A stretch of 41,873 nt of DNA from a virus, in the IMG/VR virus record IMGVR_UViG_3300022777_000088, one strand, 5' to 3'. Numbering within the stretch: position 1 is the stretch's first letter; every line of letters starts with the position of its first letter. The position numbers and the translations under genes are program-made. The notes under the pieces were generated by a model. The model was given only the letters and a program-made list of their open reading frames with translations, was not told the DNA's origin and did not search any database. This document shows positions 1-41,873 of the stretch, in pieces.

Positions 1-2
1 GC

Positions 3-1166
3 AGCCGAACGTATCACCGAATCGCAGTTGGCATCGAAGACGCCGGATTTGAGATTCGTGATACCATTGACTGGATTTACGCAGAGGGGTTCGCGAAGAG
101 CCACAGCGTTAGTAAAGCAATCGACAAGCACTTTGGCAGAAAAGATGAACGAGAAAAGATCGGTCTGAAAGATAAGGCAAGCCGAAAAGACGGCTCGATG
201 GTCGATCGCGAGTCCTACGGCGGAGAGTGGAAAGATAATCCATCGGGATGGCAAGAGCGAGGACGCGACCCGTATGAAAGGGCAGCGGCAACCGACCAGG
301 CGGAGAAGTGGGACGGTTGGGATACCCAGCTCAAGCCCGCCAAAGAACCGATTCTGATTGCTCGCAAGCCCTTAGAAGGCACGGTAGCAGAGAACGTGTT
401 GGACCACGGCACCGGCGCTTTGAATATCGATGAGTGCCGTGTGGAAGTTCCAGACGGGGATGAGATTCGCGTTGGCTACGAAGGTGGGCCGGGCGACGCC
501 CTTGAAGGATGGACTCGCGATTGGATGGAAGACGAAACGCAGTGGGAAAACTACAAAGACCGTGCAGTTGACAAAGCGAATGAAAGCGGACGGTGGCCGC
601 CAAATGTCATTTTCGATCCGGCCATGGCAAAGCGGCTTGACGACCAGAGCGGACGCGATTTGACTGCAGGAGGGGACATCAATGAAAAAGAGCGAGAGCC
701 GACCAACTGCTACGCAGATCCGACAGGCACCGTTGGGCATGAAAGCTATGACGACGAAGGCGGCGCCTCAAGGTACTTCAAGACCATTCGTTATCACCCC
801 GAAGACAACCTCGGATTTTTCTACTGCCCAAAGGCAAAGAAGAGTGAGCGAAACCTTGGAGCAGATAACGACCACGTGACTGTCAAGCCCATAGAGCTTG
901 TGAGCTACCTTGTGAGGCTTCTTACTCCAAAAGGGGGGCACACCCTTGACCCGTTTGCCGGAAGCGGCACGACGGGCATGAGCGCCGTTCTGGAAGGATG
1001 TGAGGCGACCCTTGTGGAGATGGACGAGCACTACGTCGAGATCGCCGAGCAACGAGTCCGATACGCAAAAACCAACTACCAATCACTTCGCGAAGACATT
1101 TTTGGGGATCCATCAAACAACATCACAGATGAGCAAACCGAAGTCAACGACCACAACTTTTGGTAA
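3..1166 (+). CDS. DNA methyltransferase, N6/N4 beta class (5' part lies outside the window); intein-free paralog
   Basis: The frame is open from nt 3 (SRTYHRIAVGIEDAGFEIRDTIDWIYAEGF...), upstream of the track's start at 198. It contains LKPAKEPILIARKP, GRWPPN, HVTVKP and motif I LDPFAGSGTTG near the C-terminus. Confidence 0.92.
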   Translation, partial: SRTYHRIAVGIEDAGFEIRDTIDWIYAEGFAKSHSVSKAIDKHFGRKDEREKIGLKDKASRKDGSMVDRESYGGEWKDNPSGWQERGRDPYERAAATDQAEKWDGWDTQLKPAKEPILIARKPLEGTVAENVLDHGTGALNIDECRVEVPDGDEIRVGYEGGPGDALEGWTRDWMEDETQWENYKDRAVDKANESGRWPPNVIFDPAMAKRLDDQSGRDLTAGGDINEKEREPTNCYADPTGTVGHESYDDEGGASRYFKTIRYHPEDNLGFFYCPKAKKSERNLGADNDHVTVKPIELVSYLVRLLTPKGGHTLDPFAGSGTTGMSAVLEGCEATLVEMDEHYVEIAEQRVRYAKTNYQSLREDIFGDPSNNITDEQTEVNDHNFW

Positions 1167-3462
1167 TGGCGTGCTGCAAGGCGACGCCAAAGAAATGCTG
1201 AAAGAGCTTGAAGCGGACTCGTTCCATTCTTGCGTCACAGATCCGCCGTATGAACTCGGCTTTATGAACCGGCAGTGGGACGACAGCGGAATCGCGTTTG
1301 ACGTCGGGTTTTGGGAACAGGTCAAGCGAGTGCTCAAGCCGGGCGCACATCTTCTGGCATTCGGAGGATCTCGCACTCACCACCGCATGATGGCAGCGAT
1401 TGAAGATGCTGGATTTGAGATTCGTGATACGCTTATGTGGGTATATGGCTGTGTATCGCCAGATACAGATATACTTACTAGTGAAGGGTGGAAGTCTCAC
1501 GATGAAGTAAGTATAAACGGCACAGCAGTTTGCTATGATAAAAATACAGGACGTTATCAGTACGGTCCGATTCAGCAAAAGTTGGAGAAGTATAACCAAC
1601 TTAAAGCCTACCGAATTCAAGGAGATCGTACAGATCAAATCGTCTCTCCAGAGCACCGTGTCCTCGTTGAACGAGGCGGAAATCTCGAATTTGAAAGAGC
1701 GTGGAGATTGGCACGGCAACAGAAAATATCCGTACCCGTACTGGAAAATTTGCAATCAGTGCGAAATGATATTTCCGGCTATGGACAAATCGCAATCCAA
1801 ACAGAACAAAACTTGCAGCGAAAAGTGCGCAAAGAGCCTTATATCGAAAAACCGCAGTGGAAGACCGAAGATGAAAAACAGAGACTATACTACCGAAGTA
1901 ACTTGCAAAAATTGTGGAGAAGTCTTCTGGAAAAGACAAGATCGGACAGGTGGAAAGAATTTTTGTACAAAAGAATGCCATACGGAATGGCGAAGCGAAA
2001 GCGAAAAAGTTGCAAAACATATGCGGAAAATTGCTGCAACTGGAATAGAAGGATGGGACAAAAAGCAGTTGGAAAAACTCTCAGAACAGATGACCGGAAA
2101 AACAAATCCGAGTTGGAAGGGGGGAGTAACTTACAAGAGTGGAAAAGGAAACTACGACGATACTGTACTCGTCAAGTGCCCGAAAGAGTACGAAGAAATG
2201 GCAAGGAAAAACGGCTACGTGCTCGAACACAGGCTCAAAGTGGCAAAAGAAATCGGCAGGCCGCTCAAAAGCGAAGAAGTGGTGCATCACATAGACCACG
2301 ATCCTCAGAACAACGAAATGGAGAATTTAATGCTGTTTCGGAACAATCGAGAGCACAAACTTTACGAGCACAACGGCAGCCCGAAACCGATTTGGCAACC
2401 ATCAAACCAATAGAAAATTATGACGATATGGTTTGGTGCGTTAAAGTTCCCACCGGAGCTTTCGTCGCAAGAAGAAACGGAAAAATCTTCGTAACTGGAA
2501 ACAGCGGGTTCCCCAAAAACCACGACATTAGTAAAGCGATTGACGATCACTTTGATGAAGACAGGAAAGTGGTTGGCACAAAGCAGATTGGAAACTCAAG
2601 CCGCACGGAAGGAAAGGATTGGGAGTCCGACAGCGGATTTTCAAATGGCCAAGTCGAAGTCACTGAACCGGCGACAGAAGAAGCAAAGAAGTGGGAGGGT
2701 TGGGGCACTGCCCTAAAGCCGGGATACGAGCCGATTTGTCTCGCGCGAAAGCCACTGAGTGAAAATACTATTGCGGAAAACGTGCTGAAACACTCCACTG
2801 GAGCCTTGAACATTGACGGTTGTAGGATTGGGGGAGATGGAGGAACGCAATACGTCTCCGGTGGAGAGGGAAGCAAAAATGATTACGGGGACGGCCTCAA
2901 CTCAACGACCGACGTGAAAGTGGACGGGCTTGGGCGTTGGCCAAACAACTTGATGCTTGACGATCGGGCGTCGATTTTGCTTGACAGACAAAGCGGAGAC
3001 TGCCCGACAGGCGATACAGCAAGAACAGGAAAGCGAAAAGAGGGCAGTGGATGGGGGATGAGCGAACAGCAAAACAATCCGGCGTACAAAGACAAAGGCG
3101 GCGCTTCCCGCTTTTTCTACTGCCCGAAGGCACACAAAAACGAGCGTAACATCGGCGCCGACAACAATGACCACCCCACAGTCAAGCCCGTTGAGTTGAT
3201 TGCTTATCTCATTCGCCTCTCAACGCCGCCGGAAGGACGAACACTTGATCCATTCGGTGGAAGCGGGACGGCAGGGATTGCGGCAGTCTTGGAACAAAAG
3301 GACTTCGTGCTCATTGAAAAGAATAAAGACCACGCAGAGCTTGCGCAAAGCCGCATTGAACACGTGAGAAACAACATGGCGTCAGTGCGTAAGCAAATCT
3401 TCGAGGATCCTTCAAACAACTTGACAGAACAAGGCGCAAAGATTGACCATGACTTTTGGTAA
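1129..3462 (+). CDS. DNA methyltransferase, N6/N4 beta class, intein-containing
   Basis: Motif IV DPPY lies near the N-terminus, and HPTVKP plus motif I LDPFGGSGTAG near the C-terminus. It is collinear with the upstream paralog once 1450-2502 is removed. The start is either ATG 1129 or GTG 1171. Confidence 0.92.
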   Translation: MSKPKSTTTTFGNGVLQGDAKEMLKELEADSFHSCVTDPPYELGFMNRQWDDSGIAFDVGFWEQVKRVLKPGAHLLAFGGSRTHHRMMAAIEDAGFEIRDTLMWVYGCVSPDTDILTSEGWKSHDEVSINGTAVCYDKNTGRYQYGPIQQKLEKYNQLKAYRIQGDRTDQIVSPEHRVLVERGGNLEFERAWRLARQQKISVPVLENLQSVRNDISGYGQIAIQTEQNLQRKVRKEPYIEKPQWKTEDEKQRLYYRSNLQKLWRSLLEKTRSDRWKEFLYKRMPYGMAKRKRKSCKTYAENCCNWNRRMGQKAVGKTLRTDDRKNKSELEGGSNLQEWKRKLRRYCTRQVPERVRRNGKEKRLRARTQAQSGKRNRQAAQKRRSGASHRPRSSEQRNGEFNAVSEQSRAQTLRAQRQPETDLATIKPIENYDDMVWCVKVPTGAFVARRNGKIFVTGNSGFPKNHDISKAIDDHFDEDRKVVGTKQIGNSSRTEGKDWESDSGFSNGQVEVTEPATEEAKKWEGWGTALKPGYEPICLARKPLSENTIAENVLKHSTGALNIDGCRIGGDGGTQYVSGGEGSKNDYGDGLNSTTDVKVDGLGRWPNNLMLDDRASILLDRQSGDCPTGDTARTGKRKEGSGWGMSEQQNNPAYKDKGGASRFFYCPKAHKNERNIGADNNDHPTVKPVELIAYLIRLSTPPEGRTLDPFGGSGTAGIAAVLEQKDFVLIEKNKDHAELAQSRIEHVRNNMASVRKQIFEDPSNNLTEQGAKIDHDFW
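1450..2502 (+). mobile_element. Intein (351 aa, class 1-type: Cys1...Gly-Asn, Ser+1) in the methyltransferase
   Basis: Block A CVSPDTDILTSEGW, block B IVSPEHRVLV, block F MVWCVKVPTGAFVA and block G IFVTGN followed by Ser. Removal restores WVYG|SGFPK, matching WIYAEGFAK in the paralog. Confidence 0.93.
1535..2413 (+). CDS. HNH homing endonuclease with two Cys4 zinc-finger-like modules, nested in the +1 frame inside the intein
   Basis: CNQC..CSEKC and CKNC..CTKEC, the linker GKTNPSWKGG, and the HNH core YVLEHR...VVHHIDHDPQNNEMENL...H...H. The start codon is uncertain. Confidence 0.88.
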   Translation: MIKIQDVISTVRFSKSWRSITNLKPTEFKEIVQIKSSLQSTVSSLNEAEISNLKERGDWHGNRKYPYPYWKICNQCEMIFPAMDKSQSKQNKTCSEKCAKSLISKNRSGRPKMKNRDYTTEVTCKNCGEVFWKRQDRTGGKNFCTKECHTEWRSESEKVAKHMRKIAATGIEGWDKKQLEKLSEQMTGKTNPSWKGGVTYKSGKGNYDDTVLVKCPKEYEEMARKNGYVLEHRLKVAKEIGRPLKSEEVVHHIDHDPQNNEMENLMLFRNNREHKLYEHNGSPKPIWQPSNQ

Positions 3463-3829
3463 ACACGAACAGGAGTACATCAAAGAAAACGTCGAGCGGC
3501 TCATGATTGAGGCGTCGGCAGCAAGGTACTCCCTCATTGGCGTTCACGGCGACCCGCCTTACGACCACGCCAACTACTTTAGGTTTTCAAATGGCCCAAG
3601 GTGCGTGAACATGTGGATGGAAAACATGACTCACCTTAGAGAAAAGGGAGTAATCGGCCCGCAGATTGAAGTGGAGGTATGGGAAAACGAAGGGCAATCG
3701 TGGGCGGTGGTCGTAGACGATCGGGTGCCGGACGATTACATTCAGGACTCGCCCTGCTTCACTGGATACGCGGCGCCTCCTGAAAGCATTCTTCAAATCA
3801 TGAATGAAAAGTACGACTGGGATGACTGA
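3449..3829 (+). CDS. Hypothetical protein with N-terminal HExxY motif (FGKHEQEYI)
   Basis: The ATG overlaps the end of the MTase gene. The protein is acidic and carries the shared motif. Confidence 0.8.
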   Translation: MTFGKHEQEYIKENVERLMIEASAARYSLIGVHGDPPYDHANYFRFSNGPRCVNMWMENMTHLREKGVIGPQIEVEVWENEGQSWAVVVDDRVPDDYIQDSPCFTGYAAPPESILQIMNEKYDWDD

Positions 3830-4025
3830 ACTGTTTTACGAACACGAACAACGGTACATTCACAGGCTGTACAAGAAACAGTTGCGAAACGCGACCTACA
3901 AGGGCGGAGAGTTTCAAGTTCCGGTCAAAGGGATTGGGCGAGACAGTTTTTTGACGCCACCTGACCGGATTGGCTACTCAGTGATAACGGGTCGAACTGG
4001 AGCAGCACACATTTGGGAGATATGA
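3822..4025 (+). CDS. Small hypothetical protein with HExxY motif (FYEHEQRYI)
   Basis: ATG 3822 overlaps the previous stop; shared motif present. Confidence 0.72.
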   Translation: MTELFYEHEQRYIHRLYKKQLRNATYKGGEFQVPVKGIGRDSFLTPPDRIGYSVITGRTGAAHIWEI

Positions 4026-4213
4026 ACAGGATCCTTTGCAAGCATGAAGCTGAATACGTCGAAGGGAAAGGTTCCCGGGAAGTGTACCAGTACAAGGTCA
4101 GCAAAAGACGGGTATCCACTTTCGCCGGAAAGATTGTGAACAGTCCCTTTTTAGTCGGCGTCGACTCCAAAAGTCGAGGTCCTGAATCGAATAGATTATA
4201 CTGGCAGTTATGA
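4022..4213 (+). CDS. Small hypothetical protein with HExxY motif (LCKHEAEYV)
   Basis: ATGA overlaps at both ends; shared motif present. Confidence 0.72.
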   Translation: MNRILCKHEAEYVEGKGSREVYQYKVSKRRVSTFAGKIVNSPFLVGVDSKSRGPESNRLYWQL

Positions 4214-5211
4214 ATAAGTTTTTCGAGACCGAACAAGACAAACAAACACATATAAGCCACTCGCAGTTCAAGACGTGGCGAGAGTGCCCGCGCAAGTGGC
4301 AGCTCAAGTATCGCGACGGCAAACGGCCGCCGGATGAGAGCATTCATCTTGTGTTCGGTGTCGCGATCCACGAAGTGCTTCAGGAGTATCTGAACACTCT
4401 GTATAACTCGACGGTCAAAGAGGCAAACAACTTGAACCTCAAAGATCGGTTTCGGACGCTTCTGAAAGAAGAACACGACAGCCGAAAAGAAAGCTTCAAC
4501 GAAAAGCACCCCGACACCGAGTTTCCGGTGACAAAACAAGAGATGGTGGAGTTCGGAAAAGACGGAGCCGCGATTATAGAGTACTTCAAGCGGAACCGTA
4601 GTGATTACTTCTCAAAACGAGACACGAAGCTCGTCGGTATCGAAGAGAAAATTGAGAAGCAGGTTTCGGAAGGCATATCCTGGATCGGCTACTTGGACGT
4701 CGTTCTCTATAACAAGAGCGAAGGCACGTATAAAATCATTGACCTCAAGTCGTCGACGAAGGGTTGGAACAAGTGGAAGAAGCGGGAAAAAAAGCGAACG
4801 GATCAGCTCGTGGCATACAAGATGTTCTATGCCGATCAGCTTGGAGTTGATCCTGAGCAGATTGAGGTTGAGTATCTGATCATGAAGAGAAAGCTCAACG
4901 ACGACGCCCCATACAAGCCTGCACGGTTCCAGCGGTTCAGTCCGGCCAGTGGAAGTCAAAGCCGAAATCGAGTGAGGGAGAAAATCAAAGAGTTCATCGG
5001 TGAAGGCTTTGAAGAGGACGGCGGCTACACCGGCGGCGACTTCGAGAAGGATCCAGGAAAGTACAAGTGCGTGTGGTGCCCATTCTCAAAACAGTTTGGC
5101 TACGACGGATACCAAATCTGCGACCAAGATGGAAACACATACTTGGACTACGGAGAAGGAATGGCACCTTACGTTGACGATAAGTATGTTGGGCCTCAAC
5201 CAGAAGAATGA
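4210..5211 (+). CDS. PD-(D/E)XK nuclease, Cas4/RecB-like exonuclease
   Basis: ISHSQ...ECPRKW, FGVAIHEVLQ, GYLDVV...IIDLKS, QLVAY and C-terminal CVWCPF...C (four-Cys Fe-S-type arrangement). Confidence 0.9.
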   Translation: MNKFFETEQDKQTHISHSQFKTWRECPRKWQLKYRDGKRPPDESIHLVFGVAIHEVLQEYLNTLYNSTVKEANNLNLKDRFRTLLKEEHDSRKESFNEKHPDTEFPVTKQEMVEFGKDGAAIIEYFKRNRSDYFSKRDTKLVGIEEKIEKQVSEGISWIGYLDVVLYNKSEGTYKIIDLKSSTKGWNKWKKREKKRTDQLVAYKMFYADQLGVDPEQIEVEYLIMKRKLNDDAPYKPARFQRFSPASGSQSRNRVREKIKEFIGEGFEEDGGYTGGDFEKDPGKYKCVWCPFSKQFGYDGYQICDQDGNTYLDYGEGMAPYVDDKYVGPQPEE

Positions 5212-5465
5212 AACGAATACACCCACTTTGCGAGCACGAAAGAGAGTACATGCGAGTGCGTAGAAGGGAGGCCGAAGAAGTAATGCAGTTTGTCCATAAG
5301 ACGACGGTTGCTTTGATTGGGGCGAGAGAGCTTCAAGTGCTGAACCCGAGTAACATTCACTACCACAGACATCTTGAGCACGACAACAACTACTGGATTT
5401 TCGTTCGGGACGAAGACGACGTCGTTGAAGTTACGGTGAATCGTGGAACACTTTCGCGCGCGTGA
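5208..5465 (+). CDS. Small hypothetical protein with HExxY motif (LCEHEREYM)
   Basis: ATGA overlap with the nuclease stop; shared motif present. Confidence 0.72.
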   Translation: MKRIHPLCEHEREYMRVRRREAEEVMQFVHKTTVALIGARELQVLNPSNIHYHRHLEHDNNYWIFVRDEDDVVEVTVNRGTLSRA

Positions 5466-5475
5466 GCGTTTGTAA
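5445..5475 (+). promoter_or_regulatory. Putative ECF-sigma-type promoter GGAAC-N17-CGTT
   Basis: GGAAC at 5445-5449 and CGTT at 5467-5470, followed by TGTAA, ~40 nt upstream of ATG 5513. A similar element occurs at 6245. Confidence 0.4.
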
Positions 5476-5512
5476 TAAATGCGTTATATCCCTCACCACT
5501 GGCAAAAAGACG

Positions 5513-5980
5513 ATGAACATTTTCTTTCTGGACTCCGACCCCGAAGTTGCGGCGCGCTTTCACAACGACAGCCACTGCAGCAAGATGATCCTGGAGTCGG
5601 CACAGATGCTTTCAACGGTGTGCCGCAAAAACGGGATAGACGCTGGCTACAAGCTGTGTTTTCGCAATCACCCCTGCACGCTTTGGGCAGGCGAAAGTAG
5701 GTCAAACTGGAACTGGCTTCGCCGTTTGGCGCTTGCTTTGAATGAAGAGTTCAGGTATCGGTACGACAACAGCGACGACCACAAGTCGGCAACGGTCATT
5801 CGGGAGCTTCCCACGCCGCCGCTTCCCGAGCAAGGGTTGACGCGCCCTGCACTTGCGATGCCGGATTCGTGTAAGCGAGAAAGTCCAGTGGAAGCGTACA
5901 GAACCTACTATCGGCAAGAGAAAGACCACCTTGCCGAATGGACGAAGCGAGAACCGCCAGAGTGGTATGCTATTTCTTGA
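5513..5980 (+). CDS. Pyrimidine-dimer DNA glycosylase / endonuclease V (DenV)-family protein
   Basis: Characteristic start MNIFFLD..P...A..HND.H..KMILESAQMLST, then HPCTLW, EFRYRY...HKS, AMP and AYRTYY...K...W.KR..PEW. Confidence 0.8.
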   Translation: MNIFFLDSDPEVAARFHNDSHCSKMILESAQMLSTVCRKNGIDAGYKLCFRNHPCTLWAGESRSNWNWLRRLALALNEEFRYRYDNSDDHKSATVIRELPTPPLPEQGLTRPALAMPDSCKRESPVEAYRTYYRQEKDHLAEWTKREPPEWYAIS

Positions 5981-6239
5981 GCACGAGATTGATTATATCT
6001 ATCGGAATTCAGATCTGAAAAGAGAACGATTCACTGTATGCCAAATCAAACGCTTCTACGGCGGCAGGCTCTTGTATGATTACCTTGTGTGCTCAGTCGA
6101 CGAACCAGATGAAGAGGGCATCATCGTCGGCATGATGTCAGAACCGACCCCGCGTTCGATGAGGTGGGAAGAGCAAGGAAATCAGAGAATATACGACGGC
6201 GGAAACGCGGTGCTTATGTTTCGCAAGGTCTTCACATAA
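5967..6239 (+). CDS. Small hypothetical protein with HExxY motif (FLEHEIDYI)
   Basis: ATG 5967 overlaps the previous stop; shared motif present. Confidence 0.72.
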   Translation: MLFLEHEIDYIYRNSDLKRERFTVCQIKRFYGGRLLYDYLVCSVDEPDEEGIIVGMMSEPTPRSMRWEEQGNQRIYDGGNAVLMFRKVFT

Positions 6240-6244
6240 GCAAG

Positions 6245-6272
6245 GGAACGGATGGCGGCCGCGCACGTGTAA
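6245..6272 (+). promoter_or_regulatory. Putative ECF-sigma-type promoter GGAAC-N16-CGTGTAA
   Basis: Lies in a true intergenic gap ~40 nt upstream of ATG 6313 and mirrors the element at 5445. Confidence 0.38.
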
Positions 6273-6312
6273 GCCTGTGAACTATCAAGGGAAACCAACC
6301 AACCGACCCGTT

Positions 6313-6546
6313 ATGTCACGCAAGACTGAGATTTTGATAAGCACATATTCCGACCCCAACGGCAACGAGCGGACGATTGTGTTTCAAAATCAAAGCATCC
6401 GTTTCAGCCGCAAGCGCCAGGACCGTCAGACGATTGAAACGGCGAAGAGGGCGGCACGCAACGCCTTTGAGGAAGCGCCGTTTGAAGCGGAAATCGTGTG
6501 GTGGGACGGCGACCACAAGCTCAAACACACAGTCGCGACCAAGTAG
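6313..6546 (+). CDS. Hypothetical protein
   Basis: ORF follows an intergenic gap with an A/C-rich leader and fits the gene packing. Confidence 0.65.
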   Translation: MSRKTEILISTYSDPNGNERTIVFQNQSIRFSRKRQDRQTIETAKRAARNAFEEAPFEAEIVWWDGDHKLKHTVATK

Positions 6547-6548
6547 AT

Positions 6549-6800
6549 ATGTCACGTTACTCAAAGCGAGTCGATAGCACCACGGTCATTGAGTATGGCT
6601 TCGACCGTGCTCCGTTCTCTGGATACTTCTTCTCCGTCGAGAAAAGCGGTGAAGTGGTCGAGGCGGGAGACACCCGTGAGGCGATGATCTGCCACGAAAA
6701 GGAAGAGCGAATGAACCGCTCGGAGATCGTGGAGAAGCTGCGAGAATACGGCGTACGCACCGATCACGTCGAAGCAATGGCGATGGACCAGCCGTTTTGA
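6549..6800 (+). CDS. Hypothetical phage protein (YGFD...GYFF motif)
   Basis: ATG lies 2 nt after the previous stop; codon usage resembles neighbouring genes. Confidence 0.7.
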   Translation: MSRYSKRVDSTTVIEYGFDRAPFSGYFFSVEKSGEVVEAGDTREAMICHEKEERMNRSEIVEKLREYGVRTDHVEAMAMDQPF

Positions 6801-6802
6801 GA

Positions 6803-7138
6803 ATGGGCGTTCTCAAAAGGCACGAAGCCCGTTACCTTTGGGAAAACCGGCCGCCAAAAGATGTGGCGGTGCAGCGGGGAACGTATGACGCGGAAGTCGT
6901 GTGGCACGAAGAAGTCCCGAAGGTTCGAAGTGGAGCGCCCCGAGACGAAATCCCGCTTGTCTTTGACCTTGTGGCGAGGGAAGACAGAGAATGGTTCATC
7001 AAAGGCGTGAAGCTTTATTTCGATCGCCGCCTGGCGCTTCAAACCGAGCACGGGAAAACCGTGCTTGAAAATAACGACGAACGACTTCGCCCGATCGGCT
7101 ACGAAAACTATGAGTTTTGGGTAAGCGACCTATCATGA
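6803..7138 (+). CDS. Hypothetical protein with HExxY motif (LKRHEARYL)
   Basis: Start is ATG 6803 or TTG 6797; shared motif present. Confidence 0.75.
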   Translation: MGVLKRHEARYLWENRPPKDVAVQRGTYDAEVVWHEEVPKVRSGAPRDEIPLVFDLVAREDREWFIKGVKLYFDRRLALQTEHGKTVLENNDERLRPIGYENYEFWVSDLS

Positions 7139-7437
7139 ACGTTCTCGCGAATCACGAAATCGAATACATCCGCCAGCGCCCAAGTCAAGAGGCTGGGTTG
7201 CTCAAGGATAACAACGTTTTGAAAGCGTTCGGTGAGAGAAACGAAAGAACAGTGAACCTCAAAAACTCCGCCGAACAGCTTTTGACTGCAAACGGTGATA
7301 TGGTGCTTTGTTATCGAGAAATGATACGGGTTCGCACGTGGAAAGACGTCGAGCAGTGCGTTTGCGATGACAAAAGCCAATACGTACACGAAGCGAAAGT
7401 GAATCCGATTGAACCAAAGTACAGGCAAGCGATTTGA
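7135..7437 (+). CDS. Hypothetical protein with HExxY motif (LANHEIEYI)
   Basis: ATGA overlap; shared motif present. Confidence 0.75.
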   Translation: MNVLANHEIEYIRQRPSQEAGLLKDNNVLKAFGERNERTVNLKNSAEQLLTANGDMVLCYREMIRVRTWKDVEQCVCDDKSQYVHEAKVNPIEPKYRQAI

Positions 7438-7712
7438 GAAGCAAACTGCTGACAAATCACGAAATCGAATACTTCGCCGAGAAAGCGGCGAAACCACCAG
7501 AAGATATTCGCGACCTCGTCTCCGACCAGTTCACCTTCTGGCATCTTGAGTCTCAAAAACTAACCTACGACTGGACGCTCAAGGCGTCACCGAGCTTCGA
7601 GAAAGTGTGGATAGACTTTCACATCACAGGTGTCACGAAGGCAACGTCAAACTCTCTGGATCGGAAGCTGTTGATCTCGAAATCGAAGCCGAAGTATACT
7701 TATGAGCGCTAG
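7434..7712 (+). CDS. Hypothetical protein with HExxY motif (LTNHEIEYF)
   Basis: TTGA overlap; shared motif, with 18 nt identical to the previous gene. Confidence 0.72.
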   Translation: MRSKLLTNHEIEYFAEKAAKPPEDIRDLVSDQFTFWHLESQKLTYDWTLKASPSFEKVWIDFHITGVTKATSNSLDRKLLISKSKPKYTYER

Positions 7713-8202
7713 TACGTTCAAGAAGTTCGACGTCGACAAAACCCGCAGAGTCTTCATGCGGCACGAAAAGCGGTACATGAAATGGGAGGGCTTCGTGGTC
7801 GGAGTCGTCGGCAGTCGAGAGTGGGCAGACCGAGGAAAAATGAACCACGTCATCACCACTCTTCAAGAAAAACGAGACGGCTTGTCTATCGTGAGCGGGG
7901 GGGCAGACGGCGCAGACAAAATGGCAAAACATCTTGCACTTCATCACGGAATCCCGTACAAAGAGTTCACGCCAGAGCATGAAGAGGCGAACAAGTGGAC
8001 GATTCAACAAGACCGAAGATTTGGTAAAGATTACGCTCCACGGTTCTTCTTCAAGCGAAATGCAGAACTTGCTAAATATGTAGATCTGCTCGTCGCTTTC
8101 ATTCCCGAAGACTTTATTGGGGATCCCGAAAACGCGAAGGGAACAAAGCACACGGTCAAAGTGGCAAAAAAGCATGACACAAAAGTAACAGTCCTCAAAT
8201 GA
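7702..8202 (+). CDS. SLOG-superfamily (YspA/DUF2493-like) nucleotide-binding protein with N-terminal HExxY motif (FMRHEKRYM)
   Basis: VGVVGSRE, IVSGGADGAD, FKRNAEL...DLLVAF and GTKHTV are typical SLOG/DprA-like motifs. Confidence 0.78.
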   Translation: MSASTFKKFDVDKTRRVFMRHEKRYMKWEGFVVGVVGSREWADRGKMNHVITTLQEKRDGLSIVSGGADGADKMAKHLALHHGIPYKEFTPEHEEANKWTIQQDRRFGKDYAPRFFFKRNAELAKYVDLLVAFIPEDFIGDPENAKGTKHTVKVAKKHDTKVTVLK

Positions 8203-8444
8203 TTGATTGGTTTCTCAGTTTGTTCGAGACCATGAAAGAAGAAGACTGGACGTACGGGCGGGCGGAAATCCCACTTCAAAGCCCACCGCAATGTTGCGGA
8301 AGAGACGACAAAGTAATGTATCCAGCACGGGTTCGGTACACCGACGACGAGATTCAAATCTACGCAGGAAAGCCGAAGCAGGTCGGTTGGAAAACCGTGG
8401 AGTCCGAAAACATCAAGTTCATCATTCGACAGCAAATACAATGA
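8199..8444 (+). CDS. Hypothetical protein
   Basis: ATGA overlaps at both ends. Confidence 0.65.
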   Translation: MIDWFLSLFETMKEEDWTYGRAEIPLQSPPQCCGRDDKVMYPARVRYTDDEIQIYAGKPKQVGWKTVESENIKFIIRQQIQ

Positions 8445-8860
8445 TTGACGTTACACGAACGCAAACAACGACACTTCGAAAAGCGAGTCCGGGGGATTTC
8501 GTTTCATTTCGATATAGAGACTCGGACGGCGAGCACTCGAAACGCAACATTCTTGTGCTCGTATACGAGGAAGACAGAGAGCTTCTTCACGGGCTTGATC
8601 TCGAACACTTCTCCGATCAAAATCTCGCACGAACCGGCCGTGAACTTGCGGAGTTTGCGGGAGAGACCGGAGAGTACGACGAACGTTTCGTCGAGGACGG
8701 TGACGTGATTTTGGAAACCATAAGCGACAACATTGTGGAGCAGTGGTACGAAACCGAGTACTCCGCTGACCGATACGAGGATAATCCCTATCGCACCTTC
8801 CGAAAAGATGGTATCCGAAATCTCCGAAAAGCTGACGTTTCAGTAGTTACAGAAACATGA
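8441..8860 (+). CDS. Hypothetical protein, possibly WYL-like SH3/Sm-type fold
   Basis: VSFRY...GEHSKRNILV, LHGLDL and YRTFRKDGI resemble WYL-domain motifs. The start at ATG 8441 (ATGA overlap) is preferred to 8207. Confidence 0.55.
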   Translation: MIDVTRTQTTTLRKASPGDFVSFRYRDSDGEHSKRNILVLVYEEDRELLHGLDLEHFSDQNLARTGRELAEFAGETGEYDERFVEDGDVILETISDNIVEQWYETEYSADRYEDNPYRTFRKDGIRNLRKADVSVVTET

Positions 8861-9699
8861 ATAATCCCTACGAAGTGCTTGGCGTCGACGAAGACGCCGA
8901 CAACGAAGAAGTCAAACAGGCGTACAGAGAGCTTGCCAAAGAATATCACCCCGACCGCGGCGGTGACGCCGAGAAGTTCAAAGAAATCCAGTCTGCCTAC
9001 GACCAGATCACAAGCGAGGGCGGTCCGGGTTTTGAAGGCGGTTTTGACGACCAAGACCCCTTTGCAGCGGAAGGTGCAGCACGAGGGTTTGACTTCGGTG
9101 GCAAAGACAAAACCGTCGAAGACTTCGTCCGTGACTTTCAGGAGTTTGCAGGTAAGGGCGGGTTTGAACGCCACGGTTTTCAGGGAGATCCCTTTGGAGG
9201 AAATGATCCATTCAGAGGCCAACAGGAGATTATTTACGAGCTTCCCATTGACTTTCGTACGGCGGTGTATGGAGACACAGTAGAAGTTCGAGCAAGAGGA
9301 CCGGACCAGACTGCAGAGAAAAGGCAAATCGAGGTGCCGCCTGGTGTGAATAATGGCCAGAAAATCACGTACGACGGGAACTTTACGGTCAAGTTCGCCG
9401 TTAATAACACCACGAGGTTTTGGCGCCAAAACGAAAACGATCTCTATACCGTCCGACAAGTTCCTGTTTGGGACGCAATGACAGGAGCGAGCTTGGAGGT
9501 TGAAACCCTTGACGGCCAAAAAGTTCGGCTCAAGGTGGATCCCGGCACCTCTCACGGACAGACGTATCGCCTCAACGGCTTCGGCGGTCCTCCAACTCAC
9601 GGAGGTAAAACACAAGGCGATATGTACGTTGAAATCCACGTGGATATCCCCGCCGTGACCGACGAAGAAAAAGTTGAGGCAATCAATGATCTACGATAG
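8857..9699 (+). CDS. dnaJ: DnaJ-family co-chaperone (class B/CbpA-like, no zinc finger)
   Basis: J domain NPYEVLGV...AYRELAKEYHPD, a G/F-rich linker and a DnaJ C-terminal domain (DAMTG..LEVETLDG, PGTSHGQ..RL.G.G, GDMYV). Confidence 0.93.
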   Translation: MNNPYEVLGVDEDADNEEVKQAYRELAKEYHPDRGGDAEKFKEIQSAYDQITSEGGPGFEGGFDDQDPFAAEGAARGFDFGGKDKTVEDFVRDFQEFAGKGGFERHGFQGDPFGGNDPFRGQQEIIYELPIDFRTAVYGDTVEVRARGPDQTAEKRQIEVPPGVNNGQKITYDGNFTVKFAVNNTTRFWRQNENDLYTVRQVPVWDAMTGASLEVETLDGQKVRLKVDPGTSHGQTYRLNGFGGPPTHGGKTQGDMYVEIHVDIPAVTDEEKVEAINDLR

Positions 9700-9835
9700 C
9701 TTCCATTCACTGAAAATGCAGGCGTCCTATAACGTTGAGCTGTTTACCGCTTATGAGCTTCGGTACATGGCGATCCGAACAAAAGACGTAGCAGGGCGGT
9801 TTCAATACGCTTTTGAACATAGGCACAGTTATTAG
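9686..9835 (+). CDS. Small 49-aa ORF with a variant motif (LFTAYELRYM)
   Basis: Below the ORF-track cutoff. It overlaps the dnaJ stop and fills the gap before 9847. Confidence 0.45.
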   Translation: MIYDSFHSLKMQASYNVELFTAYELRYMAIRTKDVAGRFQYAFEHRHSY

Positions 9836-9846
9836 TTAGTAGCAAT

Positions 9847-10497
9847 ATGGTTTATTACATCATCCCGACGTTGAGTTATATGGAGCCGTTTGAAAACGCA
9901 AATGAACGGCTACTTGAACACACGTTGGACAGCATCGCGAAAAAGTTTCACAGGCGGATCATCGTCGCCACCGACCAGAAGTGGGCACTTGACTACGTGA
10001 AAGATATGCGGGTCAAGGGAATGCCTGCAAGTGATCAGGTCGTGGATATGGGAGGGTCTTACCGTGACGTCTTGATTGACGTTGAAAGTAAGATGAACAT
10101 GCACTCCGACGATGACTTCGTGATGCTGTCCTTGGAATATCCGGGGCGGACATACAGGCATATCCGCTCTTGCATCCAGCACTATCAGAAGCACGAGGCG
10201 GCGAAGAGCCTTCTCTGCAGGCGGCCGTCTGACCGAAAGGCTCAGAAGCTGCTCGTCGAGCACAACGGAGGAAACAAGGGAAAGCCACTCATTGAAGGGG
10301 AAGGTCAAGAGTGGAGAGAACACCGTTTCTCCGATACGTTCATGCACTCACACTTCGTGACCATTCACCAGGTGTCGGAGCTGGAAAACGTGAATGATTG
10401 GCTCTGGAACGAAGACACAATCTTCTTCCCGATTGACACTGAAATCGAACGCGTTCGCACCGCCGATCAACTCAAGGCTTTTGAGAATGGGCAATAA
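9847..10497 (+). CDS. Degenerate acylneuraminate cytidylyltransferase (NeuA/KdsB)-like protein
   Basis: LLEHTL...IIVATD...DVL...DFVMLSLEYPGR...I..CI matches the fold pattern, but the N-terminal PAR.GSK.KN CTP-binding loop is missing. Confidence 0.55.
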   Translation: MVYYIIPTLSYMEPFENANERLLEHTLDSIAKKFHRRIIVATDQKWALDYVKDMRVKGMPASDQVVDMGGSYRDVLIDVESKMNMHSDDDFVMLSLEYPGRTYRHIRSCIQHYQKHEAAKSLLCRRPSDRKAQKLLVEHNGGNKGKPLIEGEGQEWREHRFSDTFMHSHFVTIHQVSELENVNDWLWNEDTIFFPIDTEIERVRTADQLKAFENGQ

Positions 10498-11482
10498 CAG
10501 CGAAGAGGCAATCATCACAAAAGACCTTCGCAACCCGACGATTGCGGAGTGGGCGAAAAACCAAGACGCATATCTCGTGTCCCTTGGCGCCCCGCCGGAA
10601 GGGCTCAATCCCGACCTCGTGATTGCCGAAGACAGGGAAGAGGCGAGAGGCAACAACTTCGAGCTTCTTCGCCACAACCAGTTCAACAGGCAGCAAAGTT
10701 GGTATAAGGCAGGCAAGCCTCTTCGAGAATGGGACGGCAGCGGCCCGTTCCATCTTGGCAATCCGCTTGTTATGGCGACATGGATTTGCGGAAAGCGAAG
10801 AGCCGAAGGCATCACGTTTCTGAACTTTGACGCCGAAGACGTCGTGACTGCAGAGCACGATCGCCGCCAGTTTCGGGACGTGATGAAGAAGCTGATTGAA
10901 GAGTTCAAGTTTGGCGTGCGCTATACAAGTCCGCACTCAAACCTCTTTGCTCAACTGGACGCCACACAGTTTGAGCCAGAGCCGGATCCAGAGCCGGAAA
11001 ACGTTCACTCGATTGACCCTCCACGTGCTTCAGAACTGTGCTCGAATGAACACTCGACGCTTCCGACGACCGGCGGCATTGAAGTGTGGAGAGACCAAGA
11101 GTATGGTGCGCTTGGAGTGGCAGACGGCGGCACCGAAATCATTGTCACTGAGCACGCGCCAGAGTCTCTTTCGACAGCTCAATCAAGCAAACTTCTTCTG
11201 ACGTATCCAGCAAAGAAAGAGACAGTCGTAAGAGCCGTGAGGTTTTGCGAAAATCGGCACGACATTCACTTGTTGGACCACAGCACAAAGCTGGAAATCT
11301 ATGGGCTTCAGAAAGAACACGACATTCAAAACGTGTCACTTCCGACAACCGCGGTGCTCGCTTTCGCGATTGGCGGAGACTACGAATACATAGAGACGAA
11401 GGCGATCCTTGAGAATGTGGATCGAAAAGAGCGCACGCTTCTTCGAGGACTGGCAAAAGGGACGCGCATTACCCATGCTTGA
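10487..11482 (+). CDS. Hypothetical two-domain protein with an EPEPDPEPE linker
   Basis: Long acidic ORF; ATG 10487 overlaps the previous stop. Confidence 0.75.
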   Translation: MGNNSEEAIITKDLRNPTIAEWAKNQDAYLVSLGAPPEGLNPDLVIAEDREEARGNNFELLRHNQFNRQQSWYKAGKPLREWDGSGPFHLGNPLVMATWICGKRRAEGITFLNFDAEDVVTAEHDRRQFRDVMKKLIEEFKFGVRYTSPHSNLFAQLDATQFEPEPDPEPENVHSIDPPRASELCSNEHSTLPTTGGIEVWRDQEYGALGVADGGTEIIVTEHAPESLSTAQSSKLLLTYPAKKETVVRAVRFCENRHDIHLLDHSTKLEIYGLQKEHDIQNVSLPTTAVLAFAIGGDYEYIETKAILENVDRKERTLLRGLAKGTRITHA

Positions 11483-11660
11483 CAAAATCAAAGAGATTTG
11501 GACACAGCTCTTCACGGACGAGAAGTTTCCCGACTCCGAAGAACGTGAAGCAGTCGGCGGGAAAAAGATTGGAGACGTATACGATATGAGCTACATGCCG
11601 TCACCGGATAATCCGGGCGAGATGGTCATTGTATTTGCCAAGAAAGATGAAAACGAATGA
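11475..11660 (+). CDS. Small hypothetical protein
   Basis: ATG overlaps the previous stop, with an ATGA junction downstream. Confidence 0.65.
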   Translation: MLDKIKEIWTQLFTDEKFPDSEEREAVGGKKIGDVYDMSYMPSPDNPGEMVIVFAKKDENE

Positions 11661-11905
11661 CATACTATATCATTGTTCCCGAACGGTTCGTAGAAGGCGA
11701 GACAAACCTTCACACAGATCGTTACAAGCTCGGCGAGAGTAGTTTCGGCACCTTCTATCCGGACCAAGGCTACAACCTGTTTGAAGACATTGCCGACAGG
11801 TTCCCCGACCTCTTGGAAGAAGTCGAAATCCGAACCGATCAAGGCGACGAGCTTTCCCCCGAAGAGTTTCTTGAAGACCTGGAAGACTTGACAGTTCTCG
11901 TTTGA
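11657..11905 (+). CDS. Small acidic hypothetical protein
   Basis: ATGA overlap; last gene before the terminator. Confidence 0.75.
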   Translation: MTYYIIVPERFVEGETNLHTDRYKLGESSFGTFYPDQGYNLFEDIADRFPDLLEEVEIRTDQGDELSPEEFLEDLEDLTVLV

Positions 11906-11930
11906 GCCGGACCACGTGATGCAGAGTTTC

Positions 11931-11962
11931 CCCCCGTTTGCCGAGAGGTAGGCGGGGGTTTT
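11931..11962 (+). terminator. Intrinsic terminator
   Basis: CCCCCGTTTGCC-GAGA-GGTAGGCGGGGG forms a 12-bp stem with G-U pairs and a GNRA loop, followed by TTTT. Confidence 0.8.
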
Positions 11963-12010
11963 CTATGTCGGGTTTATATTTAGAGCCGAACTGACCAGCG
12001 ACTTGATCAA

Positions 12011-12454
12011 ATGGAATACAAAGACTTTTTCCGCCACATCGAAGAGAAGGTTCAAAAACAAAACCGCCTGCGGAAAGTCAGTAAGAAACTATCGGAGCGG
12101 CTTGAAATTTCACAGGTCGAGGCGCTTTCCAAGATTCAGGATCGGCCAATGCTTCGGGAATGGATGGAAGTTGAAAAGCAAGCAAGCTCGACGTCGGAAA
12201 CTATTCAACGGCTCAAAGACAAAGCAAACGCCCCGAGTGTTGGGGACACCGTGGAAGTTCGTTTTGACGAAGAAGCACGTGGCCACCTCACTCCGCAGCA
12301 AAAAGAAATCAACGGCAAGAAAGGGATAGTTGAAGTTCGCGACGCTTTTTCGAAAGGATCTCAAAGAGCGAGATACACCGTTGAAGTCACTGGTGAAGAC
12401 GGACAACCTTTCAAGATTCACAATCTCACGCCTGGTGAAGTGATTCCAACATGA
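12011..12454 (+). CDS. Hypothetical protein (helical N-terminus, SH3/KOW-like C-terminus)
   Basis: VGDTVEV...NGKKGIVEV...RYTVEV pattern. Confidence 0.7.
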   Translation: MEYKDFFRHIEEKVQKQNRLRKVSKKLSERLEISQVEALSKIQDRPMLREWMEVEKQASSTSETIQRLKDKANAPSVGDTVEVRFDEEARGHLTPQQKEINGKKGIVEVRDAFSKGSQRARYTVEVTGEDGQPFKIHNLTPGEVIPT

Positions 12455-12819
12455 ACAGCCACTTTCAAGAGTGTCGAGAAGAATTCACAGAGCAAGAGCT
12501 GCAAACCCATTGGCAAACTGATTATGAGGACATCGATGACCTTCGAGTTGTAAAGAAAATCATGCAGGCGGCAACCATCCTTGGCGACAACCGACAAGTT
12601 CACGTCTTTTGCCAGCGTGCCGTTGAAGACTTGACCGGATCTATCGTTTCGACAAACGGGCGCATGAACACCGAAACGGTCGATGCCATCAACTTCACGA
12701 TCCGAAGCGGCCTTGACAAACAGCTTCGAATGACCGTTGCTCATTACGTCGCCAACTACGTTCAGGTTCAAGTCGGCCCCGAGCAGTACGGCAAGTACCT
12801 CAAAAAGCTATTCCAATGA
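12451..12819 (+). CDS. Hypothetical protein
   Basis: ATGA overlaps at both ends. Confidence 0.72.
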   Translation: MNSHFQECREEFTEQELQTHWQTDYEDIDDLRVVKKIMQAATILGDNRQVHVFCQRAVEDLTGSIVSTNGRMNTETVDAINFTIRSGLDKQLRMTVAHYVANYVQVQVGPEQYGKYLKKLFQ

Positions 12820-13718
12820 ACAAGTTTCAATACGAGAAGTCTCCAAAAAGAGGGCTCAAGGTAAGTCGCCTTGGCGGCGACGAAGAGCAGGAGGACTCCA
12901 TCAAAGAGATGATTGAAAAAGGCGCATATCTGACTGCTCCGAGGCGCATTGGCTACGGTGACACCGAAGTTCGAGTCGAAGGGGGCGAAATCATCATTCA
13001 AGTCGGCGGCAACGTCTCCGGAAAAGTCGGTGGGGAAGGAACGCTTGAATGGTTTGGGGAAGCGAAAATCCACGGCGGGCTTCAAGGGTTGGGCAGCCGC
13101 ACCGAAATCTGGCAGAAGGTTGTGTCAACTGGCGACAACCTGATTGAGCTAAACGCAGGGATTGACGGCACTTCACTGAAAGCTCCATACAGCGGCATCG
13201 AAGTCAACCGTGGCGACCAGCCCAGCGCTTTTCTTTTGTATCCAGAAGACACCGAACGATGGACGACCGTTCAAGAAGGGCGGCAACGCCAAATCGCTCT
13301 GCATGGAGACCGGCTGTCGGACTTTGAGCAGGATCTTACGACCGACGATATTCCGGAAGGCAAGCGAAGAAAGTACGCGAGGCCAACAACCTCTTCTCAC
13401 AACTTCTGGATCACAGGAATGGTGAAATCGACACGAAACTCAGATAGAGAAATCCTTCCTGCCTTTATTCCTGTCAGTGAAGGCGAAACAAAACACCTGG
13501 CTCGATGCCGAGCCACTCTTGCGGGAGGGAAGGCAAACATTCAGGTGATTCACAACTCTACGCCAGCGGCCGATCCCATTGAGATTGACAACTCTACGGT
13601 CGAGCAAGAGCTAAACGTCAGGATTGAAGACGGCGACTCCGTGAAGGTTGATGTTCTCGACTCTGAAGAAGGTCAAAACCTTTCAGTTTCACTTACTGTG
13701 GTTACAACATTCACGTGA
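12816..13718 (+). CDS. Putative virion/tail-associated protein
   Basis: DNLIELN...SGIEVNRG...FLLY..D.ERW and LTTDDIPEG motifs are typical of large-phage fibre proteins. Confidence 0.65.
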   Translation: MNKFQYEKSPKRGLKVSRLGGDEEQEDSIKEMIEKGAYLTAPRRIGYGDTEVRVEGGEIIIQVGGNVSGKVGGEGTLEWFGEAKIHGGLQGLGSRTEIWQKVVSTGDNLIELNAGIDGTSLKAPYSGIEVNRGDQPSAFLLYPEDTERWTTVQEGRQRQIALHGDRLSDFEQDLTTDDIPEGKRRKYARPTTSSHNFWITGMVKSTRNSDREILPAFIPVSEGETKHLARCRATLAGGKANIQVIHNSTPAADPIEIDNSTVEQELNVRIEDGDSVKVDVLDSEEGQNLSVSLTVVTTFT

Positions 13719-13732
13719 TATTTATATAACGC

Positions 13733-14545
13733 ATGAAGGCATTGTTCTCACATTGGGGAGATCCGGGACGAACGCTTTACCCGTCTGAAAGTGGATTCTT
13801 GAGTTCCGTTGCGCTTGCGGTTTGCGAAGCCAGCGAGTATTATGACACTGTTCTGTACGCAGATCCTAAGAATGCTAAAACCTTTGCGAAGCTGAAGCTC
13901 CCCCTTGAACGGTTAGAACCAGTGGATTTCACGAAGTTCGGCGTTCATGAAAGCCTGTGGTCATTCCCGAAGTTTGTAGCTATGGACAGAGAGGACCTTC
14001 CCTTTGTCCACATGGACAACGATTTCTTTCTTTTCGGAACGCTTCCGGACTTTGATGAAGCCTTGTTTTCCGGATCTTACAGGATTTCGGAAAACGACGA
14101 ACAGTCTAAGTCGGTTCATGAAAACACGATCGAACAGATAGAGTATAACGACAACCTTGCGCCAAGACCAGACTTTTGGAACCCCGAAAATGACTTTGTG
14201 ATTCAGTGCGCAGTCATTGGACTGAAAAACCAGAAATGGAAAGACGGTTGGGTTCGGCCCGTGAAAGAGTGGATGACAGAAACCGAAGATGAAATCAATG
14301 ACAACATCGAAGGAATCCTTCGAGCAGTCATTTTTGAACAGTTTACCGCAGGGGAGTTTCATAAGAGATACGGTGGAGCACAAGAAATAGGTAGCGAACA
14401 TATATACAAACAGCCCGACGACTCGAATAACTTCGTAACTCTTCCGGGCAGCTTCAAGAGAAAAAACGAAAAGGGGGTTATTGAAGTGCTCAAACGCAGG
14501 CACCCGTCTGTACATGAGCGCGTAGTACGCACAGCAAAAACCTAA
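13733..14545 (+). CDS. DUF6734-like putative glycosyltransferase
   Basis: VLYAD, LWSFPKF, PFVHMDNDFFLF (DxD) and IFEQ. Confidence 0.6.
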   Translation: MKALFSHWGDPGRTLYPSESGFLSSVALAVCEASEYYDTVLYADPKNAKTFAKLKLPLERLEPVDFTKFGVHESLWSFPKFVAMDREDLPFVHMDNDFFLFGTLPDFDEALFSGSYRISENDEQSKSVHENTIEQIEYNDNLAPRPDFWNPENDFVIQCAVIGLKNQKWKDGWVRPVKEWMTETEDEINDNIEGILRAVIFEQFTAGEFHKRYGGAQEIGSEHIYKQPDDSNNFVTLPGSFKRKNEKGVIEVLKRRHPSVHERVVRTAKT

Positions 14546-14557
14546 AACTCAGCTAAG

Positions 14558-17500
14558 ATGAGCATTGTCGCACCTGTAACGGTCGCCTGGCAACGTGTCA
14601 CAAATGAAAGCACGGGACAGGCGAAGGAAATCGAGACGTTCAGCCAGCTTGAGCCCGCCATTCGTCGGGCTCGTGAAGTTATTTTGGCGGCACGAGACAC
14701 TACGAACACGAGTTTTACAGGATCCGACCCAGAAGCACACCTCACTCTTCACCCCGGCGACTTCAAGTACGGCGACGCTCTATCTCAACGGGACCTCAAT
14801 GATATTTACATTACGATTCTGCCTGGAGCAATCACGCAGGACGCGAGCGAAACGTTCCCACCGGACTCGACAACGAACGTCGCTGACCTCAACTCTTTTG
14901 CGAGCCGGGTGTTCTTCGCTGAAGCCGAAGACGAGTTCATTTTCGACTCCGACGTAACCGTTCGGGGCGACTTCTCTTTTCAAGGAAACATTCTCACGTT
15001 CAAGCTTGACGGCGATGTTCAGGCAGGATTTCGAGTCGAAGACCTTGGCACAAACCGTTCTTCGTCAATCACTTATAATATTGCCGATGAAGAATGGACG
15101 ATCGGCGACGACACCCGGGTTCAAGGCCAACTTCACTCCGACAGTCTTCTCGTTGAAGGTGACGTTGACATTGATGGAAACGGTGGCACTTTCGAGGTGG
15201 ACAACGTTTCAAACTTTGATGTTTCACCTCAGAGCTACTTGCTGGACGTAAACAGCCAGATCACGCAGACTGCTGCGTTTTATACGACGGACGTTGACAA
15301 CAGCTACAATGTTCTCTCGAATACATTTGACATTCAAGCTGATCAAAACGGCACCGTTGAAGCGACAAACGGACTGCTTGAGCTGATTGGCGCAGACATT
15401 GACATAGAGTCGACTTCCGGTCCAGTCAGTATCGTTTCCGCTGACAGTTTCACAGTCGACACCGACACAGAGATCGACCTTCAAGCTGGAGGTTCGGTTG
15501 TTGTTGGCGGGACTGATTACACGCTTACTGCTCCATCGGCAACTATTGATGTTGAAGACTACGACGCAACATCCACCACCTACACCGCCGAAGTCACAGA
15601 TGAGTTCCGAATCGCGAGCGGAAGCCCGTCTGCAGAGTTTGTCGTTGAACCGCCGGTCAACTTCCAGTCTGGATTCCAGCTCTCCGGAGACACGACCGTT
15701 GACGACCTCACAGTGAACGGAGATCTCACGGCAAATTCCGACGTTATCGATCTTAACGCCACAACGGAAATGACCGTCGACGGCGCCGCGTTTTCGATGA
15801 ACGTGAATGATATTAACCTTGAGGGATCAACCATCACCGTTCTCGGTCGCCAACTTCTTTCCCTTCAGTCAGAGACTCAGATTGACATTTCCGCACAGGG
15901 GCAAGCGAACACTCAGGTCAACATCATCGGTGACAACATCGCGCTGACGCCGGGAAACGCAGTCACAGTTGAAGGGAAGTCCACTTTTCTCGACGACTTG
16001 AGCCTTACAGCTGGCGCACTGCTTGATGTTGAAGATAATGCAGAGATTGGGGGAGACTTGACAGCGGGAGAGATATTCCCGAACAACGTCACGAGTGGGA
16101 ACGTCACCTATGTTGGTTCTCAGGGGCAGATTACTGACGACAACCAAAAAACTTTTGCGTATGACGATATCACTGGAACACTGACCGTTGAAAACGTTGA
16201 TGCTTCCGGCGGCACCGTCGAGGCCAATGAGGTAATCGCGAATTCCGCGAACATAGGAAACATTAGCCTTCAAAACGCTACCTTTACATCCATTTCCGCT
16301 CAGAGTGCGGATCTTTCGGAGACAAATATATCAGAGATAAACATTGGGGAGGTTGCCTTCCTCAATAATCAAGGACACCTTGATGGAAGTTCTTCTCTGA
16401 CTTTTGATCAAGCAACGGGAACGCTTGGAGTATTTGCGCTTGATGTACTTGAAGACGCTACAGCGACAGACTTGACGCTTGACGGCTTTCTTGAGCTTGA
16501 AAATGGCACGCCCGTCAACGAAATCAAGACGGCCGCGCAAACCATTAGCGATTCTGACGACGCACTTGTAACCGAAAGCGGAATCCTGGATGCCGTTCAG
16601 GGAGGGGGAAGCAAAACATTCGGTCAAGCGGTGTTTGGCGGCGACGGAAGCCAAACTCAGTTTATCATTCAGCACGGACTTGGTACGGTTCCTGCGAACT
16701 GGCAAGTATTTCCGGCAAGCAGTGATGCTACCGGGATTAGCCATGTAACGGCCGACGGCTCGAAGCTGACGGTATTCTATGACTCGGCGCCGCCTTCAGG
16801 AAACCAAAACATTGCGATCAACTGGAGGGTTAGCGATGGCAGCGGATCCGGCGAGGAAGGTCAAGCAAGTTTCGATGGAGACGGAAGTCAAACGAGCTTC
16901 ACAGTTTCTCACGGATTTGGCAGTCAACCCGGAACCTGGCAAGTCACGGCAAACTCCAACGACACGACTGCGATAGCTAGCGTTACAGCGAACGCGTCGA
17001 ACTTGACCGTAAACTTTGATTCGGCGCCGCCAACTGGCACTGGAAATGTCATCTTCACTTGGGAGGTAAGCGCGGCGGGAAGTCTCGCGAACCAGATAAC
17101 ATTTGACGGAGACGGAAATCAGACGCAGTTTTCGATTCCACACGGGCTTGCTGAAAAACCAGCGACGTGGCAAATCGAATCAGTTTCTCCGGATTCAGAG
17201 TTTCCGAGTTACGCAACTGCTGACAACACAAACATTACAGTCGTATACGACTCCGCGCCTCCAAGTGGTACAGGCAACGTAACGTTGAACTGGAACGTGC
17301 GAAAGCAAATCCAGGCGACGAACGTTGTCAACACCGTGCAGGGCGGCACGGACATTACTGTAAGCCAAACCACTGGCGACGTTACCGTAAATCACGCAGA
17401 CACTGGTGGAGCTTCCAACAATACCGACACCTCAACGTTCCTCAACGAAGTGTCGTTTGACAGCAACGGCCACGTTGAAAGTGTCGGGTTCCAGCAGGTT

Positions 17501-18904
17501 ACGACAACAAACACTGGCGTAAGCGAAGAAGGAACGCAAATTCTTCCATCGGTTGGAGACATCAACTTCACGGCTTCAAATGACGCCAACGTGGATGTCA
17601 CTGATGATGCTGATGGTACGGTAAGTGTTGACTTTGATGTGGTTACAACGGACTTCAACCCCGCCAGCTTCGTTTCCGTTTCCGGAGACACGATGAACGG
17701 CCAGCTTACAGTAAACGACAATCTAACCGTTCAGAACGACCTCACAGTTGGAGGGAATCTTGTAGGCACCGCAGCATTTCGCGACCTCTTCATCAACTCT
17801 AGTGCTCCGACTTCCAGTGACGGCGACGACGGAGACGTGTGGCTGGAAACTGGATCGACAATCGTTGAAACGATAAGCTCCGGAAGTGGAATTTCGGTTG
17901 ATACACCTTCCGGAGATGTGACGATCGGCCACGACGACACATCCAACGTTTCCGACAGCACCGACAACTCGACCGCAGTCACTGGACTGACTTTTGACGA
18001 CTTCGGTCACGTCCAAACAGTGACGACAAATGTTCTCGGGATTGAGGTTGAAGAAGACGGTTCGAGTTTCTTGACCGGCGTTCCAAATATCAACTTTGGA
18101 ACTGGACTCAGTTTGGCTGATGATGGGGACGGAAGCATAACGGTTTCGACAATCTCCGGAATCGAGATTGAAGATGATGCAACCTCAATCGCAACGCAAG
18201 TGCCAAACGTGAATTTCGGCTCTGGCATTGCCGCAACCACAGACGGAGACGGAAGCGTGACAGTGAGTCTTGGCGGAAATCTTGGCATCGAGATTGAAGA
18301 CGACACCACAAGCGTTCTAACTGGCGCTTCAAATGTTAACTTCGGCACAGGACTCAACGCTTCGGACGACGGCGACAACACCGCAACGGTCAACGCTACG
18401 CTCTCTGACTTCACCACAGACGATCTTGCGGAAGGTCAAAACAACCTGTACTTCACGGAAGCCAGAGTCGACCAGCGGCTGACAGAGATCCGGCCAGCAA
18501 AGCAAGACACATTTAGCGGCGACGGCGAAACGCTTGAATTTGCGATTTTCCACGGACTCGGCGTGGTGCCGCAAAGTTGGCAGGTCACTCCGGTTAGCGA
18601 CGACGCGTCAAGCATGAGTCACGTTTCAGCAGATGACACAAACCTTTACGTGAAGTTTGATACGCCGCCACCGAGCGGAACAGGAAACGTGGTTCTGAAC
18701 TGGTTGGCGTCCGGCACCGGAACCACCGCTTCTCCAACGTTCCAGAGCACCGACAGCTTGACGTTCAACGCTGGAACTGGAACAGGCGGCGGATCAATTA
18801 CAAACAACCCACCATACTTCGAACGTTCGGACGACACAGTTATCATTGTGAGGGACGAGGCGCCGCAATGGGACGATCGAGAAGACATAACAATAAGACT
18901 ATAA
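14558..18904 (+). CDS. Long tail fibre-like protein (1448 aa) with four 'F.GDG..T.F.I.HGLG..P..W' domains
   Basis: Beta-rich shaft repeats, a SAPTSSDGDDGDVWL motif, repeated IE(V/I)EDD...NFGTGL units and TTDDLAEG..NLYFT. Confidence 0.8.
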   Translation: MSIVAPVTVAWQRVTNESTGQAKEIETFSQLEPAIRRAREVILAARDTTNTSFTGSDPEAHLTLHPGDFKYGDALSQRDLNDIYITILPGAITQDASETFPPDSTTNVADLNSFASRVFFAEAEDEFIFDSDVTVRGDFSFQGNILTFKLDGDVQAGFRVEDLGTNRSSSITYNIADEEWTIGDDTRVQGQLHSDSLLVEGDVDIDGNGGTFEVDNVSNFDVSPQSYLLDVNSQITQTAAFYTTDVDNSYNVLSNTFDIQADQNGTVEATNGLLELIGADIDIESTSGPVSIVSADSFTVDTDTEIDLQAGGSVVVGGTDYTLTAPSATIDVEDYDATSTTYTAEVTDEFRIASGSPSAEFVVEPPVNFQSGFQLSGDTTVDDLTVNGDLTANSDVIDLNATTEMTVDGAAFSMNVNDINLEGSTITVLGRQLLSLQSETQIDISAQGQANTQVNIIGDNIALTPGNAVTVEGKSTFLDDLSLTAGALLDVEDNAEIGGDLTAGEIFPNNVTSGNVTYVGSQGQITDDNQKTFAYDDITGTLTVENVDASGGTVEANEVIANSANIGNISLQNATFTSISAQSADLSETNISEINIGEVAFLNNQGHLDGSSSLTFDQATGTLGVFALDVLEDATATDLTLDGFLELENGTPVNEIKTAAQTISDSDDALVTESGILDAVQGGGSKTFGQAVFGGDGSQTQFIIQHGLGTVPANWQVFPASSDATGISHVTADGSKLTVFYDSAPPSGNQNIAINWRVSDGSGSGEEGQASFDGDGSQTSFTVSHGFGSQPGTWQVTANSNDTTAIASVTANASNLTVNFDSAPPTGTGNVIFTWEVSAAGSLANQITFDGDGNQTQFSIPHGLAEKPATWQIESVSPDSEFPSYATADNTNITVVYDSAPPSGTGNVTLNWNVRKQIQATNVVNTVQGGTDITVSQTTGDVTVNHADTGGASNNTDTSTFLNEVSFDSNGHVESVGFQQVTTTNTGVSEEGTQILPSVGDINFTASNDANVDVTDDADGTVSVDFDVVTTDFNPASFVSVSGDTMNGQLTVNDNLTVQNDLTVGGNLVGTAAFRDLFINSSAPTSSDGDDGDVWLETGSTIVETISSGSGISVDTPSGDVTIGHDDTSNVSDSTDNSTAVTGLTFDDFGHVQTVTTNVLGIEVEEDGSSFLTGVPNINFGTGLSLADDGDGSITVSTISGIEIEDDATSIATQVPNVNFGSGIAATTDGDGSVTVSLGGNLGIEIEDDTTSVLTGASNVNFGTGLNASDDGDNTATVNATLSDFTTDDLAEGQNNLYFTEARVDQRLTEIRPAKQDTFSGDGETLEFAIFHGLGVVPQSWQVTPVSDDASSMSHVSADDTNLYVKFDTPPPSGTGNVVLNWLASGTGTTASPTFQSTDSLTFNAGTGTGGGSITNNPPYFERSDDTVIIVRDEAPQWDDREDITIRL

Positions 18905-18917
18905 AAAGCAAATCGAT

Positions 18918-20231
18918 ATGGCAAGAAACTTGTTTGATCCAGATAGCGATGACGTGTATGAGTGGACTGAACGTGTCACTGATATCAACGGCACAGACCT
19001 TACCGTTACGCTTACGCTTGATGAAGTGGACGACGGCTCGGGATTTACGAGTGACGGCCGAAGCGCGTCAAACATTCCGTGGCTTTCATTCTCCGTGACA
19101 GAAAACACATTGAGTGACGGAACGCGTGAAGAGATTTTGGAAATCAACGCTCAAAAGTCGGGGATTCAAGATGGATTCACCTATCGATTTACTGTAACTG
19201 CGAGTGACGGTGTAAGCTACAATCCAGTTCAAGAGCGAACGTTCGACGTGTTTGCCACAACTCAGAGCGACATCACAAATGCTCTAACCATTAAATCGTC
19301 TCAAGTCAACTCGACTCTCAATGACTTTCCAGTGTACGTAGATTTGTCCGGATTTTCGGCTCTTTTCTATGATTTGATTGAAGCTGGAGATGTGCGAGTA
19401 GAAGACAGTAATGGAACTGAAGTACCTCGCGAGCTGGTTTACTTCGATAAACAAAGTCAAGACGGAGACTTGTATTTCAAGGCTTCGACGATTGACTCTT
19501 CTTCAAACACGGAGTTTACTATTGTAGCTGATTCAAATAAAGCCCCCCTCAACCCAACAGATGTGAATGGTCGAAATGCGGTGTGGTCAAATGGTTATCA
19601 TCGCGTCTACCACTTTGCTGACGATCCTGGAGACACACTCGCGACCGACTCAACTGGACAAGCAAACGCAAACATAGCAGGATCCGGCACTGTCAACGTT
19701 GTGCGTTCAGGAGTTAGCGGAAGTCATTGGGACTTTCCAGCAGGGGCTTACTTGACAATACCAATAGACACAAACACGCTCGATACAAACGCCGATCCCT
19801 TCACTCTTGAAGCGGTTCATGCGACAGACACAGACCCGTCAACTGCAGACGATATTTACGTCGCGGTAAATCAAAATAACAATGGAGACACAATACCGCT
19901 TTACTATAACAACGGCGGAGATCTCCGTTCTTGGAATGGTAATGGTTTGAACTACAACTCTTGGACAGTTGGAACGACGTATATAAGTGCGGTTGGGCAG
20001 AACAGCTCTGAGCGCACAAGGGGATATACAGACGGAACGCTTCAAAACTCCAATAGCTCGTACAACTTTCCCGATAGCGTAAGCGAAATGTGGTCTGCAT
20101 GGGGAGGAACCGACACAGCGGAGTTTCGCCTTTACGAATGGTCAATCGCAAACGTCGATCGATCTGAAGCATGGATCAAGGCGAGGAACACAAATCTGCG
20201 CAACCCATCAACCTTCTACACAATCAACTAA
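18918..20231 (+). CDS. Virion-associated adhesin: Ig/cadherin-like N-terminus, DUF2341-like domain and LamG/ConA-like C-terminus
   Basis: LNDFPVYVDL...GDVRV......EVPREL..FD....LYFK, then VWSNGY..VYHF and RSEAWIKA. The N-terminal ~110 aa are paralogous to the protein at 21109. Confidence 0.7.
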   Translation: MARNLFDPDSDDVYEWTERVTDINGTDLTVTLTLDEVDDGSGFTSDGRSASNIPWLSFSVTENTLSDGTREEILEINAQKSGIQDGFTYRFTVTASDGVSYNPVQERTFDVFATTQSDITNALTIKSSQVNSTLNDFPVYVDLSGFSALFYDLIEAGDVRVEDSNGTEVPRELVYFDKQSQDGDLYFKASTIDSSSNTEFTIVADSNKAPLNPTDVNGRNAVWSNGYHRVYHFADDPGDTLATDSTGQANANIAGSGTVNVVRSGVSGSHWDFPAGAYLTIPIDTNTLDTNADPFTLEAVHATDTDPSTADDIYVAVNQNNNGDTIPLYYNNGGDLRSWNGNGLNYNSWTVGTTYISAVGQNSSERTRGYTDGTLQNSNSSYNFPDSVSEMWSAWGGTDTAEFRLYEWSIANVDRSEAWIKARNTNLRNPSTFYTIN

Positions 20232-20246
20232 TAATAAAAAAACAAG

Positions 20247-21107
20247 ATGCCACAAACGACAGTTCCCGAAGAGCAGAAGAGGGCCAACGACCTCGACGAC
20301 CTTCGGAATAACATTTGGCCTACGGAAAATCGGGTTGCTTTCTTGGAAGGACAGGCGACGCCTAACGACGGTCTCGCCAACCTTTACTGGTGGGACTCCG
20401 ATGGCGACCCGAACAACTCAAATGCACCGAACACCGTGGCGTCTGCGATCCCTCAGTTTGGCGTCGGCGGAACAAACTCGGGCCTATGGCGGCGTACGTT
20501 CACTCCGGTCGGCCAGCTTACAACTGACGACATTGACGAGGGATCTCAGAACCTATACTATACGGACACTCGGGCACGCACAGCGCTTTCGGCAGGCGGC
20601 GACTTGAGCTACAATCCAGCTACTGGAGAGTTTTCCGTTACGACTTATACGTCCGATGACTTCGACGACGATTTCTCTCTAAAAAGCACAGACGCACTGA
20701 CGGAAGGATCCAACAACTTGTACTTCACTGACGAAAGAGCGCAAGACGCCGTCAATCTTGCGCTAACAGGTGGAAAGGCTATTGAGATTTCTTACGACGA
20801 CGCCGCCAACACTTCAACAGTTGCTCTTGACGGAGACTTTTCCCGAACTGTTTTCAGTGGAAATGGAACAGCGAATCAGTTCCAAATCGCACACGGACTT
20901 GGAGAAAAACCGGCATACTGGATCGTGAACGCGACAACAGACGACGCGTCTGGAATCAGTCACGTCACGGCCGACAGCACAAACATAAATGTCAACTACG
21001 ATACCGCACCGCCGAGCGGAACGGACAACGTTGTTCTGAACTGGCTGGCGGTTCGTGGAAACGTTGCAGTACAAATCGCTGATAGCGGAGATATTCAAAC
21101 AGTATAA
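20247..21107 (+). CDS. Short tail fibre/adaptor protein
   Basis: Shared N-terminal anchor (VPEE...YWWD...GLWRR), two TDD..EGS.NLY.TD repeats and a C-terminal HGLG domain. Confidence 0.78.
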   Translation: MPQTTVPEEQKRANDLDDLRNNIWPTENRVAFLEGQATPNDGLANLYWWDSDGDPNNSNAPNTVASAIPQFGVGGTNSGLWRRTFTPVGQLTTDDIDEGSQNLYYTDTRARTALSAGGDLSYNPATGEFSVTTYTSDDFDDDFSLKSTDALTEGSNNLYFTDERAQDAVNLALTGGKAIEISYDDAANTSTVALDGDFSRTVFSGNGTANQFQIAHGLGEKPAYWIVNATTDDASGISHVTADSTNINVNYDTAPPSGTDNVVLNWLAVRGNVAVQIADSGDIQTV

Positions 21108-21108
21108 C

Positions 21109-21999
21109 ATGGCACGCAAACTTACCGATCCGAACGACGACGGAGTTCTCGAATGGTCTGAAACAGTGACCGATGCAAACGGGGATTCCCCAAGTATCAC
21201 TGTCAAGCTCGATGCTGTTGACAGTGGAGCAGGATTTCAAGACAGAAGCACGCTTGCTTCAAATGTTTCTTGGCTTGATTACACCGTCTCCGAAAATACG
21301 CTTGGAGACGGAACAGTTGAAGCGACAATCAACTTGACCGCGGACCGATCTGAGCTTACATCTGGAACGAAGTATCGAATCCGGATTACCGCACAGTCAA
21401 GTGGGCAAGCAGACACGAGTTTCACGACGCTCGAAGTTCTTAGTTTGAACTATTTCAACATAGCTGGTCAGGAAGATAGGTTTAGGTCAGAAGATGGATC
21501 AAGAGTAAAAAGGGGAGGAGTTGCTAGAGTAGTTGCTACAACTTCCTTGCCCGCGGACATCGACATAAAGTTTGTTGCCAATCCCGCTAACGTTGACAAT
21601 CCATCATTTGAGACGACAATAGAAAACGCTTCGGAAAACGAAACAACCCACGAGTTTTTCTTTGGAGTCGATCCGTCAAGCCTTTACGCATTCAAACTAG
21701 TCGGCAGAATCAATGGGTTTGATAAAGAGTTCGAGTCTGATCTAAACTACTTATCAACTGGGGACACAATCTCTTTTTCATTTAATACGATTCAAGTGAA
21801 CGAGCAAACAGAAGTTACTTCTGCGACCTCAAGTACGACAGTTGAAACTGAACAAGGAACTTCGAAAGCTGAATTTCCAAGTACTATTCAAACAGACAAT
21901 TTCGATGATATAGGGCCTGCTTCTACACAAATAACAACAGCTTCAAAAACTCTAACTCAAGAAACTAATAACTTCACCACAAATATAACGATATCATGA
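21109..21999 (+). CDS. Putative virion protein, N-terminus paralogous to 18918
   Basis: MARKLTDPNDDGVLEW...SNVSWLDYTVSENTLGDGT aligns with MARNLFDPDSDDVYEW...SNIPWLSFSVTENTLSDGT. Confidence 0.72.
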   Translation: MARKLTDPNDDGVLEWSETVTDANGDSPSITVKLDAVDSGAGFQDRSTLASNVSWLDYTVSENTLGDGTVEATINLTADRSELTSGTKYRIRITAQSSGQADTSFTTLEVLSLNYFNIAGQEDRFRSEDGSRVKRGGVARVVATTSLPADIDIKFVANPANVDNPSFETTIENASENETTHEFFFGVDPSSLYAFKLVGRINGFDKEFESDLNYLSTGDTISFSFNTIQVNEQTEVTSATSSTTVETEQGTSKAEFPSTIQTDNFDDIGPASTQITTASKTLTQETNNFTTNITIS

Positions 22000-23429
22000 A
22001 AGAAGTAATACAAAACTTGGTTACTAAGAGCCCTGACATTGACCTTCGAATGCAAGTTTCAATGGAAGGTGAAACAATAATCGATAGACAAGCGGATTCC
22101 CTTGTCGGAAACTACGGAAGAATGCTTCTCGGTATGATGGGAAGAAAGGGCGCGTCAAGCAGTAAAAACCAAGTGCTCAAGAGAGAACGAACGCAAATTG
22201 TTCCGGGATCTGAAATCAACATAGACTTCCAAAGCACTCCCGTTAGAATCAACGATACGGACAATGGCCAGTTTATATTTGAAGCAGAAAATCAGATCAT
22301 GGTGGTGAATACATCTGTTTCTGGCATGAACGGGGTGTATTATATGGTTGGTGAAACTTTTGATGGAGATTATGTTGATCTTTATGAGGTAACTGTTGAT
22401 GAAGAGAACGCGACATTTACCCAAGGGAATGGGGTTGACTGGTCTTCATTTGAAAGCTCGTATAATGGTGAAGACATCGGTTTTGTTCGCTATGGTACCG
22501 GGACACCGGGAAGATCTCAAGGTCATTTTCGGTCTCCAAATATAGTCGTCGGACAGAACGTTCCAAACACAGACGCAAGCATTCTTGATTATCGGCTTGA
22601 AGATCCGAATGGAATCCTGTATCAAGGCACTTTGAGTACAACATCAACAAGTATCTCAGAGCCTGCCGTTCAAACAAACAACAGTGATATTAATCTTTCC
22701 AGAACATTTACCAATAACACTGGATCGGCGGTTGACGTTGGCGAAGTAGGAGTATTAGCTAGCGGACCAGGTGGATCAGTACTTCTAGCAAGAGATAACG
22801 TTACTGATTTCAGTATCGCAAACGGAAACTCCGTGACAATCGACTATGTCTTTAGCGTATCAAGCACTAATGATGGTGGAGTAATGTCACAGTTCCATCA
22901 AAAGTTGTATCGGCAGTTTGCGCGCACAAACAGAAATGTGAGAGACATAAACAACAACGATCAAAATGATGGAGAAGCTAGTGGTCAGTTTACTATCTCA
23001 TCTACTGCTGGAGGAACAAACATGAATGCACAAACAGGACCTCTTGACGGCGAATTTATTGGTCCAGTCGTTGGGACGGGATCTGAGTCCGTTTCCAATA
23101 CAAACTTCGCACTCGAAACTCAGATTCCACACGGAACGTCCAGTGGGGAGTTTGTATATCACGGCCAATTCATCGATGACATAGAAATTGACGCAACAAA
23201 TGGGAACGCTTCTTTTGACATTGTGCGTCTCTTTGAAAATGAATCTGGTGGATCGGTAGATGTTTCTGAGACTGCGCTGTACTCTGGTTATAATCCGGAG
23301 GACTTGGACGACGTTGTTGATCGTATTGATTACTCTGTTATGATTGCGAGAAACGTTCTGACAAACGCTGTGACAGTCAATGATGGTGAGATATTTAGAC
23401 TCACCTATCGAATAACCGTAAACGTTTAG
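21996..23429 (+). CDS. Putative tail/baseplate structural protein with an internally duplicated domain
   Basis: Two copies of R.F.N..G..VDV.E......ARD/NV.....I.NG.....Y...V, resembling tail-collar/fibre attachment domains. Confidence 0.68.
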   Translation: MKEVIQNLVTKSPDIDLRMQVSMEGETIIDRQADSLVGNYGRMLLGMMGRKGASSSKNQVLKRERTQIVPGSEINIDFQSTPVRINDTDNGQFIFEAENQIMVVNTSVSGMNGVYYMVGETFDGDYVDLYEVTVDEENATFTQGNGVDWSSFESSYNGEDIGFVRYGTGTPGRSQGHFRSPNIVVGQNVPNTDASILDYRLEDPNGILYQGTLSTTSTSISEPAVQTNNSDINLSRTFTNNTGSAVDVGEVGVLASGPGGSVLLARDNVTDFSIANGNSVTIDYVFSVSSTNDGGVMSQFHQKLYRQFARTNRNVRDINNNDQNDGEASGQFTISSTAGGTNMNAQTGPLDGEFIGPVVGTGSESVSNTNFALETQIPHGTSSGEFVYHGQFIDDIEIDATNGNASFDIVRLFENESGGSVDVSETALYSGYNPEDLDDVVDRIDYSVMIARNVLTNAVTVNDGEIFRLTYRITVNV

Positions 23430-23470
23430 TAGAATTCTTTTAGTTTGAACTCTATATAAAAACACGCAAA

Positions 23471-23531
23471 GCGGTTACTCCTCTCATACCAGCTGGTTCT
23501 CTCAGTAGACACAAAATCAAACAGTAACCGC
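23471..23531 (+). promoter_or_regulatory. Structured 5' leader: a 9-bp inverted repeat enclosing a palindrome
   Basis: GCGGTTACT (23471-79) pairs with AGTAACCGC (23523-31), ending 2 nt before ATG 23534. The inner ACCAGCTGGT palindrome is flanked by CTCTCA direct repeats. Confidence 0.5.
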
Positions 23532-23533
23532 AT

Positions 23534-26500
23534 ATGTCTCGTACATTTGTACCTGAAGAAGAAAAAAAAGCCACAGACACGACAGACCTAGCCGATAACG
23601 TCCGGCCGACAAGCAATCGGGTCGTTCAAGTCGAAAATGACGCAGATTCAGAACCCAACTTTTTCTACTGGGATCCATCTGGTGCAGCGACAAACTCTGA
23701 CGGCACGACGGCGATTGCTTCAAACATCACAGAGTTTGCAGACGGTGGGGCAAACGAAGGTCTTTGGCGTAGGCTAATCCTTCCAGTCCCCACGGCAAGC
23801 ATCGCGGACCTTTCTGACGTAAGCTCTCTCTCCACGAGCAGTGGAGAGGTTCTTGCTGGAAACGGTTCTGGAAGCGTCACCAGCCAAACGATTAGTACAA
23901 TCACAAGCGGGAACGTCGCTCTTACCGACCTCTCTGACGTTGGAACAGACACCGACACCCGAGCAGAGCTTCCCGACCTTCCATCCATCGCGACGACAAC
24001 AAGCCCTTCGAAGGACTCTGATCTTGCAACAAAGGTTTACGTTGACGGGGTAGCCGAGGGGCTTGACGTAAAAGACTCGGTTCGAGTTGCAACGGACGGA
24101 TCAAACGTCGATCTCGGATCGGCAACAGATCCGAATCCAATCGACGGCGTGACGCTTTCGGATGGCGACAGGGTTCTTCTCAAGGATCAGACGACCGCTT
24201 CGGAAAACGGAGTATACGACGCCGTAACCGCAACCGATCCGACGACATGGACACGATCTGCTGACTTTGATGAAGACGCTGAAGTCACGGCAGGCGCATT
24301 CACCTTCACCGAAGAAGGAACGACGAACGCCAACTCCGGATTTGTTCTCACGACAACTGACCCGATTACAGTTGGAACCGATAGCCTTGCGTTCAGCCAG
24401 TTCTCCGACGCTGGACAGGTGAGTGCAGGGGACGGACTTTCCAAGACTGGAAGCACACTGAGTGTTAACGTCTCCGACTTCGCTGGCTCCGGACTCCAAG
24501 ATGATGGAAGCGACAATTTGCAGCTTGTTAACGATTCCGTCACCGTCACCTCTGGTGATGGTCTCAAAAACGGAGGTAGCGTTGCGCTTGGAAGCTCCAT
24601 CACACTTGACATCGAACCAACAGACTTCGCTGGAAAGTTCCTCAGTGATGACGGATCCGACAACTTGGATGTTGGTATCAGCAACGGGCTTGCCGACGAC
24701 CAATCCGGAAGCATTGAGCTTGACCTTGGAGTTTCTGATAATGGAGGTGATGTAAGCACAAGCACCTCCATTTATGACCTCAATTTCGGGTCTGGATTGG
24801 ACATTACCGATAACACGGGAACAACACCCGGACGAGTGACGATTGACGTTAACGCAGGCTCTTCCACTTCGATTGACGTTGATGACAGTTCAAGTGACGT
24901 AGCAACCGGAGTGAATAGTCTCAACTTCGGCACGAACCTGTCCGTTACTGATGACGGCGGTAGTGCAGTAACGATTGACGGTACAGACACAAACACAACG
25001 GAAATCGATGTTGATGATAGTGGTGGTGACATCGCGACCGGAGTCAACAACCTTGACTTCGATCAGAGCCTTCAAGCTCTTGACGGAGGCTCCGGACTCG
25101 CTTCAATCAACGGCCCAATCAACGGAAACGACCTTATCCTCGACGATGAAGCTGGATATGAGTGGGGGCAGGCAAGTTTCAATAACACGACCTTTGACCT
25201 CGGCGCTTTGGGCCAAAGTGTAATCGACACTCCACAGGGCTTCGTCTTCAACGACGACGGAACAAGGCTCTTCATTAGCGATTCCGGTCAGAACAGCGGC
25301 AGCGACATCATTCGCCAGTTCAACCTTAGCACGGCGTATGACATCACGACAGCAAGCGACAGCGGAAACACGATTTCTGATTCTTCTCTTGCTGACGTTC
25401 CACTGTCCGTTACGTTCAACCATGATGGAACGAAAATCTTCGTTTCCGGCACTGACGGCGTTCTTCGTGAGTTCTCACTTGGAACGGCTTACGACCTTGG
25501 CAGCACAGTCACGGTTGGACCGACGTTTGATATAAGCACTGACATTAGCAGTGGTGTGCCTTCCGGATTTGAGTTCAACCCATCCGGTGAAACTCTATAC
25601 GTTCTTATCAGCGCTGACCAGAATGTTTTGGAGTACAGTCTTAGCACTGGATACGATCTTTCTACTCCAACTACTGGACCGGACAGTACAACGGACATTT
25701 CGGGGAACACTAATAATCCAAACGGAACGAACTTCAACGACGACGGCCGGAAGTTCTACATTTCCGACAGCGGCAGTCAAGATATTCTTGAGTATGAACT
25801 TTCTACTCCATACGACGTCACGACGCTTACGTTTGACAAAAGCTTTGACGTAAGCAACGAGTCGGAAGGATCCGTTGTGGACGTTGACTTCAACGGGGAC
25901 GGTTCCCTTGGATTCGTTCTTGACGGTCCAAATGACATCAACGAGTACGACACCAGCGAGTCCCCTGCTCGGTTCCGAATCGATGTTCCAAGTATCATCG
26001 AACAAACGCTCGCCGGAGGATCGAACATCTCTCTAACGTTCGATACTCGAACACAAGAGCTTACTATTGATGGAACGGATACGAACACGACTGACCTTGA
26101 CATCGATGACAGCAGCAGTGACGTAGCAACCGGAGTCGACAACATTGACTTCGGAACTGCACTTTCTGTCACAGACAACGGAAGTGGAAAGGTCACAGTG
26201 AATGGAACAAACATTTCTGGACAGGAGGATGGCGGCCAAGTTCTCGCTGACGTTGAGACCATCAACGTTTCCACAGGACTTGGCACAAGTGTAAATTCCA
26301 ATACGCTGACGATTACCAACGACACTCGTTGGGGAAGTCAAACGTTCAGTGCAAACGGAAGCACCACGTCCTTCAACATTCCACACGGTCAAGGATCGAC
26401 GCCAAGTGCTTGGACAGTTGAGCCGACGACCGACGACGCTTCGGGATACAGCCACACGACGGCAGACTCCACGAACATCACTGTTGAGTTTGACACGGCT

Positions 26501-26551
26501 CCACCGAGCGGATCAAACAACATCACGTTCAACTACGCGCTCGACGTATAA
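23534..26551 (+). CDS. Tail fibre protein with a beta-propeller domain
   Basis: Shared N-terminal anchor; the conserved phage fibre domain ATKVYVD...KDSVRVAT...DGDRVLLKDQT..SENGVY; FN.DGT..F...Y.LST.YD blade repeats (~25180-25960); C-terminal HG.G domain. Confidence 0.82.
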   Translation: MSRTFVPEEEKKATDTTDLADNVRPTSNRVVQVENDADSEPNFFYWDPSGAATNSDGTTAIASNITEFADGGANEGLWRRLILPVPTASIADLSDVSSLSTSSGEVLAGNGSGSVTSQTISTITSGNVALTDLSDVGTDTDTRAELPDLPSIATTTSPSKDSDLATKVYVDGVAEGLDVKDSVRVATDGSNVDLGSATDPNPIDGVTLSDGDRVLLKDQTTASENGVYDAVTATDPTTWTRSADFDEDAEVTAGAFTFTEEGTTNANSGFVLTTTDPITVGTDSLAFSQFSDAGQVSAGDGLSKTGSTLSVNVSDFAGSGLQDDGSDNLQLVNDSVTVTSGDGLKNGGSVALGSSITLDIEPTDFAGKFLSDDGSDNLDVGISNGLADDQSGSIELDLGVSDNGGDVSTSTSIYDLNFGSGLDITDNTGTTPGRVTIDVNAGSSTSIDVDDSSSDVATGVNSLNFGTNLSVTDDGGSAVTIDGTDTNTTEIDVDDSGGDIATGVNNLDFDQSLQALDGGSGLASINGPINGNDLILDDEAGYEWGQASFNNTTFDLGALGQSVIDTPQGFVFNDDGTRLFISDSGQNSGSDIIRQFNLSTAYDITTASDSGNTISDSSLADVPLSVTFNHDGTKIFVSGTDGVLREFSLGTAYDLGSTVTVGPTFDISTDISSGVPSGFEFNPSGETLYVLISADQNVLEYSLSTGYDLSTPTTGPDSTTDISGNTNNPNGTNFNDDGRKFYISDSGSQDILEYELSTPYDVTTLTFDKSFDVSNESEGSVVDVDFNGDGSLGFVLDGPNDINEYDTSESPARFRIDVPSIIEQTLAGGSNISLTFDTRTQELTIDGTDTNTTDLDIDDSSSDVATGVDNIDFGTALSVTDNGSGKVTVNGTNISGQEDGGQVLADVETINVSTGLGTSVNSNTLTITNDTRWGSQTFSANGSTTSFNIPHGQGSTPSAWTVEPTTDDASGYSHTTADSTNITVEFDTAPPSGSNNITFNYALDV

Positions 26552-26579
26552 AGTTCGAGTGAAGACTACTTATGAACAG

Positions 26580-26615
26580 CGGAAAGAGCTGGCGTTTTTG
26601 CGCCAGCTCTTTCCG
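26580..26615 (+). other. Perfect 15-bp intergenic hairpin without a U-tract
   Basis: CGGAAAGAGCTGGCG-TTTTTG-CGCCAGCTCTTTCCG, followed by a small TATCA...TGATA stem. Confidence 0.75.
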
Positions 26616-26646
26616 TATCAACCCCAAATCTGATAAACTCAATGTA

Positions 26647-28764
26647 ATGGCACGCACGCAAGTTCCCGAAGAAGATGAGAGAGTCGCGACAGTTTCCGAC
26701 CTGAAAAACGTTACGCCCCGGCCGAAAGCCGTTATGCGCACCGAAGGAGAAACCGTTTCGGATGACGGCCTCAACAACTGGTACTGGTGGGACCCTTCAG
26801 GCGACGCCGCAAATGCTGACGGCACCACGATCATCGAGTCGAACGTCTCCACATATGGGGACGGCGGCGCCAACGAAGGCGTATGGCGAAGAATGGTCAA
26901 GCCCTTTTCTGAGCAGACGACTGACGACTTGAGTGAGGGTTCGACGAACGAATACTATACCGACACAAGGGCACGAGGCGCCTTGAGTGCAGGAAGAGGG
27001 ATAAACTACGATTCTTCAACGGGTAGCTTTTCAAGCATGCTTGAGGGAGACTATGAACTTGCTTCCACGGCGGGGGCGACCGAAGAGACATTTTCGTTTT
27101 CGAGCGTTCAAGAAGGGGTTGCTTACAATGGCGACGGCTCAAAGGCATTCACGGTGGGAGGATCCACTGTTCAGGAATACAACCTTTCCACAAACTACGA
27201 CTTCACGACCGCAGCGGTAGGAAACACGTTCGACGCCTCAAGCCAAGACAGCGACCTTCAAGCCATTTTCTTCAACGGCGACGGCTCAAAGATGTTTCTC
27301 GCGGGAGATGGAACAGAGTCGATTTATGAGTACACGCTTACTTCTTACGATATCACGACAGCGAGCTACAACAGCTCGTCCCTTGACGTAAGCACAGAGA
27401 TCGACATTCTTCACGGTGCGGCTTCAAACGCCGATGGCACAAAGTTCTACGGCCTTGACTTTGCGAGTGGGACGGTATATACCTATTCTCTCAGCACCGG
27501 GTTTGATACTTCGACGGGGTCTTTCGCGAGCACTTCGTTCTCGCCCTTTGGCTTTTCGTCAATCACAGACTTGGCAGTTGGGGACAGTGGAAAGAGGTTT
27601 TACCTCGCCGATCAATCAAACTCTGAAATCTTCGAGTTCTTCACGACATCAGCTTATGATATAACAAAACTTGCTGAATCATACAACCTCCAGACCATAA
27701 CAGGAACGCCAACATTCATCGGAGTAACCGATGGAACGAAGCTTCACTATGGAGACAGCGCGAATACGCAAGTTGCGCAACGGGACTTTCAATACGGAAC
27801 TTATAGCCTCGAAAACCTTGAAGGGCAACTCGCGTCTCTTCGCGAAAACACGAAAGCAAGGTTTTCAACAGCAGAAACAAACTTGCAGCGATCGAGCTTG
27901 ATCCGATTTCAAGCGGAAGCGAATGACGCGAAGCCTGCGATTGGATGGTGGGACTCTTCAGGAAACCGCATCGCTGCAATCACAGCACACGAACGGCTCA
28001 ATCAATCCACGCTTCACGAACACTACTCCATTGAAACTGCAGATTCCGCGGGATCACTTCAAACCCGACTTGAAGTTCCGTATGGAAACGACAACGTAAC
28101 AATCGAGACGCAAAACGCTGGCTTCAAGGTTTCGGCTGGAAGTGATTTTCAGGTCGGAGCGACCGCATCTGCAGATTCGACGGCAAACTTCTTTAGCGAC
28201 GTGTTTCAGTACGAAACCGGAGATGTCGGATTTGGCGATAAAGATTGGGCGGCAAACGGTTTGGAAGGATCGAACACGAAGTTTGAGTTCTACCGAAACA
28301 GCTCGACTGCACAACTTCTTGTTCACAATGACGACGGCAGTTCCGACGCTGTGCTCTACCTTCGAAGCGGAACGACCGATTGGAAGCTCGCCAACGAAAC
28401 CGAGAACATTCGGCTGTTCGACGACTTTACGAATAAAGGATTTGAGCTTACAGACGAGGGACTTTTCACTCTGGACGACAGTTGGCAGCGGCGGCTTTCA
28501 AACGTTTCTTCGGCTACGACAACAAGCGGACACGACTTCTACAGCGTTGATAGCTCTGGTGGCGCCGTTACCGTTACTCTCGCTTCTTCGGACGCGGTCG
28601 ACGGCCGTGTAATCCATGTGAAACGAAACGGCGCAAACACCCTCACGGTCGATACCGAAAGCAGCGAAACGATCGACGGATCTTCCTCCATCACAATCGA
28701 TCAAGACGACAACTCCGTGAAGCTCGTATACAACTCCACGAACACTGAATGGGAAATCTACTAA
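26647..28764 (+). CDS. Tail fibre/receptor-binding protein with a beta-propeller and a C-terminal T4 gp9/gp10-like module
   Basis: Shared N-terminal anchor, a TTDDLSEG motif, (F/Y)NGDGSK blade repeats and C-terminal YSVDSSGGAVTVTL...IDG...KLVY....WEI. Confidence 0.8.
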   Translation: MARTQVPEEDERVATVSDLKNVTPRPKAVMRTEGETVSDDGLNNWYWWDPSGDAANADGTTIIESNVSTYGDGGANEGVWRRMVKPFSEQTTDDLSEGSTNEYYTDTRARGALSAGRGINYDSSTGSFSSMLEGDYELASTAGATEETFSFSSVQEGVAYNGDGSKAFTVGGSTVQEYNLSTNYDFTTAAVGNTFDASSQDSDLQAIFFNGDGSKMFLAGDGTESIYEYTLTSYDITTASYNSSSLDVSTEIDILHGAASNADGTKFYGLDFASGTVYTYSLSTGFDTSTGSFASTSFSPFGFSSITDLAVGDSGKRFYLADQSNSEIFEFFTTSAYDITKLAESYNLQTITGTPTFIGVTDGTKLHYGDSANTQVAQRDFQYGTYSLENLEGQLASLRENTKARFSTAETNLQRSSLIRFQAEANDAKPAIGWWDSSGNRIAAITAHERLNQSTLHEHYSIETADSAGSLQTRLEVPYGNDNVTIETQNAGFKVSAGSDFQVGATASADSTANFFSDVFQYETGDVGFGDKDWAANGLEGSNTKFEFYRNSSTAQLLVHNDDGSSDAVLYLRSGTTDWKLANETENIRLFDDFTNKGFELTDEGLFTLDDSWQRRLSNVSSATTTSGHDFYSVDSSGGAVTVTLASSDAVDGRVIHVKRNGANTLTVDTESSETIDGSSSITIDQDDNSVKLVYNSTNTEWEIY

Positions 28765-28787
28765 TAACAACATAAACCAAAACAAGC

Positions 28788-31736
28788 ATGTCAAGAACTC
28801 TTCTCGTAGAAGAAGACAAAGATGAAATCGTTCGCTCCCGGCCAAAGAACTCGGAGCCGAAAACGTTTCTCACTGGAAACTTTGCAACGAAAGAAGATGC
28901 AGTTCAGGAAGCGTTGAACTATGCGTCAAACAACGGAGCTGGCAGTCGTGGATCAGTCTCAGTTTCGGAAGGTGTGTTTCCGTATGACATCTCCAATGTT
29001 ACTGTACCGGAAAACATAAAACTTCAAAGAGAGAATGAAGATGCTGACGAGTTCAACGTGAAAGCATACGGAGCCGGTGGCGAAGGAACGACGGATGACA
29101 CAGAGGCGATTACTCAAGCCATTGAAGACGCGAACAAGGCCGGTGGTTCTGTTCGTTTTCCGCTTGGAGATTACTTGATTACCGACGAGCTTCCGTATTA
29201 CTCCAACATGATTTGGAACGGGGACGGCCAGCCAGGTTCGGTTTCCCGTACCGCTAACGTCATCGAAACGGAAGACCAAGGGAACATATGGAAGGTGGTG
29301 ATCGCCGAGAATGATATTGTGAATCATAAGATGTATGACGGCGACCCCATTGAGTTCTTCGGGTTCAACGACGACGCAAACAACGGGCTGTTTTCGATTG
29401 ATGACGTCGACCCGCCGAACAACACGATTTTTGTGAACAATGAGAACGGGGTAACTGTTTCAAATCCTTCTGACGACGCTGGATCCCGGATCACATGGAA
29501 AGGTGGAGGATCAGCGCTTCGCCACAAACGACTCGATGACGGCGAAACTTTCACTCACGGCCGCTTCATTGACGCACGAGGAATCCGAAACTCTGGACTG
29601 AAGGGGCTTGGATTTATCGGATCCGGAATCAACGAAGTGTTTGGCGGCGGGATCCGAATCCGGCGGCCAGCCGATCGGTTTTCCTCTGAAGCGATTTCTG
29701 GATTGAAGTTCAACGACGTGCTTGTGGAACACATCCCCTCTGACGGTATTGAGATTGGTCAGGCTATATTTTCTTCATTCCGAAATATGAGGTTCGAGCG
29801 GTGTGTTGGAGACGGCTTCAAGTTTGCGCCCGAAGACGGTGTTGGCGGCGCTACAACAAGCTGTAAGTTTGACACGATATTCTTTCGGGGATGTCGCCGT
29901 GGCCTTGCTGCTGAAATCTTTGTGTACTGTTCTCTCGACAACATGGTTGCGGAAGGGTGTTCCATTGGGTATTACATGGAAAGAGCCATTGGATGTACCT
30001 ATAACTCTGACGCGTCGGAAACAATCAAGTTCGAGAGAGCTGGTGAAGGAAACGGGATCACATATCGCTTTGTTGATTCTTACTCTAACGTAGTGAATGG
30101 CGCCACCGTGTTCTATAACACAAACCTTGATGAATGGTCTAAAGGCGCAATCGAAATAATCGACACTGCAAAACGCGCAGAGTCTCAGATAGCCGATCTC
30201 AATCACGGACACATTCACGAGTCCGTGCAGGAAAGGATAAGATGCGTTGGTTCAGAGTGGGACGGCGCCAACGACGAAATCTTCTGGTGGCTGGACGTCT
30301 CGAATACCCCAGCATTTGAGCCAGCGTCGGCAGCCGATACAGACGGAGACTGGCTTCGAAACTCATTCATCAATGAAGGGGACATGGTTATCGGATATGA
30401 CCTTCCCCGTGACCCGCTTTTCAACGTTCCAAACCGATACAGGATTGATACGATTGATCGGTTCAACTTTGTTGCGAGCAACGCCGTAAGAAACTCGTCG
30501 GCTCCGGGGCCGAATGACGACTCAAGCCAAGGATTCGTCGAGTTTAGTGAAACCGATGGAGTGTGGATTGATGAAAGCGAGACTCCGGAAGAGCTTGGAT
30601 ACTATGTCTGCATTGACGACACTCAGGGAAGTGCCGAGTGGATTGAGTGGCAAAAGCTCTGGTTCTTTCAGGCCGACAGTCGAGGGCATAACAGAGACTA
30701 CCCGATCGAGTCTCTTCCGAATGATCCTCAACCTTACGTGGTCAGTGTCGGCCGACAGTATGGCGCAGATGTTATTGCTGATCAAACCTTTCGTTGCGCA
30801 GAAACAAACGTCAATAGCAATGGAAACTTAGAGGTTTGGATGGATGTTCAGGACTTTCAGCCGACAAACTACATAACCATCGTAAACGAAGATCCGTTCG
30901 GTGGAAATGATACGAGAGGGTTCAGCATTCAGGACAACCACCGCATGACCACAATCAACGGCGAAATGTATTGGGTTATCCAACTGATCGTGCCTTCTTT
31001 CCTTGAACAAGGGCACAACTGGTCGAACGCCTGGGAAAGTGTTTCGGGGGTTGAAACAAGATTCGACGAAAACGGTATTGACGTGACATTGGACGTCGAT
31101 TACGTCAAAGAAGAAGAATCGACCGGCAGCTTCCTTTTGGCAATCGACGAATCACAAATCGTCACCACGGCCGATACCGTTGATGTGTTCAACCCACGGC
31201 TCGGGGAAATGGAAGGAACATATGACACATTCATTTCTTCTCCACAGTGGGAAGACAGCAACCTGTCTTCTGGAACGCACCCGACAATCAAGATGACGCT
31301 TTCAGCCAACTTGGAGCCGGAAATCACAAGGCACATTGACGACGCGCTGATTCGCCTCAGCGGTTGGGACGCGGCTCCAGTTTCGGAAGTCAACATGAAG
31401 GGATTCGACGTTCCGATCGTATACGACCCCGAAGACACGATATATCCGGGAGGTGGGCGGCAACTTGAAGTGGACTTCCCATCTGGAACTCTTGAAGTGA
31501 CCCGAGACTTGACGATGGCCGAAATGTACAACTTCAAAGCCTTCGTTCCCGACAGCTTCACTCAAGTTCGGGAGAAGTCCAAAGACTCAAGCAGCTTCAC
31601 CCTCGAAAGAGATCAGGACAACGGAGACGAAACGGCAATCGTAAGAGCAGTTCGAAAGAAGAATCCAGGATTTGAAATGTGGAGAGGAAATCCAGCTTCC
31701 GGTGGAGACTTCTCACCAGACGATCCAAATCAGTAA
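28788..31736 (+). CDS. Tailspike / polysaccharide depolymerase-like protein (right-handed beta-helix)
   Basis: Pectate_lyase_3-type cap FNVKAYGAGGEGTTDDTEAITQAI.....GGSVRFPLGDYLI, followed by beta-helix rungs (DGI.I, F.N..F..C.GDG). Confidence 0.82.
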   Translation: MSRTLLVEEDKDEIVRSRPKNSEPKTFLTGNFATKEDAVQEALNYASNNGAGSRGSVSVSEGVFPYDISNVTVPENIKLQRENEDADEFNVKAYGAGGEGTTDDTEAITQAIEDANKAGGSVRFPLGDYLITDELPYYSNMIWNGDGQPGSVSRTANVIETEDQGNIWKVVIAENDIVNHKMYDGDPIEFFGFNDDANNGLFSIDDVDPPNNTIFVNNENGVTVSNPSDDAGSRITWKGGGSALRHKRLDDGETFTHGRFIDARGIRNSGLKGLGFIGSGINEVFGGGIRIRRPADRFSSEAISGLKFNDVLVEHIPSDGIEIGQAIFSSFRNMRFERCVGDGFKFAPEDGVGGATTSCKFDTIFFRGCRRGLAAEIFVYCSLDNMVAEGCSIGYYMERAIGCTYNSDASETIKFERAGEGNGITYRFVDSYSNVVNGATVFYNTNLDEWSKGAIEIIDTAKRAESQIADLNHGHIHESVQERIRCVGSEWDGANDEIFWWLDVSNTPAFEPASAADTDGDWLRNSFINEGDMVIGYDLPRDPLFNVPNRYRIDTIDRFNFVASNAVRNSSAPGPNDDSSQGFVEFSETDGVWIDESETPEELGYYVCIDDTQGSAEWIEWQKLWFFQADSRGHNRDYPIESLPNDPQPYVVSVGRQYGADVIADQTFRCAETNVNSNGNLEVWMDVQDFQPTNYITIVNEDPFGGNDTRGFSIQDNHRMTTINGEMYWVIQLIVPSFLEQGHNWSNAWESVSGVETRFDENGIDVTLDVDYVKEEESTGSFLLAIDESQIVTTADTVDVFNPRLGEMEGTYDTFISSPQWEDSNLSSGTHPTIKMTLSANLEPEITRHIDDALIRLSGWDAAPVSEVNMKGFDVPIVYDPEDTIYPGGGRQLEVDFPSGTLEVTRDLTMAEMYNFKAFVPDSFTQVREKSKDSSSFTLERDQDNGDETAIVRAVRKKNPGFEMWRGNPASGGDFSPDDPNQ

Positions 31737-31745
31737 TAACAACTT

Positions 31746-31943
31746 ATGAGCTACAACCAATCACTCGGATACGGAAAACTTGCGGCCACGTCGGTCGGAC
31801 AAAAATTTGATAAGGGGATTTCGGAAACCGAATTGGCAGAGGCGAAAAGGGTGATTTCTACTCGGGATATCGTTGTTGTACTTGGACAAACCGATACGAC
31901 CGGAGACGTCGGATACAATCTCACCTTCAAGCAAGAGTGGTAG
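31746..31943 (+). CDS. Small hypothetical protein
   Basis: Fills the gap between structural genes and has an A-rich leader. Confidence 0.65.
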   Translation: MSYNQSLGYGKLAATSVGQKFDKGISETELAEAKRVISTRDIVVVLGQTDTTGDVGYNLTFKQEW

Positions 31944-31997
31944 TTTTTCGATTGAGAGCATACTTATCATTGAACGCAGCAAGCATATCCTCCTGTT

Positions 31998-34900
31998 ATG
32001 GCAATTTTCCTAAAACGAAACGGCGCGTGGCAAAAGATTGAGGAGCCGTACATCAAGCGAAACGGCAACTGGATCTTGCCCGAGGAAGGGTACATCAAAG
32101 AGAACGGCCAGTGGAAGCTGATCTTCGAGCAGTTTGAGTTCGAGGTCGAGACCGTTTCCGCAAGCGAAGATATCAACACCGCCACGTTCACCGGACAACT
32201 CACAGCTTTTGAAGATTTTGAGGAGTCCAACTTTCTTCAGACCACGCTTACCGATGCTACGTCGAGTCCGGGCGTTGCTGTGGACGGAGACCGTCAAAAA
32301 GTAGCAGTCGGTGGCGGAGACGACACTGTTTACGTTTACGACAGGGACTTCAACCTTGAAGACACCCTCTCAGACCCCGCAAATCGGGTTCTTAGCTGTT
32401 CTTACAATACAAACAATGGAAGGCTTGCTGCAGGATCCGCCGACATGAGCGTGTACGTATACGACTCTGACGGCAACTTGGAGGCTACCTTGACCGACCC
32501 CGGCGGGGAAGTTAATGACGTCGTGTTCAACGAAAGCAATGGGCGGCTTGCAGTTGGAAGTGAAGACAACCAGGTATACCTTTACGACTCGAACCTTCAG
32601 CTCACAAACACAATCACGCAGTTCTCCAATCCTGTCAAAAGCCTTGATTGGAGGGAGTCCGACAACTACCTCTTCATTTCGGCCAACCCGGGAGCAGTCA
32701 CGGTTCTGGACACATCTTTCAACTCCGTCGATACTCTTACCGACGCCTCTGGCGAAACTCGTGTAGCAGTTGGCGACAACGACCGCATTGCGGTTTTGAA
32801 TTCACAGAAGATTTACATCTACACGAACAACTTCAGCCTTACTTCTGAGCTTACGGAGTTTGACGAAACGGCAAGCGGCGATCTTGGAGACGTGGCTTGG
32901 GACGACAACGGACGCGTCGCCCATGCGAGTCGCGACAGCAAAGTGTACATCTACAACTCCAGCTACAATAACATCGCGACGATCGACGACTCCGGTCGGC
33001 GGTTCTCGAAGATGGATTGGAGTGGACAGAATGACATTCTTGCCGCAGGTGCAGATGAAGGCGGGCAAGGGGATACGTACGTCATCTCTACTGGCGTCTC
33101 GGTGTTCTTCGAGTACGGCCAGCAAGGGCAAGGGCTTTCAAATCGAGTTCGGGCAGGCGGGCGCACGGCGCTTGGCCAGTTCTCCACAGACATTGACGGG
33201 CTTCAGCCTCTCACTTCTTACGAAATGCGAGCAGGGGGAGAAACCAGCGAAGGGCGCGAAGCCTTCGGTGACACGATTCTCTTCACCACGTCCGACACCG
33301 TTCTTCAAGTCGATACGCTTTCGGCAACGAACGTCTTCACAACGACAGCGGATCTTCGTGGGGAAATCACCGCGTTCGACGGGTTCAACCAAGACGCGAA
33401 CATTCGATTTGATTGGGGAGAGCAATCGGTCGGTCCTGTGAATACGCTCAACGCAGGAACGCAAAGCGGAACAGGATTCTTCCAGGAAGAGCTGACTGGC
33501 CTTACTGACGGGGAAACCTACGTGTTTGAAGCCGTCGCTTCTGCTGGATCCAAAGTTGAACGCGGCGGTGAAGTCACGTTCTCCACGACCGCCATTCAAC
33601 TCAACACGAATACACTCGGAGCAAGCGGCGTTCAAGCTCAGACTGCCACTCTCAATGGAGAGCTTACCGCATTCAGTGGATTTACACAAGACGCAACCGT
33701 TGAGTTTGAGTGGGGCGAGCAGGGAAGCGGCTTTCCGAACACAACGACAGCCGATCAAAGCCCACTCAGTTCGACGGGAACGTTCAGCGCCGTGATTGGC
33801 GATGATCAGGGAGAACCCGTTGATCCTGCCACACAATACGAATACCGGGCAGTTGCCGAAGCCGAAGGTGTCGTCGACACCGGCGGATTTGTGAACTTCA
33901 CTACACAATCGACAACCCTTACCGTACAGACCGATGCCGCGTCGAACATCAGCTTCGATTCAGCACAGCTCAACGGAACGCTTACCGCCTTTGATGGGTT
34001 TGTTCAGGGGACGACAGCAAACGTGAAGTTCGAGTGGGGCCAGCAAGGCCAGCCACTTTCAAACGTGGAAAACGCTGGAAACCTCAGCTCCACGTCTCCG
34101 TTCAGCTCAACATTGACGGGACTTCAAAACGGCACCACGTATGAATACAAGGCGATTGCTGAAGCCGGAAACAAGACGCGTGAAGGTTCGGTGGTTAGCT
34201 TCGACACCGTGGATGTGATCATCGACGTCACTACCGATCCCGAATCAAACGTTACGCAAACGAGCGCACAGCTCAACGGAACGCTCAACCAGCTTCAAGG
34301 CACGTCCTCGACGACAGCGAACTTCGCATGGGGGCAAGTTGGCCAAGGAACGCCAAACACGACCACAAACCAAACACTTAGCTCAACCGGGTCTTATAGC
34401 GCTTCGTTGAGCGGACTGCAGCAAGACACTGACTACGAGTACAAGGCACAAGCTGGAAGTGAAGAGGGCAACCTTGTTCAGTTCAGCACTTCACAGTTTG
34501 TCATCCAAATCGACTCGGCAACATACAGCTACACCGCTGGAGATCAGGTGACGTTTGGAGAGAGCGAAAACGTAAGTGTCACCGTATCCGGCACAGGAGG
34601 GCTTGACTTCGACTACGAGGTTCGAGAAATAGTCAATGGAACTAGTCAGGGAACAGTTGCAGACGTTTCCAACCAGTCCTCCACGACGTTCACGGCGAAC
34701 TGGAATGTCGGAGACTCCGCAAATACCAACGAAAGCGACTTCGACCAAGGAAACACGATCGCGTATGAGGTTGTCGTAACTGACGTAAACAATAACACTG
34801 ACAGCGACCAGTCTTCGGACGTCACTTATCAAGAGGCTCCGGCAATCAACGTTCCGAACTCCAAGTCGTTCTTTGCGCAAAGCGGAAACCAGCAAACGCG

Positions 34901-37900
34901 AGCAATCGATATTACCGAAGAAAGTGGAAAGGAAGACTTGACGATTGACAGCACGAACACTCAAATCGTTGGATCCGATCCAGGCGAGTTCACGTTTTCG
35001 AACCTTCCGGGAACCATTCCAGCGGGAACAACCGAAAGCGTTGACGTCACATACAGTCCAACTGCAGTCGAGACTGACGACGCTGTGTTCGAAGTTGCGC
35101 ACGACGGTCGAAACATTTCAAGCCCGGTGAACATTACGCTTGATGGAAGTGCGCAAGAAGTTCCACTCATTAGCGTTACTCCAACCAGTCAAGACTTTGG
35201 CCAAGTTGCCGTTGGAAACACGCCAACTCGACAGTTCACTGTTTCGGAGGATGGGGGTGATAGCAACCTCGTTATTAGCTCCACAACTCTCAGCGGTGAC
35301 GGTGAGTTCTCGATCACCAGCGATATTCCGGATAACACAACGATCAGCGCTGGCGGTTCCGATACGCTTACTGTCGAGTACGCGCCAAACCAAGGCGGCG
35401 AATCCAATAGCGCAACGCTTACCATCAACTCCGACGCCGACAACAACGGCAGCCTCGAAGTTTCCTTGGATGGTCAAGGCAAGTTCGTTCCAGCAATCGA
35501 CCTCAACCCAGATGGCACTCAAGACTTCGGAACGATCTCTACCGATCAGACAGACACGATCACCTTCACAATCAACGAAACCAGTGGTGATCAAGGACTT
35601 ACAATCAGCAACATTCAGACGACCGGAACAAACGCTGGCGACTTCGACCTCGGCAGCAACGTATCAACGATTGAATCGAACGGAGTGCCTGCTGGCGGAT
35701 CTGAGTCCTTCGATGTGACCTTTGATCCAACAGCAAACGGCGCCAGAAACGCGACACTCGAAATCGAGCACGACGGTCAAAACATTTCAAGTCCGATTAG
35801 CCGATCGCTTGAAGGTGACGCGACCACCGCTTCGACCATCGGAACTGCACCGGCAGAAGGTGACACGTTGGACTTCGGTTCGATTATCGAAGACGAATCG
35901 ACGAGCGACACGATCACCATTCAAGAAACCGGGGGCGCCAATAGCTTCACGATTGACAACATCAATGCAAGCGGAAACGCGTTCAACCTTCTCTCTTCCG
36001 GATCGATCGATCCGGTGGGCAACTCCGGACCATTCACCATTCCTGCTGGCGGAAGCGAAACGGTCGGTGTGGAGTTTGATCCGACATCGGATGGAAACTT
36101 CACGAACCAGTTCACCTTTGACCACACGGCAGCAGAGGGAGATGTGGATACGAGCGTGACCATTGACCTCACAGCAACCGCACAGTCGGTTTCCACGATT
36201 TCCACGAGTCCAGTGGATGGGGGAACGCTTGTGCTTTCGGCTACGTCAGGAAATAGCGATCAGGCAGACATCACCATTTCAGAAGTTGGCGGTGGAGAGA
36301 GTTTCGACGTCACCGGACTCAACCTTACGGACAACAGCTCCGAAGGAAATGCGTTCAGCATTCAAAGTTCTCCGGGGAACAACTTCACTGTAAATCCATC
36401 AACTTCCGAAACTGTCACGATTGCCTACAATCCAACGGACACGACGTCCGATACTGGAAGTCTTGATATTACGCACAACGCCAACGATGGGCCGACTAGC
36501 CCCGTTCAGATTGACATTTCTGGATCTGCTACCGCACCGGCGACCTTCGATATCAGCGCGACGACGCTCAACTTCAATGATCGGCTTGTTAGCAATAGCG
36601 ACTCCATAAGTGTATCGATTTCTGAAACAGGCGGGGATAGTGGATTCAATATCACAAACCAGTCAATCACGTCCAACTCTTCGGACTTCAACATCACGAA
36701 CAGTGCCAGCAGCTCGGTTTCAGCTAGTGGAAGCACCACTGCAACCGTCGAGTTCGCGCCGACATCGGTAAGCGGAAACTCCGAAAATGTGTCCGGAACG
36801 TTCACCATTGAACACGACGCACCGCAGGGGAACAGCTCTCCGGTCGACGTTTCTCTCAACGGAACGGCACTCAAACAAGCAACCGCTGCTCTGTCTACTG
36901 GATCGATTAGTTTTGGAAACGTAATTGAAGGAAACAGCGCGACAGATAGTTTCCAAATCCAAGAGACCGCCGGAAACGAGGATTACACGATCACCGGCTT
37001 CAATCTTACTGGCGATACCACTGAGTTTGATAATCAGCCGTCGCCGCAAGGTATATTTGCAGGATCCAGTGAAACCGTAACATCTGAGTTTACTCCATCA
37101 AGTGGAAATAATACAAACTTCAATGCGACACTCGAAATCAGCCATGACGCGGCAAACGGGCCGGATCCACTTACTCTTGATTTGAGTGGCACTGGAATCA
37201 CGCAAGTCACTGCAGCAGTGTCGCCACAAAGCATAGACTTCGGAACAGTGTTCGCTGATGCAAACACGCAAACGGAATCCTTCACTCTTTCCGAAACAAG
37301 TGGAAACGGTGGATACACAATCACCAGCACAACCGTCACCGGAGACGCCACTTCGGAGTACGGACTACAAAATGTTCCAAATTCGATTTCCAGCGGCGGT
37401 AGTGATAGTAGCGGAGAAGTTGTATTCGGTCCGCTTGACAGTGGAACTCAAACAGCGACAGCGGAAATCAGTCATGATGCTCCGGGCGGCGACGATCCAT
37501 TGACCATTGACCTCACTGCAGATGTTGAAGTGAAATCGACAATATCCCTCTCGACAACTAGTCTTTCATTCCCAGACACGATCGTTGGAAACTCGTCGTC
37601 TTCACAGTCCTTCACTGTTTCCGAAACAGGTGGGGACAACAGCTTCACCACAAGCAATGATGGCATTGCCGCACAAACCAGCACAGCTACAGATCAGTTC
37701 AACACTACCAATAGTGTCTCCAGTTCGATTTCTGCTGGAGGAAGTGATACCGTTTCGATTGAATTCACTCCAGACTCAACAACCGGCGGATCTTGGAACG
37801 CTACATACAGGTTTGATAACACTGCTCAACTTGGAAGTGAAAGCGGAACTGCAACCATCGATTTGAGTGGAACTGCTCTAGCAGATGCAAACATTACTGG

Positions 37901-40637
37901 AACTCCATCGGACGGATCGGACATCAACTTTGCGGATACAACCGTTGGACAAACCACGACGAAAACGGATGTCATCGAACTTACGGAAACCGGCGGGGAC
38001 ACTTCCGGATCATACACTACTAACATAAGTGGTGGTCCATTCTCACTTGCGCAAGGAGATGAACAAGATCAGATTGGATCCGGCGGCAGCAAGTTTATCA
38101 CTGTTAACTTCAGTCCAGGCAGCACAGGCACTTTCAATGAAACATTGACTATCAACTGGAGCGGCCAGAACTCAAGCGGAACGATCACCTATAACTTGAA
38201 TGGAACCGCCGTTCAGGAACCAACCCTCAGCATCACTCCGGATCCGCTGGACTTTGGAGACGTCGACACAAACTCTTCGGCGCAGGGGGCGTTCACGTTC
38301 AGTGAAACCACTGGAAACGACTCAATCGACGTTCAGAATGACTTTCAGGACTTGGATCAGGATATATTTGTACCAACGCAACAGGGTGATTCGAACTTCA
38401 CGATTTCAGCGGGAGGAAGCGTTACCGTTGAAATCGAGTTTACTCCAGATGCCGTAACTTCATTTAGTGATTCATTCGGAGTCCAATGGAGTTCTCCTGC
38501 ATTTAGCGGATCAAAGAGTGATACAGCGAATCTTCAAGGAACCGGAGTTGATTCAAATGCTCCGGGAATCAGTGTATCCACCAGCCAGCTTCAGATCGGG
38601 CCTGTGGATGCAGACACCGGATCCGCCACAGCAACGTTTGATATTACCGAAACCTCTGGAAATCAAGACTTGAACATTTCGAGCATGACGATTTCCAATC
38701 CGGATCCGCTTGTTGGAGAGCCCGGAGAATTCTCTTACACAACCGGATCTGATTTGGACGGTGCGGGAGGAACGGTTTCGGCTGGACAAACGGCAACTAT
38801 TGAAGTTGAGTTCAATCCAAGTGACGACGGATTCTCTCAAGCTGAAATTGACATCGAACACAACTCCAACGACGGCACAAGCTCGCCTGTTACCGTTGAC
38901 CTTGATGGAGACACCTTCCCTGAAGTCGAAAGCGTTACCTGGGGATTCACCGATGGAACGACTGTCGGTGGAGGAGATCAGCTTTCGTTTGATAGCTTCA
39001 CGACAAGCGGAATTGCCCCTAGCGGTGAGACTTTCGAGTATGACGTTCAAGAAGAAAACATCACGCAGGGAGGCTCCGGATCAGTGTTCGGTGGAAACCG
39101 TTCAGTGAACGGTTCAAACAACATCCCAAGCAACGTGACATGGAACGTCGGGGATTCCGGAATCAGCATTGCGGACGGTGACAACATTGAATACAGAGTT
39201 GAGGTTCAGAAACAGGTGTTCGGAACGCCATTCGGTGATCAGTCAGCACCACAAGGGGTCGACATTGGATCGGCGAGCTTGACCTTTGTCTCAGGTGACA
39301 TCTCTTTCGGAGAAGTTGATAGTGGATCGTCGATCGCGACCCTTGAAAATGACGGATCTCTTGAAGTCATCAATCTTTCAGATAGTATTACTGGAACTGA
39401 CAGTACTGAATTTACCAGCTCCGGTTTCGGAGACCAAGCTGGAGACAGAACTATCGCTCCAGGAAACCAGAAGGATCTGACTGTTGACTACGACCCTGAT
39501 AGCCAAACTTCGGACTCTGCTACACTTGAAGTCACCGGATCTAACAACACTAGCGCTTCAATCAGTCTAAGTGGTCAAGGGCGATCGACCGCGCTTCTGG
39601 AAATCACTCCAACAAGCGAAACGTTTGATGAGTTTGAACAAAAGAGCTTTACGGTAAACAATAACACGTCCAATGATCTTACTATGAGCGAAAACGTTCC
39701 GAGTGAATGGAGTCTAGATAATGCTACGTATGATGGTGTGCGGGGCGGTGACACGTTATCAGCAGGTGGATCCGGCAGTGTCACAATACAATATCTCCCA
39801 AGCAGCGGAGCGACTGACAGCGGCACTCTAACAGTATCGGCCGACAGTGGGCTATCAGCTAACGCTGACTTGACTGGAAATGGAGGTAATCCTTCAGTTG
39901 CTGTAACTAGCTCCACACCCGTCGACTTTGGTACAGGCAGTGGCACGGAGACTATCACTCTGGAAAACGGTGGAGTTGCAGATACATCAAGTGTATCAAC
40001 CTCTGGACTGTCCAGCCCATTCTCAGTATCTAACCAACCGTCAGACACGATTGCAGCAAACGGTGGAACGACAACGATTGATGTTGACTATAACCCATCG
40101 TCGACGAACACAGCGTCTGACACACTGAATATCGACATTGATAACGGTGATCAAACTTTGACAGTCGACGTAAGTGGTGACGGCCAGGGCACTGCTTCAG
40201 TATCGATAACACCAGATGATGGCACCACCGACTTTGGTACAGGAAACAGTAATGAAACCTTTTCGATTACAAATAACGGCGACGTTGATCTGACTGGACT
40301 ACAGGTTGATATCGTTGGAACTGATAGCGAAGAATGGTCAGTTTCAAGCGGACCATTCTCAACTAGCCTTTCACCGAGCCAAACCACGGATGTCAATATT
40401 GACTACACTCCAAGTACCACAGATGCCGATAACGGCAGCATTGAAGTTAATGCTGATCAGCAGTCCGTACCAGTTGGAATCAAACCTATCAGTGGCCAAG
40501 GCCAAGCAAGCACCGACACTGACACTGATACTGACGGCGGTGATGCTACCCTTCAGGCTACGGACATCGATCCGCAAGATTACACGCCGCCAGAAGAGCG
40601 TGACGATGATTCGGACGGCGACACCGAAGACCAATAA
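31998..40637 (+). CDS. Giant modular adhesin/fibre (2879 aa): WD40 propeller, 5 FN3-like domains and ~16 ASH/choice-of-anchor-D Ig domains
   Basis: Three N-terminal (Y/F).K.NG.W repeats; WD40 repeats (LAAGSADMSVYVYD); FN3-like units (A.L.G.LT...F.WG...L.GL...T.Y.Y.A.A); Ig units (DFG.V...FTI.E.GG...V.F.P....ATL.I.H......L.G). Confidence 0.85.
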   Translation: MAIFLKRNGAWQKIEEPYIKRNGNWILPEEGYIKENGQWKLIFEQFEFEVETVSASEDINTATFTGQLTAFEDFEESNFLQTTLTDATSSPGVAVDGDRQKVAVGGGDDTVYVYDRDFNLEDTLSDPANRVLSCSYNTNNGRLAAGSADMSVYVYDSDGNLEATLTDPGGEVNDVVFNESNGRLAVGSEDNQVYLYDSNLQLTNTITQFSNPVKSLDWRESDNYLFISANPGAVTVLDTSFNSVDTLTDASGETRVAVGDNDRIAVLNSQKIYIYTNNFSLTSELTEFDETASGDLGDVAWDDNGRVAHASRDSKVYIYNSSYNNIATIDDSGRRFSKMDWSGQNDILAAGADEGGQGDTYVISTGVSVFFEYGQQGQGLSNRVRAGGRTALGQFSTDIDGLQPLTSYEMRAGGETSEGREAFGDTILFTTSDTVLQVDTLSATNVFTTTADLRGEITAFDGFNQDANIRFDWGEQSVGPVNTLNAGTQSGTGFFQEELTGLTDGETYVFEAVASAGSKVERGGEVTFSTTAIQLNTNTLGASGVQAQTATLNGELTAFSGFTQDATVEFEWGEQGSGFPNTTTADQSPLSSTGTFSAVIGDDQGEPVDPATQYEYRAVAEAEGVVDTGGFVNFTTQSTTLTVQTDAASNISFDSAQLNGTLTAFDGFVQGTTANVKFEWGQQGQPLSNVENAGNLSSTSPFSSTLTGLQNGTTYEYKAIAEAGNKTREGSVVSFDTVDVIIDVTTDPESNVTQTSAQLNGTLNQLQGTSSTTANFAWGQVGQGTPNTTTNQTLSSTGSYSASLSGLQQDTDYEYKAQAGSEEGNLVQFSTSQFVIQIDSATYSYTAGDQVTFGESENVSVTVSGTGGLDFDYEVREIVNGTSQGTVADVSNQSSTTFTANWNVGDSANTNESDFDQGNTIAYEVVVTDVNNNTDSDQSSDVTYQEAPAINVPNSKSFFAQSGNQQTRAIDITEESGKEDLTIDSTNTQIVGSDPGEFTFSNLPGTIPAGTTESVDVTYSPTAVETDDAVFEVAHDGRNISSPVNITLDGSAQEVPLISVTPTSQDFGQVAVGNTPTRQFTVSEDGGDSNLVISSTTLSGDGEFSITSDIPDNTTISAGGSDTLTVEYAPNQGGESNSATLTINSDADNNGSLEVSLDGQGKFVPAIDLNPDGTQDFGTISTDQTDTITFTINETSGDQGLTISNIQTTGTNAGDFDLGSNVSTIESNGVPAGGSESFDVTFDPTANGARNATLEIEHDGQNISSPISRSLEGDATTASTIGTAPAEGDTLDFGSIIEDESTSDTITIQETGGANSFTIDNINASGNAFNLLSSGSIDPVGNSGPFTIPAGGSETVGVEFDPTSDGNFTNQFTFDHTAAEGDVDTSVTIDLTATAQSVSTISTSPVDGGTLVLSATSGNSDQADITISEVGGGESFDVTGLNLTDNSSEGNAFSIQSSPGNNFTVNPSTSETVTIAYNPTDTTSDTGSLDITHNANDGPTSPVQIDISGSATAPATFDISATTLNFNDRLVSNSDSISVSISETGGDSGFNITNQSITSNSSDFNITNSASSSVSASGSTTATVEFAPTSVSGNSENVSGTFTIEHDAPQGNSSPVDVSLNGTALKQATAALSTGSISFGNVIEGNSATDSFQIQETAGNEDYTITGFNLTGDTTEFDNQPSPQGIFAGSSETVTSEFTPSSGNNTNFNATLEISHDAANGPDPLTLDLSGTGITQVTAAVSPQSIDFGTVFADANTQTESFTLSETSGNGGYTITSTTVTGDATSEYGLQNVPNSISSGGSDSSGEVVFGPLDSGTQTATAEISHDAPGGDDPLTIDLTADVEVKSTISLSTTSLSFPDTIVGNSSSSQSFTVSETGGDNSFTTSNDGIAAQTSTATDQFNTTNSVSSSISAGGSDTVSIEFTPDSTTGGSWNATYRFDNTAQLGSESGTATIDLSGTALADANITGTPSDGSDINFADTTVGQTTTKTDVIELTETGGDTSGSYTTNISGGPFSLAQGDEQDQIGSGGSKFITVNFSPGSTGTFNETLTINWSGQNSSGTITYNLNGTAVQEPTLSITPDPLDFGDVDTNSSAQGAFTFSETTGNDSIDVQNDFQDLDQDIFVPTQQGDSNFTISAGGSVTVEIEFTPDAVTSFSDSFGVQWSSPAFSGSKSDTANLQGTGVDSNAPGISVSTSQLQIGPVDADTGSATATFDITETSGNQDLNISSMTISNPDPLVGEPGEFSYTTGSDLDGAGGTVSAGQTATIEVEFNPSDDGFSQAEIDIEHNSNDGTSSPVTVDLDGDTFPEVESVTWGFTDGTTVGGGDQLSFDSFTTSGIAPSGETFEYDVQEENITQGGSGSVFGGNRSVNGSNNIPSNVTWNVGDSGISIADGDNIEYRVEVQKQVFGTPFGDQSAPQGVDIGSASLTFVSGDISFGEVDSGSSIATLENDGSLEVINLSDSITGTDSTEFTSSGFGDQAGDRTIAPGNQKDLTVDYDPDSQTSDSATLEVTGSNNTSASISLSGQGRSTALLEITPTSETFDEFEQKSFTVNNNTSNDLTMSENVPSEWSLDNATYDGVRGGDTLSAGGSGSVTIQYLPSSGATDSGTLTVSADSGLSANADLTGNGGNPSVAVTSSTPVDFGTGSGTETITLENGGVADTSSVSTSGLSSPFSVSNQPSDTIAANGGTTTIDVDYNPSSTNTASDTLNIDIDNGDQTLTVDVSGDGQGTASVSITPDDGTTDFGTGNSNETFSITNNGDVDLTGLQVDIVGTDSEEWSVSSGPFSTSLSPSQTTDVNIDYTPSTTDADNGSIEVNADQQSVPVGIKPISGQGQASTDTDTDTDGGDATLQATDIDPQDYTPPEERDDDSDGDTEDQ

Positions 40638-40650
40638 GCAAAAGAAGTGA

Positions 40651-41820
40651 ATGTCACGAGTTGGACAGATTTCCATAGCGAGGCCGGGTGCTCCGCTTCA
40701 ACTTGAGTTTGATGAACGTGCTCTAAAACGCGTCATCGAAGAAGAAGCTCAGCCCGGCGACCACGTTTCCCTCTACCCGGGCAACTATACGATCTGGGAT
40801 GAGGACGAGGAAATCTTTATTGAAAGTGGCATCAACCTCACTGTTCTTCCCGGCGCAAAAGTCGACTACGTTCAGGATTTTCGCTCCGAAGACTTCACTC
40901 ATGATGAAGAGCCGGTTGATTCGATAAGCGGCGCAGGTCTTCGGAATCACCCTCTTGGCACAGGCAGCGCCGACAGGTACTTGCGGCCAAACTTCACAGG
41001 GCACGTCGAGAATATCGTCGATTTGAACTTCGGTTCAGAGTGGGCGTTTGAGCGGGACTTGAAGCAGCTTCGAACGGACTTCGAGGACTTTTCTGACTTT
41101 TCCCGCTTCATCAACGTCAACGTCGAAGAGCGTGTGATTGGGCCGTTGGAAGTTGGCCTTGGAGAAACCATCGAGTTTCGCAGCGGACAGGAGACGATCA
41201 TCAACTACGACTTTCTTCCGAGCGGCGACGGTATTTACGTGGAGTTTGACATTGACCCTCTCTCTACTCGGGTCAACAAAGTGTTTGGAGGAAACAAAAT
41301 CCAGATGCGAAACTCCAATGTCACCGGAGAAGTCACCATTGACCACGAAGAGCTGCAGACCACCGGGGATCCACAAAACTCTGAGCTTACCTTCATTCAG
41401 TCATTGACCGTTGAAGACGGCCACGTTGTCGATGTCGACGCCAACGAAATCGCAATTCTCGACCAGCGAGAGCCGCGATCAAGCGAAGGCGAAGAAGGGG
41501 ATATTTGGTTTGTTGAAGAAGGCGACTTTCTTCGGGACATTTTTCTGGCGACCGCAGAGCCGGACAACTTGGAGGGAAAGGAAGGCGACCTTTGGTTTGT
41601 CAACGATCAAAACAACTCCGAACGTGACGCGGAAAACGTGTTCGCGAGAACCGATACCCCCGAGCCGTCAGAAGGTGAAAACGGTGACATTTGGCTTCGG
41701 TTGCAGCAAGGTCCGGGCGACTTTTTCGCGATTCAGGAAGTGTTCATCAAGCAACGCAGTCCCTCTTCAGCAGACGGCGACGACAACGACATTTGGACCA
41801 CACTCGAACGAACCCCATAA
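40651..41820 (+). CDS. Putative tail fibre adaptor, paralogous to parts of 14558, with four G..(G/N)D(I/L)W repeats
   Basis: HVSLYPG...INLTVLPGA...NIVDLN matches HLTLHPG...IYITILPGA...NVADLN. The C-terminal repeats are EGEEGDIWF, EGKEGDLWF, EGENGDIWL and DGDDNDIWT. Confidence 0.7.
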   Translation: MSRVGQISIARPGAPLQLEFDERALKRVIEEEAQPGDHVSLYPGNYTIWDEDEEIFIESGINLTVLPGAKVDYVQDFRSEDFTHDEEPVDSISGAGLRNHPLGTGSADRYLRPNFTGHVENIVDLNFGSEWAFERDLKQLRTDFEDFSDFSRFINVNVEERVIGPLEVGLGETIEFRSGQETIINYDFLPSGDGIYVEFDIDPLSTRVNKVFGGNKIQMRNSNVTGEVTIDHEELQTTGDPQNSELTFIQSLTVEDGHVVDVDANEIAILDQREPRSSEGEEGDIWFVEEGDFLRDIFLATAEPDNLEGKEGDLWFVNDQNNSERDAENVFARTDTPEPSEGENGDIWLRLQQGPGDFFAIQEVFIKQRSPSSADGDDNDIWTTLERTP

Positions 41821-41823
41821 CAG

Positions 41824-41873
41824 ATGGAAGTTGTATCTCAAATCCTTACAGAGCGTCCAGGCCGCACAGGCAA
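41824..41873 (+). CDS. Start of the next gene (truncated by the window), probably another paralog of 40651
   Basis: MEVVSQILTERPG resembles MSRVGQISIARPG; the ATG lies 3 nt after the previous stop. Confidence 0.5.
   Translation, partial: MEVVSQILTERPGRTG

Follow-up and report, generated by a model that had tools for sequence, protein, structure and literature searches.

Inteins whose nuclease is encoded outside the reading frame of the splicing domain have already been published, carrying EndoVII (Gosselin 2025) or LAGLIDADG (Phillips 2026) nucleases. We have analysed a 41,873-nucleotide stretch of viral DNA, here called the window, in which a predicted intein of an N6/N4 DNA methyltransferase overlaps a predicted HNH endonuclease gene in the +1 frame. 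The locus resembles the Gosselin 2025 inteins in that the full intein is open in frame 0, its middle is predicted to be unstructured and the nuclease occupies another frame of the same strand, and also in its patchy spread, for which invasion by a free-standing HEN was proposed. It shares with separate-frame-nuclease inteins an intact splicing domain, an open host frame, a nuclease in another frame, and purifying selection on the nuclease frame with a relaxed host frame. The nuclease, however, is of the HNH_3 type and matches none of those described (EndoVII, LAGLIDADG, VSR-like); the locus is therefore not one of the described separate-frame intein types. The cyanobacterial dnaX intein (Phillips, DeSimone, Gogarten, bioRxiv 10.64898/2026.09.14.751524) is similar in its overlapping nuclease ORF with a putative SD, its frame-dependent dN/dS and its coexisting empty, mini and full alleles. 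Its LAGLIDADG nuclease lies in a '+2 ORF' of a bacterial gene and the ancestor of that nuclease was not found, whereas the family of the window combines HNH, a phage methylase and intein-free nuclease relatives, and its site is also known with an allele that carries LAGLIDADG in frame. The word 'promoter' is absent from the dnaX intein paper.

An out-of-frame zinc-finger HNH in an N6/N4 phage methylase whose host frame stays open is known as the ShiLan domain (Arsenault, Gosselin, Gogarten, PMC11855218). An earlier sequence-only reading of the window had pointed to similar arrangements in actinobacteriophage methylases; that precedent, the ShiLan domain, is without a splicing domain. It also lies in frame 3 and further downstream, near a K-P-x-x-E-P motif; its HNH, 27-30% identical to that of the window, forms its own clade in the HNH tree, and intein-free +1 HNH relatives resemble it more than the window does. 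The window element was rejected as a ShiLan domain on its Hint domain, +1 frame and different insertion site. Closer precedents are the inteins with out-of-frame EndoVII or LAGLIDADG nucleases. The methylase intein of ShiLan gp65 and Dorothy gp75 (PMC9957025) is alike in its site, W-L-Y-G/S-G-F-P-K, and in its last 30 residues (74-81% identical), but lacks a +1 HNH and instead carries a LAGLIDADG domain in frame (327 aa). N6_N4 methylase inteins are also tabulated in PMC5050341. Searches of open-access papers and preprint main texts turned up no description of a methylase intein that carries an out-of-frame HNH, although subscription journals or the Gosselin 2025 intein table may list such alleles. 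Within the literature searched, an out-of-frame HNH_3 as intein nuclease is new.

The host gene, at 1171..3462 on the plus strand as are all features given here, encodes an N6/N4 DNA methyltransferase precursor (PF01555, E 2.5e-27) with a likely start at GTG1171; the ATG at 1166, overlapping the upstream stop, is out of frame with it. One frame-0 ORF, ending at 3462, contains the 351-aa intein (1450..2502), which is stop-free, begins with C1, ends with G350-N351 and is followed by the Ser+1 nucleophile of the C-extein (2503..2505, from sequence). The insertion, W-V-Y-G/S-G-F-P-K, lies at the ShiLan gp65 intein site, for which empty alleles are known. In the N-terminal splicing domain (1450..1740), C1, T61, Q63 and H69 are invariant in 58/58 alignment rows. 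The block B motif of inteins is T/S-x-x-H, fitted here by S66-P-E-H69 (His at 1654-1656). Alignment, AlphaFold and dN/dS (0.05 over codons 322-351) delimit the C-terminal splicing domain (2383..2502), with C330 in block F and T349-G350-N351 as block G; block F/G invariance is partly circular, these blocks having supplied the search pattern that retrieved most alleles. The AlphaFold model of frame 0 has pLDDT >90 for residues 1-100 and 311-350 and <50 for most of 178-307, and Foldseek ranks inteins and the Hint domains of hedgehog proteins at the top (best E 1e-5). The intein call is based on motifs, this model and Foldseek, which together bear out the splicing blocks proposed by the sequence-only reading. 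Its description of the middle as Arg/Lys-rich and out of character, in A-rich DNA, is equally borne out, with 27% K+R and 11% D+E compared with 9-17% and 16-17% in the exteins and next gene, and 39% A in the overlap.

C1, the terminal N351, S+1, a Hint fold assembled from both ends in the predicted model and a precise in-frame insertion with empty alleles all fit a class 1 intein. The penultimate His usual in this class is replaced by G350, a substitution with which a phage intein shows full splicing (PMC5050341). The same paper describes class 3 inteins as having no nucleophile at position 1, plus a Trp-Cys-Thr triplet. Class 3 is ruled out by C1; a Cys in block F and a Thr in block G are present, but two residues after the block B His the window intein has Val and 98/117 alleles have Cys. 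Motifs and model thus identify frame 0 as a likely self-splicing class 1 intein of the methylase. Were the insert not protein-spliced, remaining as a methylase loop as proposed for the ShiLan domain or leaving as an RNA intron, the lack of any frame-0 intein match in Pfam or NCBIfam, the missing penultimate His and the dispensability of the methylase, which a related contig skips, would follow easily. Against this stand the predicted and structurally matched Hint fold, the invariance of C1, H69 and N351, the low dN/dS of blocks F/G and a site and splicing blocks shared with the annotated ShiLan gp65 intein; nor does Rfam give a match at E<=1 in 1000-3600, although such absence does not exclude a ribozyme. 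We consider a lack of protein splicing very improbable.

The HNH endonuclease gene (1535..2413) encodes 292 aa from ATG1535, a provisional start, within a +1 frame that is stop-free over 1517-2413; gene calls for its four closest full-length relatives use the same start and give 291-294 aa. The protein matches HNH_3 (PF13392, E 6e-8, 32.6 bits, cut-off 24.8), and 8 of its 10 PHROG matches are HNH families. Two zinc fingers, CxxC-x17-CxxxC (1751..1828) and CxxC-x16-CxxxC (1904..1978), have the first and the last Cys pair, respectively, invariant in 58/58, and precede the catalytic region (2105..2368; NPxWKGG ... EHR ... HHxDH ... N ... H), which is supported by PF13392 and dN/dS and in which H232, H233, N241 and H255 are invariant, in keeping with an HNH beta-beta-alpha-metal motif. 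I-HmuI-type HNH homing endonucleases provide its best structural match (1u3e, a middling Z of 5.3, rmsd 3.8, 73 aligned); a PDB sequence search with the HNH protein gave 0 matches. I-HmuI is intron-encoded. The +1 protein is thus predicted to be an I-HmuI-like, two-zinc-finger HNH_3 nuclease with cutting activity, the identity given by the sequence-only reading. That reading had placed its stop just before block F, whereas the stop, at codon 321, falls within strand 1 of the C-terminal splicing domain as predicted, and the profile and structure comparisons it suggested recovered HNH_3 in +1 and Hint by AlphaFold and Foldseek but, as noted, no frame-0 intein in the profile libraries.

Openness of both frames exceeds chance. 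Resampling synonymous HNH codons predicts 19.6 frame-0 stops over 219 codons (P(open) 1e-11), and the converse frame-0 resampling predicts 5.3 +1 stops (P 2e-3). Over the HNH core, dN/dS in 28 matched pairs is 0.12 in +1 and 2.06 in frame 0, the per-frame contrast looked for by the sequence-only reading. Sequence comparison thus indicates that selection acts on the HNH protein, whereas the frame-0 middle only avoids stops. Selection on both frames along the entire overlap, as first supposed, therefore holds for HNH and narrows to codons 47-77 as the true two-frame part. In this doubly constrained stretch (1588..1680), to which the sequence-only reading had not drawn attention, block B in frame 0 overlaps a predicted HNH helix-loop-helix in +1, as indicated by stop counts, third positions and pLDDT. 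Across block B, 3 +1 stops were seen in the alleles when 194 were expected (in codons 47-72, 3 against 116), and third-position mismatch is 0.30, below the 0.61 of blocks F/G and the 0.53 of 12 control alleles. The predicted +1 helices 6-14 and 19-37 have a pLDDT of about 96, and the segment has no distinct fold match (Z<=4.1). A nonsense codon within finger 1 of L042 and L137 shows that decay happens.

The layout is widespread, with more than a hundred relatives identified by sequence. Sixty-one viral loci found from the block F/G pattern alone comprised 52 with the +1 HNH, 6 long alleles without HNH and 3 minis. All scans together yielded 189 complete inteins, which fall into 134 clusters; both frames are open in 117 of these, frame 0 has a stop in 1, and the rest are long (6) or mini (10) alleles. 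Family size is estimated, from one pattern, at about 250 stretches in the metagenome collection, so that the 'rare' case first suspected is not rare. A search with a single intein protein found only one distant intein. HNH was in frame 0 in none of the 134 distinct alleles scanned; the HNH profile scored against none of 120 methylase precursors, four regex matches in such precursors proved spurious as in-frame fusions, and no longer protein with an in-frame HNH fusion was found at E<=1e-10 among 1032 candidates, which is weak evidence. Assembly error, or two recent compensating indels that moved an in-frame HNH out of frame, is refuted by the 117 distinct alleles that share the offset, none being in frame, and we give it virtually no weight. 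The likely source run also matches 193-3600 with zero differences or gaps, and a second run of the same study, hence not independent, is gap-free over the parts matched (about 1380-1889 and 2350-2843).

These 117 alleles support, at the sequence level, the dual coding, separate nuclease polypeptide and selfish spread proposed by the sequence-only reading. We consider it probable that the element is a class 1 intein with an HNH gene nested one base out of frame, which splices as protein and whose nuclease, translated separately from a start of its own, cuts empty methylase alleles and so spreads the whole insert. The frame-0 middle would be a tolerated disordered linker, discarded upon splicing.

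In most alleles a sigma-70-type promoter may be hidden in intein codons 21-30, driving a message that would be leaderless, with an ATG 4-10 nt past the -10 box, or SD-led, with a start 40-55 nt past it. About 50 codons would code in both frames because the start lies upstream of block B. The extended -10-like box TGnTATGAT (1531..1539, intein codons 28-30) is conserved in the family, present in 90/117 alleles against 42 +/- 5 in a codon null, and accompanied by a -35 in 38 against 16 +/- 2.6 expected. An ATG at +7 occurs in 29 alleles (20 +/- 3 expected; null maximum 29, reached once in 300 draws). The box is partly present in minis too, its codons encode a conserved C-Y-D/N strand, and the window has no good -35; a simple promoter scan of the window found no promoter at this site. 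By codon 45 at the latest the +1 frame has opened in 113/117 alleles, an ATG lies ahead of the first finger in 116/117, and 112/113 carry one no later than codon 50, against 94.6 expected (sd 3.6). Leaderless and downstream starts are complementary (12 alleles with both, 62 and 27 with one, 16 with neither; Fisher p 5e-7, the alleles not being independent).

A programmed +1 frameshift in codons 46-95 would instead produce an N-extein/intein-N/HNH fusion and make the ATGs and -10 box by-products of conserved frame-0 residues. It would account for the opening of +1 by codon 45, for third positions of codons 51-77 that are locked whatever the GC, as a recoding signal could cause, for the 12/117 alleles, including the window, without ATG, GTG or TTG at both usual start positions, and for a small hairpin at codons 72-76 of the window. 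However, codons 44-85 show no consensus RNA structure in the 117 alleles, for which reason a conserved hairpin was dropped; the excess of ATG and -10 and the complementary starts are left over; an ATG no later than codon 50 is present in all 16 alleles whose last +1 stop falls within codons 36-45, where 11.4 would be expected; and intein-free HNH relatives have their own ATG. We regard a frameshift as improbable. Since block B is kept open in +1 and the -10 box is followed by leaderless or SD-led starts, HNH is probably a separate gene, and of the two routes first proposed internal initiation fits much better.

In the clade of the window (window, L089, L309) the ATG within the -10 box is retained although 2/3 members have a broken box; for the window itself we therefore favour ATG1535, read from the methylase message, and put it at slightly better than even. 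ATA1592, preceded by GGAG (1584..1594) where other alleles have an SD-led ATG or GTG, is a lesser candidate, TTG1667/1691 a weaker one still, and a frameshift in the window the weakest. TTG at codon 73 (L in 109/117) was rejected as a start, most alleles having no SD there. No SD motif was seen by eye upstream of 17 starts of window phage genes (two not true starts); with the lack of a -35, sigma-70 and SD arguments may therefore not fit this host.

Empty alleles dominate, with 75 of 80 N-extein relatives so classed (2 of the 75 with an odd or cut junction), 1 empty with a nested HNH, 2 with intein and 2 unclassified, and the two exteins nearest to the window are empty. On the extein tree, which has few columns and 75/155 branches unresolved, the distribution of HNH alleles requires 36 changes, of which well-supported branches enforce at least 9; the labels are still clustered beyond shuffles (36 vs 52). 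L021 and L053 have inteins 89% alike in nucleotides and exteins 53% alike in amino acids. Such scatter of alleles among empty methylases is as homing predicts. The HNH might alternatively be an independent parasite homing to its own site elsewhere in the methylase, with the intein a safe harbour that is co-converted or now mostly vertical. This would suit the 28 intein-free methylase loci (22 distinct) with the same HNH family and its members beside methylases in L251 and L300, as well as the HNH tree, in which intein-free HNHs fall at no fewer than 4 places among intein-borne ones and L058 carries an HNH of the intein-free type (99% SH-aLRT with L212); these are quick trees, which do not root the origin. 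Distances of splicing domain and HNH, however, co-vary (0.48), those of extein with splicing domain (0.14) or HNH (0.12) hardly, and the splicing domain itself incorporates the reading frame of the HNH and its start signals; we think an independent parasite unlikely. It differs from the preferred reading, a nuclease that spreads the whole insert, only in cut site and dependence.

As to origin, an HNH already in or beside the methylase family may have entered a splicing domain at the site served, replacing or standing in for a LAGLIDADG domain. The collaborative homing model, framed for group I introns (PMC2988022), similarly has a pre-adapted free nuclease enter a splicing element. A fuller history is possible but tentative, in which the HNH entered more than once (L058), evolved a promoter and start inside intein catalytic codons and gained its helical domain by overprinting block B; the domain would later have left the intein with the nuclease, since P0180, P0189 and P0224 still have it even though no block B His can be encoded by their DNA, and HNH, LAGLIDADG and mini alleles would compete for one site. 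A search for the DNA context of these three found none. If true, every stage in the birth of a mobile intein could be seen in extant alleles of a single methylase site. The alleles of this site, whether empty, mini, with LAGLIDADG or with an HNH that is intein-borne or intein-free, form a large collection on which to test the standing question of how splicing elements acquire homing nucleases. Block B also provides a clear example of a catalytic protein motif that is overlain by another selected frame and probably by a promoter. In practice, annotation reduces such alleles to plain methylases or 'decayed' inteins, since Pfam detects no intein and only one of the two frames survives gene calling.

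The upstream paralogous methyltransferase (3..1166; PF01555, E 1.5e-17) has an empty, diverged site, W-I-Y-A/E-G-F, between residues 83 and 84; P0004, by eye the same paralogue, has an intein there. The 'halophilic' label given to the phage appears to derive from its acidic proteins only, and its exonuclease neighbours match an uncultured phage and Flavobacterium and Microcystis phages at 37-43%.

In the window, frame 0, that of the methylase, is uninterrupted from the N-extein, the methylase part before the intein, through the intein at 1450-2502 to 3462, and a +1 frame is open from 1517 to 2413 with an ATG at 1535. In synonymous resampling of this overlap 19.6 frame-0 stops are expected (P open 1e-11). 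Pfam profiles identify the host precursor as an N6/N4 methylase (PF01555) and the +1 protein, its fold predicted at a mean pLDDT of 89.8, as HNH_3, in agreement with the sequence-only reading of an HNH endonuclease in this frame. Among 48,161 chains, I-HmuI is the top structural match of the +1 protein, with a middling Z of 5.3. The same reading placed an intein in frame 0. No intein profile of Pfam or NCBIfam matches this frame; in a model built on 58 alleles, residues 1-100 and 311-350 are predicted with pLDDT >90 around a low-confidence middle, and its Foldseek matches include inteins and hedgehog-type Hint domains, with a best E of 1e-5, supporting a Hint-like fold at both ends.

A homologous insert was found by protein search in 453 proteins, and 106 of the 120 listed fit the pattern W-x-Y-G/C...N/S-G-F-P-K (slashes, intein ends). 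A DNA pattern for splicing blocks F and G detected 61 loci in viral sequences, 9 in genomes and 120 of about 250 in metagenomes, and an HNH pattern 105 viral and 11 genome loci. The block F/G pattern is blind to the intein middle; of its 61 viral loci, 52 carry the +1 HNH, and the rest lack it, 6 as long alleles and 3 as minis, short alleles without nuclease. Over all scans, 189 complete inteins form 134 clusters at 97%: in 117 the HNH is in +1 and neither frame is interrupted, 1 has a frame-0 stop (codon 24), 6 are long and 10 mini; partial or short loci (49 in which the HNH is offset by +1 from block G, 2 at +2 on one contig and 14 others) stand outside this count. An arrangement at first considered possibly rare is widespread, and none of the loci of all scans has its HNH in frame 0. 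By eye, 5 of the 6 long alleles contain a LAGLIDADG-like motif; L022 is nearly the same as the gp65 intein of phage ShiLan; that intein occupies the same insertion site and is described as LAGLIDADG (PMC9957025). Traces of the HNH persist in the +1 frame of four minis (L014, L072, L131 and L143), which are deletion products of the HNH allele. Methylase P0005 has three inteins, a +1-type allele flanked by two of LAGLIDADG type by eye (PF14528 and PF14890 are listed), and the intein allele L064/L297 has a frameshift after the HNH.

Selection on both frames, as originally proposed, reduces in the frame-0 middle to avoidance of stops. In simple NG86 estimates on 28 matched pairs, a method biased in overlaps, the HNH core has a dN/dS of 0.12 when read in +1 and of 2.06 when read in frame 0, so that the frame-0 middle is a shadow of the HNH in which only stop avoidance is needed; the corresponding frame-0 value for blocks F/G is 0.05. 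The +1 frame is also open over block B, with 3 stops at codons 47-94 across alleles versus 194 expected from codon resampling; outside, stops are as expected (194 seen and 171 expected at codons 1-28, 139 and 124 at codons 322-350). Over the block B region, +1 stops occur in 6/6 minis without remnants and 4/6 long alleles. Third positions unable to make stops are locked as well (mismatch 0.30; blocks F/G, 0.61; 12 controls, 0.53), alike in low-GC and high-GC alleles, and no shared RNA structure was found over the block B overlap. The +1 peptide encoded there is predicted to form a helix-loop-helix, and its profile scores 28-43 bits with the database HNH proteins P0180, P0189 and P0224, whose residues, by our own reading, are incompatible with a block B His being encoded in the other frame; a search for their DNA found none. 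On this reading the three have no intact intein frame yet retain the helical peptide at the N-terminus, and P0189 has an extra N-terminal HTH-like segment and zinc finger. Shorter, acidic HNH proteins related to the window's clade (P0164, P0170, P0175, P0179, P0182, P0185 and P0192) are without the helical peptide.

By codon 45 the +1 frame has opened in 113 of 117 alleles, and an ATG precedes the first finger in 116. An extended -10 box, TGnTATRAT, is present at codons 28-30 in 90 alleles versus 42 +/- 5 in a codon null, accompanied in a minority by a -35 (18 versus 11 +/- 2 in the codon null, at 5 of 6 matches). Beyond the box, an ATG first occurs at +7 in 29 alleles, at +10 in 9, at +43 in 9 and at +49 in 34; in 20 no ATG follows it. 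Leaderless and downstream starts are complementary across alleles. ATG, GTG or TTG stands at one of the two usual places in 105 of 117 alleles; in most of the remaining 12, among them the window, ATN stands there instead. HNH production through a frameshift, rather than from its own start, is a less likely alternative. A stop lies within finger 1 in L042 and L137. In the window's clade (the window, L089 and L309), the ATG inside the -10 box is retained in 3/3 DNA sequences while the box is broken in 2, and no SD motif was seen upstream of genes in the window's phage. For these reasons a start of its own at ATG1535 is our best guess for the nuclease in the window.

The same HNH family also occurs without an intein, nested in +1 within an open methylase frame, at 28 loci (22 distinct: L193-L196, L198, L200, L206, L207, L210-L212, L217, L218, L232, L238, L241, L249, L250, L265, L270, L271 and L318, all in the variable region), beginning about 15-30 codons past the empty site, where the intein would be inserted. 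By eye, a -10-like hexamer precedes the ATG by 6-8 nt in several of them. HNHs adjoin methylase genes in L251, where the HNH sits between the halves of a split methylase, and in L300; L223/L231 is a nested HNH without intein that has an internal deletion. In an unrooted tree, intein-free HNHs fall in at least 4 spots among intein-borne HNHs, indicating repeated traffic between the two states, the direction being unrooted. In L058 the splicing domain has stops in +1 over block B, and the HNH is of the intein-free type, has its own ATG and groups with that of L212 at 99%. L058 is our best candidate for a second, independent HNH capture; a recombinational swap would leave the same picture.

On an extein tree of 158 rows and few columns, the HNH alleles require 36 changes (52 in shuffles), of which at least 9 are forced; L311 and L312, whose exteins are nearest to that of the window, are both empty. 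In matched pairs, exteins are further apart than inteins (dS 2.2-2.6 versus 0.6-1.0). P0004, by eye an orthologue of the window's upstream methylase paralogue, carries the intein at the site where that paralogue is empty.

The element is real, selected and widespread, a variant of recently described inteins with out-of-frame nucleases. Published examples include an intein with an EndoVII nuclease in frame 3 (10.1101/2025.01.02.630785) and a dnaX intein with a LAGLIDADG nuclease in another frame (10.64898/2026.09.14.751524). The out-of-frame HNHs in actinobacteriophage methylases named in the sequence-only reading correspond to the ShiLan domain (PMC11855218; PMC12613952 reportedly adds a case), which lies in the same methylase family and is 27-30% identical to the window's HNH but is in frame 3, at another insertion site and without a splicing domain, whereas the window has a +1 HNH with an intein. 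No report of an out-of-frame HNH in a methylase intein was found in the literature searched, which for the preprints covered main text. The additions here are the block B overlap, the start signals embedded in the intein and the HNH relatives outside inteins. Collaborative homing and internal promoters of homing nuclease genes are reviewed in PMC2988022.

The N6/N4 methylases encoded at window 3-1166 and 1171-3462 are paralogues in tandem whose C-terminal tails (..D-H-x-F-W) are nearly identical. Within 1164-1173 the stop of the upstream gene shares bases with an ATG at 1166 (TAATG) that is not in frame with the methylase, and the relative P0002 begins M-A-I-I-Q-G-D; on this basis one base seems to be missing and GTG1171 is the likely methylase start. 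The letters at 1164-1173 are identical in two runs. A related contig in run X1 lacks the second methylase gene, with a joint of 1166 to 3533. L309 (LR756508.1, 2707-5064), a close allele with 64% HNH identity in a 484-kb uncultured phage, has other genes in common with the window, and its record holds a second match place for the intein query. Long acidic proteins of 1448, 1005, 982 and 2879 aa (K+R about 2% in the two measured) occupy window 14558-41820, some with tail/virion PHROG matches and most unannotated.

What the first reader, a model, noticed from the sequence alone, without database searches (positions are those of the whole stretch)
3449..9835. Nine or ten unrelated small proteins share an N-terminal tag [LF]xxHEx[ERD]Y[ILMVF]
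Seen, with the His codon position: FGKHEQEYI (3464), FYEHEQRYI (3843), LCKHEAEYV (4043), LCEHEREYM (5235), FLEHEIDYI (5982), LKRHEARYL (6821), LANHEIEYI (7153), LTNHEIEYF (7458), FMRHEKRYM (7762), plus the variant FTAYELRYM in 9686-9835. In eight of them the His is residue 6-10, and I see no similarity among the sequences after the motif. Synonymous changes (CAC/CAT, GAA/GAG, TAC/TAT) favour constraint at the protein level. The genes overlap or abut the upstream stop and are interspersed among conserved genes. Inference: a short helix acts as a common sorting or docking signal on a diverse cargo set. It could be a capsid-targeting sequence for injected proteins (analogous to the T4 internal-protein CTS), a binding site for a shared adaptor, chaperone or host protein, or a degron. 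I do not recognise it as a described family.
Basis: partly seen in the sequence, partly recalled or inferred. Interest (0 to 1): 0.88.

Follow-up and report, generated by a model that had tools for sequence, protein, structure and literature searches.

The report
Shared docking helix on phage proteins
Ten small accessory genes of this salt-water phage, and about fifty in a complete 484-kb relative, carry the same ten-residue peptide at one end of mostly unrelated proteins; it is predicted to be a short helix that likely plugs them all into one shared partner, which is still unidentified.

Summary
HExxY occurs exactly nine times in six frames of the window (chance about 1.8), always near the start of a small gene, plus one His-to-Tyr variant. 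Five contigs of related phages gave 41 more copies; selection acts on the peptide, not the DNA. 'Unrelated' is mostly right: seven of nine window bodies resemble nothing else tagged, and on two known domains (SLOG, phrog_14054) the tag is an added leader that distant homologues lack. But two window proteins weakly belong to a diverged family sharing two further motifs, and five relatives carry the tag C-terminally. New here: the complete relative LR756508 carries a sister form, L-[TS]-x-K-E-x-x-Y-[LI], on 40 of 499 small genes, mostly far from the head genes, which have their own motif (LRxxIREE). I read it as a portable docking helix for one cytoplasmic partner (a Clp-type AAA+ machine is the lead candidate, unproven); a T4-style capsid-targeting signal is the main rival. 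No Pfam, PHROG, PDB or literature match was found. The scan noted this tag before in the adjacent part of this genome, and other tags in other large phages.

The parts
3449..3829 (+). Tagged gene, 126 aa; tag FGKHEQEYI at 3455-3481 sits in a 14-residue leader in front of a phrog_14054 domain
   Evidence: the Vibrio phage D484 homologue starts at query residue 15
3822..4025 (+). Tagged gene, 67 aa; tag FYEHEQRYI at 3834-3860; member of the diverged family F1 (tag + phi-phi-x-P + C-terminal W)
   Evidence: p=0.01 held out; p=0.01
4022..4213 (+). Tagged gene, 63 aa; tag LCKHEAEYV at 4034-4060; probable F1 member
   Evidence: p=0.01; p=0.085
5208..5465 (+). Tagged gene, 85 aa; tag LCEHEREYM at 5226-5252; body without detected relative
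5967..6239 (+). Tagged gene, 90 aa; tag FLEHEIDYI at 5973-5999; orthologue in L063 (43% body identity) keeps the tag as LSNHEAFYI
6803..7138 (+). Tagged gene, 111 aa; tag LKRHEARYL at 6812-6838; has a C-terminal W but no significant F1 match
   Evidence: p=0.065; p=0.24
7135..7437 (+). Tagged gene, 100 aa; tag LANHEIEYI at 7144-7170; a 72% identical homologue keeps it as FANHEIDYI
7434..7712 (+). Tagged gene, 92 aa (TTG start inferred); tag LTNHEIEYF at 7449-7475
7702..8202 (+). YAcAr/SLOG-family protein, 166 aa, with a 25-residue leader ending in the tag FMRHEKRYM (7753-7779); the tag's last Met aligns with the start Met of distant homologues
9686..9835 (+). Short gene (49 aa) coupled to dnaJ; variant tag FTAYELRYM at 9743-9769; L063 has three short tagged genes at the same place
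4210..5211 (+). Untagged conserved PD-(D/E)XK nuclease between tagged genes (context)
8857..9699 (+). Untagged conserved DnaJ co-chaperone (context; a candidate partner that was tried without a verdict)

Best explanation
The ten genes carry a portable ten-residue peptide, selected at the protein level and predicted to form a capped amphipathic helix, that likely docks many interchangeable accessory proteins onto one common partner inside the infected cell, most likely a Clp-type AAA+ chaperone-protease. SHOWN: the peptide (L-[LF]-x-x-H-E-x-x-Y-[IM]) is real, clade-wide, sits at either end, has been added to unrelated bodies including two enzyme folds, and marks genes that come and go between conserved genes; a complete relative uses a sister form with K/R for H while keeping E and Y. 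PREDICTED: helix (residues 6-14 in a low-confidence model), with L/F, H, E, Y on one face. INFERRED: an invariant polar pair (E, Y) kept across unrelated folds and at both termini is a binding surface for something outside the protein; one shared surface means one shared site; the rest of each protein then supplies the specificity (a host target to catch, or an enzyme to tether), much as F-box proteins or SspB-type tethers do (recalled analogies). My odds: one common partner of any kind about 0.75; cytoplasmic, adaptor-like use about 0.4; that the partner is a Clp/MoxR-type AAA+ protein about 0.25.
For: Chance and terminal bias. Protein-level selection; a strain contig keeps the tag and the gene end alignable while the middle has diverged at equal length. 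Added leader on known domains: SLOG, 4 of 4 close homologues tagged, 0 of 2 distant ones, which start at the tag's last Met; the LR756508 SLOG orthologue is untagged but the gene directly upstream is tagged; phrog_14054; a Methyltransf_24 protein in LR756508. Either end: 39 N-terminal, 5 C-terminal and 7 short or mid-placed among 51 curated ORFs. Unrelated bodies: no window pair below E 0.37; only 4 related pairs among the LR756508 tagged bodies and none to the halophilic ones at E<0.02. Sister form: LxxxExxY is the top N-terminal pattern of LR756508 (37 of 707 genes); untrained pattern 40 of 499 small genes against 2 in reversed proteins, and 0 of 150, 0 of 161, 0 of 232 in three more distant phages; E 51 of 51 and Y 50-51 of 51 in both forms. 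Not in the virion module: 0 copies in window 9.9-41.9 kb; 33 of 56 LR756508 hits lie at 367-400 kb while the Gp23 capsid gene is at 171.9 kb and 21 of 24 LRxxIREE-type genes lie at 140-221 kb. Candidate readers exist in the clade: LR756508 encodes a ClpC-like ATPase with UVR domain and IGF loop but no N-domain hit, directly followed by a gene with a tag-like start, and a MoxR/CbbQ-type ATPase 0.6 kb further on. A phage adaptor for host ClpC is a real precedent (SPO1 Gp53, PMC6873191, abstract and passages).
Against: No partner is identified, and no expression or virion data exist. The N-domain-less ClpC does not predict the tag: 68 of 71 classifiable viral ClpC loci lack the N-domain, yet 0 of 700 small genes within 10 kb carry the tag, five large such contigs show only background, and a complete one has 0 of 232. 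Mel-JY01 has the MoxR orthologue (50%) but no tag. I could not see whether the window's own genome encodes either ATPase, and G001 (54% complete) has neither in the part held. In B. subtilis most adaptor binding is to the ClpC N-domain (PMC6873191), which the phage copy lacks. Enzyme bodies (SLOG, methyltransferase) fit a tether or a degron better than a substrate-catching adaptor. For family F1 the tag may simply be part of the fold. Both structure models are weak (pLDDT 64.9 and 59.5).
Confidence: 0.4

Rival explanations
1. Packaging signal: the helix binds a prohead scaffold or tail component so that a diverse set of small anti-defence proteins is loaded into the virion and injected, as the T4 capsid targeting sequence does.
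For: [quoted passage not shown] Most copies are N-terminal, about ten residues, on small proteins at variable loci. T4 internal-protein genes also lie outside the late cluster (recalled).
Against: C-terminal copies (5 in L063, 4 in LR756508) cannot be cleaved leaders. The clade has a different recurrent N-terminal motif, LRxxIREE often followed by L-x-E, on 24 LR756508 and 8-12 G001 proteins in the structural region, which I infer is the head-targeting motif (not tested). About 50 tagged species per genome is many for cargo.
Confidence: 0.22
2. Degron or timer: the helix marks early accessory proteins as substrates for removal by a host or phage protease, rather than recruiting the protease to other targets.
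For: Works at either terminus and on any fold, enzymes included; Clp-type ATPases are present in the clade.
Against: Known terminal degrons depend on the very end of the chain (recalled), whereas this tag floats 1-25 residues from the end and sometimes sits mid-chain; why these genes and not their equally small untagged neighbours need a timer is unexplained.
Confidence: 0.13
3. Fold core and hitch-hiking: the helix is the structural first helix of one fast-diverging small alpha/beta family, and reached other genes by fusion in tightly overlapped arrays; it needs no outside partner.
For: 22 of 33 non-redundant N-tagged proteins have W in the last 8 residues against 7 of 91 untagged small genes (p=1e-10); 12 of 33 match a held-out two-block body model against 0 of 89 controls; a profile found 14 further proteins among 1.84 billion, and H, E, W are invariant with Y, P at 90% or more over 36 sequences; 4 of 5 C-tagged proteins have W 5-7 residues before the tag, as a circular permutation would give.
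Against: Seven of nine window bodies do not match F1 (p 0.24-0.78); the tag stays conserved on SLOG at 65-81% identity, where it is outside the domain; LR756508 has about 50 tags but almost no F1-like bodies (best profile E 0.008); invariant exposed E and Y across unrelated folds are not expected of packing alone.
Confidence: 0.13
4. DNA- or RNA-level element (recombination site, operator, translation signal) that happens to read as HExxY.
For: In the window 8 of 9 tags use CAC, GAA and TAC; tags lie at gene junctions.
Against: Always in frame; over 45 tags the synonymous split (CAC 29/CAT 12, GAA 27/GAG 18, TAC 31/TAT 13) matches genome-wide use (0.78, 0.59-0.62, 0.64-0.66); position 0 uses all Leu and Phe codons; substitutions are conservative (H to Y/W/F/K/R).
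Confidence: 0.03

Closest known systems
T4 / T-even internal-protein capsid targeting sequence (PMC3012670, passages read)
   Same: A short conserved peptide on a diverse, variable set of small phage proteins; portable to foreign proteins in T4.
   Different: This tag also occurs C-terminally and mid-chain, marks about 7-8% of small genes in a complete genome, has no sequence likeness that I tested or recall, and coexists with another recurrent motif in the head region.
[quoted passage not shown]
   Same: A phage accessory protein that docks on an AAA+ protease and changes its specificity; the logic I infer here.
   Different: Gp53 is one 25-kDa protein binding mainly the ClpC N-domain; here dozens of unrelated proteins share one short helix, and no binding has been shown.
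F-box proteins and SspB-type tether peptides (recalled; not looked up)
   Same: Constant short docking element plus variable specificity domain.
   Different: Eukaryotic ubiquitin ligase or a single bacterial adaptor; no Pfam match to any tagged protein; no described phage system of this breadth was found.
MoxR AAA+/vWA pair of group 2.2 jumbo phages (PMC7824862, passages read)
   Same: A phage-encoded AAA+ chaperone present in LR756508 that could read a tag.
   Different: Proposed there for virion assembly; none of the passages returned describes a shared client tag; Mel-JY01 has the ATPase without the tag.
YAcAr/YspA SLOG family (PF10686) and phrog_14054
   Same: The bodies of the genes at 7702 and 3449 are ordinary members.
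   Different: The tagged leader is absent from distant members.

Membership tests
T4-type capsid targeting sequence | Short conserved peptide on otherwise diverse small proteins | tested here: met
T4-type capsid targeting sequence | Strictly N-terminal, removable leader (recalled feature) | tested here: not met
   5 C-terminal copies in L063; 4 C-terminal and 8 internal of 56 in LR756508
T4-type capsid targeting sequence | Motif shared with prohead core or other head-region proteins (recalled feature) | tested here: not met
   Structural-region proteins carry LRxxIREE instead; no tag near the Gp23 gene of LR756508 or in the structural parts of G001 and the window
T4-type capsid targeting sequence | Proteins present in the virion and injected | not testable with these tools
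   uncultured phage; no proteomics
AAA+ protease adaptor (Gp53/MecA/SspB-like) | Binds the ATPase and redirects substrates | not testable with these tools
   no cognate ATPase sequence was available for co-folding; no experiment
AAA+ protease adaptor (Gp53/MecA/SspB-like) | Co-occurrence of tag with a dedicated phage ATPase | tested here: inconclusive
   LR756508 has both; N-domain-less ClpC and MoxR also occur without the tag; window genome not available
One diverged protein family (fold core) | Similarity beyond the motif across all members | tested here: not met
   met for family F1 (2 of 9 window proteins, weakly) but not for the other seven, nor for LR756508
Any described Pfam/PHROG/PDB family for the tag or F1 | Profile match above cut-off | tested here: not met

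The most novel reading that the evidence does not exclude
Large Bacteroidota-type myophages run a plug-in system: dozens of swappable small proteins share one docking helix that clips them onto a single AAA+ protease or chaperone, each body bringing a different host defence or metabolic protein for destruction or remodelling, a phage counterpart of the F-box adaptor repertoire, with tag and reader co-evolving into clade-specific forms and kept apart from two other peptide address codes (head and methylase tails) in the same genome.
Probability: 0.25. Interest if true: 0.93.

Novelty: categorically new. Interest (0 to 1): 0.76.

Why it matters
Most genes of large phages are small hypotheticals. 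A shared docking peptide groups 7-8% of the small genes of a 484-kb genome (and about half of the small genes in this window's accessory region) into one functional class and gives a direct handle: one pull-down with the peptide would name the partner and thereby assign a pathway to dozens of orphan proteins. If the partner is a protease or chaperone it is an undescribed, modular host-takeover strategy and a transferable tag for targeted degradation in bacteria; if it is a virion part it is a second, either-end packaging code (then a new variant of a known kind rather than categorically new).

Tried and rejected
No whole genome is held for the window, so the rest of the 134-kb contig was not seen. 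Protein-based locus scans found no relative with PD-(D/E)XK, DnaJ or SLOG queries; the 8441 gene found only L063. Paired-motif DNA scans were noisy: 0 of 4, 3 of 51, 3 of 6 loci from 2 contigs, 2 of 3, both known contigs and 0 of 17 were true relatives; the rest were repeats, off-frame shadows or internal domain repeats and were dropped. No RNA holder listed. An apparent deletion after the 5973 tag proved to be a same-length diverged homologue. An apparent 15-residue tag-only peptide (L009, 640 minus) looks like a broken copy of the L033 4280 / L061 1472 genes and is not used as evidence. Co-folding window DnaJ with the coupled 9686 peptide gave no verdict. Folds were low-confidence; the one fold search that ran gave no match at E<=0.001; no PDB fold comparison was obtained. 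ESM Atlas gave no usable hit. De novo search found no comparable tag in Flavobacterium phage immuto, Microcystis phage Mel-JY01 or G003. A zincin HExxH origin was considered from memory and set aside: spacing of the upstream hydrophobic residues differs and the sister form lacks His. C-terminal W as a by-product of a ribosome-binding site was considered; it also occurs in last-in-array genes. Literature searches that returned nothing relevant; one search returned T4 and ejection-protein papers (listing only, except PMC3012670); one search returned the Gp53 paper. The library lacks most subscription papers, and I read no supplements.
Full report
Setting. The window is part of a large phage (contig of 134,161 bases). 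Bases 1-14.5 kb are one run of tightly overlapping + strand genes: two DNA methyltransferases, a PD-(D/E)XK nuclease, a phrog_624 protein, a SLOG protein, DnaJ and many small hypotheticals. The rest encodes very acidic tail-fibre-like proteins (pI about 4), which suggests a saline habitat (inference). The nuclease's best hits among annotated phages are the 484-kb uncultured phage LR756508 (43%), Flavobacterium phage immuto and Microcystis phage Mel-JY01; 15 window proteins have LR756508 homologues at 23-77% identity.

Observation. The DNA pattern is far above chance (9 vs 0.02; bare pattern 9 vs 1.81, none of 100 shuffles reaching 9), and an unsupervised terminal-pattern search ranks it first.

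Relatives. Protein-seeded scans failed, but scanning for two tags at gene-like spacing found five contigs of related phages: G001 (L061, 86 kb, a myovirus with tail sheath, tube, baseplate, UvsX and SSB genes), G002 (L063, syntenic with the window), L009, L033 and L028; most hits of those scans were false and were dropped (see Tried and rejected). With the window's ten I curated 51 tagged ORFs by hand-chosen starts: 39 with the tag in the first 20 residues and a body of 40 or more residues, 5 with the tag at the C-terminus, 7 short or mid-placed. Consensus L-[LF]-x-[KNR]-H-E-x-[RDE]-Y-[IM]. Between the same conserved genes the tagged genes differ: after the second methylase the window has three, L063 one different one; before the 8199 gene the window has four, L063 none; after dnaJ the window has one, L063 three.

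Protein, not DNA. Synonymous use at H, E and Y matches the genomes' own codon use. Four orthologue pairs between L033 and L009 give body dN/dS 0.23, with the tag identical in 40 of 40 residues, 3 synonymous and 0 non-synonymous changes (few sites, and these are relatives, not window genes). The window's 5967 gene against its L063 orthologue has pS 0.76, pN 0.37. A contig in a second run keeps the tag and the gene end alignable while the middle has diverged (same study as the possible source run).

Are the bodies unrelated? Partly. On two known domains the tag is an added leader: the SLOG protein's four close homologues (self included) all have it and two distant ones begin at the tag's final Met; the Vibrio phage homologue of the 3449 protein begins at residue 15. 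Window bodies show no pairwise similarity (best E 0.37). However, 22 of 33 non-redundant N-tagged proteins end in a Trp-containing strand against 7 of 91 untagged small genes, and many have a [DN]-[YF]-phi-phi-x-P block 12-25 residues earlier. Held-out tests confirm a family, F1: 12 of 33 against 0 of 89 controls, and its profile retrieved 29 proteins among 1.84 billion, 14 beyond the training set and its near copies, all fitting the three elements. In the window only 3822 and 4022 match the tag-free F1 profile (p 0.01 each, but only 3.7 and 4.8 bits, below the best untagged control at 6.3, and the alignment columns had been built with them present); the other seven do not. F1 has no Pfam, PHROG or PDB sequence match. 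Two AlphaFold models put the tag in the first helix followed by strands, at low confidence, with no fold match.

The complete relative. The HExxY DNA pattern is at background in LR756508, yet its top N-terminal pattern is LxxxExxY (37 of 707 genes). A matrix trained on that genome scores 56 sites above 12 bits: 44 N-terminal, 4 C-terminal, 8 internal; above 13 bits 51 against 1 in reversed proteins (trained on itself). The untrained pattern gives 40 of 499 small genes against 2 reversed, and 0 in immuto (150), Mel-JY01 (161) and G003 (232). Position by position the two forms keep L/F, E, Y and I/L and swap H for K/R, with T/S at the cap position; this is the pattern of a helix N-cap box (own knowledge). 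Bodies are almost all unrelated; 1 of 47 has a Pfam hit above cut-off, a methyltransferase. 33 of the 56 sites are in two arrays at 367-400 kb, far from the capsid gene at 171.9 kb.

Other address-like peptides. The same genomes carry LRxxIREE, often followed by L-x-E, on 24 LR756508 proteins, 21 of them at 140-221 kb around the capsid and tail genes, and on 8-12 G001 proteins, and an HxFW C-tail on methyltransferases. I infer that LRxxIREE is the head-targeting motif, which leaves the ExxY helix for another job; this is not tested.

Mechanism. Shown: real genes, peptide-level selection, portability, either-end placement, hypervariable accessory loci, a clade-wide sister form. Inferred: the conserved face binds one outside partner; the bodies supply variable function. 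The partner is unknown. LR756508 encodes a ClpC-like ATPase lacking an N-domain hit but keeping the UVR domain and IGF loop, followed directly by a gene with a tag-like start, and a MoxR/CbbQ-type ATPase. SPO1 Gp53 shows that phages do make ClpC adaptors (PMC6873191). Against a dedicated link, such truncated ClpC genes are common in viral contigs without the tag, MoxR occurs in untagged Mel-JY01, and I could not inspect the window's own genome. I therefore commit to a cytoplasmic docking helix with adaptor-like logic at 0.4 (AAA+ reader about 0.25), with packaging signal 0.22, degron 0.13, fold core 0.13, DNA element 0.03.

Comparison and novelty. It works like the T4 capsid targeting sequence in being a constant tag on diverse proteins (PMC3012670, passages) but fails the membership features I could test. 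The jumbo-phage survey PMC7824862 (passages for six terms) mentions DnaJ, SLOG and MoxR-vWA genes but the passages seen describe no shared tag. Searches found no description. Earlier AI notes of this scan report the same tag on about 32 more genes 6.5 kb beyond the window and different shared tags in other large phages; I used them as leads, reproduced the family and the C-terminal placement in independent contigs, and took from them the word 'dialect', the tether analogy and the MoxR lead. Verdict: real, undescribed, mechanism open; interest 0.76.

Noticed in passing
window 1000-3462 and 1535-2413 (+): The second methyltransferase frame stays open for 820 codons through an intein-like insert, while a complete HNH endonuclease ORF (292 aa, PF13392) is nested inside it in another frame; the L063 orthologue lacks the insert and LR756508 has a 77% identical HNH part.
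   Followed up: partly
window 1155-1166 and 3451-3462; L063, L033, L009, G001, LR756508: DNA methyltransferases of this clade, of two different subfamilies, end in an H-x-F-W tail; absent from immuto and Mel-JY01. Possibly a clamp- or replisome-binding tail (guess).
   Followed up: partly
G001 (L066, L067, L068) and LR756508 140-221 kb: A second recurrent N-terminal motif, LRxxIREE(L)...L-x-E, on 8-12 and 24 proteins near structural genes; likely the head-targeting and protease-cleavage leader of this clade.
   Followed up: partly
LR756508 455037-457010; loci L133-L212: ClpC-like ATPases without the N-terminal domain are common in viral contigs (68 of 71 classifiable among the best 80 hits); one search found no paper on them.
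   Followed up: partly
L063 7524-9141 (minus strand): Five consecutive or near-consecutive genes with the tag at the C-terminus; their bodies look like small SH3/KOW-type barrels by eye, without a Pfam hit.
   Followed up: partly
window 1166 to 3533: A contig in run X1 joins the end of the first methyltransferase to the 3449 gene region, suggesting a strain without the second methyltransferase (single low-depth contig).
   Followed up: no
window 8441-8860: Conserved untagged gene (61% to L063) with a 'YRTFRKDGIRNL' end reminiscent of WYL or T4 gp2-like domains (recalled; no Pfam or PHROG hit).
   Followed up: no
window 31998-40637: 2,879-aa tail-fibre-like protein with many ASH/Cep192/HYDIN-type Ig domains after an N-terminal beta-propeller.
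   Followed up: no
LR756508 49613 and G001 L069 2478: Phage-encoded elongation factor G and an IF-1-like protein (by eye; 45% to an LR756508 gene).
   Followed up: no
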